Shown here: in pieces, positions 1 to 64,000 of the stretch | How the letters are laid out: every line of letters starts with the position of its first letter | Numbering within the stretch: the first letter of the stretch is position 1 | Source: Bryobacterales bacterium | GTDB taxonomy: Bacteria; Acidobacteriota; Terriglobia; Bryobacterales; UBA6623 | Direction of reading: 5' to 3' | Assembly (NCBI GenBank): GCA_026713545.1 | Contig: JAPOOG010000032.1 | Location: 8,379 to 72,378, forward strand | DNA: 64,000 bases | Notes under the pieces: generated by a model | Told to the model about the DNA's origin: nothing | The model's database searches: none | What the model saw: the letters and a program-made list of their open reading frames with translations, nothing else | Made by a program: the position numbers and the translations under genes

Positions 1-1
1 G

Positions 2-352
2 CTCGAAGGCGCTCGCTATCCCTGGGGCGACCAGAAGCCGGATCGTGACCGGGTGCGGTTCTCGACGCCTGAGGGTCCGGCTCCGGTGGCTCAGCACCCT
101 CCCAACGACTTTGGGCTGTACGACATGGCCGGCGGCGTCGCCGAGTGGTGCCAGGATTGGTTCAAGCGCGCCTACTACTCGAACAGCCCGGCCGAGAATC
201 CCAAGGGGCCGTCGGAGGGTATGTACAGGATCGTCCGCGGCGGCGCCTGGTCGGACGGCCCCAACCGCCTCACCGTGTTCTTTCGGAACTGGATTCGGCC
301 GAACCAGCGCACCCCGAACCTGGGCTTTCGCTGCGTCCAGGAGGTGCGTTGA
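2..352 (+). CDS. Formylglycine-generating enzyme (SUMF1/FGE-sulfatase) family protein, C-terminal fragment (5' end outside window)
   Basis: Open frame from the window edge. The C-terminal motifs 'GLYDMAGGVAEWCQDWF' and 'RIVRGGAW...LGFRCV' are typical of the FGE-sulfatase domain. The stop TGA overlaps the next ATG (TGATG). Confidence 0.8.
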   Translation, partial: LEGARYPWGDQKPDRDRVRFSTPEGPAPVAQHPPNDFGLYDMAGGVAEWCQDWFKRAYYSNSPAENPKGPSEGMYRIVRGGAWSDGPNRLTVFFRNWIRPNQRTPNLGFRCVQEVR

Positions 353-1656
353 TGCCGGTGGGCTCGATAGACCGCCTCGGAAGGCGGCGGTTCCTGCTGG
401 GAGCGACGGCCGCGCCCGCGTTTCTCGCTCTCAAGGAACGTCTCTTTGCGGCAGGGAACGGGCCTCTCGAAATTGAATCCGTCGAGCCGGTCGCGATTCG
501 TACTCCGCGTGGCGAGAAGCCCCCGGACTGGTACCTGGAAATGGGGCCGGTCGGCCAGGACACCGGCGGGAGCGGCCTCTGGAACCGCCTCGACCACGCC
601 TCGCCCAGCCGGTTTCGGGGAGCCACCCAGGCGACTCTCGTCAAGATCGTCACGCGGGACGGCCTGGTCGGATGGGGCGAGTGCCACGCTCCGGCCGCCC
701 CTCGCGTCCATGCGATGGTCATCAGCGACCTGCTTGCCCCGATCCTGATCGGACAGGACGCCCGGCAGGTCGAGCCGCTTTGGGAACGGCTCTATTCCAG
801 CCAGCGGCTGCGAGGCTACGCCACCGGCTTCTATACGGAGTCGATTGCCGGAGTGGACCTCGCCCTGTGGGACCTGCTGGGTAAGTACCTGGGCCAGCCG
901 CTGTACCGGATTCTCGGCGGCAAGTACAGGGACTCGATTCCGACCTACTCCGGAATCCGGGGCAGGTCCCCGCGGGAGCTGGGCGAGTCCGCAAAGCGGC
1001 AGATGGAGGCGGGCTTCCCGGCCGTCAAGATGGGGCTGAGCAAGGGGCCCGGCACATCGAATATCGAGCGGGTCATAGCCGTTTCGGAAGCCATCGGCGG
1101 CACGGGCCAGTTCCTGGTCGATTCTCTCGGGGCCTACAAGGTGCACGAGGCCCGCGCCGTCGGCGCCAGGCTGGACGAGCTTTCCAACATCGGTTGGTGG
1201 GAAGACGCCCTGTTGCCGGAGGACATTGCGGGTTACACGGAGCTCAAGGCAGCTCTCAAGACGCCGCTCTGCGCCGGCGAGACGCTCTCGAACCGCTACC
1301 AGTTCCGCGAGCTGTTCGCTGCCAGGGCCGTGGACATGGTGAATCCGGACCTCTGCCGCGCGGGCGGCGTCAGCGAGTGCCGTCGGATTGCGATTCTGGC
1401 GGACCTGCACGGAGTGCTGTTCTCCCCGCACATCAGTACCGGCACGGCCCTGTACTGGGCCGCGTCGGTCCACTTGGCCGCGCACCTGCCGAACACGGTG
1501 ATCATGGAAGGGGGGACGCTCCTCGAGCGTCCGTTTGGGAACCAGCTGCTCCGGGAACCGCTGGAGTCCCGCCCCGGCCAGGCGATCGTCCCGGAGCGCC
1601 CCGGCATCGGCGCGGAATTCGACGAGAGCGTGCTGGAGCGCTACCGGGTGGCATGA
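352..1656 (+). CDS. Enolase-superfamily (mandelate racemase/muconate lactonizing enzyme family) protein with an N-terminal twin-arginine signal
   Basis: The internal ATG at 352 gives 'MPVGSIDRLGRRRFLLGATAAPAFLA' (Tat-like RRxFL plus a hydrophobic region). The body carries MR/MLE-like motifs ('GWGEC', 'AGVDLALWDLLGK', 'WWEDAL'). Translationally coupled to both neighbours. Confidence 0.85.
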   Translation: MPVGSIDRLGRRRFLLGATAAPAFLALKERLFAAGNGPLEIESVEPVAIRTPRGEKPPDWYLEMGPVGQDTGGSGLWNRLDHASPSRFRGATQATLVKIVTRDGLVGWGECHAPAAPRVHAMVISDLLAPILIGQDARQVEPLWERLYSSQRLRGYATGFYTESIAGVDLALWDLLGKYLGQPLYRILGGKYRDSIPTYSGIRGRSPRELGESAKRQMEAGFPAVKMGLSKGPGTSNIERVIAVSEAIGGTGQFLVDSLGAYKVHEARAVGARLDELSNIGWWEDALLPEDIAGYTELKAALKTPLCAGETLSNRYQFRELFAARAVDMVNPDLCRAGGVSECRRIAILADLHGVLFSPHISTGTALYWAASVHLAAHLPNTVIMEGGTLLERPFGNQLLREPLESRPGQAIVPERPGIGAEFDESVLERYRVA

Positions 1657-2918
1657 ACATGTCCGCGAAACTATTGCCGAATGTCCGCTGGCGCATCGCG
1701 GCGCTGCTGTTCGCCGCGACCGTCATCAACTACATCGACCGGCAGACGTTGTCCGTCCTGGCTTCCGAGATCACCGCTGAGCTGGGAATCTCCGATATCG
1801 AATACTCCCAGGTGGTCCAGGCCTTCCTCATCTGCTACGCCGCCATGTACATGGTCTGGGGCCGCATCATCGATCGCTGGGGCACGCGCGTCGCCCTGGC
1901 GGTGTCGATGGTCTGGTGGTCCCTCGCAAATGCCGGGCACGCGCTTTCCCGGGGGGCATTGGGCCTGGGAGTGTTCCGGGCGTTGCTCGGACTGGGAGAA
2001 TCGGGCAACTTCCTCGCTGCGGAAAAAGCGATATCGGAATGGTTCCCTCCGCAGGAGCGCGGCTTCGCGAACGGCTTGGTGAACGCGGCGGCGTCGACCG
2101 GAGCGGTCCTGGCGCCGCCCTTGATCGTGCTGATCTTCACCCAGTGGGGTTGGCGCGTGGCCTTCGTCGTGACCGGAGCGTTCGGCTTTGTGTGGCTGGT
2201 GTTCTGGCTTCGCTGGTATTGGGTTCCGTCAAAGCACCCGCGCGTGACGAGCGGCGAGCGCGTCCTGATCGAGACGGCCCCCGGTGGTCCTCCCCGCCGA
2301 ACCGTTCGTTGGATCGAGTTGTTCGGCTTCCGGCAGACCTGGGCGCTCTTCCTGGCCAGGGTCCTGGCCGACCCCGTGTGGTGGTTCTACCTGTTCTGGC
2401 TGCCGAAGTACCTCAGCGACGAGCGGGGATTCAGCATCGTGGCGATCGGGCTGACGACATGGGTTCCGTTCCTCACGGCGGACCTCGGCGCCATCGCCGG
2501 CGGCTGGCTCTCGGGACGCTTGATCCGGCGGGGCATGGCGCCGGTTCAGGCCCGCAAATGGGTCATGCTGCCTGCCGCCGCGGTCATGCCCTTGAGCTTG
2601 ATCGTGCCGGCGAGCGATTCCTCGGTGGTCGCTGTGACGGCGATTTGTGTCGTCACGTTCGCTCACATGGCATGGAAGACGAATCTGATGACCATGACGG
2701 TCGATGTCTACCCGACCGCCGTGGTCGGCTCCGCGGCCGGAATCGTCGGGCTGGGCAGTTCGTTGGGCGGAGTGATCTTCACCGGAATCACCGGTGTGGT
2801 GGTGGAGCGGTATTCCTACGCTGCGATATTCTTTGTGATGGCCTTCCTCCATCCGATCGCATTGGCGGTGCTGCACGTCTTGGCCCGCGGCAGCGTAGGA
2901 GAGAAAACCGCGGCATGA
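1653..2918 (+). CDS. MFS transporter (anion/sugar-acid, hexuronate-type family)
   Basis: ATGA overlap with the upstream stop. 'RWRIAALLFAATVINYIDRQTLSV' and 'GLGESGNF' are typical of ACS/ExuT-like MFS proteins. Multiple hydrophobic segments. Confidence 0.85.
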   Translation: MNMSAKLLPNVRWRIAALLFAATVINYIDRQTLSVLASEITAELGISDIEYSQVVQAFLICYAAMYMVWGRIIDRWGTRVALAVSMVWWSLANAGHALSRGALGLGVFRALLGLGESGNFLAAEKAISEWFPPQERGFANGLVNAAASTGAVLAPPLIVLIFTQWGWRVAFVVTGAFGFVWLVFWLRWYWVPSKHPRVTSGERVLIETAPGGPPRRTVRWIELFGFRQTWALFLARVLADPVWWFYLFWLPKYLSDERGFSIVAIGLTTWVPFLTADLGAIAGGWLSGRLIRRGMAPVQARKWVMLPAAAVMPLSLIVPASDSSVVAVTAICVVTFAHMAWKTNLMTMTVDVYPTAVVGSAAGIVGLGSSLGGVIFTGITGVVVERYSYAAIFFVMAFLHPIALAVLHVLARGSVGEKTAA

Positions 2919-2934
2919 TGTGTGAACGAATAGT

Positions 2935-3669
2935 ATGCAGGGTAATGACAGCAAGCTGAGGACGGACTCTTTCCAGCCTCTCGAACGTCGTCGCATTTCC
3001 GACCACGTGTATGAAGCGGTGCTTCACGCGATTCTGGAGCACCGTTTCAAACCCGGCGAGCGCCTTTCCATCCCGGAGCTCTCGCAGAGCCTGGATGTCA
3101 GCCAGATGCCGGTGCGGCAGGCGATCGACCGCCTCAGCGAGGAGGGGTTTGTGGACATCCGGCCTCGCAGCGGAACGTTCGTAGCGCAGGCGAACGAGCG
3201 GGATGTCGCCGAGACCTTCGATCTCCGCCGGGCCCTTGACGGGCTGGCCGCCGAATCCGCAGTGCTGCATGTTTGCGGCCAGGACATCGCTGAACTCGGG
3301 GAATACATTCGGCAAATGGACAAGTACGCCGCTCTGGGAAGCGAAGGAATGGGAACCCATGACCGCCTCAACTGGGAGTTTCACTTGCTCATCGTCAGGC
3401 TTTCCGACAATGAGAAGCTCTACGAAATGTACAAACAACTGAACGCTCACCTCCAGATTGCCAGCGTCCACGTTTCCAGCCGCGATTGGGCTGCACGCGT
3501 GCCCCGGGCTCAAGCGGAGCACCGGGAGATGGTCGACGCGTTGGAGAATCGTTCCGCGGAAGCACTCTCGAATGTTCTGGCCAGGCATGTCGAGCGGGGC
3601 AAGGCTGCGCTGCTTTCCGACATCCGTGCCGCGCGGGAATCAGCCGCGCTCTCTGAAGAGTCCAGGTAA
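2935..3669 (+). CDS. GntR family transcriptional regulator (FadR/FCD subfamily)
   Basis: N-terminal winged HTH 'ISDHVYEAVLHAILEHRFKPGERLSIPELSQSLDVSQMPVRQAIDRLSEEGFV', followed by a helical FCD-like C-terminal domain. Confidence 0.9.
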   Translation: MQGNDSKLRTDSFQPLERRRISDHVYEAVLHAILEHRFKPGERLSIPELSQSLDVSQMPVRQAIDRLSEEGFVDIRPRSGTFVAQANERDVAETFDLRRALDGLAAESAVLHVCGQDIAELGEYIRQMDKYAALGSEGMGTHDRLNWEFHLLIVRLSDNEKLYEMYKQLNAHLQIASVHVSSRDWAARVPRAQAEHREMVDALENRSAEALSNVLARHVERGKAALLSDIRAARESAALSEESR

Positions 3670-3682
3670 GAAGACAGTAAAG

Positions 3683-4594
3683 ATGCAAGACGCTTTCCAA
3701 GGAGTAATTCCCATCCTCGTAACGCCGTTCAAGGACGACGGCAAGATCGACGTGGCCGGCCTGCTGCGGGTCGTTGACCATCTGTACGCGCACGGGTCCG
3801 TGGGCGGCTTCGGCGCCTTCGGCAACGCCGGGGAGGGCTACGCTCTCCTGCCTTCAGAGAAGCACCGGTTGCTCGATGCGATCGTGCGTCATTTGGACGG
3901 CCGGGCCCCGGTCATCGCCGGCGTGGGCGCGACCGGTACGGAAGCCGCCGTCGAAATCTGCAAGGAAGCGGAGGACCTCGGTGCGGCGGGCTTGATGGTC
4001 TTGCCGCCGTACTACTTGCGCCCCGATGCGGACGGCCTGATGTTCTTCTATTCCGCGATCAGCGATGCGGTCGGGGTTCCGATCATGGTCCAGGATGCGC
4101 CGCTGCTCACGCAGGTTGCTATGCCCCCGGCGCTCCTCGCGCGTATGGCGCGTGAAATCGAGCATGTGGACTACGCGAAGGTCGAGGCTCCGCCGACCGC
4201 CCCCAAGATCACCAGGACACTCGAAGCCGTCGACGGCACGCTGACGCTGTTCGGAGGACTGAACGGACAGTTCATGATCGAGGAGTGGCAGAGGGGATCC
4301 CGGGGAATCATGCCGGGCAGCGACTTGGTTTCGGTCTACTGCTCGATCTGGAGAGCGCTTGAGAACGGCGAGTTCGATTCGGCATGGAGCGCGTTCCAGC
4401 GGGCGCTTCCCCTGATCCGGTATGAGCTGCAGCCCGGACTGGGCGTTTCGGCGATAAAGCACAATCTCATGCATGCGGGAGTTCTCGAGAATGCCGTGGT
4501 CCGGCACCCTACCCGCTCGCTCGATGAATCCGGGTTGCGCGAGCTCGAAGTTCTGCGGTCTTTGGTTGGGACGAACAGTCAGCCGTGCCGCTAG
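3683..4594 (+). CDS. Dihydrodipicolinate synthase/N-acetylneuraminate lyase (DapA-like) family lyase
   Basis: Start chosen at 'MQDAFQGVIPILVTPFKDDGKIDV', a typical DHDPS-family N-terminus, rather than the longer ORF start at 3458. Sits among sugar-acid genes. Confidence 0.85.
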   Translation: MQDAFQGVIPILVTPFKDDGKIDVAGLLRVVDHLYAHGSVGGFGAFGNAGEGYALLPSEKHRLLDAIVRHLDGRAPVIAGVGATGTEAAVEICKEAEDLGAAGLMVLPPYYLRPDADGLMFFYSAISDAVGVPIMVQDAPLLTQVAMPPALLARMAREIEHVDYAKVEAPPTAPKITRTLEAVDGTLTLFGGLNGQFMIEEWQRGSRGIMPGSDLVSVYCSIWRALENGEFDSAWSAFQRALPLIRYELQPGLGVSAIKHNLMHAGVLENAVVRHPTRSLDESGLRELEVLRSLVGTNSQPCR

Positions 4595-5814
4595 ATCGAA
4601 TCGCGTCGATCGAGGCGTTTTCGATCAGGCTGCCTCGTGACCCGGAAGCGGTGACGGGGACTGCGGGGTCGCCGACCACGCTGGCTGCCGGCGGGTTTGA
4701 CTACCGCTGGTCCGAAACGAACAGCACGCTCTATTCGGTGAATTTCGAAGCCGCCTTGGTCAAGGTGACTTTGGAGTCAGGCCTGGCCGGATGGGGCGAG
4801 GCCCAGGCGCCTCTCGCTCCGGATGTCGCGTGCCTGATTATCGAGCAATTGCTGCGCCCGGCGGTCGAGGGCCGGGATTTTGACGGCTCTCCCGACACGG
4901 TGACGTCGCTGCGGAATCGGATGTACTCGGCCATGCGCGTTCGCGGTCAGACCGGCGGCTTCATGCTCGATGCGATTGCCGGAGTCGACATCGCCCTGTG
5001 GGACCTGGCCGGCAAGTCTCGTGGGACTTCGGTCGCGGACTTGCTGTCATCTTCCGCCCCCAAGAGCAGGATTCCGTGCTATCTCTCGGGGCTCCCGGGC
5101 GCAACGAACGCCGAGCGGGTGGCGCGGGCGCGGGAGGCCTGGGGCGCGGGCTTTCGCATCTTCAAGCTGTTCTACGACCGCACGGAAGACGAGCTCTTCG
5201 ATCTCATCGACCGCCTGCGGGAAACCTTGGGGCCGGACGTTTCCATTGCGGTGGACGCTCTCTGGCGGCTTGACGGAACCTCGGCGGGTGCCTTCGGGAA
5301 AAAACTTGACGATCGCGGAGCCCTCTGGCTCGAGTGCCCGCTGGCTCCGGAATCCCCGGCCGGCCACGCCCATTTGGCGGCCGGGATTCGCACGCCGATC
5401 GCATTGGGCGAGAGCTATCGTACGCGCTACGAGCTGGCTCCGTTCCTGGCGTCCGGCTGCGTCCGGTGGTTGCAGCCTGACATCGGCCGTATGGGCATCA
5501 CCGAAGCGGCCGGCCTTGCGCGGGAAATCGGCGTTGGCGCTCGCATCGTCCCCCACATCAGCATTGCCATGGGACCGCAGATTGCCGCGGCCTTGCAATT
5601 CGCCGCTTCGTCGAGGAATGTCGGGCTTGCCGAGTACAACCCGGTCGTCTTCACGGTTGCCAACCGCTATCTCGATCGGCCCCTCGAAATCGACGGCGCC
5701 GAGTACCTCGTGCCCGACGGTCCGGGCCTGGGCGTCGAACTCGACGAGTCGGCAGTAAGGGCGGTCGCGGGCAGAGTGAATGTCACCCCGGCTGTCGTGT
5801 CTCGTGATTCGTGA
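4585..5814 (+). CDS. Enolase-superfamily (MR/MLE, sugar-acid dehydratase-like) enzyme, cytoplasmic
   Basis: 'GWGEAQAP', 'AGVDIALWDLAGK', 'LWLECPL' motifs and no signal peptide. GTG start overlaps the upstream gene by 10 nt. Confidence 0.85.
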   Translation: MPLDRIASIEAFSIRLPRDPEAVTGTAGSPTTLAAGGFDYRWSETNSTLYSVNFEAALVKVTLESGLAGWGEAQAPLAPDVACLIIEQLLRPAVEGRDFDGSPDTVTSLRNRMYSAMRVRGQTGGFMLDAIAGVDIALWDLAGKSRGTSVADLLSSSAPKSRIPCYLSGLPGATNAERVARAREAWGAGFRIFKLFYDRTEDELFDLIDRLRETLGPDVSIAVDALWRLDGTSAGAFGKKLDDRGALWLECPLAPESPAGHAHLAAGIRTPIALGESYRTRYELAPFLASGCVRWLQPDIGRMGITEAAGLAREIGVGARIVPHISIAMGPQIAAALQFAASSRNVGLAEYNPVVFTVANRYLDRPLEIDGAEYLVPDGPGLGVELDESAVRAVAGRVNVTPAVVSRDS

Positions 5815-5856
5815 CCCGAGGAATGTACGGTTCGCCGAGCTCGCGGCAGGGAATCG

Positions 5857-7230
5857 TCAGGCGTCGTTTCCCTGCCCTCGCGACAGCCGCTCCAGCGCCA
5901 GCAGGTTCATCATCAAACGGCGGAGCGGGTGATAGTGGTCTTGGCGCACTCCGTGATAGGAGGGCTTGAAGCTGAATCGCCGGTCCTCGCCCAGGCTGTA
6001 GGTCGGGTACCCGAAGCGGCGCAATGAGAACTTCTCGTCTTGCACCTTTTGGGCGAGGTTGAAGTAGCGCGCTGCCCACTCGGCGCCGGTGTGTTCGTAG
6101 ATCTTGAGCGTCGATACGAGCACCTCCTGATTCGCCCACATGCTCTTGTAGTAGAACTTCTCGCCCTTGATCCGCAGCTCGGGCCGGTTGCCGGCCAGCT
6201 TCATCGGCGGCCACTCGTAGCCGCCTGCTCCGACGTTGATCCATTCGGGCAGCCCGCCGTAGACGTGGTCCCAGCCGATGTCGAGGTGCTGCCGGACTTG
6301 CCGCGCGGCCAGGTCGAACATGGGCTGATCGCCGCGCCGCAGCGCCTCGTCCATCACCATCCACAGGCATTGGCAGCAGTGGCCGAGCAGCGACTTGTTC
6401 CGCTCGGACGGAATCGGGCTGAAATCATGGTTGCGGTACTCGTTGGTGAGGCCGATCTCCGCGTTGTGATGCTTGTGAAGGATGGCGTCCACGCAGAAGT
6501 CAGCGATCGATTCGAGTTCCGGGTCGGGGCTGCGGTTGAGCATCTGCGTGACGGTTTGCAGTGTGACCATCCAGTTGCCTTGAATGCGGGCTCCCCGATG
6601 CGGCGCGTACTTGTCCTTGAACTCTGGTCGGTTGACGTAAGCGAACATCTTCTTGAGCAGCGCGATGCTTGCCTCGCGCGCTTCATCGTCTCCGGTCGCG
6701 GCGGCGTATTCCTGCAAACCCTCCGCAAGGAAGAACATGCCGTACACGTCCCCTTCCACTTCAGGTTCGAATGGCTTGACGATCTCGCCCTCGCGGGAGA
6801 GATCGATGGCGTAGAAGCCGTCCGCCTGCCGGGCGTGCTCGAGCCAGAACTCTTTTGCCTTGCGGGCGATTTCCAGGTGCTGCGGATCGCCTCCGAGGTG
6901 GTTGTACAGGAAGCTGTACACCCAGACGCCGCGCCCCTGATACCAGTGATATTTGTTGTCGCTGAGGCGTCTGCCCTCGTAATCGAGCGCGGTCATGAAT
7001 CCGCCGAGCCGGTGGTCGATTCCATCGGCGGACCAGAACGGGAGCTGGACGTCGAAGAGTTCGCTGCGGTAGGCGTCGCGGAGTTGTTCGAGGTTGCCGC
7101 CGCTGAGCTGATCGCTGGGTTGAGGATAGCGCTTCGAAACCGCGGCTTCACTCGGCCGGGCCGGCGTCGCCAATCCGGCCACGCCGGCGCTTGCCGCGGT
7201 GAGGAAGCGCCGTCGATTCGAGCCGGACAT
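5857..7230 (-). CDS. N-acylglucosamine 2-epimerase (AGE)-superfamily (alpha/alpha)6-barrel protein with a Tat signal
   Basis: N-terminus 'MSGSNRRRFLTAASAGVAGLA' is Tat-like. The body is W/Y-rich and resembles the AGE family ('YHWYQGRGVWVYSFLY'). Family call is moderate. Confidence 0.7.
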   Translation of the reverse strand: MSGSNRRRFLTAASAGVAGLATPARPSEAAVSKRYPQPSDQLSGGNLEQLRDAYRSELFDVQLPFWSADGIDHRLGGFMTALDYEGRRLSDNKYHWYQGRGVWVYSFLYNHLGGDPQHLEIARKAKEFWLEHARQADGFYAIDLSREGEIVKPFEPEVEGDVYGMFFLAEGLQEYAAATGDDEAREASIALLKKMFAYVNRPEFKDKYAPHRGARIQGNWMVTLQTVTQMLNRSPDPELESIADFCVDAILHKHHNAEIGLTNEYRNHDFSPIPSERNKSLLGHCCQCLWMVMDEALRRGDQPMFDLAARQVRQHLDIGWDHVYGGLPEWINVGAGGYEWPPMKLAGNRPELRIKGEKFYYKSMWANQEVLVSTLKIYEHTGAEWAARYFNLAQKVQDEKFSLRRFGYPTYSLGEDRRFSFKPSYHGVRQDHYHPLRRLMMNLLALERLSRGQGNDA

Positions 7231-7260
7231 GTCCTGAAAGCGCCAACGGGCGGCTCCGGC

Positions 7261-8682
7261 CTACGCGATCAACTCCTTGATCAGCTCTCCACCCGTCTGG
7301 CTGAGCTGTTTCTCGCGGCCTTGGGCAAAGTAGGTCAGCCTAGTGTCATCCAGGCCAAGCAGATGCAGCAGAGTGACATGCATGTTCTTGATCGGATGCA
7401 CGGCCTCGACCGCGTTCCTACCGGTCTCGTCGGTGGCTCCGACGATCTTGCCGCGCGGCGCGCCGCCTCCCGCGATCCAGAAAGCCATGGCCGGGGCGTT
7501 GTGATCGCGGCCCCAGACAGCTTGGCCGCCCCGCAGGCCATTATCTGGAGTGCGCCCGAATTCACCCGCCCATACGACAAGGGTCTCTTCCAGCAAGCCG
7601 CTGCGCTTCAAGTCCTTGAGCAGGCCTGCAATGGGCCGGTCGATGGAATCGAGCCGTTTTCCATGGGCTTTCTCGATGTAGTCGTGCGAGTCCCATCCGG
7701 AAACGATCACCTGCACGAACCGGACTCCGCGCTCCACCAACCGGCGGGCCAGCAGGCACCGGCGGCCGATCGAATCCACCTCGGAATTGTCGGAACCGAC
7801 TCCATAGAGCTCGTGCGTGGCCTTCGGCTCCAAGTCGATATTGACGGCCTCCGGCATTTCCGCTTGCATCCGGAACGCCAGCTCGTAGCTTTCGATCCGG
7901 GAAGCCAGTTCGTCATGGTGTGGATGCCGCTGCGAATGGCTGCGATTCAGTCGTCCGATGAAGTCCAGCGTCTTGCGCTGCTGGTGCTCCGTCACGTATT
8001 CCGGCGGCCTCATATCCAGCACCGGCGCGCCTTGCGATCGCAGGGGTGTCCCTTGGTAATGCGCCGGCAGGAACCCGTTCGACCAGTTCCCCGCCCCGCC
8101 CTGCGGAAAGGCCAGATCGGGCAGGACTACGAAGCCGGGCAGGTTCTGGTTCTCGGTGCCCAACCCGTAGGTCACCCAGGCGCCGATCGCCGGGTCTCCG
8201 CCGAAGCGGTTTCCCGTATTGAGGTGATAGAGCGCCGTCGGATGGTTGACGGAGGTCGCCTGCAGGCCCCGGTAAAAACAGATATCGTCCACGCAATCAG
8301 CGAATTGGGCGAGCTTGGCGTTGATCTCGATGCCCATGCGGCCGGCGCGGCGGAATTCGAACGGACTGCGGACGAAGTAGCGCTTGCCCGTGTTCATGCT
8401 GGCTTCGAACTTGTTTTTCTTCTTGACGAACTCGGTCATGTGGAGGTCGACAAGCTTGGGCTTGGGATTGAACGTGTCGATGTGGCTGGGACCGCCCTCC
8501 ATCAGCAGAAAAATGCAGTTCTTGGCCTTGGCCTCATGGTGCGCGCGTCTGGGGGCAAGCACTCCCGCCTGGGCGCGGTCTTTCTGGAGCATCGCCGACA
8601 GCGCGATCGCCCCCAGCCCCATGCCGGAGTGGTACAGGAGTTCGCGGCGGGATGGTCTTGCGGCAAGGACGGGGCGTTTCAT
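7261..8682 (-). CDS. DUF1501 domain protein (sulfatase-fold, Tat signal)
   Basis: 'RRELLYHSGMGLGAIALSAML' signal and a conserved DUF1501-like body ('MEGGPSHIDTFNPKP', 'GGWDSHD'-like 'SGWDSHDY', 'WAGEFGRTP'). Start lies 3 nt from the upstream gene's stop. Confidence 0.85.
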   Translation of the reverse strand: MKRPVLAARPSRRELLYHSGMGLGAIALSAMLQKDRAQAGVLAPRRAHHEAKAKNCIFLLMEGGPSHIDTFNPKPKLVDLHMTEFVKKKNKFEASMNTGKRYFVRSPFEFRRAGRMGIEINAKLAQFADCVDDICFYRGLQATSVNHPTALYHLNTGNRFGGDPAIGAWVTYGLGTENQNLPGFVVLPDLAFPQGGAGNWSNGFLPAHYQGTPLRSQGAPVLDMRPPEYVTEHQQRKTLDFIGRLNRSHSQRHPHHDELASRIESYELAFRMQAEMPEAVNIDLEPKATHELYGVGSDNSEVDSIGRRCLLARRLVERGVRFVQVIVSGWDSHDYIEKAHGKRLDSIDRPIAGLLKDLKRSGLLEETLVVWAGEFGRTPDNGLRGGQAVWGRDHNAPAMAFWIAGGGAPRGKIVGATDETGRNAVEAVHPIKNMHVTLLHLLGLDDTRLTYFAQGREKQLSQTGGELIKELIA

Positions 8683-8684
8683 GA

Positions 8685-11543
8685 TCAGTACACGTATAAG
8701 AATTCGTTGGAGTTGAACAGCGCCAGAGCCAGATCGGCCCAGGCGCGTATGCCGGGCGGCATCTCGCTCGGGTGCGGATTGTGCTCGTAAGGGCCGGTAT
8801 AAGCGGGCTGAACGAATTCGAAGCGTTCTCCGGTCAGCTCGCTTGTGATGGTGTGGACGATGTCCGTCGGCAATCGTCGGGCAGCAGCGGGGTTCCCCTC
8901 AAGGTGCGCCGTCATCTCCGCAACGAACTCTTCCGTCCAATCGCGCTCCTCGCTCGTGGGATCGCGGCCGAATGCCAGTCGAAATGCGCTCTCGACGCGC
9001 ATCCCCGCGGGCAAGGAATCCAGGCGCTGCGCCATGATCAGCGCCATGTCGCGCGACAGATCGGCATTGAGCAGGGCGAACGCCTGGGTCGGCACGGTGG
9101 ATGATTCCCGGCGCTCGCAGGTCAGGTCCGGATTTGCGCCGTTGAACACCTCGATCATGGGGTCCATCATGCTGCGCCGCTGGAAACTGTAAACGGAACG
9201 GCGGTTGCGTCTCCGCCGGGTCGGCTCGGCTTCGTAGACCGGCTGGAGGGTTCCCATCGCATGCCTCGGCTGGTGCGCTACTTCCGGATTGATCTGGGCG
9301 TACGTGCCGGGTCCGCCCGCGAAGTCGCTCAACTCGCCGGCAACCGCCATCATGCTGTCGCGAATTTCCTCGGCTTCCAGCCGGCGGGGTGAGAACCGCG
9401 CCAGGTAGATGTTCTCGGGGTCGAGCTTGTCCACCAACTCACGGTTCTGGTGATCGCTGGCTCGCCGGTACGCCTCCGAATACAGGATCACTCGATGGAC
9501 TGCCTTTACGCTCCAGCCCTGGTCAATGAAGAATACCGCCAGCCAATCCAACAGCTCCGGGTGCGAGGGCTTCTTTCCCATCTTTCCGAAGTTGTTCGCG
9601 TTCGAAGCCAGCCCGCGCCCGAAATGGTATTGCCAGACGCGATTGACCAGAACCCGGCTGGTCAGCGGATTGTCTGGATCCGCGATCCAGCGGGCCAGCG
9701 CGCTTCGCCGTCCGCTCAGGCGGTCCGGGATCTGCGGAGCCGGCAGATCGGAATAGCGCGCCACCGCTTCGAGCACACCTGGTGAAACCTCCTGCCCGGG
9801 CGCCTGGATGTCGCCTCCGGCCAGAACATGGGTTTTTGCTCGGGCATAGTCCCCCGGCTGCAAGTAGCTGTTCCGATACCTCAGGGCCTCCCATTCCTGG
9901 ACATAGCCGTTGCTGACCGTCATGGCCAGAGGCTCGAACCGCAACACGGACAGCTTGTGCATGATCACTCGCTTCCGCAGCAGCTTGAGCAGCTCAGCCT
10001 GCTCACTGCTCAGGTAACGCTGCAGCGTAGTGGTCCGGGCGTTGGCGGCGGCTTCGGGTCCCTTTGCCCGCGCGAGTCGCTCGCGGGCCGCTTCGTGGAG
10101 GTCGTGCATCCGGCGTTCCAGCTCTTCCAGGCGGGTCTGGATAGGCTTGCGGCCCTGGTCGAAGCCTTCCGTCGATTCTGACGGCAGGAACGGCAACGGG
10201 CGCCTCGCGAAAGCCGTCTTCGCGAAGACGGCTTGCATGCGGTAATAGTCCTTGGTGGGGATCGGGTCGAACTTGTGGTCGTGGCAGCGGGCGCAAGCCA
10301 GCGTCACCCCCAGGAACGACTGCCCCACGTGGTGCGTCACGTCGTCCAGGAAGAGCTGCCGGGTCACCGCCGCGACGGCCATGCCGGTATGCTCCCAAGG
10401 CCCCATCCTGAGAAAGCCGGTCGCAAGAATCGCCTCGGGATCGTCCGGGAACAACTCGTCGCCGGCGATCTGCTCGAGCACGAAGCGGTCGTATGGCTTG
10501 TCGCTGTTGAATGCGCGGATGACGTAGTCCCGGTAGCGCCAGGCATTGGGCCGCACGAAGTCATTGGAGTAGCCGGCGGTATCGGCGTAGCGCGTCACGT
10601 CGAGCCAATGACGCCCCCAACGCTCGCCATAGCGGGGAGAGTCCAGCAAGCGCTCGACGACTTTCTTGTAGGCCCCTTCGGATTCGTCGTCCAAAAAAGC
10701 CTGCACCTCTCCCGGAGTCGGAGGCAGGCCCGTCAGGTCGAACGTCAAACGCCGGATGAGCGTTCTCCTGTCGGCTCTCGGAGCCGGTTCGAGTCCCTTC
10801 TCTGCCAGACGGGCCAGGACAAAGCTGTCCACCGGAGTCTGCACGGCAGCCGGGTCTATCCTGCATTTCTCCCCACGCGGCGAGGTGAAGTGCGTGAGAG
10901 GGCCGTCAGGACGAGGCGCGAGCCGCTTGGCGCGCGCAGGCGTACTTGACCGTACGTCGAGCACGGCACGCAAGCGCAACGAAGTCATGGCGGTCGTATC
11001 GCGTGCTTCGGCCGTCGGGTGGGGAGAAAGGCAGGATATCCCTTCGGTTGGGGGCTCGACGCGCTTCACCGGCCGGAACGCCCAGATGTCGCCTTCCTCG
11101 AAATTCCACTTCGCCGTCGAGCGCCCATCCGCATAAGGGGCTCCCGCTGTGATCCATGCGCGGAATGCGTCCCGGGTCTCTTGGGGAAGCTGCTTCTCCG
11201 GCCCTCCGGGTGGCATGGCCAGCTCGCCGGCATGATCTATGGCCGACATCAGCAAGCTGTCGCCGGGCGATCCGCTCTCGATGGCCGGGCCTCGCTGACC
11301 GCCCTTCAGTGCGGCGTCCCGAGTGCGCAGGTCAAGATTGGCGAAGACGTTCCCTTCGCCGTGGCAGCCCAAGCATTGCTGCTTCAGCACCGGCTGGATG
11401 GTGTTGCGGAACAGTTCGGCAGGAGAATCCGCGGCGGCGGCTGAAGTCGCTCCAACCAAGCCGGAAAGGAAAATCAGGCCTGACCGCAGGAAACGAAGTC
11501 CTGACCCCGCACGGACCGCTTTCGATCGGTATCGTCGCCGCAT
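8685..11543 (-). CDS. PSCyt1 / DUF1549 (PSCyt2) / DUF1553 (PSD1) multidomain protein, carrying an in-frame repeat-element insertion
   Basis: Heme-like 'CLGCHG' near the N-terminus, then DUF1549-like 'PVDSFVLARLAEKGLEPAPRADRRTLIRRLTFDLTGLPPT', 'CARCHDHKFDP', and a DUF1553-like C-terminal part. Start set at the ATG at 11543 ('MRRRYRSK...'); the ORF is open to 11615. Confidence 0.85.
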   Translation of the reverse strand: MRRRYRSKAVRAGSGLRFLRSGLIFLSGLVGATSAAAADSPAELFRNTIQPVLKQQCLGCHGEGNVFANLDLRTRDAALKGGQRGPAIESGSPGDSLLMSAIDHAGELAMPPGGPEKQLPQETRDAFRAWITAGAPYADGRSTAKWNFEEGDIWAFRPVKRVEPPTEGISCLSPHPTAEARDTTAMTSLRLRAVLDVRSSTPARAKRLAPRPDGPLTHFTSPRGEKCRIDPAAVQTPVDSFVLARLAEKGLEPAPRADRRTLIRRLTFDLTGLPPTPGEVQAFLDDESEGAYKKVVERLLDSPRYGERWGRHWLDVTRYADTAGYSNDFVRPNAWRYRDYVIRAFNSDKPYDRFVLEQIAGDELFPDDPEAILATGFLRMGPWEHTGMAVAAVTRQLFLDDVTHHVGQSFLGVTLACARCHDHKFDPIPTKDYYRMQAVFAKTAFARRPLPFLPSESTEGFDQGRKPIQTRLEELERRMHDLHEAARERLARAKGPEAAANARTTTLQRYLSSEQAELLKLLRKRVIMHKLSVLRFEPLAMTVSNGYVQEWEALRYRNSYLQPGDYARAKTHVLAGGDIQAPGQEVSPGVLEAVARYSDLPAPQIPDRLSGRRSALARWIADPDNPLTSRVLVNRVWQYHFGRGLASNANNFGKMGKKPSHPELLDWLAVFFIDQGWSVKAVHRVILYSEAYRRASDHQNRELVDKLDPENIYLARFSPRRLEAEEIRDSMMAVAGELSDFAGGPGTYAQINPEVAHQPRHAMGTLQPVYEAEPTRRRRNRRSVYSFQRRSMMDPMIEVFNGANPDLTCERRESSTVPTQAFALLNADLSRDMALIMAQRLDSLPAGMRVESAFRLAFGRDPTSEERDWTEEFVAEMTAHLEGNPAAARRLPTDIVHTITSELTGERFEFVQPAYTGPYEHNPHPSEMPPGIRAWADLALALFNSNEFLYVY
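10860..11036. mobile_element. 177-bp TIR element, copy A, inserted in-frame in the PSCyt/DUF1553 gene
   Basis: Termini are CCTGCATTTCTCCCCAC ... GTGGGGAGAAAGGCAGG and the flanks are TAT/aTAT. Homologous to the copy at 55475-55651 and, partially, to 44489-44666, 30366-30450, 58036-58576 and 61880-61996. Confidence 0.8.
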
Positions 11544-11783
11544 GTGATCCCGAAAAGCAGGGTCAGTCGTCCGATAGCCCGTTGGAGTGCCGAACCGCAG
11601 CAGGCGGACGGCCAAGCACCCTGCAATGGTTGCTTCCCTATGGTAGCGCGAGACATCGGCCGGAAGCTCTCGATGCGGTCGGTGTGGCCCCGACTTTCAC
11701 GTACTCGGCAACCGGGCGCTGGACCGATGGGCGCTGATCGACGCTTGTCAAGCTGTCGTTACAGCATCCTTTGAATGACGCCC

Positions 11784-14279
11784 CTACGGGGCAGCTTCCC
11801 GCTGCCTCGCAACCAGGTTCGCGCGTGCCTCGCCATACTGCCGCTTGATGTCTTCCTTCTCAGCCTCGGTGTTCCAGGGGCCGGTATCCATCGCCTGCTG
11901 AAGCACTTGATCGAGGCGGTCGATGAAGTACTGCGCGTCTTCGTGCGAGCGAATCGGCTTGTCGTCGACGATCACTCTCACCGGCATCGTGGCCGCGAAC
12001 GGGAACGGCCGCCGAATCGGATGGGTCGCGTACTTCGCGCGCGTTCGCACGGCGAACCATCCGCTGCCGTCGATCGTCACCTCTTCGCTCAGGGTCGCGA
12101 TGCGCTTCTCGCCGGTCGGCTCCAGCGTCGCCACGACCTTGTTGTTGAAGAGCAGTTCGATCGATTCGATCGGCATGATCGAGCGCACTTCGGCCTTGGC
12201 TCGCATCGCGTGGGAGCCGGCCGGGAGGTTGATCGTGTCGCCGGGGTCTTTCCCGTTGATCGTGAAGTAGACCAGCGGTCCGGCGCTGACGAAGCTGCGC
12301 CCGGCCTGGAAGTCCTCGATCCACTTGTCGTAGTCAAGTTGTTTCCCGGTCTTCACGTAAACGCGGTTCGAGCCGATGATGTAGCTGCGGTAGAAGTTGC
12401 CGAAAGCGTCCTCGCCGGCTGAAGCCACCACGTCGTAGCCGCAGTTCCAGGCGCGGTAGAGCGGCTGCATCCCGCCGATGGAGTTGACCTCGACGAAGTC
12501 GACCGTCCCGAGCGCCATGTCGGCCGGGAAGTTGCGCCCGGCGCCGTGCGCGTACCCGGCCAGGGCGCCTTGTGCCCGCGCGACCATGTTCGGCACGGTG
12601 TTCGATGGATGCAGGCTCGCCACGACCGTGTTCTGGTAACCCACGTAATCGGGGATCACGTAATGCTCCTTCAGATTCAGGTAGGCGCCGTGCCCCCAGA
12701 AAGGCGGGTGATATTCCTGGTTGTGGTAGAGAATGCGCTCGCTGGTCGACACGGGATCGGGCTTGCCCGTGAAGTGGGCGATGTCGGGAATGCGCTGCTC
12801 CTTGTTGCAGATCAGGTTGTTCAGTACGTGGATGTCTTCCGCGTCCCCCTGGAACATCATCGTCTCGGACGGGTTGTAGTAGACGCCCGAATAGTTCATG
12901 TGGAAATGGTTGCCGCCGTCCCACCAGCCTTTATCGCGCGCCTTGTCGAGGCGCTTGAGGCGAATGGTGACGGACTCGGGGCGGTCCCCGCGAACCATCA
13001 CTTCCTGATCGACGGGCAGGAACTCGAACCCCTTGGCGACACCCAGCGTCGTCTTGCCCGGCGGCAGGTCGATCTCGAACTCGCCGTCCGTGTGGAAGTA
13101 GTGATACTCTTTCTCGTCCATGTGGTCGTACATGATCCAGTCGACGCGCAGCCAGCTTTCCTGGGGCGCGTAGGAACGGCCGTCCGCCGCGTTCAGATGA
13201 ACCCTCGCGGCCGTCACGCCGCCGGTGCCGTCGTCGACGATCTTCACCCGCAGCTTGCCCATCGGGCGCTTGTAGACCAGCTTGTTGGTTTCGACCGGCT
13301 CGAGCTTGCCGCCGAACCAGTGGAACAGCCACAGCGTGGTGTCGCCGGTTTCGTTCGAGATGAACGCGATGCGGTTGCCGTCCGGCGACCAGCGCGGGCT
13401 GGTGCGGTCGAAGTCGCCGTAGGTCAGCGGGAAGTAGTCGCCGCCCTTGGGGGGCATCGCCCAGAGTTGCTGCCACTGCCGCCCGAGGTACGAGCTGTAG
13501 ACCATCTTCGCCCCGTCGGGTGAGATCGTCGGCCGCGCACGCCACGTCGTTTCCTCGTAGTGAAACCGCGTCATCTCGGCGTCGGGCTCGGCCTTCATCC
13601 AATAGAACCCGCCCGAGCCGTGCTTGTTGTGCCGGTTCGTGATGAAGATCAGCTCCTTGCTGTCGGGCGTCCAGGTGGGGTGAAGGTGCACCGCCCACTC
13701 GCCGTAGTAGACCGTCCGCGGAACGAGTTGGAAGTCCTTGGTGATGGCGTACGGCTCGCCGAGCTTGCCGTCGGCGAAATCCATCATCCAGATGTTGTAG
13801 CGTCCCTGGGGCCGGCTGGAAACGAAAGCCAGGCGTTTGCCGTCGGGCGACCACTCCGGCTCGACGTTGATCGATACCCCGGAGGTCAGCGGCGTGACGT
13901 CGCCCGTTTCCAGATCGAGCAGCTTGAGGTGGATCTCTTCGTTGATCTCCGACGTGTACGCGATGTAGCGGCCGCCGGGATGCCACGAGGGCATCGATTC
14001 GTAGGCCGCTCCTTCTGTCAGCTCGTAGGCCGTCGTTTCGCCGACTTTGATCTTCCAGATCGAGCCCTTCATGCCGAAGGCGATTTCCGTGCCGTCCGGG
14101 GACCAGCTCGGGTAGTTCGGGCCGTTCGTGATCTGCGGGAGATAGCACTCGAGGATGTAGGGTTCGCCCGTCATGATCTTCGAGAAGACCCGGCGGCGCC
14201 CCTGGGCGTCGGCGTGGTCGGCGGCCGCCGCGAGAGCGAGGAGAACAAGGGGGATGCAGCGTAGGTGTGAGAGTCTCAT
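11784..14279 (-). CDS. Secreted PD40/TolB-like beta-propeller fused to a PHP/CehA-McbA-like metallohydrolase domain
   Basis: Sec signal 'LVLLALAAAADHADA'. Repeated 'WSPDG' PD40 motifs. His-rich C-terminal part ('GGNHFHMNYSG', 'YHPPFWGHG', 'GYAHG'). Paralog of 30714-33230. Confidence 0.8.
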   Translation of the reverse strand: MRLSHLRCIPLVLLALAAAADHADAQGRRRVFSKIMTGEPYILECYLPQITNGPNYPSWSPDGTEIAFGMKGSIWKIKVGETTAYELTEGAAYESMPSWHPGGRYIAYTSEINEEIHLKLLDLETGDVTPLTSGVSINVEPEWSPDGKRLAFVSSRPQGRYNIWMMDFADGKLGEPYAITKDFQLVPRTVYYGEWAVHLHPTWTPDSKELIFITNRHNKHGSGGFYWMKAEPDAEMTRFHYEETTWRARPTISPDGAKMVYSSYLGRQWQQLWAMPPKGGDYFPLTYGDFDRTSPRWSPDGNRIAFISNETGDTTLWLFHWFGGKLEPVETNKLVYKRPMGKLRVKIVDDGTGGVTAARVHLNAADGRSYAPQESWLRVDWIMYDHMDEKEYHYFHTDGEFEIDLPPGKTTLGVAKGFEFLPVDQEVMVRGDRPESVTIRLKRLDKARDKGWWDGGNHFHMNYSGVYYNPSETMMFQGDAEDIHVLNNLICNKEQRIPDIAHFTGKPDPVSTSERILYHNQEYHPPFWGHGAYLNLKEHYVIPDYVGYQNTVVASLHPSNTVPNMVARAQGALAGYAHGAGRNFPADMALGTVDFVEVNSIGGMQPLYRAWNCGYDVVASAGEDAFGNFYRSYIIGSNRVYVKTGKQLDYDKWIEDFQAGRSFVSAGPLVYFTINGKDPGDTINLPAGSHAMRAKAEVRSIMPIESIELLFNNKVVATLEPTGEKRIATLSEEVTIDGSGWFAVRTRAKYATHPIRRPFPFAATMPVRVIVDDKPIRSHEDAQYFIDRLDQVLQQAMDTGPWNTEAEKEDIKRQYGEARANLVARQREAAP

Positions 14280-14361
14280 GGCTCGGATATGGGTATAGCG
14301 TTCAGTTTTGAAACACGATCATTCAATCGAGGAATCATCTCCGCGCGGCCCCTGCATTTCT

Positions 14362-15456
14362 TCACTCGACTCCATCCTGCAGAACGTGGCATCGGGCAGG
14401 AACGTATCGTTTGGGGATCAGCGTGACGGTTGTCGTCCAATACGTGCCGATCTTGTGTTCGACAATGGAGCCCATCAACATGTGCGCTTCCCACTTGGTC
14501 AATCCGCAATCCTCCCGCAGCCAGCGGATCATGTCGGAGTTCGCTTCGCGCAGGCGCGAATCCGTATCGGCCTCCTTCGAGGGGTTGCTGACGATCGAGG
14601 CGATGTGCGTGTCGTTGACGAGCCTCGGACCGGTGAGGTTCTTGTTCTTGACGACGCGCACGGTGAACTGCACGTCCATTGACGTTTCGATGCCGGCGCC
14701 AAAACCTTCGCCGTCGCCTTGTTGCGCGTGGCCGTCCCCGAGATAGAAGTAGGCGCCCTCGTGAAAGACGGGGAAGTACATCGTGGCGCCTTCGACCACG
14801 TCGTTGTAATCCATGTTGCCGCCGTGGATGGACGTCGGACTGTATGCCCTCGTCGACTGTCCCGGCTCGCCGACGCCGATCGTGCCCAGCATCGGCCGCA
14901 CGGGTAGCTCGATCTTCCAGTCGGAGCGCATCTCGGGCTTCAGCCGGGGGCTCGTCGTGAGCTTCTCGAGATCGATGTCCCAGGGGACGAGGTCGCCGCG
15001 CTCCGGCCGCACTGCGTGCATCCCGAAAATTGGCTCGCGCGCGTTTTCGGTGTCTCCGGGCTTGATGCGGGCATCCGGGATGCCGCTCGTCGTGTAGCCA
15101 TAGTTGCGGTTCACGCGGACCTTGTCGAGATGGACTTCCAGGGCGTCGCCCGGTTCGGCGCCCTCGATATGGAACGGACCGAACAGCGGGTTGCCGCCCT
15201 CGGGTGGAACGTAGGGGTGTTTCAGGTGATGGATGCCCTTTGGGTCGCCCCCGCCCGAGTCCCACGTCTTGGTAATGACCGTGTCACCCGACTTGATGCG
15301 AAGAATCGGTTCCTTCTGGGCGGAAAGGTTGCGGGAGTGGTGATCGGGGTAGATCTCGTAGGTTTCAGCGCCGGCCAGGTGGCCAAAGAGCAGGGAAATC
15401 GCGAAGCAGAGGGGCGCGAGCACGGCTTGCCGCGCCGGCGGGCTGCCGCGGGGCAT
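14362..15456 (-). CDS. Acetamidase/formamidase (FmdA/AmdA) family protein, secreted
   Basis: Signal 'LAPLCFAISLLFGHLAGAE'. Family-like motifs 'GPFHIEGAEPGDALEVH', 'HGGNMDYNDV', 'YLGDGHAQQGDGE'. GGAGG RBS upstream. Confidence 0.85.
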   Translation of the reverse strand: MPRGSPPARQAVLAPLCFAISLLFGHLAGAETYEIYPDHHSRNLSAQKEPILRIKSGDTVITKTWDSGGGDPKGIHHLKHPYVPPEGGNPLFGPFHIEGAEPGDALEVHLDKVRVNRNYGYTTSGIPDARIKPGDTENAREPIFGMHAVRPERGDLVPWDIDLEKLTTSPRLKPEMRSDWKIELPVRPMLGTIGVGEPGQSTRAYSPTSIHGGNMDYNDVVEGATMYFPVFHEGAYFYLGDGHAQQGDGEGFGAGIETSMDVQFTVRVVKNKNLTGPRLVNDTHIASIVSNPSKEADTDSRLREANSDMIRWLREDCGLTKWEAHMLMGSIVEHKIGTYWTTTVTLIPKRYVPARCHVLQDGVE

Positions 15457-16517
15457 TCGTCACCTCCGAATTGATGACAGCGAGGGGGCAGATACTTCTT
15501 CTTCATGAGTGTGGCAATGGAGCCGTAGTAGGTGACGATCTTGTGCTCGACGACGGAGCCGAGCAGCATGTGCGCCTCGGGTGACGTAAGTCCGCATTCG
15601 TCCTGGAGCCAGTTCAGCATGTCGGAGTTCGCGGAACGGACACCGATATCCATGTTGCTGTTGAACTCGGGTTGACTCGCGATCGATACCAGGTACTCGT
15701 CATTGATGAGCCGCGGGATGCGCAGCCTCTTGCCCTTGTGCAGCTTCACCGTGAACTCGACGTCCATCGATGTTTCGACGCCCGCGCCGAAACCCTCGCC
15801 GTCGCCTTGCAGCGCGTGTCCGTCACCGACGTAGAGGTAGGCGCCGGAGGCGAATACGGGTAGCAGCACGGTTGCGCCCTCGACGATGTCGTTGTAATCG
15901 ATGTTGCCGCCGTAATCGCCTGACGGTCCCGACGTGCGCACCTGATACCCGGACGGGGCGGGCGCCACGCCGATGCAGCCCAGCATCGGGCGCGCCGACA
16001 ACTCCATGTTCCAGCCGGATTTGTCTTGCGGCCGCAGCCGCGGCGTGACGGTTTTCTTTTCGAGATCGACGTCCCAGGGAATCAGCGTGGCCCGGCCCGG
16101 CCGCACCCTGCCCATGCCGTAGTTGGGGTCATGGATCTTCTCGCCCGGATTCAGGATGCCCGGCTGCACGGCGAAGGTCGTGTAGGCGTCCTTGCGGTTC
16201 AGGCGGATCTTGTCGATGTGGACTTCCAGCGTATCGCCGTACTCGGCGCCCTCGACATGGAACGGACCCATCAGCGGATTCCCCTTTGCCGGGTACCGGT
16301 ACGGATGCTCGATGTGCCAGACGCCATCGCGGTCTTTGCCGCCCGAATCCCAGGTGCGCGTCTTGACGGTGTCGCCGGATCGAATGCGGGCTACCGGCTC
16401 CCTCTCAGCGGAAAAGACGGGAGAATGATGCTCGGGGTAGATTTCGTGGACGGCGGCGAGTGCGGGCAGAGCCGAGAGGATGAAGAAAGTGAGCGCTCCT
16501 GAGATACGTCGGGGCAT
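15222..16517 (-). CDS. Acetamidase/formamidase family protein (tandem paralog) with an apparent C-terminal read-through extension
   Basis: Start 'MPRRISGALTFFILSALPALAA'. Same motifs as the paralog ('GPFHVEGAEYGDTLEVH', 'YGGNIDYNDI', 'YVGDGHALQGDGE'). No stop at the position where the paralog ends, so the ORF runs 234 nt into the next gene. Confidence 0.75.
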   Translation of the reverse strand: MPRRISGALTFFILSALPALAAVHEIYPEHHSPVFSAEREPVARIRSGDTVKTRTWDSGGKDRDGVWHIEHPYRYPAKGNPLMGPFHVEGAEYGDTLEVHIDKIRLNRKDAYTTFAVQPGILNPGEKIHDPNYGMGRVRPGRATLIPWDVDLEKKTVTPRLRPQDKSGWNMELSARPMLGCIGVAPAPSGYQVRTSGPSGDYGGNIDYNDIVEGATVLLPVFASGAYLYVGDGHALQGDGEGFGAGVETSMDVEFTVKLHKGKRLRIPRLINDEYLVSIASQPEFNSNMDIGVRSANSDMLNWLQDECGLTSPEAHMLLGSVVEHKIVTYYGSIATLMKKKYLPPRCHQFGGDECPAAARRRGKPCSRPSASRFPCSLATWPALKPTRSTPITTPATFPPRRNRFFASSRVTRSLPRRGTRAGATQRASIT

Positions 16518-16611
16518 ATTGAGACTCCTATTCTTCAAGGGAAGATCCAGATAATATTTCCAATGCCAGCACGCATACCGGCTATGGGTTGTACGCTTTG
16601 CGGGGAACATT

Positions 16612-17874
16612 TCAGGTCGCTTTGGCGTGGCTCAACAGCGCTTCCTTGATGCCCCGTGCCGCGAAGATTTCATCGCCGTCGCGCATGCACTGTGTGGTGA
16701 GGCCGGCGCTCGGCCCGTCGCCGCCTCCGCTGATCAGGACGCGCGGCTGCCCTTCGCGGAGCTGCCGGTAGATCTCCCGCCCCGCTACGGGGATAAGGTT
16801 CTGGTCCCAGGAAAAATGCACGTTGTTGTACCCCTGCGTGTTGTCGACCAGCTCCGCCGTACAGCCGGGAACCTCGTTCAGAACATCGGCAATGTACTGC
16901 GCCTTCTTGTTCCAGCCCTCCAGGACCGCGTCATGGTCGAGAGACGCATACCGCCGAACGGCGGCGACGATACCCATGATCTCCTCTTTTCCGACCTTCA
17001 TGCCGCGGCCGATGGACTTGTACGGAGAGTGGTTGAGAGTGGCGGCTTCGATGAGATCCTTGCGGCCGGCCAGGATCCCGGAGGACTGCGGTCCGCGCAG
17101 GCCCTTGCCTCCGCTGATGACCACCAGGTCGGCGCCCGCTTCGGTATAGCGCGTCATGATGTCGGGCGGCGGCAATTCCGATGCGGCGTCGACCAGGACC
17201 GGCACCCCGTGCTGCTTGCCGATCTCGATGAACTCTTCGGGCATCAATGTCCCCGGCGGATTGTTTTTTTGTCGATAGACCCTGGCCAGGACGGCGATCA
17301 TGGCGGTCTTGTCGCTGATCTTGTCGATCATGCCCTGCTTGGTGTCGGCGTCGACGATCTTCATGCCGGCCGCGCGATAGGCCCGGTCGTAGTTGAAGCG
17401 ATGCTGGGTCTGCGTGAGACACTCGACTTTGTCCCAGGTCGGATGCGGCAGGGCTTCGATCTTTTCCTGGTCCGTGCCCGTCAGGCAAGCCGCCGCCCCG
17501 AGCAGCATCGCCGAGAACGAACCGGCGCTCACTACCGCGGCTTCAGCGCCCATGACCCCGGCGATGTAGTCCCCGGCTGCTTTGTTGAGGGCGTTCATGT
17601 CGATGAAGTAGTCGTTGGCTTCCTCCATCGCGCGCATGACTTCGTCCGGCATGCGGGACCCGCCGATGACGGTGTTGTGGCCCTGGCAGCTCAGAAACGG
17701 ACGCAGGCCGAGCCAGCGGTTGTAGATGCTGTCCTGACCCCAGGACATGGGTTCCTTGAGCCGGGAAGCGGCCGTGCCGCAGGCGGCGGCCAGACCGCTC
17801 AGCGCGGCGACCAGCCCGCGGCGGGTGATTTGCAAAGGCGAGAGACTGCTCAATTCCTTGGTGTGAGTGTCCAT
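16612..17874 (-). CDS. SelA-like (L-seryl-tRNA(Sec) selenium transferase / DgaE-like fold) PLP-dependent enzyme with Tat-lipoprotein-type signal
   Basis: 'ITRRGLVAALSGLAAACGT' (RR motif plus lipobox-like AAC). 'VISGGKGLRGPQSSGIL' resembles the SelA PLP-lysine motif. AGGAGG RBS. Confidence 0.75.
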   Translation of the reverse strand: MDTHTKELSSLSPLQITRRGLVAALSGLAAACGTAASRLKEPMSWGQDSIYNRWLGLRPFLSCQGHNTVIGGSRMPDEVMRAMEEANDYFIDMNALNKAAGDYIAGVMGAEAAVVSAGSFSAMLLGAAACLTGTDQEKIEALPHPTWDKVECLTQTQHRFNYDRAYRAAGMKIVDADTKQGMIDKISDKTAMIAVLARVYRQKNNPPGTLMPEEFIEIGKQHGVPVLVDAASELPPPDIMTRYTEAGADLVVISGGKGLRGPQSSGILAGRKDLIEAATLNHSPYKSIGRGMKVGKEEIMGIVAAVRRYASLDHDAVLEGWNKKAQYIADVLNEVPGCTAELVDNTQGYNNVHFSWDQNLIPVAGREIYRQLREGQPRVLISGGGDGPSAGLTTQCMRDGDEIFAARGIKEALLSHAKAT

Positions 17875-17973
17875 GGTGACCTCCTGGTTTCAGTGCCGCC
17901 TGGGCGGCTCGCGCCGCGGCGGCATGCCGTGCCCCTGCATGATGAATGCCGGGATTCGCCTCCGCGGGGGCGT

Positions 17974-19242
17974 TTACGTTGTCCGGCCCTCGGCAATAAA
18001 GAACTCCCGCAACCGGCGCGCGGCGAAGATTTCTTCTCCGTCCCACTGGCACCGCGTGGTCATTCTGCCGCCCTCGTCATCGTTGTAATAGACGATGCGC
18101 GGCTCGCCGGCCTTGAGCTTTTCAGCGGCCTCTTTTCCCGTCAGTGGGATGACCTCGCGGTCCCAGCTCAGGCTGATGTCCTCGAAGCCGTGCGCGTTCA
18201 TGATCTTTTCCGCGTTTAGGCCGGGTACGTCGGCCAACTGATCGATGATGTAGCGCGATTTCTTGTTCCATCCCTCGATCACCGCTTCGTGGTCGAGCGA
18301 AACGTACCGATTCAGTGCCACGACAAAGCCGACGATCTCTTCCTTGCCCACCTTCATGCCGCGTCCGAGAGCGGTGTTCGGGGAGTGGTTGAGAGCGGCG
18401 GCTTCGATGAGGTCCTGGCGGCCCGCCAGGATCCCCGTGGATTGGGGGCCGCGAATCCCCTTGCCGCCGCTGATGACAACCAGGTCGAAGCCCGCCGTGG
18501 TGTAACGGGTCAGCGTATCGACGGGGGGAAGCTCCGACGCCGCGTCGACCACGACCGGCACGCCGGCCTTCTTGCCGAGCTCGAGGAAGTCGTTGGGCAT
18601 CATGACGCCGGGTTTCGGGTTGGGATTGTTATCCCGGCTCGCCAGGCAGGCGAGAAAAGCCGTCTTGCCGCTGATGGCGTTCGCGACCTGCTCTTTGGTC
18701 TCGAAGTCCACCAGCGTGGCCCCGCCGGCCCGGTAGGCGTGGTCGTATCCGAAGCGGTGGGACGTTTGCGTCAGGCACTCGACCCGGTCCCACGTCGGGT
18801 GAGGCAGGGCCTTGACCTTCTCCGGGTCGGTTCCCGAGAGGCATGCCGCCGAAGCCAGCACCATCGCCGAATACGAACCGGCCGTCACCAGCCCCGCCTC
18901 CGCGCCGGTGACCTCGGCGATGCGCCGGCCGGCGGCATCGTTCAACTCGTACATGTCGACGAAGTAGTCGTTCGCCTCGGCGATGGCCCGGATCACTTCG
19001 GGAGGCATGCGCGAGCCGCCGACGATCGTGGTGTGCCCGCGGCAGGTCAGGAACGGGCGGATGCCCAGCAGACGCGTGTAGATGCTGTCGTGTCCCCAGG
19101 CCTTCGAACCTTCCTGCAGCTTCGAGGCGGCCGTGCCGCAGGCCGACGCAAGGCCGGTGAGTGCGGCGATCAGTCCGCGGCGCGTCATTTCCAGAGCCCC
19201 AACTCGGGGCGCATCCGGGTCGGAAATGGTCTTGTTCTTCAC
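17974..19242 (-). CDS. SelA-like PLP-dependent enzyme, tandem paralog (Tat-lipoprotein-type signal)
   Basis: 'MTRRGLIAALTGLASACGT' and 'VISGGKGIRGPQSTGIL'. Start uncertain: GTG at 19242 follows GGAGGAG, with alternatives at 19296 and 19188. Confidence 0.75.
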   Translation of the reverse strand: MKNKTISDPDAPRVGALEMTRRGLIAALTGLASACGTAASKLQEGSKAWGHDSIYTRLLGIRPFLTCRGHTTIVGGSRMPPEVIRAIAEANDYFVDMYELNDAAGRRIAEVTGAEAGLVTAGSYSAMVLASAACLSGTDPEKVKALPHPTWDRVECLTQTSHRFGYDHAYRAGGATLVDFETKEQVANAISGKTAFLACLASRDNNPNPKPGVMMPNDFLELGKKAGVPVVVDAASELPPVDTLTRYTTAGFDLVVISGGKGIRGPQSTGILAGRQDLIEAAALNHSPNTALGRGMKVGKEEIVGFVVALNRYVSLDHEAVIEGWNKKSRYIIDQLADVPGLNAEKIMNAHGFEDISLSWDREVIPLTGKEAAEKLKAGEPRIVYYNDDEGGRMTTRCQWDGEEIFAARRLREFFIAEGRTT

Positions 19243-19357
19243 TCTCTCCTCCTGCGGGCGGCTCCATCGGTGCCCGCGAAGATCATACCAAAACAAACGC
19301 CGGGCGCCCGCGAATTCTCGCGGAACGCCCGGCGAAGTGAAACCGTTATCGAACGCG

Positions 19358-22300
19358 CTAGAAGTTCCAGCGCAGGCCCATCTGCATCTCGCGGCTTTCC
19401 AGCGCGCTCGTGATCCTCCCGAAGTTACCTGACAGGATGTACATCTGCGGGGTCAGGAAGGGCGGCGTGTTCGTCGCGTTGTACATCTCCCACCGCACCT
19501 GGATCGAGTGACGTTCCGAAATGTCGATGTTCTTGAAGATCGAGAAGTCGAAGCCCGTGCGTCCCGGCTCTTCGAGGATGCTGCGCCCCGTGTCGCCGTA
19601 GAGGCCCTTGCCCAGCAGGATCCGGCTCTCGGGAGTGGCGAGCATGAAGGCGCTCGTGTCGAACCAGCGGTCCAGAGTGCGCGCGCCGCCCGAAAGGTTG
19701 CCGTCACCGATTCGGAAGGGGCGCCGGGTGCAGTTCGGGCACCCGTCTCCGGGCGTCGGGTCGACTCTCGACTGGTGCGGGTGAACGGGCAGCCCCGTGG
19801 CCAGCAGGAGAGTGCCATTGACCTGCCATCCGTCGAGGATGTGCTTGGCGGGGCCGGTCAGGTTCTTGGCGAAGGGCAGCTCCCACAGGAACGCGGTCGT
19901 CGCGCGGTGGGTGATGTCGAAATCGCCCCGGCCGCGCTCGGCCGTTCGGCGGTCGTGCGGGTTGTTCGGCCGCTGCGCCCCGCAGCAGGCGCGGAAATCG
20001 AACATCGCCTTCGCCCAGGTGTAGGTCTGCAGGAAGGTGAGTCCGCCGCTGAAGCGCCTCTCCAGCTTGGTCAGCAGGCCATGGTAGCTGCCCGAGGCCG
20101 AGCTGTCGTGAACCTCGATGCTCCCGAACCCGGCCCAGCGCCGAGTCGGGTTGGCGGTGCCGATCGTGTTCGGCAGATACGCGTTGTACTCCGCCGGGAG
20201 GTCGAAGTGGTCCGACTTCGAACCGCTGTAGCCGATTTCGGCAACGAGGTCCCACGGCAGGGACTTCTGGATGTTGATGTTCCACTGATGGACGACACCC
20301 ACCGTTTCTTCGACTTGCGCAGCTCGGATGCGGGCGAGAAAGTTCTCGCTGCTGGCCCGGTCGGCGGTCCCCATCGTGATGATCGGTCTGCGCGGCAGGG
20401 CGGCCTCCTGGATGTTCGCCGTCCCCGGCGGGTTGGCCGCCAGGTGCGGGACGAAGTTGTTGATCATGTTGACGTTGTAGAAGATCCCGTAGCCGGTGCG
20501 GATCACGAAGTCCGTCCCGCCGGTGGGCCTCCAGGCGATCCCGAAACGCGGCGCCCAGTTGTTCTTGCTCACCACGTTCAGGGGAACCCGCGCCGCGCCC
20601 GGCGCCGGGAACAACTGGCCCGAAGCCATGTCGAAGTTCCGCGACTCGCCGCGGTCATCCACGAACGGGGAGTTGTACTCCCAGCGGAGGCCGAGGTTCA
20701 GGGTCAGGTTCGGCGTGACCTTCCACTCGTCCTGGATGTAGGGGTGCAGGCGCCAGTACTCGAAGTCCGGGTACGTGCCGGCGTTGGGCTTGCCCGGAAT
20801 GTTGCCCAGCGTTACCCGTTGCGGATGGTCGAGCAGGAAGTCCGACCAGCCGTGGCCCGAGTGGATGCCGTTGAAGCTGAAGCTGCCGTTGGCGAACTGG
20901 ATCGTGCGCCGGGAGGTTCGGACGAGATTGTATTCCAGGCCGGCCTTGATGCTGTGGTCTCCCTTGATGAACGAGACGCTCTGGAAAATGGAGCGCGACT
21001 CGTCCCAGATCTGGTTGACGTCGGAGGCGCCGATGCCGCAGCAACCGGTCACGCTGATGCTGACGATGCGTGCGTCGTGCGGGTCCTCGGTCTGGCCCGG
21101 GATGCCCAACTCCGTCAGGTTGTTCCATCCGCTGTCGGTGAAACCCGTCCGGCGGAAGTAGAGGTCGCGGTTGTACGAAGCCCGGATTTCGTAGAGCGAC
21201 GTGTTGGAGAGGAAGTGGGTCCATGTCATCGTGGCGTTCTGCTGCTTCTTCGGGTTGAAGAACGTGAAGCGCGGGTCGACGGAAGCCAGGACATTGATGC
21301 TGGCCGGTTGAATCCTCTGGATGCCGTAGCGGCCGAAGATCTTGTTCTTGTCGTTGACGTTCCAGTCGCTCCTCAGGTAGAACTGGTCGTCGTCCAGGTC
21401 GTTCTTCGTGGTGCCCGAGAAGTTGTTCCTGCCGTCGAACTGCGGGTTGCCGAAGTTCGGCTGCGGCCAGAAGGGAATCACCCTTTTCGAGACGGACGAG
21501 ATTCGGCTTGATGGAATGACGTGGTTCGGGAAGGCCCCGCAAGTCGCTGCATCCGCCGGATCCGTGCAGGTGGCGATATCCAGGACCGGACTGCTGGCGA
21601 AGAAAGGCTCGCTCAGATCGCCGTTGCGCATGAGCTGCGTCGGATACGTGCCGAAGCCCTGATTGCTGCGCCGTTCGCTGAGGCTCTCCAGGTTGGCCGT
21701 GAAGAACAGCCGGTTCGTGATGATCGGGCCGCTGATCACGCCGCCGTAGGTGTTGCGCGTCAGTGGCCGCTTCGGAAGATTGGGATTCTCGAAGAAGTTG
21801 CGGGCGTCGAGCTCCTCGGCGCGGAAGAAGTGGAACAGCGTGCCGTGGAATTCGTTCGTGCCGGGCCGGATCGAGGTGATGATCTGCGCGCCCGACTGGG
21901 TCCCGTACTCGGCGTTGTACCAGCCCGCTTCGACGCGGAACTCCTGAATCGCCTCGACCGAGGGCCGCATCCGGACCATGCCGTGGATGCCGGTGCGGAG
22001 CGGAGCGCCGTCGAGAATGATGTTGTTGTTGTGCATCTTCTGGCCTAGCGCCGCGATGCCGTAGCCCGGCCCGAAGCCCGACGTCGTCACGCTGCTGCGC
22101 GGCCCGCGGCTCATGCCGGGTGCGAGCAGCGCCAGCCGGAACAGATTGCGGTCGCCCGGAATCGGCAGCTCGCGAATCTTGGATTCGTCGATGACCGTGC
22201 TGATCGTCGTGTCGTCCGTCTGGACCGACACCGCGTCGGCCTGCACCGTGATCTGCTCGGTGACGGCGCCGATCTGCAGCGTCAGGTTCTGGCGGCGGAC

Positions 22301-22660
22301 CAGGTCGACCTCGAGCCGCACGTCGGTCGCGACGGCGCGGCTGAAGCCTTCCATCGTGGCCGCCACTTCGTAGAGGCCGATGTCCAGCGCAGTGACCGCA
22401 TAGTCGCCGCGCTCGTTGGTCTCGACCGTCCGCTCCTCCTGCGTGCCTACGTTCGTGACGGCAACGCTGGCGCCGGGAATCGCGGCGCCGGATTCGTCGG
22501 TTACCGTTCCAATGATGCTGGAACTGGTGCTTTGCGCAAATGCGGTGCCCGCGCCAAGGGACATCGCCAGAGCCAAGGTAATAACGACAAAGGCGTCATT
22601 CAGCCTCCCCGCTTTCGAAAAAGCCGGGGTATGCCAACAAGAACTTCTCTTCTCGTACAT
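19358..22660 (-). CDS. TonB-dependent outer-membrane receptor with N-terminal carboxypeptidase-regulatory-like domain (1100 aa)
   Basis: 'GTVTDESGAAIPGASVAVTNVGTQEERTVETNERGDYAV' (CarbopepD_reg-like). Long beta-barrel-type sequence ending in '...MQMGLRWNF' (aromatic C-terminus). Confidence 0.9.
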   Translation of the reverse strand: MYEKRSSCWHTPAFSKAGRLNDAFVVITLALAMSLGAGTAFAQSTSSSIIGTVTDESGAAIPGASVAVTNVGTQEERTVETNERGDYAVTALDIGLYEVAATMEGFSRAVATDVRLEVDLVRRQNLTLQIGAVTEQITVQADAVSVQTDDTTISTVIDESKIRELPIPGDRNLFRLALLAPGMSRGPRSSVTTSGFGPGYGIAALGQKMHNNNIILDGAPLRTGIHGMVRMRPSVEAIQEFRVEAGWYNAEYGTQSGAQIITSIRPGTNEFHGTLFHFFRAEELDARNFFENPNLPKRPLTRNTYGGVISGPIITNRLFFTANLESLSERRSNQGFGTYPTQLMRNGDLSEPFFASSPVLDIATCTDPADAATCGAFPNHVIPSSRISSVSKRVIPFWPQPNFGNPQFDGRNNFSGTTKNDLDDDQFYLRSDWNVNDKNKIFGRYGIQRIQPASINVLASVDPRFTFFNPKKQQNATMTWTHFLSNTSLYEIRASYNRDLYFRRTGFTDSGWNNLTELGIPGQTEDPHDARIVSISVTGCCGIGASDVNQIWDESRSIFQSVSFIKGDHSIKAGLEYNLVRTSRRTIQFANGSFSFNGIHSGHGWSDFLLDHPQRVTLGNIPGKPNAGTYPDFEYWRLHPYIQDEWKVTPNLTLNLGLRWEYNSPFVDDRGESRNFDMASGQLFPAPGAARVPLNVVSKNNWAPRFGIAWRPTGGTDFVIRTGYGIFYNVNMINNFVPHLAANPPGTANIQEAALPRRPIITMGTADRASSENFLARIRAAQVEETVGVVHQWNINIQKSLPWDLVAEIGYSGSKSDHFDLPAEYNAYLPNTIGTANPTRRWAGFGSIEVHDSSASGSYHGLLTKLERRFSGGLTFLQTYTWAKAMFDFRACCGAQRPNNPHDRRTAERGRGDFDITHRATTAFLWELPFAKNLTGPAKHILDGWQVNGTLLLATGLPVHPHQSRVDPTPGDGCPNCTRRPFRIGDGNLSGGARTLDRWFDTSAFMLATPESRILLGKGLYGDTGRSILEEPGRTGFDFSIFKNIDISERHSIQVRWEMYNATNTPPFLTPQMYILSGNFGRITSALESREMQMGLRWNF

Positions 22661-23283
22661 TCAACTGCTCCCATGTTCGTTAAGTCAGTGCCGACGGGCC
22701 GGGCAGGTTGAAACCTGCTTCGCGCCTCCCAGGCGCTGTCGGGATCGGGGCTGCCTACACGGAGACGTGTCTGCATCGCCCAAGAGAATAGCAATTCCCA
22801 GACCGTTACAGAAGGTCTCGAAAGTCGGTTTCAAGCTTTTTCCTGGGGGGGAATCACCGCCGCAAGACGGCGGCAGGTTCCGTGCCCGCGTCATGGCCTT
22901 GCCGTAAAACCCTTGTTTGGTAGCCTTTGAGCGATCTTCGTGCTCCGTCTCGGCGGCCGGCGGCCCTTCACGGCTGATGCTGATGGGGCGGCATCCGTTC
23001 AGCATGCAGAACGAAATATGTTCGTACGGTTCGGTCGGAGCATGACACAAGTGATGAGGTCAGTGGCGAGACCGGGCACCACGAACCGGAGGTGATTCCG
23101 CCTGACGGATCGGAGCGCCTTCAAACTATGAGAAGACGGATGCCGCCAGGATTGGACGGCTCACTGGAGTCTGGAAGTGATGCCGAACATGGCGTCTCCA
23201 AGGCCACACACGCACTCCCAAAGAGTTTCTGAGAAGCCGCGTTGATCTTCGGGTCCCTACAAGACAAATCTCTTGATGTCCCG

Positions 23284-23750
23284 CTATGGTCTTCGCTTTC
23301 GATACTGAACCCCTTCGATTCCCTTGAAGTCTGCGTCCTGCGTCCACAGTTCCGCACCGTATTGGCGCGCGGTCGCGAGAATGACACTGTCGGCCAGGGG
23401 CAGCTTCAGTTCCACGCTGAGCCGCGCCGCGTTCACGGCAATCGCCGCTCCCAAGTCCACGACGGTTCCCTGCTGCAGGACCGCCGCCGCGTGAAGCGCC
23501 GCGCTCTCGTCGCGTTGCTGGAGCACTCGCTTGAAAACTTCGAAGAGAATCAGTGTGGAGACTACAAGCGTCTCGGTGTCCTCAATAAGCTTCGCAAAGA
23601 AGGAGGCGTTCGGACCATCGACGAAATATTCTGACCCGAAACATCCTCCTGATCAAGCGGCGTTGACACCGGTCCGGATGTTTCCCGCTTGTATGATCAG
23701 CAAGTGGGCGGGGGAAAAACCAGCCAGGCGCTGGAATCGACGACATTCAT
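23284..23750 (-). pseudogene. vapC: vapC (PIN-domain toxin) split by an 89-bp element
   Basis: The 5' piece 'MNVVDSSAWL' (23750-23721) runs into the element and hits a stop. The 3' piece 'EYFVDGPNASFFAKLIEDTETLVVSTLILFEVFKRV...WTQDADF' (23631-23284) has no start codon of its own. Deleting 23632-23720 gives one continuous PIN-like ORF. Confidence 0.8.
23632..23720. mobile_element. 85-89 bp hairpin element, copy 1 (inside vapC)
   Basis: Shares '...CCGAAACATCCTCCTGATCAAGCGGCGTTGACACCGGTCCGGATGTTTCC...GGGGGAAAAAC' with the copies at 23870-23957 and 27685-27775. Has a 9-bp inverted repeat GAAACATCC/GGATGTTTC. Confidence 0.8.
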
Positions 23751-24041
23751 GCCCGGTCCGCCTCTCGTTCGACGCTCGCGTCGATTCCTTTCAGGAAGCC
23801 CTTCATTTCCCGGACCGGGTGCACCGGAATCAACTCGATGCGGCCACCATAGGCGATTGCTTGGACCTTCTGGTCCGAAATATTCTCCTGATCAAGCGGC
23901 ATTGACAACGCTCAGCATATTCTCGCTCTAATGAACCGCGCACCGGCGGAGGAAAAACTGGCCCGGCAGGAGGCCGAGCCGGACACGGATCTCCTTCGGA
24001 ATCACCACCTGGCACTTGGGAGAAATCGTAACGGTTTCCAC
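23747..24041 (-). pseudogene. vapB: vapB-type (AbrB/SpoVT/MazE-fold) antitoxin split by an 88-bp element
   Basis: The 5' piece '(M)ETVTISPKCQVVIPKEIRVRLGLLPGQ' (GTG at 24041) runs into the element and stops. The 3' piece is 'KVQAIAYGGRIELIPVHPVREMKGFLKGIDASVEREADRA', and its stop overlaps the vapC ATG (ATGA). Confidence 0.75.
23870..23957. mobile_element. 85-89 bp hairpin element, copy 2 (inside vapB)
   Basis: Same family and same orientation as copy 1. The insertion is bracketed by CTGG...CTGG. The stem carries a paired change (C-G to T-A) relative to copies 1 and 3. Confidence 0.75.
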
Positions 24042-24257
24042 GCGGCTTCCATCGATATACCTGTTGTAATACCGATATTGTATCGATTAGCGATCACTCA
24101 TGTCACGCGTCCGCGGCTTGTGGATGGGACCCGTTCAAGCTGCCGGGAAACGCTGTCCGGCCGCGTTTGCTGACGGCTTGGCTTTCGACCGAAGCAATGC
24201 GGCCGCTCGTCGGGCTGTACACTAAGGTCGGAATTAGTCAGCTTCGGGAGAAGACGC

Positions 24258-25571
24258 ATGCAAGTGAATCGCAGGGAATGGCTGTCGGGCGGTTTGGGCG
24301 CGGTTTCAACGGCGGCGTGGGCAGGCTGCGGCGCCGGTTCGCAGACGCAGGGCGGCGCGCTGGCGCCCGTGGTCTCGGGGGGCGTTGTCGATTGGGAGGC
24401 GGTTCGCGCCCGTTTCCCGCGCGCGGTCAACGAGACCTACTTCAATTGCGCCGCGCAGCATCCCCTGGGAGTCCATACCGTCCGGGGCTTCGAGCGCTAC
24501 ATCGACTTCATGCACAATGGCCCTGGCGAGGGCCGCGAGGACTTTTGGGAAACCGGCTATCGCGAGATGAAGCCGGCGTTCGCGCGCCTGATCAATGCCA
24601 AGCCGGAAGAGATTGCCTTCTGTGCGGGAACCACGGTCGGCGAGAACCTCATCGTCAACGGCATGGACCTGAGCAACGCCAACGTGGTCACCAACGATCT
24701 GCACTACACGGCGTCGCTGGCGAACTATCTCGCGCGGCGCGACAAACATGGGTTGGACGTTCGCATCGTCAAGCACCGCGATTGGGAAATCGACATCGCC
24801 GACATGGAGAAGGCGGTGGACCGCAATACCCGGCTGATCTCGGTTTCGTTCGTGTCGTCGGTGAACGGCCACCTCGAGGACCTGAAGAAACTCGGCGACC
24901 TGGCTCATGCTCACGGCGCTTGGCTGTTCGCCGACATCATTCAGGGCTGTGGCGCGACGCCGCTCGACGTGCGCGCAATGGGTGTCGATTTTGCCTCGTG
25001 CGGGATGTACAAGTGGCTCCAGGGCGAACACGGCTTCGGGTTCCTGTACGTCAAGGAAGACCTGCAGGGCACGGCCGTCAAGGGGACACAGTTCACAGGC
25101 AGTCCTGGCCTCAACTACGAGCCCTGGACCGCCTCGCCCGACCCCGCCAAGCCCGAGTTCATCTCGCGTCCTCGGGAGGGCATCGGGCAGTTCGAGTGCA
25201 GCACGCCGGCGGCGATCAACTACGCCGGTCAGCTCGAATCGTTCCGCTTCATCGAAGAGATCGGCGTCGACAAGATTCGGGCGCACGCTCGCGAGGTGAC
25301 CGCCCGGCTGCAGAAGGAACTGCCTCCGCTCGGCTTCACCGCCATCACGCCCGACGGCACCGAATCCGGCATCCGAACCTTCCTGCACCCCGATACCGAT
25401 TCACTCAAGGCCAAGATCAACCGCGCCAACGAAGAGGGCCGCGCCAATATCTCGATCGGCGGCCCCAACTCGGGACTCACCGTGGGACGCGGCGGCAACC
25501 AGGTGCGATTCTCGGTTTCCGTCTACAACAACCACTCGGATGTCGACAAGGTGCTGGAAGTCTTGTCCTGA
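24258..25571 (+). CDS. Aminotransferase class-V-fold PLP-dependent enzyme, Tat signal + lipobox (paralog 1 of 4)
   Basis: 'MQVNRREWLSGGLGAVSTAAWAGCG'. PLP-lysine-type motif 'CGMYKWLQGEHGFGF'. Collinear similarity to the three following genes. Confidence 0.85.
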   Translation: MQVNRREWLSGGLGAVSTAAWAGCGAGSQTQGGALAPVVSGGVVDWEAVRARFPRAVNETYFNCAAQHPLGVHTVRGFERYIDFMHNGPGEGREDFWETGYREMKPAFARLINAKPEEIAFCAGTTVGENLIVNGMDLSNANVVTNDLHYTASLANYLARRDKHGLDVRIVKHRDWEIDIADMEKAVDRNTRLISVSFVSSVNGHLEDLKKLGDLAHAHGAWLFADIIQGCGATPLDVRAMGVDFASCGMYKWLQGEHGFGFLYVKEDLQGTAVKGTQFTGSPGLNYEPWTASPDPAKPEFISRPREGIGQFECSTPAAINYAGQLESFRFIEEIGVDKIRAHAREVTARLQKELPPLGFTAITPDGTESGIRTFLHPDTDSLKAKINRANEEGRANISIGGPNSGLTVGRGGNQVRFSVSVYNNHSDVDKVLEVLS

Positions 25572-25938
25572 CGGGGCGGGATGAAACCCCGCTCGGCGCC
25601 GAGAACGGCCCGCGCAGCACCGTGAAAGGCGTTGCGCCCGGCTGACAAGCCGCGGCCAGGGAGCCTATGGCGCCTGTTCGACCAAGGAGCAACGCAGTTC
25701 AGCCGGGATGCATCGCCGCTTGAATGCAGCAGAGCTCGTGCCGCGGGCTGTTGGCTTTCAGGTCTTCGCCAGCAGCCGCTTTGCGAAGCCGCCCTCCTGG
25801 GAGTGCTCGAGTGCCCTCTGGGCGCTTGCCCGCATCCCCAGCCCGAACGGCGGCTCCAACAAGAGCCGCCCCGAGCCCGGCAACCCGTTCTCCACGAAAC
25901 ACGAGACACGAGACACTGTTTTTTTGTTGCCTCTTGGT

Positions 25939-25963
25939 ACTGAAGCCCTTCAGTCTTTTTTTC
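25939..25963 (+). terminator. Terminator-like hairpin + T-run carried on a repeat module
   Basis: ACTGAAG-CCC-CTTCAGT followed by CTTTTTTT. The same module occurs inverted at 54541-54566. Confidence 0.45.
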
Positions 25964-26150
25964 CCGCCCCGGTCGGCATAGCATGAGCACAGAGAGGCTA
26001 ACGAACGACCTGCCGTCGGCGCGGCGCTCGCCTCTGGCGGCTGCCCCCCACGACGGCAACACGGCTTTCCCCGCCGTGGATGCGCAAGGGTCGCGCCACC
26101 GGAAACTGCCGTCCGGGCCACTGCGCCAGCCGGCAAGTCACCGTTCTTCA

Positions 26151-26206
26151 GTTCACGATTGTTCACCATTGTTCGCCATTGTTCGCCATTGTTCGCCATT
26201 GTTCAC
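26151..26206. repeat. 10-bp tandem repeat, about 5.6 units (GTTCRCSATT)
   Basis: GTTCACGATT GTTCACCATT GTTCGCCATT GTTCGCCATT GTTCGCCATT GTTCAC, read directly from the sequence. Confidence 0.9.
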
Positions 26207-26445
26207 TAAAAAAATATTGCCCCTGCGCCACTGTCGTTGCCCCGTCCGCCGTTCTCGGTCGGCCTTACGACGAGCCTCGCCACCGGGCAGCTCCCGCTGC
26301 GGCGAACACAAAATGAAGCCATGCCGAGAAAAGGGAACATTCCAGCCTGCATTGACTGGAGTCGTGGACACTTTGCACCGGGAGGCTTAGAGTAGAGGTA
26401 CGCTGGAGGGCCGTCTGTTGCGGCCTTTCCGGGAAAGGGGAGTTC

Positions 26446-27687
26446 ATGCCTATCAATCGACGCCAGTTCCTCGGTGCGGCGGGCGCCGCCGCGGCCGCGG
26501 CCCACGCGGCGTGCGAAAGCCAGGGGGGCGCTTCCCCCACGCTTTCCGATATCGCTTCGATCCGAGAGCGGTACCCGCGCGTGCTGCGGCAGGCGTACCT
26601 CGACACGGCGGCGCACTGCCCGCTGAGCACACATACCCGCGAGGGGATGCAAAAGTACATGGACTTCCACATGTACGGCGGCGGGGAAGGTCGCGGCGAG
26701 TATGCCGGTGAGGCGATGCGTGCCGTCAAGCCGCAGTTCGCGCGCATGATCGGCGCGAAGCCTTCGGAGATCGCCTTCGTCCAGAACACGAAAGCGGGTG
26801 AGGACATTGTGGTGAACGGCCTGGACATCCAGGCCGCGGGCGGCAACGTCGTCACGAACGACCTGCACTACGCCGGCTCGATCCACAGCTTCCTCGGCCG
26901 CAAGAAAGCCGGCATGGATGTTCGGATCATCAAGTCGAAGGATTGGGTCACCGACCTTGACGCCATGGAAGCCGCGATCGACAAGAAGACCAGGCTCGTC
27001 GCGATCACATTGGTCTCGAACGTCAACGGACACGTCGAAGACGCCAAGGCCCTCACCGGGATGGCGCACGCGAACGGCGGGTATGTCTACGCCGACATCA
27101 TTCAGGCAGCGGGCGCCATCCCGATCGACGTCAAGGCGCTCGGTCTCGATTTCGCTGCTTGCTCGAATTACAAGTGGCTCCAGGGTTGCCGCGGCTCAGG
27201 CTTTCTGTACGTCCGCGAAGAACTGCAAGGCACGGCGGTGAAAGACCTGCTCTTCCCCGGCTATGTCCGCTTCAACTACCCGCCGTGGGTGGACCCCGCC
27301 GACGGTAACGAAGATCCGATGCCCTTTTCCCCGCCCAGGAACGCCGGCCGCTATCAGCCGGGCAATACGGCCCGCGAGGGCTACTGCGGCCAGTATGAGT
27401 CGTTCAAGGTGATGGAAGCGATCGGCGTCGAAAACATGCTGGCCCATACGATGGCCCTGGTCGACCGCATCCGCAAGGAGCTTCCGGAGAGCAGGTATCG
27501 GTGCATCACGCCCGAGGGCGCTCGCAGTCCGATCCTCGTTTTCATCCCGGCGGACTACGAGGGAACGCAAGCCAGGCTGAAACAGGCGAACATTCAGGCG
27601 ACCACGACGGGGAACCGTTTGCGAATCTCGCCCAACATCTACAACAACCAGGAAGATGTCGACAAGCTGCTCGACGCCTTGGTCTGA
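26446..27687 (+). CDS. Aminotransferase class-V-fold PLP-dependent enzyme, Tat signal + lipobox (paralog 2 of 4)
   Basis: 'MPINRRQFLGAAGAAAAAAHAACES' and 'CSNYKWLQGCRGSGF'. Confidence 0.85.
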   Translation: MPINRRQFLGAAGAAAAAAHAACESQGGASPTLSDIASIRERYPRVLRQAYLDTAAHCPLSTHTREGMQKYMDFHMYGGGEGRGEYAGEAMRAVKPQFARMIGAKPSEIAFVQNTKAGEDIVVNGLDIQAAGGNVVTNDLHYAGSIHSFLGRKKAGMDVRIIKSKDWVTDLDAMEAAIDKKTRLVAITLVSNVNGHVEDAKALTGMAHANGGYVYADIIQAAGAIPIDVKALGLDFAACSNYKWLQGCRGSGFLYVREELQGTAVKDLLFPGYVRFNYPPWVDPADGNEDPMPFSPPRNAGRYQPGNTAREGYCGQYESFKVMEAIGVENMLAHTMALVDRIRKELPESRYRCITPEGARSPILVFIPADYEGTQARLKQANIQATTTGNRLRISPNIYNNQEDVDKLLDALV

Positions 27688-27775
27688 CCGGAAACATTCT
27701 CTTGATCAAGCGGCATTGACAGCGGTCCGGATGTTTCCTGCTGGTATGATCCGTGTGCGGGCGGAGAAAAAAATA
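27685..27775. repeat. 85-89 bp hairpin element, copy 3 (intergenic, directly upstream of paralog 3)
   Basis: 'TGACCGGAAACATTCTCTTGATCAAGCGGCATTGACAGCGGTCCGGATGTTTCCTGCTGGTATGATCC...GGCGGAGAAAAAA'. It starts at the stop codon of paralog 2 and ends about 12 nt before the AGGAG RBS of paralog 3. Confidence 0.8.
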
Positions 27776-27787
27776 AAAGGAGCGGCC

Positions 27788-29056
27788 ATGAACTTCAATC
27801 GAAGATCGTTTCTTGCGGGAAGCGTCGCGGCGTCCGTGGCGTCGCAGCTCGGGTGCGGTCAGGAAAGTGATGCCGCGCCGGTGCTCGGAGACCTCGACAG
27901 CGCGCGCCGCGACTTCCCGCGGTCCGCGAACGGCGTGTACATGAATCACGCCTCGCAGCACACCCTCAGCGTACAATCGGCTCGGGCAATCCAGCGGTAC
28001 GCCGACTACCTTGCGAACGAATGCTCGCGAGCCGGTTGGTACGAGGTGTCGGACGATGCAAAGGCGCTTGGCGGCGCATACAAGCGCGAAGTCAAGGAGA
28101 TGTTCGCCAGGCTGATCAATGCCCGGCCGTCTGAGATCGCCTTCTGCCTGAGCACGACCGTCGGCGAGAACATGGTCGTGAACGGCATGGGCATTCAGGA
28201 GTCCGGCGGCAATGTCGTAACGAACGATTTGCACTATTCGAGCTGCCTGTACAACTACAAGATGCGCCAGCAGCGTGGTCTTGACGTGCGCATCGTCAAG
28301 CACAGAGACTGGCGGCTCGACCCGGCCGACTTCGAAACCCTCATCGACGACAAGACGAAGCTTGTCGCGCTGACGCTGGTTTCGAACGTCAACGGATTGC
28401 TCGCCCCGGTGAAGGAGATCGCCGGCATCGCGCATCGCAACGGCGCTTATGTCTACGCGGACATCATCCAGGCCTGCGGAGCCGTGCCCATCGACGTACA
28501 AGCCATGGGGATCGACTTTGCCGCCTGCTCGACCTACAAGTGGCTGATGGGACTGCGCGGTTTCGCCTACCTCTACATCAAGGAGGACCTGCAGGGAACC
28601 GTCGTGCAGCCCACGCAGTTCGGAGGAGGCGTGAGCTTCAACTACGAGCCCTGGGTCGAAAATCCCGACTCCGGCAGTGGCGAGATCGTCTACCGGCCGA
28701 AGCAGATGGCTTCCCAGTACGAAGTGGGCAACGTATCGAGTGTCGGATGCGTTTGCCAACAGGAGGCTCTGAACTTCATCCACCGGGTCGGCGTGGATGA
28801 GATTCAGGCGCACGCGACTCCCCTGACCGAGTTCCTGCAAGAGGAGATGCCGAAGATCGGGTATGCTTCGATCACTCCGAGTGGCAATCGAAGCCCGATC
28901 ACGACGTTTCGCGTCCCTGATCCGAAAGAGGCCGAGCGGCGGCTCAAGGAAGCCCATATCGAGGTGACGCTGCGGTTCGGTAATCAGATGCGCGTATCGG
29001 TGTCGGTGATGAACAACCAGCAGGATGTCGAGGCTTTGGTGGCGGCGCTGGCGTAA
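27788..29056 (+). CDS. Aminotransferase class-V-fold PLP-dependent enzyme, Tat signal + lipobox (paralog 3 of 4)
   Basis: 'MNFNRRSFLAGSVAASVASQLGCGQ' and 'CSTYKWLMGLRGFAY'. AAGGAG RBS. Confidence 0.85.
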   Translation: MNFNRRSFLAGSVAASVASQLGCGQESDAAPVLGDLDSARRDFPRSANGVYMNHASQHTLSVQSARAIQRYADYLANECSRAGWYEVSDDAKALGGAYKREVKEMFARLINARPSEIAFCLSTTVGENMVVNGMGIQESGGNVVTNDLHYSSCLYNYKMRQQRGLDVRIVKHRDWRLDPADFETLIDDKTKLVALTLVSNVNGLLAPVKEIAGIAHRNGAYVYADIIQACGAVPIDVQAMGIDFAACSTYKWLMGLRGFAYLYIKEDLQGTVVQPTQFGGGVSFNYEPWVENPDSGSGEIVYRPKQMASQYEVGNVSSVGCVCQQEALNFIHRVGVDEIQAHATPLTEFLQEEMPKIGYASITPSGNRSPITTFRVPDPKEAERRLKEAHIEVTLRFGNQMRVSVSVMNNQQDVEALVAALA

Positions 29057-29092
29057 ATGAAATGCGGCCGACTCGATCGATGGAGAAACCCT

Positions 29093-30352
29093 ATGAACTT
29101 TGATCGACGCGATTTCCTGGCCGGTTCCGCCACGCTCGGCTCCGGCATGTTCTTTGGTTGCAGTGCGGCGGATTCCAAGATCGCCGACACTGCGCTCACG
29201 GCCGAAAATGCCGACTTCGCAACCGCCCGAGCTGCTTTCCCCTGGTCAACGAAGCAGGTCTGGCTGAACAACGCCGGCCGGCATCCCTGTGGTGTTCACT
29301 CCGTCAACGCGGCCCGCGGGTATCTCGACTACATCCTTGATGGTCCGGGAAACGGCGCCGGCTTCGGAGAAAAGCAGTTCCACGATGTGAAGGCGTTGTA
29401 CGGCGAGCTCATCAACGCCAAGGCGTCGGAAATCGCGCTCGTGCAAAGCACGCTGATCGGCGAGAACCTCGTCGCTCTCGGTCTGGGCCTGCACGACGGC
29501 AAGGGCAACGTCGTCACCGACGAGCTGCACTATCACGGCGGAAGCTATATCTATCGCCGCCTGCAGGACGCCGGGCTCGAATTGCGGATCATCAAGCAGA
29601 AAGACTGGCAAGTCACTCCTGAGGAGTACGAGCGGGTGATCGACAACGACACGAAGCTCGTCTCGCTAACCCTGGTTTCGAACATCAACGGGTTTCTCTA
29701 CGACTCCAAGGCCATCAGCGAGATCGCGCATGCCAACGGCGCCTACGTTTATGCCGACGTCGTCCAGGCGGCCGGCTGCGTTCCCGTGGACATGCGGGCC
29801 ATGGGGATCGACTTCTGCTCGGCTTCGACCTACAAGTGGCTGATGGGGATGCGCGGCCTGGGGTTGTTCTACGTGCGGGAAGAGCTTCAGGGCGGCGTGC
29901 TCAAGCCGGTGATGTACGGGGACAAGCAATACTCGAACTTCGAGTTCCACTACTTTCCGGGGAGCCCGCCGGGCGAGACGCCGATCAGCTATCAACCGCG
30001 CGGCGGGGCGCAAATATATGAGGTCGGCAACGTCTCGAACATCGCCGGGGCGGCGCAGCGCGAGGCGCTCAAGTACATCCTCAAGCTCGGTGTCGACAAC
30101 ATCCTCGCCCATGCCAAGCCCATGTGCGACAAGCTGATCGAGGAGTTGCCGAAACTTGGTTACCCTTGCATCACGCCGCCGGGCAGCCCCACGCCCATCA
30201 CGGCTTTTCTCGTCGAGAACCCCGAAGAAACCAGCGCCAGATTGAGAGCCGCCAAAGTCGCTGCCAAGGTCAAGTGGAAACAGATGCGTGTCTCGCCCTC
30301 CGTCTTCAACACGATGGCCGACGTGGACCAATTGCTGGATGCGTTATCCTGA
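29093..30352 (+). CDS. Aminotransferase class-V-fold PLP-dependent enzyme, Tat signal + lipobox (paralog 4 of 4)
   Basis: 'MNFDRRDFLAGSATLGSGMFFGCSA' and 'ASTYKWLMGMRGLGL'. Confidence 0.85.
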   Translation: MNFDRRDFLAGSATLGSGMFFGCSAADSKIADTALTAENADFATARAAFPWSTKQVWLNNAGRHPCGVHSVNAARGYLDYILDGPGNGAGFGEKQFHDVKALYGELINAKASEIALVQSTLIGENLVALGLGLHDGKGNVVTDELHYHGGSYIYRRLQDAGLELRIIKQKDWQVTPEEYERVIDNDTKLVSLTLVSNINGFLYDSKAISEIAHANGAYVYADVVQAAGCVPVDMRAMGIDFCSASTYKWLMGMRGLGLFYVREELQGGVLKPVMYGDKQYSNFEFHYFPGSPPGETPISYQPRGGAQIYEVGNVSNIAGAAQREALKYILKLGVDNILAHAKPMCDKLIEELPKLGYPCITPPGSPTPITAFLVENPEETSARLRAAKVAAKVKWKQMRVSPSVFNTMADVDQLLDALS

Positions 30353-30365
30353 CCGGTCGTATGAG

Positions 30366-30683
30366 CCTGTATTTCTCATCACGTGGCGAGACGAAGTGCG
30401 TGAGAGGGCCGTCAGGACGAGGCGCGAGCCGCTTGGCGCGCGCAGGCGTAGCGGCCATATTGCCTCCTTTGGCCTTCGGGTCACGAAACATGAGACACGG
30501 CCTTTACGGTTCACCGCCCGTCAGACATTTCTTTCGAGAACGAACCAGGCCCCCCGCCAGGGTTTTTCAAGAATCACGGCCTTGTACGCAAGCCGCCTTG
30601 GAGCGACAGCCGTACCGCCCGCCTGGGTTTTGGGGTCACGAATCACGCGACACGAGACACGAAACACGGCCTTTTAATGCAGG
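30366..30683. repeat. Long-form composite element B (one arm of the 177-bp element + S-core module + heptamer words)
   Basis: Starts CCTGTATTTCTCATCACGTGGCGAG...GCCGCTTGGCGCGCGCAGG (arm shared with copies A and D). Continues with the S-core 'CCGTCAGACATTTCT' at 30496-30568, then 'CACGAATCACGCGACACGAGACACGAAACACGG', and ends ...TTAATGCAGG. Fills almost the whole 361-bp intergenic gap. Confidence 0.75.
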
Positions 30684-30713
30684 TCAGGTTGTAGATACAT
30701 CCCGGGAGTCGTT

Positions 30714-33230
30714 ATGAATCGCTATCGCCGCAGTGTTGTCGCCCTTCTTTGCCTGACCGTTTGCATCACCTCCGGGTCGGCGCAGTTCCCGGCCAGGAAC
30801 CGCTATGCCGGAGGGTACATGTACAACTTCTACATGCCGCCGAGCGCCAGCACGCCCTGGCGGCCGGCGTGGTCGCCCGACGGCAAGGAGATCGCTTTCT
30901 CCATGTCGGGCTCGCTGTGGAAGATCAAGGTCGGCGACACCACTGCCTACGAGCTGACCGCGAACAAGACCTATGACTCCGCTCCGGCGTGGTCGCCCGA
31001 CGGCCGCTGGATCGTTTACACCGCCGAAGACGGCCAGGGCATCAACTTGATGCTCTACAACGTCGCCACCGGCGAAAGCACCGCCGTCACCCAGGGTGGC
31101 AAACTGCACGCCGACCCCGTCTGGTCGCCGGACGGCAAGACACTGGCCTATGTTCACAACGACCCCCGGAGCCGCTTCCACATCTACACGCGCTCGTTCG
31201 ACAACGGCTCCTTCGGCGAACAGGTCCGTATCACCGAGCCCAATGATTTCGGACGCGGGCGCCTCTACTTCGGGCGCTACGACGACCACATTCAGCCCAC
31301 GTTCTCGCCCGACGGCAAGGAGATCATCCTCGTTTCGAACCGCGGCATCACGTTGGGCTCCGGAGCGATTTGGCGTGCGCCGCTCGAACCGGACGCCATG
31401 TCGAAAGCCACTCGCATCCTGCGCGAAGAGACGCTGTACCGCACCAGGCCGAACTGGTCGCACGACGGCAAGCGCATCCTCTACGCCTCGCATCGCGGCA
31501 GCCAGTACACCAACCTCTACGTCCATCCCGTGCACGAAGGCGAGCCGCTGCAACTCACGCGCAATCCCTGGGACCACTTTGACCCGGCCTGGTCTCCCGA
31601 CGGCGAATGGATCGCCTACATCTCGAACGAGCACGGTCTCTCCGAGCTCCGCTTGCTCAAGACCTTCGGCGGGACCGACGAGAAAGTCGAGATCAAGCGC
31701 CGCGTCTGGCTCCGCCCGATGGGCCGCATCGAAGTGTTCGTAAAAGACGACACGACCGGCGAACTCACCGAATCGCGAATCTACATGAAGGCCTCCGACG
31801 GCAAGATCTACGCGCCCACGAACACCTACCAGCGGGTCGCCGCCCGCGCCGCCAAAGAGGACTTCTTCCACGCCCCCGGGCACTTTATCGTCGAGGTGCC
31901 GATCGGCGAGCTCATTCTCGAAGCCGCCAAGGGGCCTGAGTACTGGCCGTCCCAAGGCAACTTCTACGTCCACCCGAAAGGCGTCACGCGCATCGAGCTC
32001 GAACTCACGCGGATGGCCAGCATGAACGCCATGGGCTGGTGGAGCGGCTCGGACCATGTCCATATGAACTACGGCGGCAACCTCAACAACACGCCCGAGT
32101 ACATGTTGTTCGAGGCCAAGGCGGAAGACCTGGACCACATTGGCTGGAAGATCGCCAACAAGGACAATCGTGTCTTCGACACGCAGTACTACAAGGGCGA
32201 GCCCCTGCACTCGCTCTCCGACGATCAGAACCTGATCTCGTTCGGTGAGGAATACCGCCCCGCCTGGTACGGTCACATCAACTTCATCAATCTCACCAGG
32301 CACCTCATTTCGCCTTTCACGACCGCTTACCAGGACACCGGCATCGCCAGCCTCTATCCGAGCAACACCGACATGTTCGCCCTGGCTCGCAAACAGGGAG
32401 CCATCGGCGGGCACGTCCACCCGTTTTCACGCGAACCTTCGATGGACTCGGAATACCGCGTTGCCCAGACGTACGCCGTCGATGTGGCCCTCGGATCGTT
32501 CGAGTACCTCGAAGTGCTGACCAGCGCCAGGCACTACACGGCGACGTCGAAGGCCTGGCACCGCTCGCTGAACTGCGGCTTCAAGGTGACAGCCTCAGCC
32601 GGGGAAGATTCGATCCTGAACCTGCAGGCTACACCGCCGATCGGCGCCGCCCGCATGTATGCCTACCTGGGAGAAAAACTCACCTGGGATGGCTGGGTGG
32701 AAGCGGTCCGGGAGGGCCGGACGTTCGTCACCAATGGCCCGCTGATCCAGTTCACGATCAACGGCGAGATCCCTGGGTCGGAGATTCATTTGCCTGCGGG
32801 CGGCGGCGCGGTGGAGCTGAGAGCGACGCTCGAATCGATCGTTCCGCTCGAAACGTTCGAGATCATCCACAACGGCAAAGTCATCGAGACGATTCCTCTG
32901 GACTACGACAATCAGAAAGCGGTCTTCGAGAAACGGATCGAAGTCGCCGAAAGCGGCTGGTATACGCTCAAGGCCGCCGGTAGCGGCATCAAGCACCCCA
33001 TCGACGATGCCTATCCTGTCGCCGAAACGAGTCCGATCTACGTGCTTGTCGGCGACCAGCCCATCCGCTCGAAAGAAGATGCCGAATACTTCATCCAGTG
33101 GATCAACGACCTGATCACGCTCTGGGACGGCTACGAGTACTGGCGCTCGGACCGCGAGAAGGAGCACGTCCTCGGGCAGTTCCGCGAGGCCCTGGCGGTG
33201 TTCGAAAAGCGCCGGGACGAGGCACGGTAA
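30714..33230 (+). CDS. Secreted PD40/TolB-like beta-propeller fused to PHP/CehA-McbA-like metallohydrolase domain (paralog of 11784-14279)
   Basis: Signal 'VVALLCLTVCITSGSAQ', repeated 'WSPDG' motifs, 'WWSGSDHVHMNYGG', 'GGHVHPF'. Confidence 0.8.
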   Translation: MNRYRRSVVALLCLTVCITSGSAQFPARNRYAGGYMYNFYMPPSASTPWRPAWSPDGKEIAFSMSGSLWKIKVGDTTAYELTANKTYDSAPAWSPDGRWIVYTAEDGQGINLMLYNVATGESTAVTQGGKLHADPVWSPDGKTLAYVHNDPRSRFHIYTRSFDNGSFGEQVRITEPNDFGRGRLYFGRYDDHIQPTFSPDGKEIILVSNRGITLGSGAIWRAPLEPDAMSKATRILREETLYRTRPNWSHDGKRILYASHRGSQYTNLYVHPVHEGEPLQLTRNPWDHFDPAWSPDGEWIAYISNEHGLSELRLLKTFGGTDEKVEIKRRVWLRPMGRIEVFVKDDTTGELTESRIYMKASDGKIYAPTNTYQRVAARAAKEDFFHAPGHFIVEVPIGELILEAAKGPEYWPSQGNFYVHPKGVTRIELELTRMASMNAMGWWSGSDHVHMNYGGNLNNTPEYMLFEAKAEDLDHIGWKIANKDNRVFDTQYYKGEPLHSLSDDQNLISFGEEYRPAWYGHINFINLTRHLISPFTTAYQDTGIASLYPSNTDMFALARKQGAIGGHVHPFSREPSMDSEYRVAQTYAVDVALGSFEYLEVLTSARHYTATSKAWHRSLNCGFKVTASAGEDSILNLQATPPIGAARMYAYLGEKLTWDGWVEAVREGRTFVTNGPLIQFTINGEIPGSEIHLPAGGGAVELRATLESIVPLETFEIIHNGKVIETIPLDYDNQKAVFEKRIEVAESGWYTLKAAGSGIKHPIDDAYPVAETSPIYVLVGDQPIRSKEDAEYFIQWINDLITLWDGYEYWRSDREKEHVLGQFREALAVFEKRRDEAR

Positions 33231-33300
33231 AGCAGAGTGGTCGGGCCTGTCCGCGTCGGTCGTGAAGACGCGGTCGATCGGAGTGACGAAGGAGCAACCA

Positions 33301-34941
33301 ATGACTCGGCGCATGCGACGCAGAACCCTCTTGAAGCTGGCCGGGAGCGCTGCGGCGGCGCAGGCTTTTGCAGCGCAAGGCGAATCTGACGATGTCATCA
33401 TCAGCGAACTCGGCGCCATCGCCGTCGGTCGCGCGCCGACGGCCGCGCGCGCCGGGCATGACATCTTCGCTCGAGGGGGAAATGCCGTAGACGCGGCCGT
33501 CGCCGCAGCCTTGCCCGCGGCCGTCGTCGAGCCCGCCTCGTGCGGCATTGCCGGATACGGCACGCACATCACGATCGGCCGGGCTGACGGCAAGGTCGCT
33601 TGCATCGACGCCAACTCCATGGCGCCTCAGGCGGCGCGGCCTGACATGTTCAAGCACGACGGCACGGGGCAGGTCCCTGGCAAGGTCAACTACTACGGCT
33701 GGCTTGCCGCCGGCATACCCGGCGTCATGGCCGGACTCCAGGCGGCGCTTGACGGCCACGGCAAGAAGAAGCTGGGCGACGTGGCCGCATCGGCGATCCG
33801 TTACGCCCGCGACGGGTTCGCCGTGAACGAACGTGTTGCCCGATCGTTTCAAGGCTCTGCCGGCCACTTCCTCCGCGACGCGGCCTCGAAGAAGCTCTAC
33901 TTCCACGGGGATGAGCCGATCCGCGCAGGACAGAGGTATCGCAACCCGGACCTCGCCTCCATGCTCGAAACGCTGGCTGACCGCGGCACGGCCGATTCCT
34001 TCTACCGAGGCGACATCGGCCGCCAGATATCCGCTGCATTTCAAAAGCACGGCGGCATCGCTACGGCTGACGATTTCGCGGCCTACGAAGCCAGGCAGGT
34101 CGAAACCAACCGACTCTCGTGGCGCGGCTACTCGATGCACACCGCTCCGGTCAGCGCCGGCGGCCTTTCGACCTTGCAGGCGCTGGCCATCGTGAAGGCT
34201 CTGAAGTGGGAAGAGTGGACGGCACGGCACGAAAAGAACCACGCCGCGCTCGAAGCTCTGCGGCTCGTCTGGGCCGACCGGTTCCGGTATTTCGGCGACC
34301 CGGAACACGTCGATGTCCCCGTTGCGCGCCTGCTCTCTGACGATTATGTCCGCGATCTCGCGGACAAAGTCGAAAGCTCCGTGAAAGCGGGCCGCCCCAT
34401 CGAGCAGGACTTCGATTCCTACGAGCAGAGGGGGACCATTCACATCAGCTCGTCCGACCGGGAAGGCAACGTCGTGGCTGTCACCCTCACCCACGGCGGC
34501 GGTTTCGGCGCGCGCGTCACTGTGGAGGGCCTTGGGCTTACGCTCGGACACGGCGTTTCGCGGTTCGACCCCCGCCCGGGCCGTGCGAATTCGATCGCCC
34601 CGCGCAAGCGCCCGCTGAACAATATGACGCCCACCGTCGTTTTGCGCGATGGCCGTCCCATCCTCGCCCTCGGCGGGCGGGGTGGACGCCGCATTCCCAA
34701 CATGCTCTACTCGGCTCTGTTGCACTTCGTCGGCGAAGATCGTTCCATGGTTGAATCCGTCAACGGCCCCCGGATGCACACCCTCGGCAATATGAACCTT
34801 ACTCTCGACAACCCGTGGAAAGCCGAAGACGTCGGTTTTTTCAAAAAGATCGGGTATCGAGTCTCCCGCGGCGGAGTCGCTTTGCTGAGCGCCGCCTCTT
34901 TCGATCCGCGCACGGGGAAAGTTGCTGCCGCATTCCGCTAG
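33301..34941 (+). CDS. ggt: Gamma-glutamyltransferase family protein (Tat signal)
   Basis: 'MTRRMRRRTLLKLAGSAAAAQAFA', 'GGNAVDAAVAA', the autoprocessing-site-like 'RGTIHISSSD', and 'NNMTPTVV'. Confidence 0.85.
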   Translation: MTRRMRRRTLLKLAGSAAAAQAFAAQGESDDVIISELGAIAVGRAPTAARAGHDIFARGGNAVDAAVAAALPAAVVEPASCGIAGYGTHITIGRADGKVACIDANSMAPQAARPDMFKHDGTGQVPGKVNYYGWLAAGIPGVMAGLQAALDGHGKKKLGDVAASAIRYARDGFAVNERVARSFQGSAGHFLRDAASKKLYFHGDEPIRAGQRYRNPDLASMLETLADRGTADSFYRGDIGRQISAAFQKHGGIATADDFAAYEARQVETNRLSWRGYSMHTAPVSAGGLSTLQALAIVKALKWEEWTARHEKNHAALEALRLVWADRFRYFGDPEHVDVPVARLLSDDYVRDLADKVESSVKAGRPIEQDFDSYEQRGTIHISSSDREGNVVAVTLTHGGGFGARVTVEGLGLTLGHGVSRFDPRPGRANSIAPRKRPLNNMTPTVVLRDGRPILALGGRGGRRIPNMLYSALLHFVGEDRSMVESVNGPRMHTLGNMNLTLDNPWKAEDVGFFKKIGYRVSRGGVALLSAASFDPRTGKVAAAFR

Positions 34942-34953
34942 AGGACCACTGCC

Positions 34954-36423
34954 ATGACGCTCCTCGTCCGCTTCCTGCCAACGGCGGTTCTCTCAGCCGT
35001 CTTCGCCCTCCCCTCCGCACAAGCGGACCCGATCCGGATCGGTTCGCGGCTCGAATTGTTCGTCGACGACCATGTCATCGAAAACCTGACCGGCGGCGCG
35101 CGGCTGCGTCTTCACCGGCCGTCTCCTCGTGAGATTGCGATCGTCCTCGATGCTCCCTGGGAGGGCAACAACTCCAACTACGTCACGGTGTTCCGTGACG
35201 GCTCGATCTACCGCATGTACTACCGCGGCCGCCAAATGGACTTGAGCGGTGACAAGCTCAAGTTTGTCCATGGCCAGGTGTACTGCTACGCGGAAAGCAC
35301 TGACGGCATCCACTGGAACAAGCCGAACCTCGGACTCTTCGAGTTCCAGGGCTCGCGAGAAAACAACATCATCTGGAACCGCGAGGGCTCTCACAACTTC
35401 GCGCCGTTCAAAGACGCTAATCCGGACGCTGCCGCAGAGGCCCGTTACAAGGCGCTTGGCGGGATCAAGCGCGAAGGGGGTTTGTACGCCTTTCAGTCAT
35501 CGGACGGCATTCGCTGGTCGAAGATGCGGGAGGAGCCCGTTGTGACCGATGGCTACTTCGACTCGCAAAACCTCGCCTTCTGGGACGCCGAGCGCCGCGA
35601 ATACCGCGAGTACCATCGTGAGTTTCGCGAGGGTCGCGACATCATGACCTCGACCTCCTCCGACTTTCTCGACTGGTCCGAGCCCGTTTTCCTCAAATAC
35701 TCGCCCGGCCGGCTCACCCAACTCTATACGAACCAGGTCGCCCCGTACCATCGCGCACCGCACGTGCTGCTCGGTTTCCCGACCCGTTACATCGCGGGCC
35801 GCGGCCTGCTGACTCCGTTCAACGAAAGGCTCGCGCGGGTCAACAAACGCTATGGCGCCGATTACACCGACGGCGGGTTCATGGCGAGCCGTGACCGGGA
35901 AACATTCAAAGTGTGGGGTGAAGCCTTCATCCGTCCGGGTCTGATCGAAGAAGGCCGTTGGAGCTATGGCGCCAACTATCAGAACTGGGGCCTGATCGAA
36001 ACGAACTCGGCCCTCGAAGGCGCACCGAACGAGCTCTCGATGTACGCCACGGAAGGCGATGGCTGGGAGGGTCCCGGAATCAGCCTGCGGCGCTATACTC
36101 TCCGCATCGACGGGTTCGTTTCTGTCGAGGCCCCGCTGGCAGGCGGCGCGTTGCTCACGAACCCCCTTCTCTTCGATGGCAAGGAGTTGGTGATCAATTT
36201 CTCGACTTCCGCCGCCGGTAGCATCCGGGTCGAGATGCAAGACGGCAAGGGAAGACCCATCGATGGCTTTTCTCTCTCTGACTCGATCGAGATCTACGGT
36301 GACTCCATCGAGCGGCCTGTCGCTTGGAAGCTAGGAACGGATGTCGGTCCCCTCGCCGGCAAAGCCGTTCGCCTGCTCTTCGAGCTGAAAGACGCCGACC
36401 TGTTTTCGTTCCGCTTTCGCTGA
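34954..36423 (+). CDS. Secreted hypothetical protein, possibly a GH32/43-type beta-propeller fold
   Basis: Sec signal 'AVLSAVFALPSAQA'. The coding call is strong (long ORF, GC3 bias). The fold guess rests only on 'YRMYYRG...YCYAESTDGIHW'-type blade-like motifs. Confidence 0.6.
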   Translation: MTLLVRFLPTAVLSAVFALPSAQADPIRIGSRLELFVDDHVIENLTGGARLRLHRPSPREIAIVLDAPWEGNNSNYVTVFRDGSIYRMYYRGRQMDLSGDKLKFVHGQVYCYAESTDGIHWNKPNLGLFEFQGSRENNIIWNREGSHNFAPFKDANPDAAAEARYKALGGIKREGGLYAFQSSDGIRWSKMREEPVVTDGYFDSQNLAFWDAERREYREYHREFREGRDIMTSTSSDFLDWSEPVFLKYSPGRLTQLYTNQVAPYHRAPHVLLGFPTRYIAGRGLLTPFNERLARVNKRYGADYTDGGFMASRDRETFKVWGEAFIRPGLIEEGRWSYGANYQNWGLIETNSALEGAPNELSMYATEGDGWEGPGISLRRYTLRIDGFVSVEAPLAGGALLTNPLLFDGKELVINFSTSAAGSIRVEMQDGKGRPIDGFSLSDSIEIYGDSIERPVAWKLGTDVGPLAGKAVRLLFELKDADLFSFRFR

Positions 36424-36446
36424 AACGCCGGGCCTTGCGGAGCGCT

Positions 36447-37601
36447 TCAGGAGGCCGGTCGATTCGCGCTTCTCGCTTGCAATGTCGCAGCCGCGAAGGT
36501 GAGCAGGTCGCCCGTCGCCTTGGCCGTCTTCTGAAGCTCATCGAACCGCTTGCCCATTTGGCAAAGCTGGACTCGATTCGGACAACTCAGATAAGCAGGG
36601 TCGGCATCCGTGAGGAAATCATCGAAAACCCGAATGGCTTCGTCGAACCTCCCGAGACGCACCAGAAGCTTAACGAGCACCTGACCCGGTGCGCTCCCGA
36701 TGTCGTCGGGGTTGTAACTCGCTATCTTCTCGCGAAAGTAGCGGATTCCCTCGTCCACATCCTCGCCCACGAGGCAACGAAGATACACGCTGTAATCCTG
36801 GTAGAGGTCCTCGAACGGAGGCTCGCCCGGATATTGAAACAGTTCTGAAAGCCGCTTGCCGTACTCCGTGAGTTCGATCAGCAGGCGCAGGCTCTTTTGA
36901 TCATGCAAATCCGGTCCGAACTGAATGCACGAGCCCACATGCGATGTATCGACGTAATAGCTGTTGCCCTCGAAGAGCCAATCCCGTCCCTTCATCAGCT
37001 CGGGAAGAGATCCCGTGTCGGGCGCCTCACCTTCATTACGGGCGATCACCCGCTTCATGTTGTCGATGATCTCCTTGTGAAGCGTCTCGGTCAGCAGCCT
37101 TGCGCTCTCCTCGCGGCCTTCGACACTCGGGTACTGGCCGAAGCAGGTAATGGCGCGGCAGGTGCCGTGGTTTGACAAAATCAGCTCGAAACCCTTCCTG
37201 GGATGAACCCGCTCGTGAAACGCTACCTGGATTACGTCATCCAGATCGTCCGAGGGCGGGACTTCGTCAATCACCTTGCGGATCGTTTCGATGTCTCCAA
37301 CAGCCCGGTAGTAAGGCCAGGCGCGACCGATATCTCCCTTCGCGAGGAACAAGCCGCCCACCTCGCGCGCCGCCGCTATCGACCCCGCGTCGTAGGCTCG
37401 CTGCGTCTCAACGTCCAGGCCGTTGAGAGGTTCGGTGGGAATCAGCGGCAGACCGAGTTCGTGCCGCTTCTTCATCAAGTGCGTCTCGAAGACGAGCGGA
37501 AAGTTCTCTTCGGCGCGATAGCGCTCCAGCAGGAAGTCGAACACTGCCGCGGGCTCTCGCTCGGCAAGAAGCATCTCGAACTGTTGAAAGGGATTGCTCA
37601 C
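36447..37601 (-). CDS. Hypothetical cytoplasmic helical-repeat protein
   Basis: 384-aa ORF with consistent codon bias and no recognisable catalytic motif. TPR-like helical composition. Confidence 0.6.
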   Translation of the reverse strand: MSNPFQQFEMLLAEREPAAVFDFLLERYRAEENFPLVFETHLMKKRHELGLPLIPTEPLNGLDVETQRAYDAGSIAAAREVGGLFLAKGDIGRAWPYYRAVGDIETIRKVIDEVPPSDDLDDVIQVAFHERVHPRKGFELILSNHGTCRAITCFGQYPSVEGREESARLLTETLHKEIIDNMKRVIARNEGEAPDTGSLPELMKGRDWLFEGNSYYVDTSHVGSCIQFGPDLHDQKSLRLLIELTEYGKRLSELFQYPGEPPFEDLYQDYSVYLRCLVGEDVDEGIRYFREKIASYNPDDIGSAPGQVLVKLLVRLGRFDEAIRVFDDFLTDADPAYLSCPNRVQLCQMGKRFDELQKTAKATGDLLTFAAATLQARSANRPAS

Positions 37602-37925
37602 GGGAGGCGTCCCTCATCTTACCGAAGTCACGTCTGGGCAAAACGACTTCTGCATCCGAGAGACTGAGCAGGCGATGCGAATCGGGAGCCCCACGTTGTA
37701 AACTCACTAGTTTTAGCCGACACCGAAGTCTCGACACATGCTCGGTCGTGTCTGGCGGTCGTGCAACAGGCAGGGCCGCGTAAGATATTACGAGCATAAG
37801 CAGTTGCGGACCATGATCAGTCCAGGGAGCCCCCGAAACTCACACTGAAGCTATCCTGTCCCAACGAGCCGGGTCTCCTTGGGAACATCTGAAGCACTGC
37901 AAGGCATATCTCACTGAAACACTTG

Positions 37926-38426
37926 ATGCTGGCTCCACCACGACCAAGGCTCTCATGGAGCCGCCTGCTGGAAGTCTCGCTTTCTGTTGTGGCCGGCGGG
38001 CTGCTTTGGGGCCAACAGCAGCCAATCGAGTTCCCGCACGATAAACACGTGGCCGCCGGTGTCGACTGCATTGACTGCCACAGCGGAGCTGACATACGTT
38101 CCGCGGCGACGATCCCGTCGATCAACAAGTGCATGCTGTGCCACGGGCGGGTCGCCAACGAAGGCCCCGGAGTAAAGCTGCTGCTCGAGTATTGGAACCA
38201 GAAGCGTGAAGTGCCCTGGCAGCGGGTGTACGGCTTCGAACGCGCTGCAAACGTCAGGTTCCGGCATGCCCCGCACATCCGCGCCAAGATCGAGTGCTCC
38301 GCCTGCCACGGCAATGTGGCGGCGATGACGGTCGCTCAAAAGGCGGTCGTGCACACCATGGGAACGTGCGTCCGTTGCCACCGCCAGACGCAGGCGAGTG
38401 ATGATTGCGCCGTGTGTCATTTCTAG
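37926..38426 (+). CDS. actA: Pentaheme c-type cytochrome, Alternative Complex III ActA-like
   Basis: Five CxxCH motifs (CIDCH, CMLCH, CSACH, CVRCH, CAVCH) and an N-terminal membrane/signal segment. Confidence 0.85.
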   Translation: MLAPPRPRLSWSRLLEVSLSVVAGGLLWGQQQPIEFPHDKHVAAGVDCIDCHSGADIRSAATIPSINKCMLCHGRVANEGPGVKLLLEYWNQKREVPWQRVYGFERAANVRFRHAPHIRAKIECSACHGNVAAMTVAQKAVVHTMGTCVRCHRQTQASDDCAVCHF

Positions 38427-38444
38427 AAGCCCGGATCTCAAACC

Positions 38445-40598
38445 ATGGACCGCCGCAATTTCTTCAAACTGGTCGGGACCGCATCGGGTGGAGCGCTCAC
38501 CGGGGCGTGCGGCAAGCAGGCGCAGGAGCTGATCCCCTTGCTGGTGCCCGCAACGGAGATTGTCCCCGGCGCAGAGGAATGGCATCCAAGCGTGTGCAGC
38601 AGTTGCGCAGCCGGTTGCGGAACGATCGTCCGCGTGATGCAGGCCGAGCGCAAGATTGAAGTCGATGGCGAGACCGTCCGCCAGCCGATCGCGGCCATCA
38701 AGAAGATCGAGGGCAACCCGCTCGATCCGGTTTCAGGAGGGCGTCTGTGCGCACGCGGCCAGGCTGCCGTGCAGGGCCTTTACCATCCCGATCGGATGAC
38801 GGGGCCGCGTCGGCAGGCTGGCGCTCGCGGCTCCGGGGATTTCGAACTCGTCGATTGGGAAACCGCTTTGTCGGAAGTGGCGGCTGCGCTCGCGGGCTTC
38901 GATCGCAGGCGGATCGTCTACCTGACGTCGGCCGGGATGGGTACAGGAAGCGCCACCGCCGCGCGTTTCCTGGATTCGATCGGGGCGCCCCCTGCCAGCA
39001 CCATCGGCGTGAGCGACTTCGCCGTTGAGCGGCGCGCGAGTCAACTCGCGTTCGGTTGGGACGGGCTACCGGTTTACGAGATCCAGGATGCGACCTATGC
39101 CCTGAGTATCGGTGCCGACTTTCTGGGTGGCTGGGCTTCGCCCGTCTTCTACAGCCGGCGATTCGGACATATGCGCCGCGGCCGTCCGGGCATTCGAGGC
39201 AAGCTTGTTCACGCCGAGTCCCGCTTTTCACAAACGGCCTGGAGCGCCGACCGCTGGTTGCCCGTCGCTCCAGGCGGTGAACACGCCCTCGCCATGGCGA
39301 TCGGCCACGTTATCGCCAGCGACAACCTGCGTGAAAGCGATCAAGCCGACGAGTCGTTGCGGCAGGCATTCGTGGCTACCGATTTCTCGGGGGCGTGCAA
39401 GGCCTCGGGCCTTGAAGAAATGCGTGTTCGTGACGTAGCCCGTGAGTTGGCAGCCTCCACGTCCCCTCTGGTTTTGGGCGGGGCGAGTATTGTGCGTCCC
39501 GGCTCATCGAGGGCCGTGACCGCCGCGAATGAGCTCAATCTCTTGCTCGGAAACATCGGCGCCAAGGGTGGCGTCATGCCACCCGCCCCCCTGCCAGGCG
39601 GCCTGGCGGCTGAAAGGCCTGCGTACCGACCCTTGGAGGAACAGATCGGCAAGGCTGAAGTCGTGATGATTGACGGCGTCAACCCGCTCTACGCCGCGCC
39701 ATGGCTCGCCGGCTCTCTCGCCAAGGTTAAGTTGGTGATCAGCTTCGCCGACTTCCTTGACGACAGCGCCGCGCATGCGGACTGGATTCTGCCGGATCAC
39801 CACGAGCTTGAAGCTTCCGCGGGTGTCATCCCGCTCATATCACCAACGCCGGCCCTCGCTGGGGCACCGGAGTTCGTGAAGCCGCTCCACGAGACACGCG
39901 CAACCCCTGACGTTCTCGTCGACCTTGCCCGGCGACTCGACGCAGCCATCGAGCCGGTCACCCTCGACAGCGCCTACGCGTCGATCCACGGGCAGGCCGC
40001 TGACGAGGAATCCGCTCCCGCCGACTTCATTGACCAAGCACGGCGGCAGGGAGGATGGTGGGGGCGGGAGCGGCCTGCCGATGCCCCCCGCACACGAACA
40101 GAACCTCTGGGGGATTGGGATCCGCCCGTCTCCGACCCGGCCTATCCCTTCGCCTTTCAGCCCTATCCAACACTGCAGTTCGGCTTTGGTGGGCAGTCGC
40201 ATCTCCCTTGGCTGCAACAGTTGCCTGATCCAGCTTCGAGCGCCGTTTGGAATCTGCCCGTCGAGATTGATCCGGCAACAGCGGAGCAACTCGACGTCAG
40301 AAACGGCGACACACTCAGAGTCATTTCTCCGAGCGGAGAGCTCGAAGCGCCCGTCTACGTCAACCCCACCGCGATTCCCGGTGTCGTGAGCATGCCGATC
40401 GGACAGGGTCACGGAACCTTTGGGCGCTATGCCTCGGGCCAGGGTGCAAACCCGCTATCGATCGTCGATCCCGTCCCGGAGCAAGAGACGGGCGCGCCCG
40501 CGTTCGGCGCTACTCGCGTTCGACTTGAAAAGGGAACGACGAAACAGCGCCTGGTGCAATATGCGGCGGTGGACCGTCAGCCGCGCCCGCATCGCTAG
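38445..40598 (+). CDS. actB1: Molybdopterin-oxidoreductase-like subunit with Tat signal, ActB1-like
   Basis: 'MDRRNFFKLVGTASGGAL', an N-terminal Cys cluster 'CSSCAAGCG...C', and the size and order expected for the ACIII B subunit N-half. Confidence 0.8.
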   Translation: MDRRNFFKLVGTASGGALTGACGKQAQELIPLLVPATEIVPGAEEWHPSVCSSCAAGCGTIVRVMQAERKIEVDGETVRQPIAAIKKIEGNPLDPVSGGRLCARGQAAVQGLYHPDRMTGPRRQAGARGSGDFELVDWETALSEVAAALAGFDRRRIVYLTSAGMGTGSATAARFLDSIGAPPASTIGVSDFAVERRASQLAFGWDGLPVYEIQDATYALSIGADFLGGWASPVFYSRRFGHMRRGRPGIRGKLVHAESRFSQTAWSADRWLPVAPGGEHALAMAIGHVIASDNLRESDQADESLRQAFVATDFSGACKASGLEEMRVRDVARELAASTSPLVLGGASIVRPGSSRAVTAANELNLLLGNIGAKGGVMPPAPLPGGLAAERPAYRPLEEQIGKAEVVMIDGVNPLYAAPWLAGSLAKVKLVISFADFLDDSAAHADWILPDHHELEASAGVIPLISPTPALAGAPEFVKPLHETRATPDVLVDLARRLDAAIEPVTLDSAYASIHGQAADEESAPADFIDQARRQGGWWGRERPADAPRTRTEPLGDWDPPVSDPAYPFAFQPYPTLQFGFGGQSHLPWLQQLPDPASSAVWNLPVEIDPATAEQLDVRNGDTLRVISPSGELEAPVYVNPTAIPGVVSMPIGQGHGTFGRYASGQGANPLSIVDPVPEQETGAPAFGATRVRLEKGTTKQRLVQYAAVDRQPRPHR

Positions 40599-40609
40599 AG
40601 GAGGAGAGA

Positions 40610-41344
40610 GTGTCAGATCAACTGGTCCCGGTCAGCGAGATCCAGAGCGCCGATGACAACGTACCCCGCTGGGGCATGGCGATCGACCTCGATCGCTGCA
40701 CCGGCTGCGAGGCCTGCGTCGTCGCCTGCCATGTCGAGAACAACATCCCTATCGCGACCGAAGATGACGCCGCGATGGGCCGCTCCTCGCACTGGATTCG
40801 CATCGATCGTTATTACGAGGGTACGTTCCCCGACATCAAGGTCAAGTACCGCCCGGTCTTATGCCAGCAGTGCGACGATGCGCCATGCGAACCCGTCTGT
40901 CCGGTATACGCGACGTATCAGAACGCCGAGGGCTTGAACGTACAGGTATATAACCGCTGTGTGGGAACGCGCTATTGCGCCAACAACTGTCCGTATCAGG
41001 TGCGTGTCTTCAACTGGTTCGATCCGGAATGGCCCGAACCTCTCGATCTGCAGTTGAACCCCGACGTTTCGATTCGTCCCGGCGGCGTCATGGAAAAGTG
41101 CACCTTCTGCGTACAGCGAATCCAGCGCGGCAAGCTCGATGCCCAAGCCGAGGGCAGGAAAGTCGAAGACGGCGATATCCAACCCGCTTGCGTTCAGGGA
41201 TGCCCCGCCGAGGCCATGGCCTTTGGCGACTTGACCGACCCCGAGAGCAAAGTCTCTCAGTGGGCCGGAGTTGGGCGCTCGACACAGCTTCTCGGCGAGT
41301 TGGGCACGAAACCGAAAGTCTTCTATTTGGAAAAGTCTGACTGA
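40610..41344 (+). CDS. actB2: 4Fe-4S ferredoxin-type iron-sulfur subunit, ActB2-like
   Basis: 'CTGCEACVVACHVEN', 'CQQCDDAPCEPVCP', 'CVGTRYCANNCPY', 'CTFCVQR...CVQGCP' cluster motifs. Confidence 0.85.
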   Translation: MSDQLVPVSEIQSADDNVPRWGMAIDLDRCTGCEACVVACHVENNIPIATEDDAAMGRSSHWIRIDRYYEGTFPDIKVKYRPVLCQQCDDAPCEPVCPVYATYQNAEGLNVQVYNRCVGTRYCANNCPYQVRVFNWFDPEWPEPLDLQLNPDVSIRPGGVMEKCTFCVQRIQRGKLDAQAEGRKVEDGDIQPACVQGCPAEAMAFGDLTDPESKVSQWAGVGRSTQLLGELGTKPKVFYLEKSD

Positions 41345-41372
41345 TCGGGTCCTCCCCAGTGCAACAGAAGGA

Positions 41373-42692
41373 ATGACTACGCTTGCCAAGGCATTGAACG
41401 GTCCGCACCGTAGAGTGCGCGAAGATGTCCTCCACCCACTCGAAGGCCTCAGTTTCTGGTACTTGGCGTCGGCAGCGTTTTTCAGTGCTCTTGTGGTTGG
41501 GGCGTTGTTCTCCTGGGGCTGTCAAATTTTTTGGGGTATCGGCGTCGCGGGCATTCGTCGGCCCGTATTCTGGGGCCTCTACATCGTCAATTTCGTTTTT
41601 TGGATCGGCATCTCACACGCCGGTACCTTGATCTCCGCAATTCTTCGCCTTACGGACGCCGGATGGCGCAAGCCCGTGACCCGCGCCGCCGAAGCGATCA
41701 CCGTGTTCGCGCTCATGATCGGCGGCATGTTCCCCTTGATTCACTTGGGGCGTGTCTGGCTTTTTTATTGGCTGATCCCGTACCCGAATGATCGATTGTT
41801 GTGGCCCAATTTCCGATCGCCGCTGGTCTGGGACATGACCGCCATCTTCACCTACATCACAGGCAGCGTCCTGTATCTCTATCTGCCTCTCATCCCTGAC
41901 CTCGCGGAAATGGCCTCTCGCAGCCAGGGCTGGAAGAGCAGGGTTTACCGGCTCCTGTCGATCGGTTGGACCGGCAGCGACCGCCAGTGGCACGCCCTGG
42001 AGCGCGCAATGAAACTGATGGCCGCCATGATTCTCGCGGTCGCAGTGTCGGTTCATTCCGTAGTGTCATACGATTTCTCGATGTCCATTGCACCGATGTG
42101 GCACAGCACCATCTTTGCTCCCTACTTCGTAGCGGGAGCGATCTTCAGCGGCATCGCCGCGCTCATCCTGGTGATGTTCGCTCTGCGGAAGTTCCTGAAC
42201 TTGGGCCGCTACCTCCGCCCTCTGCACTTCCACAATCTGTCGAAGCTTCTGTTGCTGATGTGCCTCGTCTGGCTCTACTTCTCGGCTTCAGAGCACCTGA
42301 CCGTCTGGTACGGCAACGAGCACATCGAGATGGCCGTTTTCAACGCCCGTGTCTATGGCGAATACGCGCCTTACTTCTGGTTGATGGTGGCCTGTAACTT
42401 CCTGATTCCCTTCATATTGCTGGGCATTCGCCGGCTACGGACTCTCGGCGCCATCGCTGTTTCCGCCGTGGCGGTGTTGATCGGGATGTGGCTGGAGCGT
42501 TTTCTGATCGTCATCCCGACGTTGAGCTATTCGGCCCTGCCGGCCGCATGGGGGCCTTACGAAGCGAGTTGGGTGGAGCTGTCGATCACGGCCGGCACCT
42601 TTGCGGCAATGGCTCTGTTCTACATGATCTTCGTGAAGATCTTTCCGATCATCGCCATCTGGGAATACGACGAAGATGTATCTGCGAGCTGA
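41373..42692 (+). CDS. actC: NrfD/PsrC-like polytopic quinol-interacting membrane subunit, ActC-like
   Basis: About 10 hydrophobic segments. 'WGIGVAGIRRPVFWGLYIVNFVFWIGISHAGTLISA' is typical of the NrfD family. Confidence 0.85.
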   Translation: MTTLAKALNGPHRRVREDVLHPLEGLSFWYLASAAFFSALVVGALFSWGCQIFWGIGVAGIRRPVFWGLYIVNFVFWIGISHAGTLISAILRLTDAGWRKPVTRAAEAITVFALMIGGMFPLIHLGRVWLFYWLIPYPNDRLLWPNFRSPLVWDMTAIFTYITGSVLYLYLPLIPDLAEMASRSQGWKSRVYRLLSIGWTGSDRQWHALERAMKLMAAMILAVAVSVHSVVSYDFSMSIAPMWHSTIFAPYFVAGAIFSGIAALILVMFALRKFLNLGRYLRPLHFHNLSKLLLLMCLVWLYFSASEHLTVWYGNEHIEMAVFNARVYGEYAPYFWLMVACNFLIPFILLGIRRLRTLGAIAVSAVAVLIGMWLERFLIVIPTLSYSALPAAWGPYEASWVELSITAGTFAAMALFYMIFVKIFPIIAIWEYDEDVSAS

Positions 42693-43179
42693 ATTCTCCG
42701 ACGTCGAAGCGACCGCTGCCGCCGTTCAAATGATGTCCGGCACCGGCGTGGACAAGCGTGACATCGAGGTCTTCTCGGCGCGCCCGGTCGCATTCGAGCG
42801 CGGCATTCTCGACAGGTCCAGCCGCATGTCATTGTTGGCAGTCGTTTCCGCCATTGTCGTTGGAAGCGGCTCTACCGCCCTGATGTTCTACACGCAACTC
42901 GACTACCCGCTCGTCACCGGAGGCATGCCCCTCAATTCCGGCTGGGCTACAGGCGTGATTACTTTCGAACTTACGATGTTGGGCGCCATCCTCGGCACCG
43001 TCGGGGTCTTCCTTTGGGAATCGGGACTTCTTCGTAAAAACCGTTCCCCTGCCCCCGCGATTCGCGACGACGTGCTCACGCTGCAAGTCCGTTGCGACCC
43101 GGAAAGGGCCGAGCGACTCGTCCGGCTGCTCGCCGACTCGGGCGCCATCCAAAGCACGCGTGTCGAGGATGCCTCATGA
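42676..43179 (+). CDS. actD: DUF3341 / ActD-like membrane subunit
   Basis: Position after actC, two central TM helices, 167 aa. Overlaps both neighbours. Confidence 0.7.
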   Translation: MYLRAEFSDVEATAAAVQMMSGTGVDKRDIEVFSARPVAFERGILDRSSRMSLLAVVSAIVVGSGSTALMFYTQLDYPLVTGGMPLNSGWATGVITFELTMLGAILGTVGVFLWESGLLRKNRSPAPAIRDDVLTLQVRCDPERAERLVRLLADSGAIQSTRVEDAS

Positions 43180-43526
43180 CGGCGCGCCTGCTGCTCGCGC
43201 TAGCGGCGATCACGATCTCCCTTGCCTCGTCCGCCACCGAACGTAAGCCTCCGCCTTGGGAGAAGCCCCTTGCCAAAGGCCGAGACCTCTATCGCGAAAA
43301 CTGCATCGTCTGCCACGATATCGACAAAGCCGAAACCAGGAAGATCGGGCCCTCGCTGTTCCGCCTCTTTCAGAACGAGAAGCTGCCGTTCTCCGGAGGC
43401 ACGCCCAGCGAAGAATACGTGAACTTCAAAATCCAATTAGGCGGCGACGTCATGCCCGCCTTCACGGGCAGACTAACTCCGCAGCAGATCGACCTGATCG
43501 TCGACTACATCAAGTCGGCCAAGTAA
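43176..43526 (+). CDS. actE: Monoheme c-type cytochrome, ActE-like
   Basis: Signal 'MTARLLLALAAITISLASSA', a single 'CIVCHD' heme motif, and a distal 'GDVMPAF' Met ligand region. Confidence 0.8.
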   Translation: MTARLLLALAAITISLASSATERKPPPWEKPLAKGRDLYRENCIVCHDIDKAETRKIGPSLFRLFQNEKLPFSGGTPSEEYVNFKIQLGGDVMPAFTGRLTPQQIDLIVDYIKSAK

Positions 43527-43598
43527 CCACGAACTCTCGCTATTCACGGCAGGCCGCAGACCGCCCGCTCGTTCAACGCCAAGCGCCACGGAGGCTAA

Positions 43599-44495
43599 CT
43601 ACGTTTTGCGGATGTCTCTGTGAGAGACCTTCACTTCGCATCCAGCGCCCGTGAGGTTGCGGCCGACCGCATCCGCGATCATCACCGAGCGATGCCGGCC
43701 CCCCGTGCAACCGAATGCAATCGTCAGGTAGCTCTTGCCCTCACGCACGTAATGGGGGACGAGATACAGCAGCAGGTCGGAAATCCGGCCGATGAACTCC
43801 CCGGTCTGCGGAAACGACCGTACGTACCGAATGACCTTCGGATGCTTGCCGGAAAGATTCTTGCAACCCGGCACATAGTGCGGGTTCGGCAGGAACCGAA
43901 CATCGAAAACCAAGTCGCTGTCGCTTGGCAAGCCGTGTTTGAAACCGAAGCTGTTCACCGTGACGAGCAGTTGCGGTCTGTCTTGAGCGCTCTGGAATCG
44001 CGTTACGATCAGACGCCTCAGATCGTGAATGTTGAACTGCGACGTATCGAGAATCAGATCCGCAAGCTTTTGAATGGATCGTAGCGCCTGCCTCTCCGCC
44101 CGGATGCTGTTGAGGACGGACGTACCCGTGCCCAGCGGGTGTGGTCGACGTGTCTCACTGAAGCGCCTTTGTAGAACGTCGTCCGCGGCTTCAAGAAACA
44201 GCAGAAACACACGATTCTGCCTCCTCAGTTCCTGAAAGATTCCGGGAAACTTCTTGAGGGCCCGGCCTTCACGAATATCGACCACCAGAGCGGCCCGGGA
44301 GATTTCCGGAGAGTGTCTACAGAGCTCGGCGAAGGTCGGGATCAAGTCAATCGGCAGATTGTCGACGGCATAGAAACCCATATCCTCAAAGACCTTCAGC
44401 ACAGAGACTTTGCCCGAGCCGCTAAGTCCGGTCAGGATGACGAGTTCGTATGCCCCGCCCGGCGCTTCCCCCGCGCTGCTTGTCTCAGCCGTCAT
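43599..44495 (-). CDS. rapZ: RNase adapter protein RapZ (P-loop NTPase, YhbJ family)
   Basis: Walker A 'GLSGSGKVSVLKVFEDMGFYAVDNLP' and C-terminal 'IAFGCTGGRHRSV'. Confidence 0.9.
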   Translation of the reverse strand: MTAETSSAGEAPGGAYELVILTGLSGSGKVSVLKVFEDMGFYAVDNLPIDLIPTFAELCRHSPEISRAALVVDIREGRALKKFPGIFQELRRQNRVFLLFLEAADDVLQRRFSETRRPHPLGTGTSVLNSIRAERQALRSIQKLADLILDTSQFNIHDLRRLIVTRFQSAQDRPQLLVTVNSFGFKHGLPSDSDLVFDVRFLPNPHYVPGCKNLSGKHPKVIRYVRSFPQTGEFIGRISDLLLYLVPHYVREGKSYLTIAFGCTGGRHRSVMIADAVGRNLTGAGCEVKVSHRDIRKT

Positions 44496-44666
44496 TTCTC
44501 ACCCACCTGACGGCAGAAGCACGCGATACGACGTTCATGACTTCGTTGCGCACGCTTACTGTGCTCAATGTTAAGGGCAAGTACACCTGCGCGTGCCAAG
44601 CCGCTCGCGCCACGTCCTGACGGCCCTTTCAGGCACCTCACCTCCCCACGTGATGAGAAAGGTCGG
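44489..44666. repeat. Degenerate copy C of the 177-bp TIR element, between hpf and rapZ, overlapping the rapZ start codon
   Basis: 'CCGTCATTTCTCACCCACCTGACGGC...GCCAAGCCGCTCGCGCCACGTCCTGACGGCCCTTTCAGGCACCTCACCTCCCCACGTGATGAGAAAGGTCGG' aligns along its length with copy D. The CAT (ATG of rapZ) at 44493-44495 lies in the left terminus. Confidence 0.7.
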
Positions 44667-44719
44667 CTAGCCGGCTCCGTCTTGCGACGATAAGCGCTCA
44701 TAATGGCTGCGAAGAGTGC

Positions 44720-45271
44720 TCAACTTGCTTCGATGAGTTCGAGTTTGCCGTCCCGTCGTCGCACCAGCACGCGCAACTCTCCACTTTCCATGTCCCGATA
44801 CGTCAGATGATCCTTGCCCAGTTCGTCGATCTGCATCATGGCCTCTTCGATAGTCAGCGGCTTGGGAGCTACGCTGTTCGACCGCACGAGCTGCCCCCGG
44901 AAAGGTGCTTCCGAAGCGGTCACGACGTCCCGAGGCACAGGCGCTTCCGCCTGAGCAGCCCTCTGGCTCTGGTGCCGCCGCACGTCGATCAGCTTGTGCT
45001 TGTTGCGGATCACCTGTCGCGCGAGTTTCTCCACTGCCGACTGCACGGCGAGGAAGGCATCCATGCTCGAGCCGCTCACAACCAGCGTATGACTCAGAGC
45101 CCGCAACGTAATCTCCGCGTCAAAGAGATGTCTTTGCCGAGACATCTTGACGTGAGCCTCAAGATCCCTCTTTCGCCCGAGAATCTTGTGGCACTTTTGG
45201 AATTTCGCATCGAGCTTGCGCTCTTGCGCCGCCGAGAAACGAGCAGGGCGACCTGTGTAGTGAACCCTCAT
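44720..45271 (-). CDS. hpf: Ribosome hibernation promoting factor (long HPF)
   Basis: 'AHVKMSRQRHLFDAEITL' S30AE-type N-domain plus a C-terminal dimerisation domain '...YRDMESGELRVLVRRRDGKLELIE'. Sits downstream of rpoN. Confidence 0.9.
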   Translation of the reverse strand: MRVHYTGRPARFSAAQERKLDAKFQKCHKILGRKRDLEAHVKMSRQRHLFDAEITLRALSHTLVVSGSSMDAFLAVQSAVEKLARQVIRNKHKLIDVRRHQSQRAAQAEAPVPRDVVTASEAPFRGQLVRSNSVAPKPLTIEEAMMQIDELGKDHLTYRDMESGELRVLVRRRDGKLELIEAS

Positions 45272-45289
45272 GCAAAAATCTGACCTCCG

Positions 45290-46735
45290 TCAAGAAACAA
45301 CTCTCTTCTTCCTCCTGTGGTGAGTAGAAGGAATGTTCATATCCCCTCGGTACTTCGCTACCGTCCTGCGCGTCACCGAGATACCATTCTGGCTGAGAAC
45401 CTTGCTGATGCAATCGTCAGTAAGAGGATGAGTCAAGTCTTCCTGCTCGATCATCTTCTTCACCTTGAGCTTCAACAGCATCAGTGGCATCGAGGCGCCC
45501 GCGGGACCTTGCACCGCCTCGGAGAAAAAGAAACGAAGTTCGTAAATGCCATGTTCCGTGTGCCCGTATTTATTGGCGACCGCTCGACTAACTGTCGACG
45601 GGTGAACGCCGATTTCCTCCGCGACATCCTTGATCATCATCGGGCGCAAATACTCCATGCCATTTGAAAGGAAATCTCGCTGGCGTCGAACGATCGATTC
45701 ACACACTGAGCGAATTGTCTGTCGCCTCTGCTCTATGTTTCGGAGCAATTGAAGCGCTGAATGGTAGCGCTCACGCACGTAGTTGCGTACTTCCTTGCTT
45801 GCATTTCTTCGGTCGAGAAGCCTGCGATAGCTGCGGTTGAGCCTCAACTCAGGCAGGTCTTCTTCGTCGAGCACAACGCGAAAACCATTCGCCGACTTGA
45901 CGAAATAGACGTCAGGCTCGACCAGACGACTCTCCGATGCTGCGTATCGCTGTCCGGGGCGTGGATCGAGCGTCCGGATCAACTCCACTCCTCGCTCAAC
46001 CTCGTCCAGGGACCTGCCGGTCTTGTGTGCAATGGCCTCGAATTCCTTGTTCTCGAGTTCGTTTAAGAAATCCTTGACGATCGTGGTCGCCATGCCGTCC
46101 TCGGTCTCACATTCGCGAAGCTGAATCAACAGGCACTCCTGGAGATCACGCGCCGCTACGCCGAGAGGATCGAAGGTCTGTACCAACTCCACAGCCTTCT
46201 GCACGTCTTCGGCAGATACGCCGGCCGTTTCCCGAATCTCTTCCAGACTCGCCGTCAAATAGCCATCTTCGTTGAGGTTGCCCAGCACGGCTTCCGCCGC
46301 CGCCAGCACGGTTTCCGATCCGTGTGACATGCTGAGCTGCCACTCCAGGTGGTTGACCAACGTCAAGGGTTCAGCCAGGAAGGTTTCAAATGAAGGCCGT
46401 TCCACTATTTCGTCCGCCGGGGCCCTTGGTCCAGAGTCGAGATAGTCATCGAAGAACGAGCCCAGATCGATCTCTCTGAAGGGGTCTTCGCTGACCTCCC
46501 CGCTCAACTTGTCATCCGTCTCGTCAGAGCCCGTCTCCGAGGATTCGTCATATTCCTCGGGGTCGTCCCCAGACTCCTCGCTGATTTCGAGAATCGGATT
46601 CTCGGACAACTCCTGGTTGATTTCCGTCTTGAGATCCAGCTTGTTGAGCGCCAGCAGTTTGACCAACTGACGCAGGCTTTGAGTTAGGACCGGCCTTTGG
46701 GAGAGTCTAAGGCCGAGCCTTTGCTGCATCAACAT
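45290..46735 (-). CDS. rpoN: RNA polymerase sigma-54 factor
   Basis: N-terminal 'LRLSQRPVLTQSLRQLVKLLAL', an acidic linker, and the RpoN box 'ARRTVAKYR' ('TRRTVAKYRGDM'). Confidence 0.95.
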   Translation of the reverse strand: MLMQQRLGLRLSQRPVLTQSLRQLVKLLALNKLDLKTEINQELSENPILEISEESGDDPEEYDESSETGSDETDDKLSGEVSEDPFREIDLGSFFDDYLDSGPRAPADEIVERPSFETFLAEPLTLVNHLEWQLSMSHGSETVLAAAEAVLGNLNEDGYLTASLEEIRETAGVSAEDVQKAVELVQTFDPLGVAARDLQECLLIQLRECETEDGMATTIVKDFLNELENKEFEAIAHKTGRSLDEVERGVELIRTLDPRPGQRYAASESRLVEPDVYFVKSANGFRVVLDEEDLPELRLNRSYRRLLDRRNASKEVRNYVRERYHSALQLLRNIEQRRQTIRSVCESIVRRQRDFLSNGMEYLRPMMIKDVAEEIGVHPSTVSRAVANKYGHTEHGIYELRFFFSEAVQGPAGASMPLMLLKLKVKKMIEQEDLTHPLTDDCISKVLSQNGISVTRRTVAKYRGDMNIPSTHHRRKKRVVS

Positions 46736-46996
46736 GAGAGGGCTGGTCGCGCACGGTGAGTGGCAATTAGTATACCAATCACCTCAGAACGAACCGGAGG
46801 GCACAGAGCCGCAGGCAAGAGGCCGCACTACACAAAGAAAATACAGCGGAGCGCCACGGCGTCAAGTCTTACGAAATCGCTTGCTGTGACCGCATGAGAG
46901 GCACAGTGGAAGCAGGAGGCGCCGGCCAGCCTGCCCGAAGACGAAAACCCGCCGCGCGACCTCGAACCTGAGGTCCGCGGCCCTGCCGCTGTCCAT

Positions 46997-47800
46997 TCAT
47001 GGGCCTCTTCGGGCCGGCGTTTCCTGGCTCCAGGACGCCTCGTCTTCGGCCTGATCTTGATCCATCATCGGACGAATGCCGAAACGGAACGATTCCCCCA
47101 GGTAGACGCGGCGCACTTCCGGATCGGACTCCAGGTTCTCGGGAGTGCCCGAGCGGAAGACTTCACCATTGTGGATGATGTATGCCCGATCCGTTACGCT
47201 GAGCGTCTCTCGGACGTTGTGATCGGTGACCAGAATGCCGATCCCGGACGCTCTGAGTCTCGATATGATTTTTTGCAGTTCCAGAACCTGCTTGGGGTCG
47301 ATGCCGGAGAAAGGTTCGTCCAGCAACAGAAAACGGGGAGAGATCACCAGCGAACGCGCAATCTCGACGCGTCGCCGCTCGCCACCGGAGAGTTGATACC
47401 CGCGGTTGCGCCGAACCGTCTCCAAACCGAGTTCGTCAATGAGGCCGTCGAGACGCAGCCGCCGTTCACGACGGCTTATCTTGAGCGTTTGCAGGATAGC
47501 CAGGATGTTTTCTTCGACGGTAAGCTTGCGAAAAATCGACGGCTCCTGCGGCAGGTAGCTGATTCCGAGTCGGGCCCGCTCGTACATCGGCGCATCCGCG
47601 ATGTCATTGCCGTCATAGATGACCCGGCCCGAATCGGGGCTGATGAGCCCCACAATCATGTGGAACGAGGTGGTCTTTCCGGCGCCGTTCGGCCCCAGCA
47701 GGCCGACTACTTCCCCCGGATGGACGCTGAGAGAAACCTCTCGCACCACGCGGCGGCCGCGATAGCTCTTGGATACTCTTTCCGTACCGAGGCGGCTCAT
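46997..47800 (-). CDS. lptB: LPS export ABC transporter ATP-binding protein LptB
   Basis: Walker A 'GPNGAGKTT', signature '[13 protein letters not shown]', Walker B 'LLLDEPF'. Sits next to rpoN. Confidence 0.9.
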
Positions 47801-47819
47801 CCGAAGGAGCAGTAGAAAC

Positions 47820-50096
47820 CTAGGGCGCTTTGCGCCTCAAGGTGCGGGCGCGCTCCTGTGAGCTGCCCTGAACGAGCAGCCTATCATCGTCGAGATAGTA
47901 GGTCAATCGCGTACCCTCGGTCCGCCCACGGCGTCCATCCTGAACGGAGGCCGGCTCCCCGATGAGGATCACCTTTGATTCCCTGGGGTAGTATTCCGCA
48001 TTCCGACCGGCGCCTTGACGGGCATCGGAGGCACCGCTCCGGACGATCCGAACGTTTCCCGTCGCGAACGCTTTCTCGAGCCGGTTCCGGGAGCCGGTTT
48101 CTTCGTCGGAGCCCAGATGCCCCTCCAGTCGATCCGAAGAGACGGTCAGGTCGGCGCGCCGCAACTCCGCCGAACCGACGTAGACCATCAGCTTCTCCGA
48201 CTCGTCGTAGTCGAGGGAAGCCGAACGAACACAGACCTGTTCCGCAGCGGGTCTGTCATTCGCAGCCGGCCTGCTGCCGTTCGCCGGTTCGGTCAGATAG
48301 TTGACTACATTCCCTTCCGCCCGCAGAATCTTTGCCGGTCTGTCAATCCGAATCATGTCGGCCTCGAGCCGATTCCGTTCCTGCCAAAGGCGTGCTTGTC
48401 CACTGAGGATGAGAACGCCGGAATCCCGCAGGGAGGTGATCTCTTCGGCGCTCGAGAAAACGGGTTGGCCAGGAGCGAAGAAACCGTTCGCCTCCTCTCG
48501 GGACGCCGTTTCAGTCGAGACTTCGGTGAAGCTCGATGAGGCTCGGCCGCGAGCCGTGTAATCACCCGTATTCTCGTCGAACAGGATGCGGTCGGCCCGA
48601 ATCGCGCCCGAAAGATCCCAAACATGCGCATCAGCGCTCAACGCGATTTCATTGCCGGCCGGATCAAATACCGCCTCGCCCGCACGGCCCTGGCGGTGAC
48701 CCCGCTGGAAGCCGAATCCGTTCCACTGCTTCAGGAGCCGCGCCTCACCGGTTCCAGGATCGAAACTGCTCTCGAACGCCTCACTCCAGGTCTTTAACGG
48801 CGGACGTTCGGCGTTCAGCTCATCAGCACCGGGGATGCTCTCTACCATGACCTTGCCGTTTGCCTTCAGATACTCGAGGCGGTTGCCTTCACCGTAGATG
48901 CCCTGAATGCGGTCCGCTTCCAGTTGCCGCCGAACGCCTGTCTCATCGGCCGGCTCCAAATCGAGACGGCCGCGAGTGAGGGCAGAGAGCGTTTGCAGGT
49001 CTTCACCGTTGTCTGCCATGCGCAACTCGATCGAATCGGCCTGCAAGCTGCGAAGACCGATTCCCGTGGAAGCCGCAGGGTGTTCCTCCACCCGCGCTTG
49101 ATTGCGCAAATTAACCCTTCGCAGCAGGCTTTCCATCGATCCAGGACGGGTTTCGTAGTAAAGGTCAATGCGATCTCCCCAAGCCCGCATCCGCGAAGAC
49201 CCGCTCCGGGACTCCAACGTGGCCGCTCCCGTGGCACTGACCTTATCAAGCATCTGGTCTTCCGTCAGAGCCACGTAGAGCCGCCGCGAGGAGTACTGCA
49301 CCGTCCGGTTCCCTTGACGGTCCGAGCCCTTCACCTGCCAGGCCTCCACCCATCGTGTCCGGCCCTGGTCAAGGTGCACGAAGGCTCGTTCGGCGTTGAG
49401 CCGCTCAGAGCCTCGCTCAACGGAGACGACACCATTCAGCTCAACGATCTGAGCATCCTCACGGAAGATCATCGTCCCGGCTCGCACTCGGGCCGGCGGA
49501 CGCCCGTCCTCGCTGAAGCGCTCGAGAAACACGTCCGATTCCATACGAAAGAAGCGCTGCGCCGGATCATAGAACGCTCCCGTCGAATGTCCCCGTCCTC
49601 CGCCGAACTCATACTCGGCGTACCTCTCCGTAACGCAGATGCCCGTCTTGCTCTCGAATGTCACTCCGGACGTGTGGATGCGCGTCGGTACGTTGCCGGC
49701 CTGCCGGGATTGAGAAGGGATCGCCAGCGTGATCGACACCTCGCCTTCGCTATAGAGCTGCTCCTTACGGGTATCGAACAGGGCCGCGGGAGTCTCCACA
49801 AGATCGTATGTGCCGCGGTCGCCGTGCAGAATCCTGAGCTCTACGTCCTCCAGGTCCAACACAAGGCTGTCGTTCGATTGACGCAGCCCCCCCGCAGTGA
49901 TCTCGATCGCCCGTTCGCTGCCCGACGACTGTGACCAACTCCATCGGCCCGACTGCGTGTTGAGGTCCGACGGAATCGTATCCGGTTCTGCGACACGGAT
50001 CCTGAGGTTCGTTTCTCGAGTATCGATGTAATCAGAGATGACCGCGGCGACCATCACCCCGACACCGAGCAGCAGAAGGAATCGGAGGGTCTTCAT
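47820..50096 (-). CDS. Large LptC/LptA (OstA)-like periplasmic protein with N-terminal membrane anchor
   Basis: Immediately upstream of lptB. N-terminal TM '[15 protein letters not shown]'. Repeated beta-rich segments of the OstA type. Assignment is mainly by position. Confidence 0.6.
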
Positions 50097-50341
50097 GGCC
50101 GGCCGAAGAGCCGGGGAGACAGCTCAGACTGAAGTGTCTTCGGGGTTGGGATGCTTCCCTGTTGCCGCAGGCTCGTTCGCTGGTCTAAGAATAACAGAGC
50201 GGCGGTCTCCAACCGCGACAGTCGATCTGGGGGAACCACAGGCATGGCCCCCGCCTGCGGGGTCCACGGGTTTCCCTGGGGCTTGCTCCATCGGCTGAGC
50301 CTCGGCTCGGCTCGAAACCGGCAGGTAAGCTGCGGCTGCGT

Positions 50342-51568
50342 TTACCAGTTCGTCACCGACCCATCCGGCCGAAAGTACATCGGAATCGGCCGCGCGTACT
50401 CGGTTATCTCAGACACCAGGTCCAGCCGCTCCGCATCGAACTCCACCCCAAGCCCCGGCCGGTCGTTCGGCCACATCTTGCCGTCACGGAAGTCGTAGCA
50501 CCGCGGCAAGTGAGGCAGTTCGGACTTGCCGTCGCCGGTCATCTCCATCATCGCCGGCCCCGAGAAGGCCCCGCAACAATGCACAAGCGCCGCCTCGCCA
50601 ATCGGTCCGGTGAAGTGGGGGATCAGCCCCACATAGTGTGTCTCGCACAATGCCGCGATCTTCATGAACTCCGTGATGCCTCCCGAGTTCGGGATGCTCA
50701 CGCGCGAGTAGTCCATCCAGTTGTTTTCGATCAGCTCGTTCACGTCCCAGCGGTCACCAAAATGCTCGCCCACGGCGATCGGCACGTTGACCTTCTCGCG
50801 GATCGTCTCATACACGGCGACGTTTTCCGAGCGAATCAGGTCCTCCACGAAGTAGGGCGCCAGATCCTCGATCAGCGAGCTCAACCGTACCGCGTCCGCC
50901 ACGTCCAAGCGCGTGTGATAGTCAATCGCCCAGTCGCCGTCGGCCCCAACACCTTCGCGAATCTCCTGGCAGCGCCGGTACGTCTCGTCCACCATGCGTT
51001 GGGAAATGAACCCCTCGTTGGAATCGACAGCGGGCCCGGCCACGCTGGTACGGAAGGCTCGGAAGCCTACTTCCATGCAGGCGCGAGCCGTTTCCCCGAG
51101 GCTCCCCTGGCTCGGGTATCCGGTCGAGTAGCACTCGATATGGTCGCGCGTCAAACCGCCCAATAGTTCGTAGACCGGGACGCCGAGCGCCTTGCCCTTG
51201 ATGTCCCACAGGGCCATGTCGAGACCGCCCAGCGCATGAACCTTCTCGCGGCCGGGCGGATAGAAGTAGCCGCGATACATGACTTGCCAGAGGTGCTCGA
51301 TGCGCGTCGCATCCTCACCGATGATCATGGCCCCGAGCTGCTCGACCGTATCCTTCGAGCCGCCCTCACCGATCCCGATGATACCCTGATCGGTCTCCAC
51401 CGTGATCACGTTGCTGCTCTGATTGAAGATCGGCCGGCCCCGAGGGTCGTAGTAATAGCGGATGCGCGTGATCTTCATCTTCGGCGGCGCGCCCCGCGCC
51501 GGCTCCTCCCCGCCCAGAAGCGCTCCTGCCGCCAAGGCAGATGATTTCAACAGCGACCGACGTTGCAT
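50342..51568 (-). CDS. Enolase-superfamily (D-galactonate/mannonate dehydratase-like) enzyme with Tat signal
   Basis: 'MQRRSLLKSSALAAGALLG', 'GIGEGGSKD', 'LGGLDMALWDIKGKALGVPVYELLGG', 'YFVEDL'. Confidence 0.85.
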   Translation of the reverse strand: MQRRSLLKSSALAAGALLGGEEPARGAPPKMKITRIRYYYDPRGRPIFNQSSNVITVETDQGIIGIGEGGSKDTVEQLGAMIIGEDATRIEHLWQVMYRGYFYPPGREKVHALGGLDMALWDIKGKALGVPVYELLGGLTRDHIECYSTGYPSQGSLGETARACMEVGFRAFRTSVAGPAVDSNEGFISQRMVDETYRRCQEIREGVGADGDWAIDYHTRLDVADAVRLSSLIEDLAPYFVEDLIRSENVAVYETIREKVNVPIAVGEHFGDRWDVNELIENNWMDYSRVSIPNSGGITEFMKIAALCETHYVGLIPHFTGPIGEAALVHCCGAFSGPAMMEMTGDGKSELPHLPRCYDFRDGKMWPNDRPGLGVEFDAERLDLVSEITEYARPIPMYFRPDGSVTNW

Positions 51569-52032
51569 GTGAGGAATTGTATCGCTGCAAACGCCGGTCT
51601 GGCCAACCGGTTGATTCTTTGTCTTCAGGGCCGGAATCGCCTCACTTCATCGATGTCCGAGGAACTTCCTGCCGACTCCATAGAGAGACTCAGGGCCAGG
51701 AATCAATCTCTCCCGGACCCTCACAACAAGCTGCCGCTAGAGACCAACCCGCGCCTTCAAGCCGCCGAGATCGGCGACGATGGCGCTCTAACCACCGACC
51801 TCGACGCGGGTCTTGCGAATTTCCGTGGAACGGCCCTCGGAAAAAGTCACGGCAGAATCGTATCTCCGGTTTCTGCAGGGCGGCGCACGAAAGTTTTCTC
51901 TCCGCCTGCGAACCAAGGCTACGTTACCAAGACGAGCCAGGCATCCCGTTCATGCACATGACGAACTGCACGGCCTTTCGCGAGCTGGCGATTCAATAGG
52001 CAGCACACCTCCGCCCGAGCCACAGGGGCTTG

Positions 52033-53985
52033 TCACGCTTCCGATTCCAACTTTTCGGTGAGTTGCGTCCACTCCTGCTCATGGTCCTCCGCCTCCGCGC
52101 GCAGATTTTCCATCCGCGTCACGATTCCTGCCGATCGCTGGTGGTTCTTCGAGTTCGCCACGAGGCTTTCCTGCAGCTCGCCGACCTCGCTCTCGATACG
52201 GCTGATCTCGGTTTCCAGGTCGGCCACGCGCGCCCGAAGCTTCTCCGCCTGAATCGGGTTCATCCGCCGCTTTTTCTGTGCGGCGCCGTTCCGGCGGGCC
52301 TGCTCATCCTCGGTGAACCGCAGCGCGGCCTTGAGCGACTCACTGACGTCTTCGCCGGGGGTCCGTTCGCCTGGACCCGCCGCGCGCCCGGCCTGCCACA
52401 GGTAGTCCTCGTAGTTGCCCAGATAGGCGACCACCTCGCCGCTACCGATCGCGAACACTTTTGTCGCCAGCTTATCGATGAAGTAGCGGTCGTGGGAAAC
52501 AAACGCCACTGTTCCGGTAAAGTCAAGCAGTGCCTTGAGCAGAACGTCCTTGGCGCGCATGTCGAGATGGTTCGTCGGCTCGTCAAGAAGCAGGAAGTTG
52601 CTCGGCTTGACCAGCACCCGCGCCAGGGCATAGCGATTCCGTTCGCCGCCCGACAACACTCCGATCGGCTTGTAGACGTCATCTCCCGAAAACAGAAAGC
52701 ATCCCAGCAGCCCCCGCAACTCGCTGTCACTCGAGCGCGGAACGAGGCGCGTCAGATCGTCGAGAATACTCGCCTCCGGGTCGAGCACCTTGTACTGGTC
52801 CTGCGCGAAGTAATCGATCCCGACCTTGTGACCGATCGTTGGTACTCCCGCCGTCAAGGGCTCCTCGCCAGCAAGCATCCGTATCAAGGTGGATTTCCCC
52901 GCACCGTTTTCTCCCACCAAGGCGATCCGGTCGCCTCGTTCGATCGTGAAGTTCACGTCCTTCAGCACTTCCAGCGAACCGTAGCTTTTCGCCACGCCGC
53001 GAAACTGCGCCACGACCCGGCCGCTGCCCGCCGGCTGCGGAAACTTGAAGTGAATCGTCTGCGTTTCCCGCGGGACCTCGATGCGCTCGATCTTCTCCAG
53101 TTCCTTGACCCGGCTCTGCACCTGCGCCGCCTTCGTCGCCTGGTACCGGAAGCGGTTGATAAACGTTTCGAGGTGGTGAATCCGGTCCTGCTGATTCCTG
53201 TACGCAGCCTTGATCTGCTCGAGCCGCTCGCGCTTCTGGGTCTGATACTTCGAGTAGTTGCCCGTATAGAAGTTGACCTTCCTGTTCCACACCTCGATGA
53301 TCTTCCTGACCGTGACATCGAGAAAGTAACGGTCGTGCGAGACCACCAGAAACGCGTAAGGGTAACTCCCCAGGTACTCTTCCAGCCAGTTCCGCGCTTC
53401 GAGATCAAGGTGGTTCGTCGGCTCGTCGAGCAGCAGCAGGTTGGGCTTCTCGAGCAGCAGCTTGGCCAGAGCGATGCGCATCTGCCAACCGCCGGAAAAC
53501 TCCTCGATCGGCCGCTCCCAGTCATGCTTGGGAAACGTCAACCCGTCGAGGACAGTCCCCACCTGCGCTTCCTTCGTGTAGCCGTCGAGCGCCTGATAGC
53601 GGTCGATCACCCACTGGAACCGATCCGTCACGGCGCCGTATTCGGCGCCGTCCGGGTCCAGTTCACTCATCTTGCGGGCCAGGTCTTCCTGCTCTTTCTC
53701 AAGCGCAATGGCCTCGTCAAACACGCTCAGGCACTCGTCGAACAGCTTTCGCCCGGCCAGGCTCAGCCCGTCTTGCGGCAGATAGCCGATCTGCAAGCCC
53801 CTCTGCCGCGTCATCCCGCCTGCATCGAGGTGCTCGATCCCGGCCAGGATTTTCAGCAGCGTCGTCTTGCCGCTGCCGTTCTCCCCGACGATGCCAATGC
53901 GGTCTTGCGGTCCGACGAGCCAATCCAGCCCCTCGAACAAAGCCTGCCCGCCGTAGCGCATCGCCCCGCCGGAAATCTGAATCAT
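52033..53985 (-). CDS. ABC-F family ATPase (two ABC domains, C-terminal coiled coil)
   Basis: Two Walker A motifs ('GENGSGKTT', 'GENGAGKST'), two signature motifs ('FSGGWQMR', 'LSGGERNR'), no TM segments, and a helical Arg/Glu-rich tail. Confidence 0.9.
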   Translation of the reverse strand: MIQISGGAMRYGGQALFEGLDWLVGPQDRIGIVGENGSGKTTLLKILAGIEHLDAGGMTRQRGLQIGYLPQDGLSLAGRKLFDECLSVFDEAIALEKEQEDLARKMSELDPDGAEYGAVTDRFQWVIDRYQALDGYTKEAQVGTVLDGLTFPKHDWERPIEEFSGGWQMRIALAKLLLEKPNLLLLDEPTNHLDLEARNWLEEYLGSYPYAFLVVSHDRYFLDVTVRKIIEVWNRKVNFYTGNYSKYQTQKRERLEQIKAAYRNQQDRIHHLETFINRFRYQATKAAQVQSRVKELEKIERIEVPRETQTIHFKFPQPAGSGRVVAQFRGVAKSYGSLEVLKDVNFTIERGDRIALVGENGAGKSTLIRMLAGEEPLTAGVPTIGHKVGIDYFAQDQYKVLDPEASILDDLTRLVPRSSDSELRGLLGCFLFSGDDVYKPIGVLSGGERNRYALARVLVKPSNFLLLDEPTNHLDMRAKDVLLKALLDFTGTVAFVSHDRYFIDKLATKVFAIGSGEVVAYLGNYEDYLWQAGRAAGPGERTPGEDVSESLKAALRFTEDEQARRNGAAQKKRRMNPIQAEKLRARVADLETEISRIESEVGELQESLVANSKNHQRSAGIVTRMENLRAEAEDHEQEWTQLTEKLESEA

Positions 53986-54924
53986 GCCTCCAGTTTATCG
54001 TCGAAGCTGCTGAATTCCGTCTCCTCAGACATGGATGTCAACTCCCAGCATGGTTCATTCACCGCGAATGGACACGAACCAACACGAATGAGGGGCGTTT
54101 TCGCCGCGGAGGCGGGAGCTGTGCGCCAATTCGCGTCCACAGTAGCGGGTCCAGCCCGGAGGTCGACGGGAGCGGCGGTGAACGGCGCTCGTCGTGAGGC
54201 CGACCGCGAGCGGCGGACGGCGCGCCGGCACTGGCACAGATGCAATATTTTTTGCCGGGAAATAGTGGGCAATACCGGGAAATAGTGGGCAGGCAAGCAG
54301 TGGCTGGGCTGCGGGCGTGGCAGCCTGACCTGCATCTCTACCCGCCCGGCGTCCGAAGCACGCGAGGTAAAGGCCGTGATTCGTGTTTCGTGATTCGTGA
54401 AAAGCATAAAAGCCGTGATTCGTGTCTCGTGAAAAACCTTAAAAGCAGTGGCTAGTGAAAGCCTTGAAAGCTCTGATTCGTGACCCGCACCGACTGTGCC
54501 TCGTTGCCTCCCTGTCCTCATGCTATGCAGGCCGGGGAAGAAAAAAAAGACTGAAGGGCTTCAGTACCTAGAGGTATTAAAAAAACCGTGATTCGTGTTT
54601 CGTGATTCGTGAAAAACACTGGTGAGGCCTCGTTCGCTCCAGAAGAAATGTCTGACGGCCGTTGAACCGTAAAGGCCGTGTTGCCGTCGTGGGGGGCAGC
54701 CTCTACAGCGAGCGCCTCGCCGTTCACGGTGCTACGCGGGCCGTTCTCGGCGCCAAGCAGGATTTCACCACGGACTGCCAGCTCACCGGGGAACTTCCTA
54801 CATTGCGCCGACACTCCGCAGACATGAAGCTCGTTACCTCACCGCAGACTTCCAGCCGCGCCTGACGAAAATACCAAGCAGCTTTCACCTCGCCTGCCCT
54901 CTCGCAGCACCTATCTGCTAACTT
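53986..54924. repeat. Mosaic intergenic repeat zone 4 (inverted relative to zone 1; includes a 20-bp x2 repeat, heptamer words, the hairpin module and an S-core)
   Basis: Components are 54170-54250 (reverse complement of roughly 26200-26290), 54255-54294 (CCGGGAAATAGTGGGCA x2), 54371-54480 (GTGATTC/GTGTTTC words), 54518-54625 (reverse complement of roughly 25891-25985), the S-core at 54611-54680, and 54700-54790 (reverse complement of roughly 25585-25640). Confidence 0.8.
54541..54566 (-). terminator. Terminator-like hairpin + T-run (minus strand) on a repeat module
   Basis: The plus strand reads AAAAAAAAGACTGAAGGGCTTCAGTAC, which on the minus strand is a hairpin followed by T8. Confidence 0.4.
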
Positions 54925-55368
54925 GTGCATAAGGACATGGGCTCCGGACTCGAAAGCAGGCTCACGCGTGTGATCGCCCTCATCGTGATCGGGGCGCTTC
55001 TTCCGTGGCCGGGAGTCCTCAGCGCCACCGCTTCCGACGACGACCGCTGCGCCCGCCACGGCCGCAGTTGCGAATGCGTCGAGATGTGCCGGCGCGAAGA
55101 GAAAGAGCACCACACGAAAGCCGAGGCGCCTAGCTGTCATCGCGAATCCAAACAGCGCGCAGCACCACCCAAGCCGGAAACGGGTTGCCGCATGACAAGT
55201 TGCGGCTCTGACGACCCGGCCCGGGCTCAAAGCTCCGACCCCTCGACACCACCGCTTCCGCAGCACGAGCTCGCCGCCCCCAGGGCTTCCGAACGAGCCC
55301 GGCCCGCCGACGCCGAAACAGAGGCTCCGGCGTTTGCGGCTCCGCCTCACCCTCCCCCCAGAGCCTGA
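54925..55368 (+). CDS. Small exported Cys/His-rich hypothetical protein upstream of a TonB-dependent receptor
   Basis: GTG at 54925 or ATG at 54937. TM/signal 'VIALIVIGALLPWPGVLSA', then 'CARHGRSCECVEMCRREEKEHH...SCH...GCRMTSCG', then a Pro/Ala-rich tail. GC3-rich in the first half. Coding status is moderate. Confidence 0.5.
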   Translation: MHKDMGSGLESRLTRVIALIVIGALLPWPGVLSATASDDDRCARHGRSCECVEMCRREEKEHHTKAEAPSCHRESKQRAAPPKPETGCRMTSCGSDDPARAQSSDPSTPPLPQHELAAPRASERARPADAETEAPAFAAPPHPPPRA

Positions 55369-55461
55369 CCTGATTCCGCCGCATCGTCAACGGACGGCCC
55401 GCTAACGGCGGGCCCGGTTTCGGCTATTCGCAAGCCGTTCAGTTTGGGGAGGTTTCCATTC

Positions 55462-57930
55462 ATGAAGCCCTTAGCCTGCATGTCTCACCACCCGACGGCC
55501 GCAGCACGCGATAAGACCGCCATGACTTCGTTGCGCTTGCTTGCCGTGCTCGACGTACTGTCAAGTACACTTGCGCGCGCCAAGCGGCTCGCGCCTCGTC
55601 CTGACGGCCCTCTCACGCACTTCACCTCGCCGCGTGGTGAGACATGCAGGCTAGCCGGGTTCGTATTGCATTTGCTGTTTTGCACCGTTGCCGCGGCAAG
55701 CGTGACCGTTGTCGTGGAAGATCCCGGCGGTGACCGCATCGCGGGCGCGCGAGTCGCCCTGCAAACTTCTGTGGGGCGTGAGATCGAAACGCGCCGTACG
55801 TCCGACGCCGGTGAAGCCTCCTTCGAGGGAAATCAAGCCGGCCGCATCGTCGAGGTCGCCGCCGACGGTTTCGAGCCCCAGCTCGTTCTCGTCCCCGACG
55901 ACGAAACGCTCGTTGTCCGCCTGGCGATCGCGACGGTGGCCACCACGATCGAAGTCGAAGCCGAAGCGGAGCCCACCGTCGCCGTCCAGGAAACCGACGC
56001 CTCCGAGCTGGCAGCGATCCCCTCGACCGATCTCATCGAAAATCTGCGCGCCACCCCGGGAGTGAGCGTGCTGCGCCGAGGCGCCACCAACATCGAACCG
56101 GTCGTCGAAGGCCTGCGCGAAACCCAGCTCGCCATGGTCGTCGACGGCACCCGCACCTTCGCCGCCGGCCCTGCCCGCATGGACTCCGAGCTGAGTCACG
56201 TCGAGCCGGGCCACATCAGCAGCGTCGAAGTCGTCACCGGTCCCTACGCCCTGACCAAGGCCGCCGGCGCATTCGGCGCCATTCTGGTGACTTCGCCACA
56301 GGTTCCCCGCTTTGACCGCTGGCAGTTCGGAGGCGGAACCGGCAGCGGCTATCGCAGCAACGGCTCCGGCCGCTACGGACGAGCTCGCCTGTTCGCGGGA
56401 GACAACCGCTTCGGATTCAGCTTGCGCGCCGCGGGCAACCAGGGCAATGACTACCGGGCCGGCGACCGTGGACCGATCAAGGACATCACCATCCCCGGCG
56501 ACTTCAGCAATCACCAGTTCGGCGGCAAGCTGCGCTTCAACCCGGCCAGCAAGCAGGAGATCGCGCTTGGCGGTTTCTACGACGAGCAGACCGGAGTCGA
56601 CTACCCCGGCCGGCTGCTCACCGCCGAGCACTTCATTCTGCGATCGTTCTCCGGCAACTACTACGCCGCCAACCCGGCAGACGGCATCACCGCCATCAAG
56701 GGCAACCTCTACCTCAACAAGAAAAGCCACCGCATGAGCAACCGCGAAAAGCCAACAGCGCTCCCGATGATGGGCCGAAAACCTCCCTTCGCACTCGACG
56801 TAGCACTCCCCACGGAAGCCGATACGCTGGGCGGCTCCGGCAGTGTCGAGTTCGCCCTCACGGAGACGTGGCGGCTGCAGACGGGCTTCGACTTCTACCA
56901 CCTCAGCCAAGACGCGCAACGCTTCGTCGCCCGTCAAGACGACGGCCGGCTGCTCTTCAGCGATGCCGTATGGCCCGACGCCACCATCAACGACCAGGGC
57001 GTTTACGTGCAGACCGTGGGCGCGTTCGAGCGCGGCGAGGTTGCCGCCGGCGCGCGCGCCGATTTCGTGCAGGCCGACGCCGGACGCCCTTCGGACTTCT
57101 TTCTCGCCAACGCCGGCCACGGGATCGACCGTAACGAAACGAATTTCAACGCCAGCCTCGCGGGCCGCTACCGCCTCATCGACGGCGTCTCTCTCTCCGC
57201 CGGAGTGGGCAACGTGCGGCGCACGGCGAACGCGCTGGAGCGCTTCTCCGACCGCTTTCCGAGCACCCGTTTCCAGATCGCAGCCGAGTTCATGGGCCTA
57301 CCGACGATCCAGCCGGAATCCAGCACGCAAGGCAACCTGAACGTCGACGTTACGGTCCGCGACTTCCGGTTCAGCGCCGGCGGTTTCCTCCGCCGCATCA
57401 ACGACTACATCACGGTCCGCCCCGACCCCGACCTGCCGAAACGCCTGCCGCTCAGCCCTGCCGTCGTCTTCCGGTACATCAACGGCGACCACGCGACGTT
57501 CCGCGGCTACCAGTTGGGCGCGGAATACCGCGGTTCGCGCTGGTTCCAGTTCCGCAGCCGGGCCGCCAAGGTCATCGCCGATGACCGCGAGCTCAACGAG
57601 CCCGTCCTCGGCATCGCGCCCTTCGAGCTCTACTCCAGCGTACGCATCCTCGAACCGTCAGGGCGATTCTGGAGCGAGTATTCCGTCCGCAATGTCTGGG
57701 ACCAGCAGCGGGTTTCGATCAGACGCCTCGAAACCCCGTCACCCGGCTTCAGCACGCACGACCTGCGTATTGGAGTGGAAGTACATAAAAAGATCAAGCT
57801 GCACTTCGGACTCGAGAACCTGGGCGACAAGCACTATTTCGAGCACCTGAACTCGCCCAACCCATTCACTCGCCAACGGATCCCCGAGCCCGGCCGCACG
57901 GTTTACCTCAGCCTGACCACCGACTGGTGA
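55462..57930 (+). CDS. TonB-dependent receptor (CarbopepD_reg-like domain + plug + barrel) with the 177-bp element inserted in-frame in its signal-peptide region
   Basis: GGGGAGG RBS then ATG at 55462. 'VTVVVEDPGGDRIAGARVAL', plug 'VSVLRRGATNIEPVVEGLRETQLAMVVDG', and a C-terminal '...VYLSLTTDW'. Confidence 0.85.
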   Translation: MKPLACMSHHPTAAARDKTAMTSLRLLAVLDVLSSTLARAKRLAPRPDGPLTHFTSPRGETCRLAGFVLHLLFCTVAAASVTVVVEDPGGDRIAGARVALQTSVGREIETRRTSDAGEASFEGNQAGRIVEVAADGFEPQLVLVPDDETLVVRLAIATVATTIEVEAEAEPTVAVQETDASELAAIPSTDLIENLRATPGVSVLRRGATNIEPVVEGLRETQLAMVVDGTRTFAAGPARMDSELSHVEPGHISSVEVVTGPYALTKAAGAFGAILVTSPQVPRFDRWQFGGGTGSGYRSNGSGRYGRARLFAGDNRFGFSLRAAGNQGNDYRAGDRGPIKDITIPGDFSNHQFGGKLRFNPASKQEIALGGFYDEQTGVDYPGRLLTAEHFILRSFSGNYYAANPADGITAIKGNLYLNKKSHRMSNREKPTALPMMGRKPPFALDVALPTEADTLGGSGSVEFALTETWRLQTGFDFYHLSQDAQRFVARQDDGRLLFSDAVWPDATINDQGVYVQTVGAFERGEVAAGARADFVQADAGRPSDFFLANAGHGIDRNETNFNASLAGRYRLIDGVSLSAGVGNVRRTANALERFSDRFPSTRFQIAAEFMGLPTIQPESSTQGNLNVDVTVRDFRFSAGGFLRRINDYITVRPDPDLPKRLPLSPAVVFRYINGDHATFRGYQLGAEYRGSRWFQFRSRAAKVIADDRELNEPVLGIAPFELYSSVRILEPSGRFWSEYSVRNVWDQQRVSIRRLETPSPGFSTHDLRIGVEVHKKIKLHFGLENLGDKHYFEHLNSPNPFTRQRIPEPGRTVYLSLTTDW
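55475..55651. mobile_element. 177-bp TIR element, copy D (in-frame in the TonB receptor 5' end)
   Basis: CCTGCATGTCTCACCAC ... GTGGTGAGACATGCAGG, with flanks TTAG / cTAG. Removing 180 bp gives 'MKPLAGFVLHLLFCTVAAASV', a normal signal peptide. Confidence 0.8.
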
Positions 57931-58035
57931 GACTCATCACGGAGCCCCATCGCCGGGTCTTCACTCCGGGAGCGCCGCTTTTCACGCTTCGGCGGAATCG
58001 GCAACCTCGCGAGACAGTCGCGAGAAAGGGATCAT

Positions 58036-58576
58036 CCTGCATTTCTCACCACCGACGGCCGAAGCACACGAGGAAAAGGCCGTGGTTAGTGGTTAGTGGT
58101 TAGTTATTAGTGAAAAACCTTTGGCGGGGGCTTGGTCCGCTCCAGAAGAAATGTCTGACGGCCAGCGAACCGTAAGGCCATGATTCGTGCTTCATGACCC
58201 GAGGGCCGAAAGAGGCGAGATGGCCGCTAGCAGCCCGTGGTGAAAGTCACGCGGGCGGCGTTACGCGCCTTGGGGTCGATTGCGCAACGTGTGGCTGCTC
58301 CAGTAACGCAGCACCGCGCTCTCCGAGCAACCGAGCGGAAGGGGCGCGTGACCCGTTGGGCGACGGACATTTGCAGTCGTCGGCTTTGTCGTTCGTCGGA
58401 GGAGATCACCCGGACCGCCATGCTCCTCACTCCGCGCCGAGCAACCGCAGGAGCCCGCCGCGCCTTCCACGGGACTTCCACCACGGACTGCTAGGCCTGC
58501 GCGCGCCCAGCGGCTCGCTCCTCGCCCTGACGGCCCTCTCACACACTTCACCTCGCCGCGTGGTGAGAAATGCAGG
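58036..58576. repeat. 541-bp composite element E bounded by both TIRs of the 177-bp family and flanked by ATCAT direct repeats
   Basis: Left end CCTGCATTTCTCACCAC (58036). Right end GTGGTGAGAAATGCAGG (ends 58576). ATCAT lies immediately outside both ends. The interior carries GTGGTTA heptamers (58081-58112), an S-core (58112-58182) and extra modules. Confidence 0.75.
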
Positions 58577-58705
58577 ATCATCACAGGAACCGCAACGGCT
58601 CTTCGTGCTTTCGCCTGGCTGTGGCGCTCTGCCGCTCTCTTCTGCAAGGCCACAGAAGAGCTCGACGATCTATAGGAATCTGCGACTCGCCTTGCCAAGC
58701 AGGCT

Positions 58706-60418
58706 TCAACCGCCCGCTGACGGCTTCCAGCCCGGCCCACGCACGAAGCGTCCCGGAGTGGCGCCGGTGTGTTCGCCGTCTTTGAGAACGTGGCCGCCAT
58801 TGACGAAGACGTGGATCACGCCGGTCGAGAACTGGTGCGGCTCGGTATAGGTGGCGCGATCCTGAATGGTCTCGGGGTCGAAGGCGACGATGTCGGCGTA
58901 ATACCCCTCCTTGAGCATTCCCCGGCGGTCAATCTTCAAGACCTGGGCCGGAAGCGCAGACATCCTGTGCAGCGCCTGCTCAAGGCTCAGCACTTTTTCC
59001 TCACGAACGTACTTGGCCAGGATGCGCGGGTAGCTGCCGTAGGCGCGGGGGTGGATGTGGGTCTTGAGAAAGATGCCTTCGGGCGCTACCGCAGGCGAGT
59101 CCGTACAGAAGCTCATCCAGGGCAGCGGGATCTTCTTGCGGATGTTTTCTTCGGCCATCGAGAAACCGACCGACATGACGCGGCTGTCGTCTTTGATGAT
59201 CAGGTCCATCGCCGCTTCTTCGGGTGAGACGCCCCATAGCTCGGCGATCTCCGCGACGGTCTTGCCGTTCAAGTGCTTGAGTTCGGGTTTCTGCAGCCCC
59301 ACGACCAAGTAGCCGGTAGGACCTCCGACGCCGAGATAGAGGTTTTCCCAGTCATCGGCCGGGGTCAGCATCTCACGGGCGATCCGTTTGCGGAACGCGG
59401 GATCTTTCAGCCGTCGGACTCGCTCCTGCTGTCCGCCCTCGCCGACCCACGGCGGCATCGCAGCGGTCAGGCCGCCGGAACCGGCGTTGTAAGGATAGGT
59501 GTCGGCCGTGATCCGGAGGCCGTCGGCACGGGCCTGCTCGATCATGGCGACCGCCTTGTCGAGATTCCCCACGTTCTCTCGGCCTACGGCCTTCAAGTGA
59601 TAAACCTCGGCTCGGATGCCCGCCTCCTTAGCGATGGTGATCACCTCCGCGATGCCGTCGAGCAACCGCGGCCCGGAGAAGCGCATGTGGGAGGCGTAGA
59701 GGCCATCGTACTCCGCAGCTATCGAGGCGAGCGCGACCAACTCATCCGTCTTGGCATAAGGGCCGGGCACTTGCATCAGAGCCGACGCGACTCCCATCGC
59801 GCCTTCCTCCATGGCGGTCCGAGTAAGCGCCTGCATACGGGCCAGTTCCTCGGGCGCGGGCGGACGGTTCTCCTGACCCAACTCGTGAATGCGGGCGGTG
59901 GTAGCGCCGATGAACGAGGCCACGTTGGGGGATACACCTCGCGTCTCCAAGTGTTGGAGGTATTCGGCCAACGTGGTCCAAGCGATGTCGTACGGCAGGT
60001 CATCGCCTCGCTCCTGCATGTCCTGCTTGACCGCCTCGTTCACGGGTCCCATCGAACGGCCCTCGCCCATGACTTCGAGCGTGATGCCCTGATAGATGTC
60101 GCTCTGGGCGCGTCCATCGACCACGATGGTCTCCTGAGAGTGGCTCATCATGTTGATGAAACCGGGAGCGACGGCCAGTCCGCTCACATCGATTTCCGTC
60201 TTGGCTCCGTGATCTGCGAGTTGACCAATGGCCGCTATCGTATCGCCGCAGATAGCGACATCAGCCTGAACCGGCGCGTCGCCGCTTCCGTCGTAGACCA
60301 GGCCGTTACGGAGGATGACATCGTACTCCGCCGGAGCAGAACAAGAGGCGCCGAGGACCAGTCCCGCAACAGCCCCCGACAGCAGGCATCCATGGGTAAA
60401 GGAACGTTTATTCAGCAT
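58706..60418 (-). CDS. D-aminoacylase / N-acyl-D-amino-acid deacylase family amidohydrolase (secreted or lipoprotein)
   Basis: Start at 'MLNKRSFTHGCLLSGAVAGLVLGASCSA'. Also 'YDVILRNGLVYDGSG', 'IDVSGLAVAPGFINMMSHS', 'VFVNGGHVLKDGEHTG'. The upstream part of the ORF (60419-60703) is repeat DNA. Confidence 0.85.
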   Translation of the reverse strand: MLNKRSFTHGCLLSGAVAGLVLGASCSAPAEYDVILRNGLVYDGSGDAPVQADVAICGDTIAAIGQLADHGAKTEIDVSGLAVAPGFINMMSHSQETIVVDGRAQSDIYQGITLEVMGEGRSMGPVNEAVKQDMQERGDDLPYDIAWTTLAEYLQHLETRGVSPNVASFIGATTARIHELGQENRPPAPEELARMQALTRTAMEEGAMGVASALMQVPGPYAKTDELVALASIAAEYDGLYASHMRFSGPRLLDGIAEVITIAKEAGIRAEVYHLKAVGRENVGNLDKAVAMIEQARADGLRITADTYPYNAGSGGLTAAMPPWVGEGGQQERVRRLKDPAFRKRIAREMLTPADDWENLYLGVGGPTGYLVVGLQKPELKHLNGKTVAEIAELWGVSPEEAAMDLIIKDDSRVMSVGFSMAEENIRKKIPLPWMSFCTDSPAVAPEGIFLKTHIHPRAYGSYPRILAKYVREEKVLSLEQALHRMSALPAQVLKIDRRGMLKEGYYADIVAFDPETIQDRATYTEPHQFSTGVIHVFVNGGHVLKDGEHTGATPGRFVRGPGWKPSAGG

Positions 60419-60834
60419 TGCGGAGAAGTGTATCACGCGGGGGGTCGCAGACAGCGAATAAAGGCCGTGATTCGTGATTCGTGTCTCGTGAAAAACATTG
60501 GTGGGGGCCTGGTTCGCTCCAGAAGAAATGTCTGACGGCAGATGAACCGGAAAGGCCGTGTGTCGTGTCAAAAACCCGTGTTTCGTTTCTCTTGTCTCGT
60601 GTTTCGTGAAGCGAAAGGCGGAAAGGACGTGATGCGTGATGCGAAAAACCTTTGGGTGACGGACGTTTTTGTTCCGAGACCACGAATGGACACGAATCAA
60701 CACGAAGGGAGGGGTGTTTTATTGCGCCGGCGGTGATGCGGGCAAGCGCCCAGAGGGCACCCGCGCGCTACCAGGGCTCCACGCCTTCCACGGGATTTTT
60801 TACCACCACCACGGGCTGTTATGTCTTTGGGATA
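60419..60834. repeat. Mosaic intergenic repeat zone 6 (heptamer words, S-core, 'CACGAATGGACACGAA' module, 'ATGCGGGCAAGCGCCCAGAGGGCAC' module)
   Basis: S-core at 60490-60560. Word tracts at 60466-60490 and 60556-60660. The 60681-60790 stretch shares modules with 54060-54100 and, inverted, with 25790-25850. Confidence 0.75.
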
Positions 60835-61734
60835 TCACATCTGTCCGTCAGGAGGGTCCACGACCACATCTTCGCAAGCGTGCCGGAGCCTGACGGCGCC
60901 GCCTTGAAGAAAGACAGCGAGGGCCTGCTCGTAGAGGGCGCGTTGAATCCGGATTTGACCGCTCCAGCAGCCGAGTTGCTGATAGCGCCGGATCGCACGG
61001 ACCAGGCTCTCGCGCCCGACTCCCTCGAAACAGGAAGCTTCCTTTTCCGCTATCTCTTCCGGGGCGCTCTGTTGAACCCAGCGGCGTGCCTGGCGATACA
61101 CCTGCATGAAGGTCTTTGCGAGAGGGCGTCTGAGGAACTCGCGCGTCGCCATAAGAGAACTGAACGCCACCTCAGGCATGGCCTCCCCCACAGAGGCGAC
61201 AACGCGGGCGATGCCGTCGTGCTCAAGTTGCTGCGGAGCCGGTCCCTGTTGATGGATGAAGTCACCTTGTCCGGATCGAAACGCTTGATCCATTGCTTCC
61301 GCATCGCCGGCGTCGACCAAGTTTACCTTGTCCCAATCGACACCTTGCACCTGGGCGGCGTACCGCAGCATGAGAAGCGGTTGACGGCCATGATCGGCGA
61401 GAAGGGTCAATCCCTCCAGCTTTTTCCAGTTGAAGTCCCTGTCACGCCGCCTGCCTGCAAGGAAGAACCCGTCCCGGCGATTAATCAGAGCAAAATGCAC
61501 CGGCAGACCGCTCTCGCCACGCTCCATGGGACCGAAGTTCGATCCGGGAGCTGACTGCATGATGTCCACAGACCCGTTTTGCAACAAGGCGTGTGAGCGC
61601 ACTCCGGGCGGCAGGACATCGTATCGCGATTCAATGCCCTCCTTGCGCAGAAAACCCGCGGCGATCGTCGAGATCAGCGGGCTGTAGAATGCCGAGTGGC
61701 GGGCAACCATGAGGCGGATCCGGGGTCGAGGCAT
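60835..61734 (-). CDS. NMT1/THI5-like (SsuA/TauA-type periplasmic-binding-fold) protein, no signal peptide
   Basis: 'IRLMVARHSAFYSPLISTIAAGFLRKEGIE' resembles the N-terminus of the NMT1/ABC substrate-binding fold. GGAG RBS. Family call is moderate. Confidence 0.65.
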   Translation of the reverse strand: MPRPRIRLMVARHSAFYSPLISTIAAGFLRKEGIESRYDVLPPGVRSHALLQNGSVDIMQSAPGSNFGPMERGESGLPVHFALINRRDGFFLAGRRRDRDFNWKKLEGLTLLADHGRQPLLMLRYAAQVQGVDWDKVNLVDAGDAEAMDQAFRSGQGDFIHQQGPAPQQLEHDGIARVVASVGEAMPEVAFSSLMATREFLRRPLAKTFMQVYRQARRWVQQSAPEEIAEKEASCFEGVGRESLVRAIRRYQQLGCWSGQIRIQRALYEQALAVFLQGGAVRLRHACEDVVVDPPDGQM

Positions 61735-61749
61735 GGGCAGGGCTCCTAA

Positions 61750-61996
61750 CCTGCATTAAAGGCCGTGTTTCGTGACTCGTGACTCGTGTCTCGTGTCTCG
61801 TGAAAACCGTTGGCGGGGGTCTAGTTCGCTCTCGAAAGAAATGTCTGACGGTCGGTGAACCGTAAAGGGCGTGTTTCGTGAACCGAGGGGTGAAGGAGGC
61901 GATATGGCCACTACATCTGCGCGCGCCCAGCGGGGCTCACCTCGCCCCGACGGCCCTCTCACGAACTTCGCCTCGCCACGCGGCGAGAAATACAGG
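61750..61996. repeat. Long-form composite element F (heptamer words + S-core + one arm of the 177-bp element)
   Basis: Starts CCTGCATTAAAGGCCGTG. Words GTGTTTC/GTGACTC/GTGTCTC at 61764-61802. S-core at 61802-61873. Arm '...GCGCGCGCCCAGCGGGGCTCACCTCGCCCCGACGGCCCTCTCACGAACTTCGCCTCGCCACGCGGCGAGAAATACAGG'. Begins 15 nt upstream of the ATG at 61734. Confidence 0.75.
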
Positions 61997-62146
61997 CCCA
62001 ATGTCATGGGAATTTCCCGGCAGCCGGGCCTTTGCCAAGCAGCGCTTTCCATCCACGAGACTAACATGCGCGGCGCTGAGAAAAACGGCAGTTGTCTATC
62101 CGGTTCGGGGGCCGGTCTGAAACAATAAAGTCTGCCCGCCGGACTC

Positions 62147-62860
62147 ATGGATCGAGATGCCACACCTCACACGGGTCGAGCAAAGCTCTTGCGCTTGCAC
62201 AGGCCGGTCGCCCGCTACTTCCGAACGAAACGGCTGCGTTGGTTCACATCCGTGTTTGACGTCAAATCGACAACACGAGTTCTTGACTTGGGAGGATTGG
62301 CCTATTATTGGGATTTCCTGGATGAGCCTCCGGCGGTGACCATCATCAACCTCGAGCCCCCTGTCGAGGGCACCGGTTCTTCGAGATGGGTAGTGGCGGA
62401 TGCAACCCGGCTGCCTTTCCGAAACGAGGCATTCGACGTCGTCTTCTCAAACTCTCTCATCGAGCACATCATCGGGGACTCCGACCGCAAAGCCTTCGCG
62501 GACGAGGTACGGCGCGTTGGCCGTCGTTTTTGCGTGCAGACCCCCAATCGCCGGTTTCCCATCGAGCCGCACCTGATGACGCCGCTGATTCATTTCCTCC
62601 CGCGCCGGCTGCAGAAGAAGCTCGTTCGCAACTTCACGCTGTGGGGCTGGATTGCGCGGCCGACACTGGCGGAAGCGTCCGGTTTCCTGGGGCTGACCAA
62701 GCTGATCGACCGGCGTGAGTTCGAGCTATTGTTTCCCGGAGCAACGATCATCTGCGAGAGGTTTCTCGGCCTCACGAAATCGTTCACGGCGGTGGGGTTA
62801 GCGGACAAAGCCGGCATGTACCCTCGTCAGAGCCAAGCGCCGCAGGCGAGCACCGTATAA
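62147..62860 (+). CDS. Class I SAM-dependent methyltransferase
   Basis: 'VLDLGG' (motif I-like), 'ADATRLPFRNEAFDVVFSNSLIEH' (Methyltransf_11-like), and a conserved 'PNRRFPIEPH' tail. Confidence 0.8.
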   Translation: MDRDATPHTGRAKLLRLHRPVARYFRTKRLRWFTSVFDVKSTTRVLDLGGLAYYWDFLDEPPAVTIINLEPPVEGTGSSRWVVADATRLPFRNEAFDVVFSNSLIEHIIGDSDRKAFADEVRRVGRRFCVQTPNRRFPIEPHLMTPLIHFLPRRLQKKLVRNFTLWGWIARPTLAEASGFLGLTKLIDRREFELLFPGATIICERFLGLTKSFTAVGLADKAGMYPRQSQAPQASTV

Positions 62861-62907
62861 CGATGGGCACCCAGTCACCTGCTGCCGCCTGGGCAGGGGA
62901 AACACAT

Positions 62908-64000
62908 ATGCCACAAGGGGGCCGGGCTCGTCGGCGCTGCGGATATCCCGCCGTGCTCCTGGTATTTCTGAAGATCGTAATCGTAACCATCCAACCATCA
63001 CACGGACTGGCAGCCCAGCCCTTGCGGCTCGAAGACATTTTCTCGGAGCACGGACTGGAAGGCCCCACGCCAACCCAGTTCCAGTGGAGTCCCGACGGGC
63101 ACTGGCTCAGCTACATCCTGGCCGAGGAAGAGAGTGATCGGCGAAATCTCTGGGCGGCTTCGGCCGAGAGCGGCGAGAAGAAGGTTCTTGTCAGTTACGA
63201 ACAACTCCGGAATTTGGCAGAGCGGGCAACTTCGACGCAGGACGAACGCGAGAAAGAGCGTTTGCTGCGTTACGCGGTGGCTTCGTATCTTTGGTCTCCC
63301 GACTCGAAGTCCCTGCTGTTCACGAATGACGGCCGTCTCTATCTCTATCATCCGGACACGCAAAAGGCGCGGCCCATCGCCCCGGAGAAGCAAGGAGTCC
63401 GCGATGCCAAGTTTTCACCGAACGGGCGCTGGATCTCGTTTCTCTACAAGCACGACATCTGGCTCGCGCCAGCCGACGGAGGCGACGAGCGACCGCTTAC
63501 GAGCGGGGCATCCGAGAAGTTGCTTCACGGCGATCTCGATTGGATCTACCCCGAGGAATTCGGGTTACGCACGGGGTATCACTGGTCTCCGGATTCCGCT
63601 CGGATCGCCTTTCTCGAACTGAATCAGGAGCATGTTCCCGAGTTCCCGATCACTTACCTCACGCCGGCCGCGCCGCGGCTCGAACTTCAGCACTACCCCA
63701 AGCCCGGCGACCCGAACCCGATCGCCCGTGTGGGCATTGTCGAGACAAAGCCGAGGACCGGCAGGCAGCCCGACCATGTCTGGGTCAAAGGGCATGCCGA
63801 ATATACGCCGCGAATCGACTGGGCGGATGCAACGACTCTCGCCATTCAGCGATTGAACCGGCGTCAGAACGAGCTTCAACTTCTGTTCGTGGATGCCCAC
63901 CGCGGCCGTCCGCGGCGGATTCTCAAAGAAACAGATCCCTATTGGATCAATGTCACCGACGACCTGACTTTTCTTCGGGCATCCCGGCGGTTTCTTTGGA
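62908..64000 (+). CDS. S9-family dipeptidyl-peptidase IV-type protein, N-terminal propeller region (3' end outside window)
   Basis: My own translation from the ATG at 62908 gives 'MPQGGRARRRCGYPAVLLVFL...FQWSPDGHWLSYI...AKFSPNGRWISFLYKHDIWLA...DWIYPEEFGLRTGYHWSPDSARIAFLELNQEHVPEFPI'. This matches the DPPIV_N hallmark pattern. The frame is open to the window end and is not listed in the ORF track. Confidence 0.8.
   Translation, partial: MPQGGRARRRCGYPAVLLVFLKIVIVTIQPSHGLAAQPLRLEDIFSEHGLEGPTPTQFQWSPDGHWLSYILAEEESDRRNLWAASAESGEKKVLVSYEQLRNLAERATSTQDEREKERLLRYAVASYLWSPDSKSLLFTNDGRLYLYHPDTQKARPIAPEKQGVRDAKFSPNGRWISFLYKHDIWLAPADGGDERPLTSGASEKLLHGDLDWIYPEEFGLRTGYHWSPDSARIAFLELNQEHVPEFPITYLTPAAPRLELQHYPKPGDPNPIARVGIVETKPRTGRQPDHVWVKGHAEYTPRIDWADATTLAIQRLNRRQNELQLLFVDAHRGRPRRILKETDPYWINVTDDLTFLRASRRFLW

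What the first reader, a model, noticed from the sequence alone, without database searches (positions are those of the whole stretch)
24258..30352. Four tandem class-V-fold PLP enzymes that all carry Tat signals plus lipobox cysteines (exported PLP lipoproteins)
Four collinear paralogs (437, 413, 422 and 419 aa) each begin with an RR motif and a lipobox-like Cys:
- NRREWLSG...WAGCG
- NRRQFLGA...HAACE
- NRRSFLAG...QLGCG
- DRRDFLAG...FFGCS

Each keeps the PLP-lysine motif (S/N/M)YKWL.G. Class-V aminotransferase, desulfurase and lyase-type enzymes are normally cytoplasmic. Export of folded, cofactor-loaded PLP enzymes by Tat and anchoring as lipoproteins implies amino-acid chemistry (transamination, beta/gamma-elimination or C-S lyase) in the periplasm or on the cell surface.

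A four-fold tandem expansion suggests diversification of substrate range. I cannot assign substrates from the sequence.
Basis: partly seen in the sequence, partly recalled or inferred. Interest (0 to 1): 0.8.

Follow-up and report, generated by a model that had tools for sequence, protein, structure and literature searches.

The report
Tat-exported PLP enzymes in an acidobacterium
Four neighbouring genes of a soil or freshwater acidobacterium encode vitamin-B6 (PLP) enzymes that carry export signals, so amino-acid chemistry that normally happens inside the cell probably happens in the periplasm here, which has two known precedents and no experimental test in this family.

Summary
Four same-strand genes (437, 413, 422 and 419 aa) are class-V PLP enzymes (PF00266). 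Each has an SD-like motif before its ATG, an N/D-RR-x-F/W-L motif, an uncharged stretch and a Cys at residue 23 or 24.

- **Export:** the RR leader is conserved in 89 of 115 homologues. It is disordered and lies outside the predicted fold.
- **Lipid anchoring:** plausible but weaker. Only g1 and g4 pass the PROSITE lipobox rule, and g1 and g2 also have AxA sites. The Cys is kept only in orthologues of about 65% identity or more.
- **Enzyme type:** the fold is closest to SufS/CsdA, but the catalytic-cysteine loop is deleted, so these are not cysteine desulfurases.
- **Array age:** the paralogues are old (36–48% identity).
- **Wider locus:** two more PLP enzymes (DgaE-like, Tat plus canonical lipobox), a TonB-dependent receptor, two β-propeller/CehA-type hydrolases, two amidases and a γ-glutamyltransferase sit alongside. 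The pairing of PLP enzyme, propeller hydrolase and receptor recurs across Bryobacterales.

Tat-exported PLP enzymes are already known (PvdN, PtaA). I therefore rate this a new variant of a known kind, most likely a periplasmic organic-nitrogen scavenging module. The substrate is unknown.

The parts
24258..25571 (+). g1: class-V PLP enzyme, 437 aa. RR at codons 24270-24275, Cys24 at 24327-24329, PLP Lys252 at 25011-25013.
   Evidence: PF00266 E = 4.9e-40. The leader AAWAGC passes the PROSITE-style lipobox rule but also reads AWA|G. GGGAGAAG lies 4 nt before the ATG. There is no Tat HMM hit.
26446..27687 (+). g2: class-V PLP enzyme, 413 aa. RR at 26458-26463, Cys23 at 26512-26514, Lys243 at 27172-27174.
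   Evidence: PF00266 E = 7.9e-38. TAT_signal PF10518 scores 27.0 bits (cut-off 22.7) and TIGR01409 scores 20.3 (cut-off 16.7). AHAAC fails the lipobox rule at -3 and also reads AHA|A.
27788..29056 (+). g3: class-V PLP enzyme, 422 aa. RR at 27800-27805, Cys23 at 27854-27856, Lys251 at 28538-28540.
   Evidence: PF00266 E = 7.7e-49. AAGGAG lies 5 nt before the ATG. The AF2 model has pLDDT 90.9, with residues 1-33 disordered. The closest solved folds are SufS and CsdA. The Tat HMM is sub-threshold at 19.8 bits.
29093..30352 (+). g4: class-V PLP enzyme, 419 aa. RR at 29105-29110, Cys23 at 29159-29161, Lys248 at 29834-29836.
   Evidence: PF00266 E = 7.4e-36. TIGR01409 scores 18.7 against a cut-off of 16.7. 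MFFGC passes the lipobox rule.
17974..19188 (-). DgaE/SelA-like PLP enzyme with the leader MTRRGLIAALTGLASAC (Tat motif plus canonical lipobox).
   Evidence: TIGR01437 DgaE family scores 147 bits, below its cut-off of 385. Of 118 homologues, 116 have an RR motif and 32 a strict lipobox.
16612..17874 (-). Second DgaE/SelA-like PLP enzyme, with leader ..ITRRGLVAALSGLAAAC.
   Evidence: TIGR01437 scores 162 bits, below its cut-off. It passes the strict lipobox rule.
19358..22660 (-). TonB-dependent-type outer-membrane receptor (CarboxypepD_reg domain plus a large β-barrel), transcribed divergently from g1.
   Evidence: PF25183 E = 3.6e-198, plus PF13620 and PF00593. A relative lies within 6 kb of a class-V gene in 25 of 65 related loci.
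30714..33230 (+). Secreted TolB-like β-propeller fused to a CehA/McbA-family metallohydrolase, immediately downstream of g4.
   Evidence: PD40 repeats. NF038032 scores 191.8 bits against a cut-off of 80. This type of protein lies within 6 kb of a class-V gene in 29 of 65 related loci.
11784..14279 (-). Paralogous β-propeller/CehA-McbA metallohydrolase.
   Evidence: NF038032 scores 148 bits. PD40 repeats are present.
33262..34941 (+). γ-Glutamyltransferase with an RR-rich leader (MTRRMRRRTLLKLAGSAAAAQAFA).
   Evidence: PF01019 E = 3.6e-112. TIGR00066 scores 327 bits, just below its cut-off of 358. The gene is syntenic in the closest genomes.
14362..16610 (-). Two acetamidase/formamidase-family genes with Sec-type leaders (14362-15456 and 15222-16610).
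   Evidence: PF03069 E = 2e-25 and 4e-22. The leaders are visible in the translations.

Best explanation
The four genes encode PLP holo-enzymes. I infer that they fold and bind PLP in the cytoplasm and are then exported by the Tat pathway. In this lineage they are probably cleaved at the conserved Cys and tethered by lipid to a membrane facing the periplasm, through a disordered linker of about 10-20 residues.

They descend from SufS/CsdA-type enzymes. They keep the whole PLP site and both arginines that hold an α-carboxylate, but they have lost the loop that carries the persulfide-forming cysteine. They therefore act on a free α-amino-acid moiety without sulfur transfer.

I commit to a cosubstrate-free lyase-type reaction as the most likely chemistry. 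This means elimination or removal of a β-substituent, as in the desulfinase and selenocysteine-lyase side activities of NifS-like enzymes, which regenerates PLP at every turnover. Transamination, as in PtaA, is second.

The enzymes are part of a conserved envelope module:
- a TonB-dependent receptor imports an organic nitrogen (or sulfur) compound;
- β-propeller/CehA-type hydrolases, amidases and γ-glutamyltransferase cleave it;
- the class-V and DgaE-like PLP enzymes deaminate or degrade the released amino-acid parts.

Shown here: fold, cofactor residues, loss of the Cys loop, conservation of the leader, and synteny. Inferred: export route, lipidation, reaction type and physiological role.
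For: **Enzyme identity**
- Pfam class V at E down to 1e-49.
- The AF2 model has pLDDT 90.9. Foldseek gives TM 0.76-0.78 to SufS and CsdA.
- In the profile alignment, family H149, N202, D225, Q228, K251, R396 and R402 sit at SufS H123, N175, D200, Q203, K226, R359 and R379. The SufS segment 'RAGHHCAQPLM' falls in a 12-residue gap. None of the four proteins has a Cys there.

**Export**
- SD-like motifs precede the RR-containing starts.
- The RR motif is present in 89 of 115 homologues, 77 of them followed by at least 13 uncharged residues.
- Leader features persist while the leader sequence diverges.
- Residues 1-33 are disordered, and SufS alignments begin at about residue 35.
- Leaderless versions exist in Latescibacterota and Poribacteria, so the leader is an add-on.
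- PLP-dependent Tat export has precedent in PvdN and PtaA (PMC6206403).

**Anchoring**
- Cys with G/A/S at -1 is kept in every g1-g4 orthologue of about 65% identity or more, despite variable flanks.
- The two neighbouring DgaE-like genes have textbook lipoboxes.
- Tat/SPII is a recognised class of signal peptide (PMC9287161).

**Module**
- Of 65 related loci of at least 12 kb, 29 have the propeller-CehA hydrolase within 6 kb, 25 have the receptor, 18 have both and 12 have a DgaE-like gene.
Against: - No dedicated predictor (SignalP, TatP, LipoP) could be run.
- g1 gives no Tat HMM hit and g3 is sub-threshold.
- Two of the four lipoboxes fail the standard rule, and g1 and g2 have AxA sites that would give soluble proteins.
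- Most of the family lacks the Cys.
- No substrate, transporter for products or regulator was identified.
- The reaction type rests only on the missing Cys loop and on the argument that periplasmic PLP must be regenerated. PtaA shows that periplasmic transamination does work.
- The Tat and Lgt/Lsp genes of this genome were not examined.
Confidence: 0.6

Rival explanations
1. The enzymes tailor a secreted metabolite in the periplasm, for example a siderophore, as PvdN and PtaA do for pyoverdine. The adjacent receptor would then re-import the finished product.
For: - PvdN and PtaA are the only characterised Tat-exported PLP enzymes, and PvdN belongs to class V (PMC6206403, PMC6085387).
- The PvdN model gives weak hits, with E down to 5e-14.
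- A TonB-dependent receptor, an Ntn-type hydrolase (GGT, loosely comparable to PvdQ) and metallohydrolases are adjacent.
Against: - The PvdN model scores 35-52 bits against a cut-off of 650, which is lower than the SufS models score.
- No NRPS, PKS or other biosynthetic gene appears among the ORFs of the 64-kb window. The largest ORF is the 1100-aa receptor.
- Related genomes carry at least six copies in several loci. That pattern suits catabolic diversification better than one pathway.
Confidence: 0.12
2. The proteins are exported but are soluble periplasmic enzymes cut by signal peptidase I. The Cys next to the cleavage site is then not lipidated.
For: - g1 (AWA|G) and g2 (AHA|A) have AxA sites directly before the Cys.
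- g2 and g3 fail the PROSITE-style lipobox rule.
- The majority of homologues end in AxA with no Cys.
- PvdN and PA2531 are signal-peptidase-I substrates (PMC6085387).
Against: - The Cys and a small residue at -1 are invariant in all orthologues of the close clade in all four paralogue lines, while the neighbouring residues vary.
- g3 and g4 lack a good AxA site.
- The two DgaE-like neighbours carry canonical lipoboxes.
- A disordered linker follows the Cys.
Confidence: 0.22
3. The RR motifs are not used, because of wrong start codons or non-functional leaders, and the enzymes are ordinary cytoplasmic class-V enzymes such as cysteine desulfurases or selenocysteine lyases, as JGI names them.
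For: - Public annotations call homologues 'selenocysteine lyase/cysteine desulfurase'.
- Leaderless homologues exist in other phyla.
- g1 has in-frame GTG codons downstream of the leader.
Against: - SD-like motifs precede the RR-containing ATGs.
- Leader features are conserved down to about 50% identity.
- The catalytic Cys loop of desulfurases is deleted.
- All SufS, IscS and CsdA models score far below their cut-offs.
Confidence: 0.05

Closest known systems
PvdN (Pseudomonas; periplasmic pyoverdine-tailoring PLP enzyme, NCBIfam NF051467)
   Same: - It is a class-V fold PLP enzyme with a twin-arginine leader.
- It is exported folded, with PLP bound, and works in the periplasm on a residue that has a free α-amino and α-carboxyl group (PMC6206403).
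   Different: - It is only a distant relative: 35-52 bits against a cut-off of 650.
- PvdN has an AxA-type leader with no Cys (PMC6085387).
- It is a single-copy gene inside a siderophore cluster.
- Here there are four paralogues, a possible lipid anchor and no biosynthetic context.
PtaA / PA2531 (periplasmic transaminase A of Pseudomonas)
   Same: It is a Tat-exported PLP enzyme that acts in the periplasm, and it also occurs outside pyoverdine clusters (PMC6206403). The Tat signal has been validated experimentally (PMC6085387).
   Different: - It is a transaminase with a signal-peptidase-I-type leader.
- Its sequence relationship to the window proteins was not tested, because the PtaA paper is not held.
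Type II cysteine desulfurases SufS/CsdA (TIGR01979)
   Same: - They are the closest solved folds (TM 0.76-0.78, 22-25% identity).
- They share the PLP-binding His, Asn, Asp, Gln and Lys and both substrate arginines.
   Different: - The catalytic Cys loop is deleted in the window proteins.
- Scores are 98-139 bits against a cut-off of 475.
- No SufE or SufU partner was seen.
- The window proteins carry an export signal.
Tat/SPII lipoprotein signal peptides (haloarchaea, actinomycetes; a class in SignalP 6.0)
   Same: Both have a twin-arginine n-region followed by a short uncharged h-region that ends in [GAS]-Cys (PMC9287161, PMC2945643).
   Different: The residue at -3 is atypical in g2 (H) and g3 (Q). 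There is no experimental evidence for Acidobacteria.
Polysaccharide-utilisation loci of Bacteroidota (TonB-dependent transporter plus lipoprotein enzymes). This is an analogy from my own knowledge and was not tested.
   Same: Both have a receptor gene flanked by several lipid-anchored or secreted degradative enzymes that have diversified as paralogues.
   Different: The enzymes here are PLP enzymes, amidases and metallohydrolases rather than glycoside hydrolases. No SusD-like partner was identified.

Membership tests
Pfam PF00266 Aminotran_5 (fold-type I, class V) | HMM score above the gathering threshold | tested here: met
   The four proteins score 124-167 bits against a cut-off of 21.5.
Pfam PF00266 Aminotran_5 (fold-type I, class V) | Schiff-base lysine, and an Asp that pairs with the pyridine N, in a fold-type I structure | tested here: met
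   K251 and D225 of g3 align with SufS K226 and D200 and are invariant in 97 sequences. The AF2 model has TM 0.77 to SufS.
Cysteine desulfurase, SufS/CsdA type (TIGR01979, NF006791) | Catalytic cysteine in the RxGHHC loop | tested here: not met
   The loop falls in a 12-residue gap of the family profile, and the four proteins have no Cys in that segment.
Cysteine desulfurase, SufS/CsdA type (TIGR01979, NF006791) | Model score above the curated cut-off | tested here: not met
   Scores are 98-139 bits against 475 for TIGR01979 and 66-104 bits against 661 for NF006791.
PvdN (NF051467) | Model score above the curated cut-off | tested here: not met
   Scores are 35-52 bits against 650.
PvdN (NF051467) | Location in a pyoverdine or other siderophore gene cluster | tested here: not met
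   No pvd or NRPS genes appear among the ORFs of the window.
Tat signal peptide | Twin-arginine consensus recognised by curated models (PF10518, TIGR01409) | tested here: inconclusive
   g2 passes both models and g4 passes TIGR01409. g3 is sub-threshold and g1 gives no hit. All four have RR-x-[FW]-L followed by at least 13 uncharged residues.
Tat signal peptide | Export depends on TatABC | not testable with these tools
   This needs a reporter fusion or a tat mutant. The Tat genes of this genome were not searched for.
Bacterial lipoprotein (PROSITE PS51257-type lipobox) | Match to the [LIVMFWSTAG](2)-[LIVMFYSTAGCQ]-[AGS]-C rule after an uncharged run | tested here: inconclusive
   g1, g4 and both DgaE-like proteins match. 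g2 and g3 fail at position -3.
Bacterial lipoprotein (PROSITE PS51257-type lipobox) | Conservation of the Cys among orthologues | tested here: met
   The Cys is kept in all orthologues of about 65% identity or more in the four paralogue lines. It is absent from more distant homologues.
Bacterial lipoprotein (PROSITE PS51257-type lipobox) | Lgt/LspA-dependent acylation and cleavage | not testable with these tools
   This requires a biochemical experiment.

The most novel reading that the evidence does not exclude
Together the following would form a conserved 'organic-nitrogen utilisation locus' of Bryobacterales, comparable in logic to a polysaccharide-utilisation locus:
- the four class-V enzymes;
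- the two DgaE-like enzymes;
- the TonB-dependent receptor;
- the β-propeller/CehA-type hydrolases;
- the amidases;
- the γ-glutamyltransferase.

In this reading a battery of lipid-anchored, Tat-exported PLP enzymes runs amino-acid breakdown in the periplasm, a compartment where such chemistry is almost unknown. The enzymes would belong to two large families that have not been characterised as periplasmic PLP enzymes.
Probability: 0.35. Interest if true: 0.75.

Novelty: new variant of a known kind. Interest (0 to 1): 0.55.

Why it matters
Only a few PLP enzymes are known to work outside the cytoplasm. In the sources I read, these are PvdN and PtaA. If these predictions hold, Acidobacteria, which are abundant but poorly understood soil and freshwater bacteria, export whole sets of PLP enzymes and couple them to outer-membrane receptors and periplasmic hydrolases.

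That would have three consequences:
- It would point to a periplasmic route for mineralising organic nitrogen.
- It would give a function to some of the many TonB-dependent receptors of this phylum.
- It would correct the widespread automatic label 'cysteine desulfurase/selenocysteine lyase' for a family that lacks the catalytic cysteine.

It would also provide natural test cases for Tat export of cofactor-loaded lipoproteins.

Tried and rejected

- The PtaA paper (PMC5682972) is not held.
- Two literature searches found nothing on this family or on the β-propeller/CehA fusion.
- Rfam gave no hit in the window.
- The promoter and terminator scan was at background level.

**Ideas rejected**
- A true cysteine desulfurase, because the Cys loop is deleted.
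- A recent tandem amplification, because the paralogues are 36-48% identical and each has its own orthologues.
- The N-terminal Cys replacing the lost catalytic Cys in trans, because most family members have no such Cys.
- The longer ORF starts at 27656 and 29057, because they lack support from homologues and the first overlaps g2.

Full report
**Observation.** The region holds four same-strand ORFs at 24258-25571, 26446-27687, 27788-29056 and 29093-30352. They encode 437, 413, 422 and 419 aa. The last two lie inside longer ORFs. The internal ATGs that give MNFNRR and MNFDRR are preceded by AAGGAG and GGAG, and they coincide with the starts of database homologues. g1 and g2 also have SD-like motifs. 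The quoted N-terminal strings are exact. The lysine motif is (M/N/T/T)YKWLxG. All four match Pfam Aminotran_5 at E = 1e-36 to 1e-49. They are 36-48% identical to one another.

**Source organism.** The window comes from a Bryobacterales (Acidobacteriota) genome. g1 is 96-97% identical to genes in three complete metagenome-assembled chromosomes.

**What kind of enzyme.** An AlphaFold model of g3, built on a 97-sequence alignment, has mean pLDDT 90.9. Residues 1-33 are disordered and the fold starts at about residue 35. Foldseek against the PDB puts type II cysteine desulfurases (SufS, CsdA, the Thermococcus enzyme) first, with TM 0.76-0.78 and 22-25% identity. Sequence and profile searches of the PDB agree.

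The profile alignment keeps the following residues:
- the stacking His (H149, matching SufS H123);
- N202 (N175), D225 (D200) and Q228 (Q203);
- the Schiff-base Lys (K251, matching K226);
- both arginines (R396 matching R359, and R402 matching R379).

The SufS numbering is from my memory of the E. coli sequence. It agrees with the mutant names in the PDB titles. The SufS segment that carries the catalytic cysteine (RAGHHCAQPLM) falls in a 12-residue gap of the family. None of the four proteins has a Cys there.

All desulfurase models of NCBIfam score far below their cut-offs, as does PvdN at 35-52 bits against 650. These are therefore SufS-derived PLP enzymes that cannot form a persulfide. The JGI label 'selenocysteine lyase/cysteine desulfurase' on homologues is not supported for the desulfurase part.

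**Export signal.** Each protein starts M-x-x-(N/D)-R-R-x-(F/W)-L, followed by 17-19 uncharged residues. Curated Tat models accept g2 (PF10518 and TIGR01409) and g4 (TIGR01409). They score g3 just below threshold and miss g1.

The stronger evidence is comparative:
- Among the 115 full-length best homologues, 89 have the RR motif, and 77 of those have at least 13 uncharged residues after it.
- In orthologues recovered from genomes, the leader keeps its features while its sequence drifts, which is the usual behaviour of signal peptides.
- Leaderless versions that begin directly at the conserved 'PDFxAVRxDFPR' start of the fold occur in Latescibacterota and Poribacteria. The leader is therefore an add-on to a complete enzyme.

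PLP is made in the cytoplasm. For PvdN and PtaA, Tat export of the folded holo-enzyme has been shown, and a PvdN mutant in the active-site lysine is not exported (PMC6206403). The Tat signals of PvdN and PA2531 are validated (PMC6085387). I rate export as likely, at about 0.85.

**Lipobox.** The Cys lies at residue 23 or 24 in all four proteins.
- A PROSITE-style rule accepts g1 (AWAGC) and g4 (MFFGC). It rejects g2 (AHAAC) and g3 (SQLGC) because of the residue at -3.
- g1 and g2 also read AWA|G and AHA|A, which are good signal-peptidase-I sites.
- Across the family the Cys is the exception: only 13 of the 89 RR-bearing homologues have [AGS]-C after an uncharged run.
- Within the clade of orthologues at about 65-70% identity or more, every member of each of the four paralogue lines keeps the Cys with G, A or S at -1. 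The flanks vary (WAGC, LAGC, LTGC, QAAC, QTAC, QSGC, HTAC, QTSC, LASC, QLAC, HLGC, PFGC).
- More distant Bryobacteraceae have AxA endings instead.
- The Cys is followed by a low-complexity, disordered stretch before the fold, as expected for a tether.

Tat/SPII is a recognised class of signal peptide (PMC9287161), and atypical lipoboxes can be lipidated (PMC8038367). I rate lipid anchoring at about 0.6.

**Beyond the given coordinates.** Two further PLP-fold genes lie on the other side of a divergently transcribed TonB-dependent-type receptor (19358-22660, minus strand). They are at 16612-17874 and 17974-19188 (minus strand) and are DgaE/SelA-like, with sub-threshold hits to TIGR01437. Their leaders are ITRRGLVAALSGLAAAC and MTRRGLIAALTGLASAC, that is, Tat motifs with canonical lipoboxes. 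In that family 116 of 118 homologues have an RR motif and 32 have a strict lipobox.

The locus also holds:
- two acetamidase/formamidase-family genes with Sec-type leaders;
- two secreted proteins that fuse a TolB-like β-propeller to a CehA/McbA-family metallohydrolase (NF038032, above its cut-off);
- a γ-glutamyltransferase with an RR-rich leader.

**Synteny.** I compared 79 related loci by tblastn, of which 65 are at least 12 kb long.
- 29 of the 65 have the propeller-hydrolase within 6 kb of a class-V gene. In many it is directly adjacent.
- 25 have the receptor, 18 have both and 12 have a DgaE-like gene.
- 26 carry two or more class-V copies.
- The full four-gene array is seen only in the three closest genomes.
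- g1-g2-g3 also occurs together at about 70% identity (L010, L011), and g2-g3(-g4) occurs in several others.
- In one related genome g1 (with the receptor block) and g2-g4 (with the hydrolase) are about 170 kb apart (L004 and L050).

The array is therefore an old, partly mobile set of paralogues and not a recent amplification. Related genomes hold at least six copies in several loci.

**Mechanism.** Shown: a complete PLP site, carboxylate-binding arginines, no catalytic Cys, a conserved leader, and a conserved neighbourhood of envelope hydrolases and a receptor. Inferred: the enzymes are exported as holo-proteins, probably tethered to a membrane, and act on compounds with a free α-amino-acid moiety. 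Those compounds would be imported by the receptor and released by the hydrolases, amidases and γ-glutamyltransferase.

In the periplasm there is no obvious way to recycle pyridoxamine phosphate. From my own knowledge, NifS-like enzymes without their Cys still remove β-substituents such as selenium or sulfinate. I therefore favour a lyase-type reaction that regenerates PLP in each cycle. Transamination, for which PtaA is the precedent, is second. The substrate cannot be named.

**Rivals.**
- A PvdN-like tailoring role is possible. It is disfavoured by the lack of any biosynthetic genes in 64 kb, the low PvdN score and the high copy number.
- Soluble rather than lipidated proteins remain a real alternative, especially for g1 and g2.
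- Cytoplasmic enzymes with unused leaders are unlikely.

**Novelty and score.** Tat-exported PLP enzymes are known, so the principle is not new. The new elements are the family (SufS-derived, without the Cys loop), the probable lipid anchor, the concentration of six exported PLP enzymes in about 14 kb, and the conserved coupling to a receptor and periplasmic hydrolases in Acidobacteria. My searches found no paper on this. Everything is predicted from sequence. I rate it a new variant of a known kind, with interest 0.55.

Noticed in passing
window 23618-23719, 23868-23921, 27671-27772 (+): A repeated element of 50-100 nt with core CTGATCAAGCGGCRTTGACA. Two copies lie upstream of g1 and one lies in the g2-g3 spacer, where it overlaps the g2 stop codon. 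There are 3 matches in the window against 0.01 expected. It is also present at the same g2-g3 position in two relatives and at one unrelated locus. It may be a REP/MITE-like element or a shared regulatory site.
   Followed up: partly
window 25572-26445 (g1-g2 spacer), tandem repeat at 26151-26210: This is an 875-bp non-coding spacer containing five head-to-tail copies of a 10-nt unit (GTTCGCCATT-like). In the three closest genomes the same spacer varies from about 1.0 to 2.7 kb, so it is a hot spot for insertions and deletions.
   Followed up: partly
window 25893-25924, 30475-30506, 30644-30675 (+): A CACGAGACACGA-type motif is repeated downstream of g1 and twice downstream of g4. Its function is unknown.
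   Followed up: no
window 145-1656 (+) and 5857-7230 (-): Two other enzyme types that are normally cytoplasmic also carry twin-arginine leaders. One is an enolase-superfamily (MR_MLE) protein with GRRRFLLGATAAPAFLAL. The other is a GlcNAc-2-epimerase-like protein with SNRRRFLTAASAGVAGLA, which passes TIGR01409. Export of 'cytoplasmic-type' enzymes may be a general habit of this organism.
   Followed up: partly
window 15222-15456 (-): The upstream formamidase-family ORF runs about 75 codons past the point where its paralogue ends, and it overlaps the start of the next gene by about 235 nt. A similar overlap appears in a related genome (L004). This could be a real extension or a lost stop codon.
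   Followed up: no
window 23284-23526 (-): An 80-aa ORF between the receptor and g1 looks, by eye, like the C-terminal part of a PIN-domain (VapC-type) toxin. This would suggest a decayed toxin-antitoxin pair in the 1.6-kb divergent spacer. It was not tested.
   Followed up: no
window 34954-36423 (+): A 489-aa secreted protein with no Pfam or NCBIfam match follows the γ-glutamyltransferase. A 54%-identical relative sits next to a g1 orthologue in another genome (L005).
   Followed up: no
window 7261-11615 (-): A DUF1501 protein (with a Tat-like leader) is paired with a 976-aa protein that I take, by eye, to be of the DUF1549/DUF1553 type. I recall this pairing as typical of Planctomycetes and Acidobacteria. 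Only the DUF1501 part was confirmed by Pfam.
   Followed up: partly

What the first reader, a model, noticed from the sequence alone, without database searches (positions are those of the whole stretch)
26151..26206. Helically phased 10-bp tandem array, with a different (20-bp x2) array at the equivalent position of the inverted sister zone
Next to the conserved module '(A)6-7TATTGC.CCTG.GCCA.TG', zone 1 carries GTTC(A/G)C(G/C)ATT x5.6, an exact 10-bp period (one helical turn). Next to the same module, zone 4 carries CCGGGAAATAGTGGGCA(ATA/GGC) x2 at 54255-54294.

So a second 'variable tandem cassette beside a conserved anchor' exists, independent of the heptamer slot. A 10-bp phase is typical of bent DNA or of one-face protein-binding arrays.
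Basis: seen in the sequence. Interest (0 to 1): 0.55.

Follow-up and report, generated by a model that had tools for sequence, protein, structure and literature searches.

The report
Ten-base repeat inside mobile intergenic mosaic
The 10-base tandem repeat is real and is a constant internal part of a non-coding, strain-variable repeat element scattered between genes of sponge-associated acidobacteria, but it is not strongly bent DNA and its function is still unproven.

Summary
Positions 26151-26206 hold GTTCRCSATT x5.6, and the sister array at 54255-54294 also has a 10-bp period.

I searched public genomes and metagenomes with the anchor alone. All 10 true copies, all from Bryobacterales (several traceable to marine-sponge metagenomes), carry a 10-bp-period array of 2.6-5.6 units directly 5' of the anchor.

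Unit sequences differ between copies (GTTCACnATT, KCCCRSnATT, GCCCGGAATT, GC-rich GCGCGGCAT-type). C4 and A8-T9-T10 are invariant in the ATT types.

The array sits in a module with a ~95-nt left flank, then the array, a homopolymer run plus anchor, and a right flank. That module lies inside a ~0.78-kb non-coding mosaic. The mosaic also holds a terminator-like hairpin and heptamer arrays, and ends in an outward TTGACA.

- At zone 4 the whole 778 bp is absent from the orthologous site of 95-96% identical strains, and in the window it is flanked by a 15-bp direct duplication.
- At zone 1 a 97% identical strain carries a different array variant.
- The arrays are substitution hot spots.

Wedge models predict near-background curvature for zone 1. 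No Rfam hit, RNA covariation or coding frame was found.

Best reading: a slippage-homogenised minisatellite in a mobile mosaic element, possibly a same-face protein-binding track (inferred only).

The parts
26151..26206 (+). Focal 10-bp tandem array, GTTCRCSATT x5.6
   Evidence: TRF gives period 10, score 84. Sequence read. The unit pattern occurs only here in the window.
26207..26233 (+). Homopolymer A-run plus anchor (TA7TATTGCCCCTGCGCCACTG)
   Evidence: The anchor has 2 hits in the window against 0.01 expected. It is conserved in Bryobacterales MAGs and sponge metagenome contigs.
26054..26150 (+). Left-flank module (~95 nt, GCCGTGGrTGCGCAAGGGTCGC...GTCACnGyTy)
   Evidence: An nhmmer profile of the left flanks hits every array copy and nothing array-less.
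26234..26356 (+). Right-flank module, ending in TGCATTGAC (outward -35-like end of the element)
   Evidence: nhmmer right-flank profile. Alignment of copies. Homology to the unique promoter region starts at 26348.
25572..26356 (+). Whole zone-1 mosaic element, inserted between two tandem aminotransferase paralogs. The left boundary is approximate.
   Evidence: The 80% ortholog locus L053 has only a 111-bp gap between the same two genes. Sister strain L049 carries a different mosaic at the same site.
25936..25962 (+). Conserved hairpin GGTACTGAAGCCCTTCAGTC followed by T7 (terminator-like)
   Evidence: Present upstream of the array module in 9 of the 11 distinct copies aligned (absent from L002 and L006). 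Too weak for the consensus terminator scan.
25893..25916 (+). Heptamer array CACGAGA x3.4 (the 'heptamer slot')
   Evidence: TRF. CACGA recurs at 7-bp spacing 17 times in the window against 0.2 in shuffles.
26365..26393 (+). Native sigma-70-like promoter TGGACA-17-TAGAGT of the downstream gene. It is not part of the element.
   Evidence: Promoter scan. The TAGAGTAGAG box and a TGGACG -35 are kept in L053, which lacks the element.
54255..54294 (-). Sister 10-bp array (GCCCACTATT TCCCGGTATT GCCCACTATT TCCCGGC), a 20-bp super-unit x2
   Evidence: TRF gives period 10. Sequence read. The plus strand satisfies a G3N7 x4 quadruplex motif.
54229..54254 (-). A-run plus anchor of zone 4
54036..54813 (-). 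Whole zone-4 mosaic element (778 bp), with ends TGTCGGCG...GAGTTGACA
   Evidence: Absent from the orthologous sites L041 and L042 (ABC-F 96% and 95% identical) and from the outgroups L043 and L045.
54021..54035 (.). Right copy of the 15-bp direct duplication (TCCATGTCTGAGGAG on the minus strand)
   Evidence: blastn overlap of L041 2451-2465 with both window junctions.
54814..54828 (.). Left copy of the 15-bp direct duplication (TTCATGTCTGCGGAG on the minus strand)
   Evidence: The sequence is single-copy (TCCATGTCTGCGGAG) at the empty site in L041 and L042.
54541..54568 (-). Zone-4 copy of the hairpin plus T8
   Evidence: Inverted repeat I3 and alignment.
60681..60710 (+). Third, weaker period-10 array (CACGAATGGA x3). 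It is homologous to 54053-54095 near the right end of zone 4.
   Evidence: TRF. Sequence read. CACGA occurs at 10-bp spacing.

Best explanation
The array is a 10-bp minisatellite that forms a fixed internal part of one module: left flank, then array, then homopolymer run plus anchor, then right flank. This module belongs to a family of non-coding mosaic repeat elements dispersed in the intergenic regions of a narrow clade of Bryobacterales (Acidobacteriota). At least some members of that clade are marine-sponge associated.

Shown:
- The module recurs at unrelated loci and in several genomes, always with a 10-bp-period array.
- The ~0.78-kb mosaic containing it is an insertion. It is absent at the orthologous site in sister strains and outgroups, and is flanked by a 15-bp target duplication.
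- At another orthologous site a different array variant is present in a 97% identical strain.
- Units are homogeneous within an array but differ between arrays.
- The arrays accumulate substitutions far faster than their flanks.

Inferred:
- The array is created and homogenised by slipped-strand or unequal exchange in whole 10-bp units. The adjacent A-, C- or G-run is a mononucleotide expansion inside the last unit (CGGC-A-TT).
- The module is spread or swapped by transposition-like insertion and by recombination between copies.

Most likely role (inference, about 35-40%): a track of same-face binding sites, one per helical turn, with core C-R-S-n-A-T-T plus 3 free bases. The binding partner would be an unidentified DNA-binding protein that organises or mobilises the element, or insulates the neighbouring promoter. 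Changes in copy number would then move the flanks apart by whole helical turns. The alternative, that the array has no function at all, is almost as likely.
For: Recurrence:
- Anchor-only scans gave 5 hits in 3 Bryobacterales MAGs and 6 true hits in metagenomes.
- All carry 10-bp arrays of 2.6-5.6 units.
- TRF independently calls period 10 for the GC-rich variants in L002, L006 and L049.
- Flank profiles never hit an array-less copy.

Insertion:
- Window 54036-54813 is missing from L041 and L042. The 15-bp sequence TCCATGTCTGCGGAG is single-copy there and duplicated at both junctions in the window.
- Outgroups L043 and L045 also lack the module.
- Zone 1 splits a paralog operon that is contiguous in L053.
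- L049 has a GC-rich array plus a G-run at the same site.

Concerted evolution: within-array unit identity is 0.77-1.0 for the 12 ATT-type arrays (0.42-0.63 for the two GC-rich arrays, whose phasing is uncertain), against 0.58 between array consensuses.

Hot spot: between the window and L032, 14 of 15 differences in 800 bp fall in tandem or homopolymer tracts (Fisher p=9e-12). Three fall in the 10-mer array against 1 in 686 bp of non-tract sequence (p=0.0015).

Constraint-like pattern:
- C4, A8 and T10 are invariant and T9 is kept in 40 of 41 units.
- Within-array polymorphism is confined to positions 1 and 5-7 (chi-square p=3e-7).
- Flank-to-flank spacing is 61, 69, 69, 71 (x5), 81 and 92 bp.

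Orientation: 7 of 9 loci point to a co-oriented gene start 240-550 bp downstream, and full-length copies end in TTGAC.

Non-coding: array lengths differ by 10 bp (not a multiple of 3), no conserved ORF was found, and there were no Rfam hits.
Against: - Only one clean filled-versus-empty pair with a target duplication was found.
- The element has no terminal inverted repeat beyond TGTC/GACA, and no transposase, recombinase or reverse transcriptase is linked to it. The mobilisation mechanism is therefore unknown, and recombination or template switching could equally produce the pattern.
- No binding protein is identified.
- Invariant unit positions could simply be inherited from a common ancestral unit and kept by concerted evolution.
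- Copy number is identical in the three assemblies of zone 1 and in the three paralogous or orthologous L002, L006 and L016 arrays, so turnover of unit number is not fast.
- The sample is small (about 16 arrays), was ascertained through the anchor, and is partly from short-read assemblies that break in these repeats.
- The orientation bias (7 of 9) is not significant (one-sided binomial p about 0.09, my calculation).
Confidence: 0.55

Rival explanations
1. Neutral by-product. The array is a functionless minisatellite carried passively by a selfish or neutral mosaic repeat. The 10-bp period and the conserved unit positions are inherited from one ancestral unit and maintained only by slippage-driven concerted evolution.
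For: - All arrays have homologous flanks, so they share ancestry.
- Units are homogenised within arrays.
- The arrays are mutational hot spots.
- Homopolymer A-, C- or G-runs grow out of the last unit.
- Unit sequence can turn over completely (TT, CC or GG at positions 2-3) without loss of the array.
- Heptamer arrays of similar behaviour lie nearby.
Against: - None of the anchor-ascertained copies has decayed to 1 unit or fewer (0 of 10).
- Four unit positions never vary across arrays that have otherwise diverged, while within-array variation is restricted to positions 1 and 5-7.
- Flank spacing stays near n x 10 + 1 bp.
Confidence: 0.3
2. Intrinsically curved or anisotropically bendable DNA. 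The phased ATT/AAT steps plus the A-run bend the helix upstream of the neighbouring promoter, acting like an UP element or wrapping DNA, and so modulate transcription or supercoiling.
For: - The array/A-run junction lies in the 98.9-100th percentile of predicted curvature in the 64-kb window. Zone 4 is the window maximum in two of three models.
- CCC-type arrays reach about half the bend of canonical phased A-tracts.
- W-rich trinucleotides alternate with GC-rich spacers every 10 bp.
Against: - The focal GTTC-type array alone is predicted at 16-28 degrees per 60 bp, against 14-18 for random sequence and 64-80 for phased A-tracts.
- The GC-rich variant is straighter than random, so curvature is not conserved across array types.
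- The arrays lie about 160-255 bp upstream of the nearest -35-like hexamers, too far for an UP element.
- The wedge parameters were entered from memory of published tables, so the values are indicative only.
Confidence: 0.1
3. RNA-level element. The module is transcribed as an sRNA or 5' leader, and the repeats are protein- or RNA-binding motifs in the transcript.
For: Most copies point toward a downstream gene. The repeated short motifs are superficially like sponge RNAs.
Against: - No Rfam family matches at gathering threshold or at E<=10 with any relevance.
- RNAalifold on 10 copies gives -5.8 kcal/mol with an unfavourable covariation term (+0.77) and essentially no compensatory pairs.
- The predicted promoter of the zone-1 gene lies downstream of the element and is native.
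- Two copies point at the 3' end of a convergent gene.
Confidence: 0.05

Closest known systems
BOX elements of Streptococcus pneumoniae and BIMEs (bacterial interspersed mosaic elements) of enterobacteria
   Same: Both are dispersed, non-coding, intergenic mosaics built from a small set of conserved modules. One module is tandemly repeated a variable number of times (boxB; REP units in BIMEs). Both are often next to terminators or promoters, and BIMEs are documented protein-binding sites for IHF and gyrase (PMC2817692, PMC3333891 abstracts; the BOX details are from my own knowledge).
   Different: The variable unit here is only 10 bp (boxB is about 45 bp, REP about 35 bp) and is not palindromic. 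No REP-like hairpin doublets or RAYT transposase are evident. The unit sequence itself differs between copies.
Cyanobacterial STRR heptanucleotide tandem repeats and nested small dispersed repeats (Nostoc/Anabaena)
   Same: Both involve short tandem arrays in intergenic regions, interleaved with small mobile-looking modules, strain-variable and of unknown function. The neighbouring CACGAnn heptamer arrays here are the direct analogue. Heptamer repeats have been reported to influence gene regulation in Nostoc (bioRxiv 10.1101/2022.06.06.494920, title and abstract) and to be over-represented in bacteria (PMC4692102 abstract).
   Different: The phylum differs. The focal array has a 10-bp rather than a 7-bp unit and is always tied to one specific flank and anchor context. 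No sequence similarity was tested or expected.
Contiguous direct-repeat operators and centromeres bound cooperatively by small ribbon-helix-helix proteins (omega heptads WATCACW, MetJ 8-bp metboxes, ParR parC 10-11-bp iterons)
   Same: Both are head-to-tail arrays of 3-10 short units with a conserved core and free positions. A period near one helical turn places the sites on one face. The neighbouring heptamers (AATCACG) resemble omega heptads. This comparison is recalled from memory and was not tested.
   Different: Those arrays overlap promoters or lie next to the gene for the binding protein. Here no cognate gene is known, the arrays are 160-255 bp from the nearest -35-like hexamer, and they are multi-copy on the chromosome.
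MITEs and putative mobile promoters
   Same: All are small (<1 kb), non-coding and multi-copy, with presence/absence polymorphism and a target duplication. This element has an outward -35-like hexamer at one end and a bias toward pointing at a downstream gene.
   Different: There is no terminal inverted repeat and the duplication is unusually long (15 bp). Internal module order differs between copies. In zone 1 the downstream gene keeps its own native promoter.

Membership tests
Intrinsically bent DNA (phased A-tracts) | A/T tracts of at least 4 bp repeated in phase with the helix (about 10-10.5 bp) | tested here: not met
   Units carry only ATT/AAT, with one A4-7 run at the 3' end of the array.
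Intrinsically bent DNA (phased A-tracts) | Predicted or measured curvature well above bulk DNA, in all members | tested here: not met
   Zone-1 array 16-28 degrees per 60 bp; random 14-18; A-tract controls 64-80; CCC types 32-46; GC-rich type 7-14.
Plasmid-type iteron origin | Iterons next to a rep gene, an AT-rich unwinding region and DnaA boxes | tested here: not met
   Neighbouring genes are aminotransferase paralogs and ABC-F. The AT-rich stretch is only about 13 bp. There is no similarity to 72,556 plasmids. The element is multi-copy and dispersed.
Phase-variable simple-sequence contingency locus | Repeat number differs between closely related strains or reads | tested here: not met
   The same 5.6 units occur in the window, L012 and L032. 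The same 3.6 units occur in L002, L006 and L016. Read-level data are not available.
Phase-variable simple-sequence contingency locus | Repeat lies within an ORF or in the -35/-10 spacer | tested here: not met
   The array ends 159 bp upstream of the predicted -35 of the zone-1 gene.
MITE | Terminal inverted repeats | tested here: not met
   The ends TGTCGGCG... and ...GAGTTGACA share only TGTC/GACA.
MITE | Target-site duplication and empty orthologous sites | tested here: met
   15-bp duplication; empty site in L041 and L042.
MITE | Short, non-coding, multi-copy | tested here: met
   About 0.78 kb; no conserved ORF; copies in at least 3 genomes and several metagenome contigs.
BIME/BOX-type mosaic intergenic repeats | Intergenic mosaics of recurring modules with a tandemly variable module | tested here: met
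   Modules are shared in varied combinations among the window zones and loci. Arrays have 2.6-5.6 units.
BIME/BOX-type mosaic intergenic repeats | REP palindromes with an associated RAYT, or boxA/boxB/boxC sequence homology | not tested
   No REP-like doublets were seen by eye. No genome-wide search for RAYT was possible.
Known structured RNA (Rfam) | Covariance-model hit or covariation-supported structure | tested here: not met
   No gathering-threshold hit. Only chance-level hits at E<=10. RNAalifold covariation term +0.77.
RHH-type cooperative operator or centromere arrays | Contiguous direct repeats with a conserved core | tested here: met
   Core C4...A8T9T10 is invariant, and variation is confined to positions 1 and 5-7 within arrays.
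RHH-type cooperative operator or centromere arrays | A cognate DNA-binding protein that binds the repeats | not testable with these tools
   No candidate was found among the 10 window ORFs scanned, mostly the smaller ones. Testing needs biochemistry.
G-quadruplex-forming tandem repeats | At least four G3 tracts with loops of 7 nt or less | tested here: inconclusive
   Met by zone 4 and the other CCC-type arrays, but not by the focal zone-1 array.

The most novel reading that the evidence does not exclude
The 7-bp (CACGAnn) and 10-bp (CRSnATTnnn) arrays may be two registers of one recognition system. An unidentified small DNA-binding protein of these Bryobacterales would polymerise on them, and this would underlie the assembly, swapping or mobilisation of a new class of TIR-less mosaic elements. 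Their features (15-bp target duplication, homopolymer 'tails' growing out of the last repeat unit, module shuffling between 97% identical strains) fit no described bacterial transposition mechanism. They would point to a template-switching or reverse-transcription-like process.
Probability: 0.12. Interest if true: 0.8.

Novelty: new variant of a known kind. Interest (0 to 1): 0.42.

Why it matters
Dispersed intergenic repeats shape bacterial transcription units, supercoiling and genome plasticity, yet almost nothing is described for Acidobacteria or for sponge symbionts.

This work defines a concrete repeat module that can be searched for: flank profiles, an anchor, and a 10-bp array whose period is kept while its sequence turns over. 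It shows that the surrounding ~0.8-kb mosaic is gained, lost or swapped between strains that are 95-97% identical at the protein level. It also shows that the mosaic can split an operon and bring in a terminator-like hairpin and an outward -35.

If the arrays prove to be protein-binding tracks, they would identify a new chromosome-organising or element-mobilising factor. If they prove neutral, they are still useful high-resolution strain markers for these uncultivated symbionts, and a warning about a recurrent cause of contig breaks in their assemblies.

Tried and rejected
- **Known RNA.** Rfam at gathering and permissive thresholds, and RNAalifold covariation on 10 copies, found nothing.
- **Coding or repeat peptide.** The 10-bp unit is not a multiple of 3, copy-number differences shift the frame, and the only shared ORF fragment in the left-end module is 10 residues long.
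- **Curved DNA as the common property.** Rejected after wedge-model calculations with controls.
- **Sigma-70, sigma-54 or UP-element promoter inside the array or anchor.** The consensus scan finds only the native promoter downstream. Inspection by eye of both strands gave wrong spacings (GG-to-GC of 9 rather than 12 for sigma-54; CTGACA-15-TATTTT at best).
- **DnaA-box array.** TTGTTCAC in GTTC-type units resembles TTGTNCACA, but the CCC, GGAATT and GC-rich types do not, so this is not a conserved property. MraZ-type TGGGN-N5 repeats fail in the same way, because only CCC-type units fit on the reverse strand. Both comparisons are from memory.
- **LexA GTTC-N7-GTTC box.** The spacing here is N6, and the other unit types lack GTTC.
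- **Plasmid or phage origin.** No blastn match of the 785-bp element in the plasmid or phage collections. The two viral-contig anchor hits have only weak profile scores (E = 5e-4 and 3e-3), confined to the anchor segment that was searched for.
- **Inverted repeat CACTG...CAGTG bracketing the array.** It is not conserved. It is absent in zone 1 and shows no compensatory change.
- **Contingency locus.** Copy number is stable across the available assemblies.
- **Source contig.** A look-up of the exact window protein found no record.
- **Literature.** Searches found no description of these repeats.

Full report
**1. The observation**

Tandem Repeats Finder reports 26151-26206 as a period-10 array with 5.6 copies, 93% matches and score 84. 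This is the second-highest score among the 28 rows for the window, after the period-32 array at 54382-54450 (score 89). It reports 54255-54284 as period 10 with 3.0 copies.

- Reading the sequence gives GTTCACGATT GTTCACCATT GTTCGCCATT x3 GTTCAC, then A7-TATTGCCCCTGCGCCACTG.
- On the minus strand of zone 4 it gives GCCCACTATT TCCCGGTATT GCCCACTATT TCCCGGC, then A6-TATTGCATCTGTGCCAGTG.
- The unit pattern and the anchor are far above chance: 5 hits against 0.03 expected, and 2 hits against 0.01 expected.
- The two zones are inverted sister regions sharing several modules in order.
- Both arrays are reproduced base for base in independent assemblies (L012 and L019).

**2.

I scanned one genome per species (GTDB set) and the JGI metagenome set with the anchor only, so nothing about the array was selected for.

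- Five of 8 genome hits lie in three Bryobacterales MAGs. The other three are low-GC chance hits without the flanks.
- Six of 32 metagenome hits are real. Three of these are on contigs of MKWU01, the Aplysina aerophoba sponge metagenome (PMC5649159).
- This gives 10 distinct copies: 9 loci plus one strain ortholog.
- Every one has a 10-bp-period array of 2.6-5.6 units directly 5' of the A-run.

Further arrays sit beside diverged anchors in the same loci:

- L021 790-819;
- L006 6175-6214 and L016 4841-4870, followed by C- or G-runs;
- GC-rich arrays (consensus TGGCGCGGCA, period 10, sometimes 20/21) in L002, L006 and L049.

Profiles of the ~95-nt left flank and of the right flank hit all array copies and no array-less copy. 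The module is absent from more distant relatives whose orthologs are 80-83% identical, and from the plasmid and phage collections.

**3. Anatomy of the units**

In the 41 units of the 12 ATT-type arrays:

- C4, A8 and T10 are invariant, and T9 is kept in 40 of 41;
- position 1 is mostly G;
- positions 2-3 are TT or CC, uniform within an array (the separate GC-rich arrays have G or C there);
- position 5 is A or G, position 6 is C or G, and position 7 is free.

Within arrays, polymorphism occurs only at positions 1 and 5-7 (27 array-position cases; chi-square against uniform p=3e-7).

Within-array unit identity is 0.77-1.0 for the 12 ATT-type arrays, against 0.58 between array consensuses over all 14 arrays. 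This indicates concerted evolution.

The 3'-most unit is usually nnnCGGC. The following homopolymer run looks like an expansion inside that unit: CGGC-A(n)-T-ATT, CGGC-C(n), or CGG-G(n).

The distance between the flanks is 61, 69, 69, 71 (five copies), 81 and 92 bp. That is mostly n x 10 + 1-2 bp.

**4. What it is embedded in**

Alignment of all copies shows a larger composite:

- heptamer array(s) of the form CACGAnn;
- a conserved hairpin, GGTACTGAAGCCCTTCAGTC followed by T7-8;
- the block CCGCCCCGGCCTGCATAGCATGAGGACAGGGAGGC;
- variable heptamer slots;
- the left flank, the 10-mer array, and the run plus anchor;
- a right flank with a long hairpin in most copies;
- the block GGAACGTTCTGGATTGCGTTGAC.

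In zone 4 the whole segment 54036-54813 (778 bp) is missing from the orthologous intergenic region of two strains whose ABC-F protein is 96% and 95% identical (L041 and L042).

- The sequence TCCATGTCTGCGGAG is single-copy there. In the window it occurs at both junctions, with one mismatch each.
- The two outgroup orthologs also lack the element, so this is an insertion.
- The insertion ends are TGTCGGCG... and ...GAGTTGACA, with no inverted repeat beyond 4 bp.

In zone 1 the element separates the first and second of four tandem class-V aminotransferase paralogs.

- These two genes are 111 bp apart in an 80% ortholog locus (L053).
- L053 retains the TGGAC(A/G)...TAGAGTAGAG promoter, so that promoter (26365-26393) is native rather than element-borne.
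- A 97% identical strain (L049) has, at the same site, a different mosaic with a GC-rich 10-mer array, a G-run and a truncated anchor (TAAGCCAGTGTCC).

Another strain (L032) keeps the same array with the same copy number. However, 14 of the 15 differences in 800 bp fall in the heptamer array, the T-runs and the 10-mer array. Three fall in the 10-mer array, and none in the 505 bp downstream.

**5. Functional tests that could be run**

- *Curvature.* I used three dinucleotide wedge models, with parameter tables entered from memory of the published values, and calibrated them with phased and unphased A-tract controls.
  - The zone-1 array is barely above random DNA, CCC-type arrays are moderate, and the GC-rich type is straight.
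  - The window-level peak at 26204-26206 and 54259-54264 is due to the A-run junction.
  - Static bending is therefore not the conserved property.
- *RNA.* No Rfam family matches, and there is no covariation.
- *Coding.* Excluded by the 10-bp indels and the lack of a conserved frame.
- *Promoter.* No consensus promoter lies in or next to the array.
- *Orientation.* Seven of nine loci point at a co-oriented gene start 240-550 bp downstream. L007 and L021 do not. This is suggestive but not significant.
- *Quadruplex.* CCC-type arrays satisfy a G3N7 x4 motif on the complementary strand. The focal array does not.
- *Genomic context.* The window is ordinary chromosome (alternative complex III, cytochromes, RapZ, HPF, ABC transporters). 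No transposase appears among the ORFs scanned.

**6. Interpretation**

Shown:

- a dispersed, non-coding, insertion-polymorphic mosaic element family in a narrow Bryobacterales clade;
- a 10-bp minisatellite as an obligatory part of one of its modules;
- concerted evolution within arrays and elevated substitution in them.

Inferred:

- the arrays are generated and homogenised by slippage in whole units;
- modules are exchanged between copies by recombination or template switching.

Function remains open. The invariant C...ATT core, the restriction of variation to three or four positions, the absence of decayed copies and the 10-bp-quantised spacing favour a same-face binding track for an unknown protein. 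These same features can also be explained by shared ancestry plus concerted evolution. I therefore rate the binding-track role at about 35-40% and a neutral minisatellite at about 30%.

The core CACGA is shared by the heptamers and by the 5' units of the GTTC/CCC decamers. It recurs at 7-bp spacing 17 times and at 10-bp spacing 3 times in the window (0.2 and 0.25 in shuffles). This hints at a common recognition or mutational logic.

**7. Comparison with known systems**

The nearest known kinds are:

- mosaic intergenic repeats with a tandemly variable module (BOX, BIME);
- cyanobacterial STRR heptamer arrays with nested small repeats;
- MITEs and mobile promoters.

As a mechanistic analogy only, contiguous direct-repeat operators or centromeres of ribbon-helix-helix proteins also resemble it.

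The element fails the MITE test for terminal inverted repeats and the contingency-locus tests. It passes the tests for target duplication, multi-copy status, non-coding status and mosaic structure. I found no description of it in the searchable literature, but that search is limited.

**8. Verdict**

The feature is real and recurrent, and is a new variant of a known kind. Interest is moderate.

Noticed in passing
window 5796-5823, 25893-25916, 30637-30674, 54375-54450, 54587-54612, 60466-60491, 60577-60643, 61764-61803 (variant GTGGTTA at 58082-58112): Heptamer tandem arrays (CACGAnn / CGTGnnn) occur in most long intergenic regions, each bounded by CACGGCCTTT-like motifs. CACGA recurs at exactly 7 bp 17 times, against 0.2 in shuffles. 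In the related loci only periods 7 and 10 (or 20) occur in the mosaics.
   Followed up: partly
window 10856-11038 and 55472-55654 (also 30362-30490, 44572-44685, 58483-58595, 61872-62015): This is another dispersed module family. One pair of copies is a 183-nt inverted repeat at 93% identity, 44 kb apart. One copy lies upstream of a TonB-dependent receptor gene. It contains GAGGGCCGTCAGGACGAGGCGCGAGCCGCTTGGCGCGCGCAGGCGTA.
   Followed up: no
window 23618-23719, 23868-23921, 27671-27772: A 54-102-nt direct repeat (TTCTGACCnGAAACATyCTCyTGATCAAGCGGCrTTGACA...CCGGATGTT), with an internal TTGACA and an AACATCC/GGATGTT dyad, lies upstream of aminotransferase paralogs. It looks like a shared operator or promoter and is unrelated to the array module.
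   Followed up: no
window 24258-30352: Four tandem paralogs of a class-V aminotransferase / cysteine-desulfurase-like gene. The second (26446) has a twin-arginine-like RRQFLG N-terminus. The zone-1 element splits gene 1 from genes 2-4, which are contiguous in related genomes.
   Followed up: partly
window 54255-54294 (+ strand); L006 6175-6221; L007 2548-2584: CCC-type 10-mer arrays give four or more G3 tracts with 7-nt loops on the complementary strand, a canonical G-quadruplex motif. The GTTC-type array of zone 1 cannot form one.
   Followed up: partly
window 60681-60710 and 54053-54095: A weak third period-10 array (CACGAATGGA x3) is homologous to a stretch near the right end of the zone-4 element. 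Here the heptamer core CACGAA is spaced at 10 bp instead of 7.
   Followed up: partly
L041 about 1500-1700; L049 and L050 contig ends; L010 contig end: Short-read assemblies of related strains have N-gaps or contig ends exactly inside these mosaics. Homopolymer C- or G-runs differ between L010 and L016. The repeats are a systematic cause of assembly breaks in these MAGs.
   Followed up: no
window about 20000-32000: Cumulative GC skew rises to a maximum near 22-25 kb and then falls steadily to the end of the window. This coincides with a switch from minus-strand to plus-strand genes. Whether it marks a replication landmark was not examined.
   Followed up: no
window 43599-47800: An lptB-like ABC ATPase, a ribosome hibernation factor (HPF) and rapZ lie in the order typical of the rpoN neighbourhood. 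The lower-GC gap at 45300-46990 was not annotated by my ORF filter.
   Followed up: no
window 23284-23526 (-): An 80-aa PIN-domain ORF (VapC-like toxin fragment) lies just upstream of the aminotransferase cluster.
   Followed up: no

What the first reader, a model, noticed from the sequence alone, without database searches (positions are those of the whole stretch)
55462..55660. The same element, in the same orientation and reading frame, is inserted in the signal peptide of a TonB-dependent receptor
Copy D (55475-55651, TIRs CCTGCATGTCTCACCAC / GTGGTGAGACATGCAGG, flanks TTAG / cTAG) lies 13 nt after the ATG.

Excising 180 bp restores 'MKPLAGFVLHLLFCTVAAASV', a canonical signal peptide. With the element, the protein starts 'MKPLA-CMSHHPTAAARDKTAMTSLRLLAVLDVLSSTLARAKRLAPRPDGPLTHFTSPRGETCRLA-GFVLHLL...'.

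Relative to the host gene, the element is read in the same strand and frame as in the PSCyt/DUF1553 gene, and the two inserted peptides appear to share most residues. Two of two intragenic copies in one window sharing orientation and frame suggests selection for one tolerated 'coding' frame. A 60-aa insertion ahead of the hydrophobic core should also change export or translation initiation of this receptor.
Basis: partly seen in the sequence, partly recalled or inferred. Interest (0 to 1): 0.8.

Follow-up and report, generated by a model that had tools for sequence, protein, structure and literature searches.

The report
MITE inserted in-frame in receptor signal peptide
A 176-base mobile repeat (a MITE found in hundreds of copies in sponge-associated Bryobacterales) sits in frame just after the start codon of an outer-membrane receptor gene, adding 60 amino acids to the part of the signal peptide that is normally cut off; this is a clear new example of a known phenomenon, not a new kind of system.

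Summary
Copy D (55475-55650, perfect 17-nt inverted ends, 4-bp duplication TTAG/CTAG) lies 13 nt after ATG 55462 of a TonB-dependent receptor gene. Orthologues with an empty site begin MKPLAG…/MKPLVG…, so the element is inside the ancestral coding sequence.

The family is a MITE. I found 145 full-length copies in the sampled Bryobacterales loci. They make 4-bp YTAR target duplications and show presence/absence differences between close relatives.

The frame shared with the PSCyt/DUF1553 copy is real, but it is largely forced. The TAR in the target excludes one phase per strand. Only 176-nt-class copies (+4 bp = 180) keep the host frame. In the 176-nt copies read here, three of the four remaining strand/phase combinations carry stop codons. 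Exceptions exist: one opposite-strand in-frame copy whose two stops have mutated away, and one frame-breaking copy in a higA-like gene.

ATG 55462 keeps a conserved GGAGG; no other in-frame start has one. Every length variant at this site and at two PSCyt sites is a multiple of three. The receptor stays under purifying selection (dN/dS about 0.14), while the inserts evolve almost freely.

Most likely the insert lengthens the cleaved n-region and is tolerated. Export and start-codon use are untested. The closest analogue is the Rickettsia palindromic elements.

The parts
55446..55452 (+). Shine-Dalgarno-like GGGGAGG, 9 nt upstream of ATG 55462
   Evidence: The duplex with the anti-SD sequence is -11.4 kcal/mol, below the 1st percentile of random window positions. 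All other in-frame starts score -3.7 or weaker. GGAGG is conserved in all six filled and empty alleles aligned.
55462..57930 (+). TonB-dependent receptor gene (CarboxypepD_reg-like, Plug and beta-barrel domains), read from the ancestral ATG through the element
   Evidence: Pfam finds PF13620 (weak), PF07715 and PF00593. Orthologues start at this ATG. dN/dS is 0.15 against L005 and 0.135 between two chimeric alleles.
55471..55474 (+). Left target-site duplication, TTAG
   Evidence: The empty sites read CCCTTAGTCGGG (L117) and CCCCTAGCCGGG (L001). Across the family the duplication is 4 bp with consensus YTAR.
55475..55650 (+). MITE copy D, 176 nt, with 17-nt perfect terminal inverted repeats at 55475-55491 and 55634-55650. 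It is read in its frame +2 as 58 of the 60 inserted residues.
   Evidence: The RNA hairpin has an MFE of -88.3 kcal/mol with z = -6.3.
55651..55654 (+). Right target-site duplication, CTAG
55657..55704 (+). Unchanged hydrophobic core and likely cleavage region of the signal peptide (GFVLHLLFCTVAAASV)
   Evidence: The Kyte-Doolittle maximum is 2.35 both with and without the insert, shifted by 60 residues. The same segment is present in empty alleles.
10860..11035 (-). MITE copy A, 176 nt, in frame in the linker between PSCyt1 and PSCyt2 of the PSCyt/PSD1 gene (8685-11522, minus strand)
   Evidence: The site is empty in L113, L114, P0377 and P0380, and filled in L112, P0379 and P0382.
44490..44668 (+). 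MITE copy C, degenerate. Its left end overlaps ATG 44495 of the minus-strand rapZ-like ORF 43599-44495.
30362..30560 (-). Chimeric copy B: the right half of the MITE fused to a second repeat family
58036..58576 (+). Composite E: the same inverted-repeat ends 541 nt apart, flanked by ATCAT on both sides, and enclosing a copy of the second repeat family. It is absent from the syntenic locus L005.
61778..62000 (+). Chimeric copy F: second repeat family plus the MITE right half

Best explanation
Copy D is a non-autonomous DNA transposon (MITE). It is 176 nt long, has 17-nt terminal inverted repeats, and makes a 4-bp YTAR target duplication. The family is present in large numbers in sponge-associated Bryobacterales (Acidobacteriota).

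**Shown.**
- It inserted at a TTAG/CTAG site that spans codons 4-5 of a TonB-dependent receptor gene.
- 176 + 4 = 180 nt, and the phase 'YTA R|CC TGC...' puts the host frame into the element's one open frame. The ORF therefore continues from the ancestral ATG 55462.
- The 60 extra residues are basic and not hydrophobic. They sit between the five-residue n-region (MKPLA) and the intact hydrophobic core (GFVLHLLFCTVAAASV).

**Inferred.**
- Translation still starts at ATG 55462, which keeps the only good Shine-Dalgarno sequence.
- The insert acts as a long n-region that is removed together with the signal peptide, so the mature receptor is unchanged and the insertion is tolerated.
- The strong hairpin, which begins about 10 nt after the ATG, probably lowers initiation or mRNA stability rather than abolishing expression.

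The frame shared with the PSCyt copy is a survivorship effect. It comes from the target-site phase, the element length and the positions of stop codons. It is not a designed coding function.
For: **MITE anatomy and mobility**
- Among 145 full-length copies, lengths are 177 nt (70 copies) and 176 nt (36), with minor classes. Non-palindromic 4-bp duplications occur directly, for example CTAA/CTAA, TTAG/TTAG and ATAA/ATAA.
- Empty and filled alleles exist at the receptor site, at two PSCyt sites, at window ~5858 (filled in L019) and at composite E.

**Position in the coding sequence**
- Empty alleles at 81% to at least 90% identity begin MKPLAG, MKPLVG or MKPGVG at the same ATG, behind the same GGAGG.

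**Start codon**
- The SD duplex is -11.4 kcal/mol at ATG 55462. Every other in-frame start scores -3.7 or weaker. The first starts downstream of the element lie inside the hydrophobic core.

**Frame maintenance**
- At this site the insert is 180 nt in the window. In a widespread chimeric allele it is 165 nt, and the host frame is its only open forward frame.
- In PSCyt alleles, the protein lengths and aligned peptides imply a linker insert of 180 nt (with a 54-nt in-frame deletion in P0383) and an N-terminal insert of about 180 nt in P0386. The 204-nt N-terminal insert in L113 was read directly from the DNA.

**Host genes still constrained**
- For the mature receptor, omega is 0.135 between two chimeric alleles and 0.15 between the window and L005. 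For PSCyt it is 0.13.
- The inserts are relaxed: 4 synonymous and 6 nonsynonymous changes in one, 0 and 5 in the other.

**Forced frame**
- In the 176-nt copies read, only (+, frame +2) is open in D. A also has one open minus-strand frame.
- YTAR is never in the stop-codon phase within coding sequence.

**Further in-frame fusions in frame +2**
- L107 (OMP-like ORF), L113 (also 13 nt after its ATG), P0459 (membrane protein), P0394 (TPR-like by eye) and P0414 (FGE-sulfatase protein, just before its hydrophobic segment).
Against: - There is no experimental or predictor-based test of start-codon use, export or cleavage. SignalP is not available here.
- The public annotation (MCY4585007.1 = P0362) starts the protein at the internal ATG 55522, inside the element.
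- The -88 kcal/mol hairpin begins inside the ribosome footprint of ATG 55462 and could block initiation there.
- Allele identities do not give a clean tree. The empty alleles P0361 and P0365 are closer to the chimeric alleles than the window is. The age of the insertion, and 'selection since insertion' for the window allele itself, therefore rest partly on the chimeric-allele comparison.
- The statistical weight of the multiple-of-three length variants is modest (three events, about 0.04 by chance).
Confidence: 0.65

Rival explanations
1. The element is effectively a 5'-leader insertion. The receptor is translated from a start inside the element (ATG 55522, as in the public annotation) or just after it (TTG 55666 or 55672). 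The open frame from ATG 55462 would then be incidental.
For: - NCBI's annotation starts at MTSLRLL..., which is ATG 55522 (P0362).
- Gene callers also start inside the element for the N-terminal PSCyt insertions (P0242, P0383, P0386).
- The hairpin overlaps the initiation region of ATG 55462.
- For a 176-nt copy in this phase the open frame comes automatically, so the window allele alone says nothing about selection.
Against: - No SD-like sequence precedes any internal or downstream start: -0.4 kcal/mol at 55522 and -3.7 at 55666, against -11.4 at 55462.
- ATG 55522 lies inside the paired part of the hairpin.
- A start at TTG 55666 would leave a leader with no charged n-region.
- The SD and ATG are conserved in all alleles.
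- The rearranged 165-nt allele is again in frame, and the host frame is its only open forward frame.
- Ribosomes starting at 55462 would read through in the same frame in any case.
Confidence: 0.2
2. The insertion is mildly or strongly deleterious. It silences or cripples the receptor through the hairpin, RNase III-type cleavage or failed export, and the allele simply has not yet been purged.
For: - Empty alleles coexist at 94-95% identity to the window's mature protein, so the insertion is polymorphic.
- The hairpin is exceptionally stable (z = -6.3).
- In the related chimeric allele the left arm has been replaced and the excess structure is gone (z = 0). That could be a compensatory change.
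Against: - The 2.3-kb ORF is intact in the window.
- Alleles that carry an insert show omega of 0.135-0.15, the same as comparisons with empty orthologues (0.12-0.13).
- Insert-bearing alleles were recovered from many samples.
Confidence: 0.08
3. The insert has been co-opted. The extended leader, or its RNA hairpin, regulates translation or targeting of secreted proteins. This would explain repeated insertions near the start codons of exported-protein genes.
For: - Two independent insertions lie exactly 13 nt after the ATG of two secreted-protein genes: the receptor here and PSCyt in L113.
- A third lies just before the hydrophobic segment of an FGE-sulfatase protein.
- The frame is kept through later rearrangements.
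Against: - The inserted peptides evolve with omega of about 0.5, or with only nonsynonymous changes.
- The interior of the insert can be swapped for unrelated repeat sequence, so no sequence-specific function is conserved.
- The YTA-R phase needs the rare Leu codons CTA or TTA. YTAR sites are scarce in coding DNA, at 0.53 per kb.
- Empty alleles persist in close relatives.
Confidence: 0.07

Closest known systems
Rickettsia palindromic elements (RPEs; Ogata et al. 2000 Science 290:347, as summarised in PMC10969869)
   Same: Both are short palindromic mobile repeats of about 150-180 bp. They are found inserted in frame in unrelated protein-coding genes, add a conserved peptide without destroying the host ORF, and sit at positions compatible with host protein function.
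   Different: - This family has clear 17-nt terminal inverted repeats and a 4-bp YTAR duplication.
- Most of its copies are intergenic. In the sample, 4 of 145 copies were found as ORF-preserving intragenic insertions and 1 as frame-breaking, whereas nearly half of RPEs are intragenic.
- The host is a free-living or sponge-associated acidobacterium, not an obligate intracellular alphaproteobacterium.
- There is no sequence relationship.
Intragenic ERIC, BOX, QMITE1 and Anabaena MITEs (reviewed in PMC10969869)
   Same: These are MITE-type repeats that carry open frames and occasionally form in-frame fusions with host ORFs. They form stable RNA hairpins.
   Different: They belong to different sequence families and have different target duplications. 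The review does not mention insertion into a signal peptide; the word 'signal' does not occur in it.
IS5-family insertion sequences (IS5 group) and their MITE derivatives
   Same: A 4-bp target duplication at YTAR/CTAG-type sites is, from my own knowledge of ISfinder descriptions, the hallmark of the IS5 group.
   Different: No transposase-bearing partner with these inverted repeats was found. The only long element carrying these ends is the MITE interrupted by an IS110-family element. Similarity of the inverted repeats to known IS5 members was not tested.
Extended signal peptides (for example the ESPR of autotransporters)
   Same: Both are Sec leaders of 50 or more residues in which a long, charged N-terminal extension precedes a normal hydrophobic core and cleavage site. 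This shows that long n-regions can be compatible with export (my own knowledge).
   Different: ESPR is a conserved, vertically inherited motif. Here the extension is transposon-derived, is polymorphic between strains and evolves freely. There is no homology (Pfam search negative).

Membership tests
MITE (miniature inverted-repeat transposable element) | Terminal inverted repeats | tested here: met
   The 17-nt repeats in D are perfect. The same ends occur in 145 full-length copies.
MITE (miniature inverted-repeat transposable element) | Target-site duplication of fixed length flanking each copy | tested here: met
   The duplication is a 4-bp direct repeat with consensus YTAR, including non-palindromic pairs. 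Empty sites contain a single copy.
MITE (miniature inverted-repeat transposable element) | Small size with no transposase gene | tested here: met
   Copies are 176-202 nt. The translated frame has no significant Pfam match.
MITE (miniature inverted-repeat transposable element) | High copy number and insertion polymorphism between related genomes | tested here: met
Filled and empty alleles were found at five loci.
MITE (miniature inverted-repeat transposable element) | An autonomous element with matching ends that supplies the transposase | tested here: not met
   No DDE transposase lies between any pair of inverted-repeat ends in the sampled loci. The 1618-bp units are MITEs carrying an IS110-family insert. 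Only about 0.9 Mb was sampled, so absence is not established.
IS5-family derivative | 4-bp duplication at YTAR targets | tested here: met
IS5-family derivative | Inverted repeats matching a known IS5-family member or transposase | not tested
   No ISfinder-type library was available and no partner was found.
RPE-like in-frame 'coding' repeat | Copies inserted in frame in intact, unrelated host genes | tested here: met
   Hosts are the receptor, PSCyt (two sites), the L107 ORF, and the P0459, P0394 and P0414 hosts.
RPE-like in-frame 'coding' repeat | A large fraction of copies intragenic | tested here: not met
   Only 4 ORF-preserving and 1 disruptive intragenic copies were found among 145 sampled. 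The rest are intergenic or lie at gene ends.
RPE-like in-frame 'coding' repeat | Encoded peptide under selective constraint | tested here: not met
   The PSCyt insert shows 0 synonymous and 5 nonsynonymous changes. The chimeric insert shows omega 0.53, against 0.13 in the host. The numbers are small.
Sec-type cleavable signal peptide (with insert) | Positively charged n-region, hydrophobic h-region, small residues at -3 and -1 | tested here: inconclusive
   The h-region and the AAASV motif are unchanged. The n-region grows from 5 to 65 residues and is net basic, the 60-residue insert having 9 K+R against 4 D+E. No signal-peptide predictor or experiment was available.

The most novel reading that the evidence does not exclude
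In these Bryobacterales the signal-peptide n-region is a recurrent landing site where this MITE has been co-opted. The transposon-derived leader and its hairpin, starting about 10 nt after the ATG, would tune translation initiation or Sec targeting of secreted and outer-membrane proteins. Strain-level presence/absence would then act as a heritable expression switch.
Probability: 0.08. Interest if true: 0.65.

Novelty: new member of a known kind. Interest (0 to 1): 0.4.

Why it matters
- It adds a well-documented case from Acidobacteriota to the short list of bacterial MITEs that persist inside protein-coding genes. It comes with empty-site controls and allele series.
- It shows concretely why such copies share one frame: target-site phase, element length and stop-codon positions.
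- It points to the cleaved signal peptide as a place where a 60-residue insertion costs the mature protein nothing.
- It has a practical consequence for annotation. Gene callers start this receptor, and some PSCyt alleles, inside the repeat, and they call dozens of spurious 40-100-residue 'hypothetical proteins' on intergenic copies.

Tried and rejected
- **Rfam, whole window, gathering thresholds:** no match.
- **Promoter and terminator consensus scan, 54000-56000:** nothing above the shuffle expectation.
- **Pfam on the leader with its insert:** only a sub-threshold DUF2514 hit.
- **Search for the autonomous parent.** The recurring 1618-bp unit with the same ends looked like a candidate. It encodes an IS110-family DEDD transposase and is better read as a nested insertion. 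All other end pairs 1.1-1.8 kb apart enclose ordinary host genes.
- **Word-indexed peptide profile search.** It returned only ORFs of 41-102 residues. It missed P0241, which is in the collection and carries the insert, so I did not use it as a census. The exhaustive search did find longer hosts, but by design it sees only frame +2.
- **Dating the insertion from allele identities.** This failed because empty, 176-nt and chimeric alleles do not form a clean hierarchy, probably through recombination.
- **Excision footprint.** The MKPGVG empty allele (L116) is not an obvious one.
- **Third signal-peptide case (L118/P0414).** Its start codon is ambiguous, so I count it only as possible.
Full report
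**1. The observation**

ATG 55462 is followed by AAG CCC TTA G. Next comes a 176-nt element (55475-55650) with perfect 17-nt terminal inverted repeats, CCTGCATGTCTCACCAC and GTGGTGAGACATGCAGG. After it comes CTAG CCGGG.

The end motif occurs seven times in the window at up to 3 mismatches, against 0.1 expected by chance. The whole element is 93% identical to a reverse-oriented copy at 10856-11038. The long ORF reads MKPLA-CMSHH...GETCRLA-GFVLHLLFCTVAAASV-TVVVEDP.

**2. What the element is**

*Copies in the window.* There are three full copies: A at 10860-11035 (minus strand), C at 44490-44668 (degenerate) and D. There are also chimeric or composite copies (B, E, F) in which the right half is joined to a second repeat family.

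Nearly all are from Bryobacterales MAGs: three finished chromosomes and a fragmented MAG named RHO3_bin_12. In these loci I found 145 full-length copies, mostly 177 nt (70) or 176 nt (36), with minor classes at 185-188 and 197-202 nt.

*Target duplication.* Every copy is flanked by a 4-bp direct duplication with consensus YTAR. Non-palindromic pairs such as CTAA/CTAA, TTAG/TTAG and ATAA/ATAA rule out a 2-bp TA duplication.

*Mobility.* It is shown by filled and empty alleles at five places:
- the receptor site;
- two sites in the PSCyt gene;
- an extra copy in L019 at the position of window ~5858;
- composite E, which is absent from the syntenic locus L005.

*Classification.* This is a MITE with an IS5-type target. 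No transposase-bearing partner was found. The recurring 1618-bp unit with the same ends is the MITE interrupted at one fixed central position by an IS110-family element.

*RNA and source.* The RNA of copy D folds into a long hairpin (-88.3 kcal/mol, z = -6.3). Rfam has no match. The window matches a 103-kb contig of a Bryobacterales MAG: P0362 (MCY4585007.1) is identical to the window's receptor read from ATG 55522.

**3. Is the element inside the coding sequence?**

Yes.
- P0002 (81% identical, 762 aa) starts MKPLAGLLLPFLFC. Its DNA reads GGAGG-N6-ATGAAACCCCTAGCCGGG.
- Members of the window's own 90% cluster with empty sites start MKPLVGF or MKPGVGF. L117 reads ATGAAGCCCTTAGTCGGG.
- All filled and empty alleles keep GGAGG at the same distance from the same ATG.
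- In the window this SD gives -11.4 kcal/mol with the anti-SD, below the 1st percentile of random positions.
- No other in-frame start inside or after the element exceeds -3.7. The first starts after the element lie within the hydrophobic core.

**4. The shared frame**

Copy A sits in the PSCyt1/PSCyt2/PSD1 gene between the PSCyt1 domain (residues 50-105) and PSCyt2 (from residue 230). It is on the same strand and in the same frame relative to its host as D. The two peptides are 82% identical.

This agreement is largely forced, for three reasons:
- The target contains TAR, so the phase in which TAR is a codon cannot occur in a gene. In confident coding sequence, YTAR occurs 148 times as 'YTA R' and 101 times as 'nYT ARn', and never in the third phase.
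- Only elements whose length plus 4 is divisible by 3 keep the host frame. That is about 31% of copies, and it excludes the dominant 177-nt class.
- In the 176-nt copies read here, three of the four remaining strand/phase combinations contain stops. Only (+, frame +2) is open.

*Census.* In the sample of 145 full-length copies, which includes the window's A and D, I found four ORF-preserving intragenic copies:
- window A;
- window D;
- L107 1515-1690, in an ORF ending GIGYRF;
- L096 6706-6881.

I found one disruptive copy: L085 3808-3984, a 177-nt copy inside the HTH domain of a higA-like gene.

L096 is on the opposite strand. In it, both TGA codons that copy A carries in that frame are CGA.

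Homologue searches added more cases, all in frame +2:
- L113, a 200-nt copy that is again 13 nt after the ATG of the PSCyt gene and is open from that ATG;
- hosts P0459 (membrane protein), P0394 (TPR-like by eye) and P0414 (FGE-sulfatase protein).

*Statistics.* A random intragenic insertion would preserve the ORF about 9% of the time: 148/249 for phase, 0.5 for strand and 0.31 for length. Three of the five unbiased intragenic cases belong to that class (my binomial estimate is about 0.006).

It is not absolute, and it is not evidence that the element evolved to be coding.

**5. Do the hosts stay functional, and is the insert translated?**

*Receptor site variants.* This site exists in three states among proteins at least 90% identical: empty (762 aa), the 176-nt copy (window), and a 55-residue chimeric version. 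In the chimeric version the left part is replaced by the second repeat family, joined at a shared CTGACGG. Both junctions are the same, including the TTAG/CTAG mismatch. The chimeric insert is 165 nt, and the host frame is its only open forward frame.

*PSCyt variants.* The linker insert occurs at 180 nt and, judging from the aligned protein of P0383, with an in-frame 54-nt deletion. The N-terminal insert occurs at 204 nt (read from L113's DNA) and about 180 nt (inferred from P0386). Some genomes carry both inserts. All three length changes are multiples of three.

*Selection.*

| Comparison | Region | Result |
|---|---|---|
| L005 vs L115 (two chimeric alleles) | mature receptor | dN/dS 0.135 |
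| window vs L005 | mature receptor | dN/dS 0.15 |
| filled alleles vs empty orthologue L001 | mature receptor | dN/dS 0.12-0.13 |
| window vs L112 | PSCyt downstream of insert | dN/dS 0.13 |
| L005 vs L115 | chimeric insert | 4 synonymous, 6 nonsynonymous (omega 0.53) |
| window vs L112 | PSCyt insert | 0 synonymous, 5 nonsynonymous |

So the hosts remain constrained. The inserts behave as nearly neutral spacers that need only stay open.

**6. Likely mechanism**

The insert is 60 residues long, with 9 K+R and 4 D+E. No hydrophobic window exceeds the threshold I used. The hydrophobic core and the AAASV region are unchanged.

The simplest reading is that the n-region of a Sec signal peptide has been lengthened from 5 to 65 residues. 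Because the leader is cleaved off, the mature receptor is unaffected. In the same way, copy A lies in an inter-domain linker. These steps are inferred, not shown.

The hairpin begins about 10 nt after the ATG and could reduce initiation or attract RNase III. The chimeric allele has lost that structure (z = 0).

**7. Rival readings**
- Translation only from an internal or downstream start, as in the public annotation.
- A deleterious allele that has not yet been purged.
- Co-option of the leader.

The evidence for and against each is given in the Rival explanations section.

**8. Comparison with known systems**

In-frame MITE insertions are known, above all the Rickettsia palindromic elements, but also intragenic ERIC, BOX, QMITE1 and Anabaena MITEs (PMC10969869). 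This family behaves like them. It differs in having clear inverted-repeat ends and a YTAR duplication, and in being mostly intergenic. It is unrelated in sequence and in host.

My literature searches found no description of it, nor of MITEs in sponge-associated Acidobacteria. I rate it a new member of a known kind, of moderate interest.

**9. Limits**
- The census is a sample, and it relies on a home-made codon-usage score.
- The peptide searches see only frame +2.
- Allele relationships are blurred, probably by recombination.
- There was no signal-peptide predictor, no expression data and no transposase partner.

Noticed in passing
L020 6304-7921; L066 64-1681; L071 4244-5861; L084 2511-4128 and 4847-6464; L074 2231-3838; L105 398-2050: A 1618-bp unit recurs. 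It is the 176-nt MITE split at one fixed central position, in the loop palindrome GTACTGTCAAGTAC, by an element of about 1440 bp that encodes an IS110-family DEDD transposase (PF01548 + PF02371). This looks like site-specific targeting of the MITE by an IS110 (bridge-RNA type) element, as is known for REP sequences.
   Followed up: partly
L078 4703-4879, L026 5601-5777, L046 6177-6353, L009 4196-4372, L058 6919-7096 and others: Many copies sit exactly on a gene's stop codon. The long upstream ORF ends at the TAG or TAA of the target duplication, so the insertion keeps the stop and leaves the gene intact.
   Followed up: no
window 44490-44668 and ORF 43599-44495 (minus strand): The longest ORF of the rapZ-like gene starts at an ATG that lies inside the degenerate inverted-repeat end of MITE copy C (GAGAA-ATG). 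A TGA from the same end lies two codons upstream. The element may have supplied or replaced this gene's start.
   Followed up: partly
window 54375-54433, 54587-54681, 58088-58184, 60466-60561, 61778-61874; chimeras at 30362-30560 and 61778-62000: A second interspersed repeat family is present (CGTGATTCGTG...GAAAAAC...GCTCCAGAAGAAATGTCTGACGG). It is fused to the right half of the MITE in several copies and in the receptor insert of L005, L006 and L115, where the join is at a shared CTGACGG.
   Followed up: partly
Relatives of window gene 8685-11522: P0386 (988 aa), P0383 (984 aa), P0242/L113: In some genomes the same PSCyt/PSD1 gene carries two in-frame MITE insertions, one 13 nt after the ATG and one in the PSCyt1-PSCyt2 linker. 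P0383 also has an in-frame 18-residue deletion inside the linker copy.
   Followed up: yes
window ~5857-5859 vs L019 3032-3207 (OZ242366.1): A syntenic region that is 94% identical in another Bryobacterales chromosome carries a 176-nt copy (duplication CTAG/CTAA) at a site that is empty in the window.
   Followed up: partly
window 55522 (ATG) and public proteins P0362, P0242, P0383, P0386: Public annotations start the receptor, and some PSCyt alleles, at codons inside the MITE. Dozens of 41-102-residue 'hypothetical proteins' of Bryobacterales are translations of intergenic copies.
   Followed up: partly
all loci plus window: The target motif YTAR is strongly depleted. It occurs 1.6 times per kb overall and 0.53 per kb in confident coding sequence, against 9.3 per kb expected from base composition.
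   Followed up: no
L096 6706-6881: A 176-nt copy is read on its opposite strand inside a tape-measure-like ORF (weak PF20155 match). Both TGA codons that the 176-nt copy A carries in that frame are CGA here, so the host ORF stays open.
   Followed up: partly
window 24500-30400: Four tandem paralogous units, with start-to-start spacing of about 1.3-2.2 kb, are 60-75% identical to each other (repeat families D1, D2, D6, D8, D10). This looks like a tandem array of related genes, and a chimeric MITE copy lies at its end (30362).
   Followed up: no
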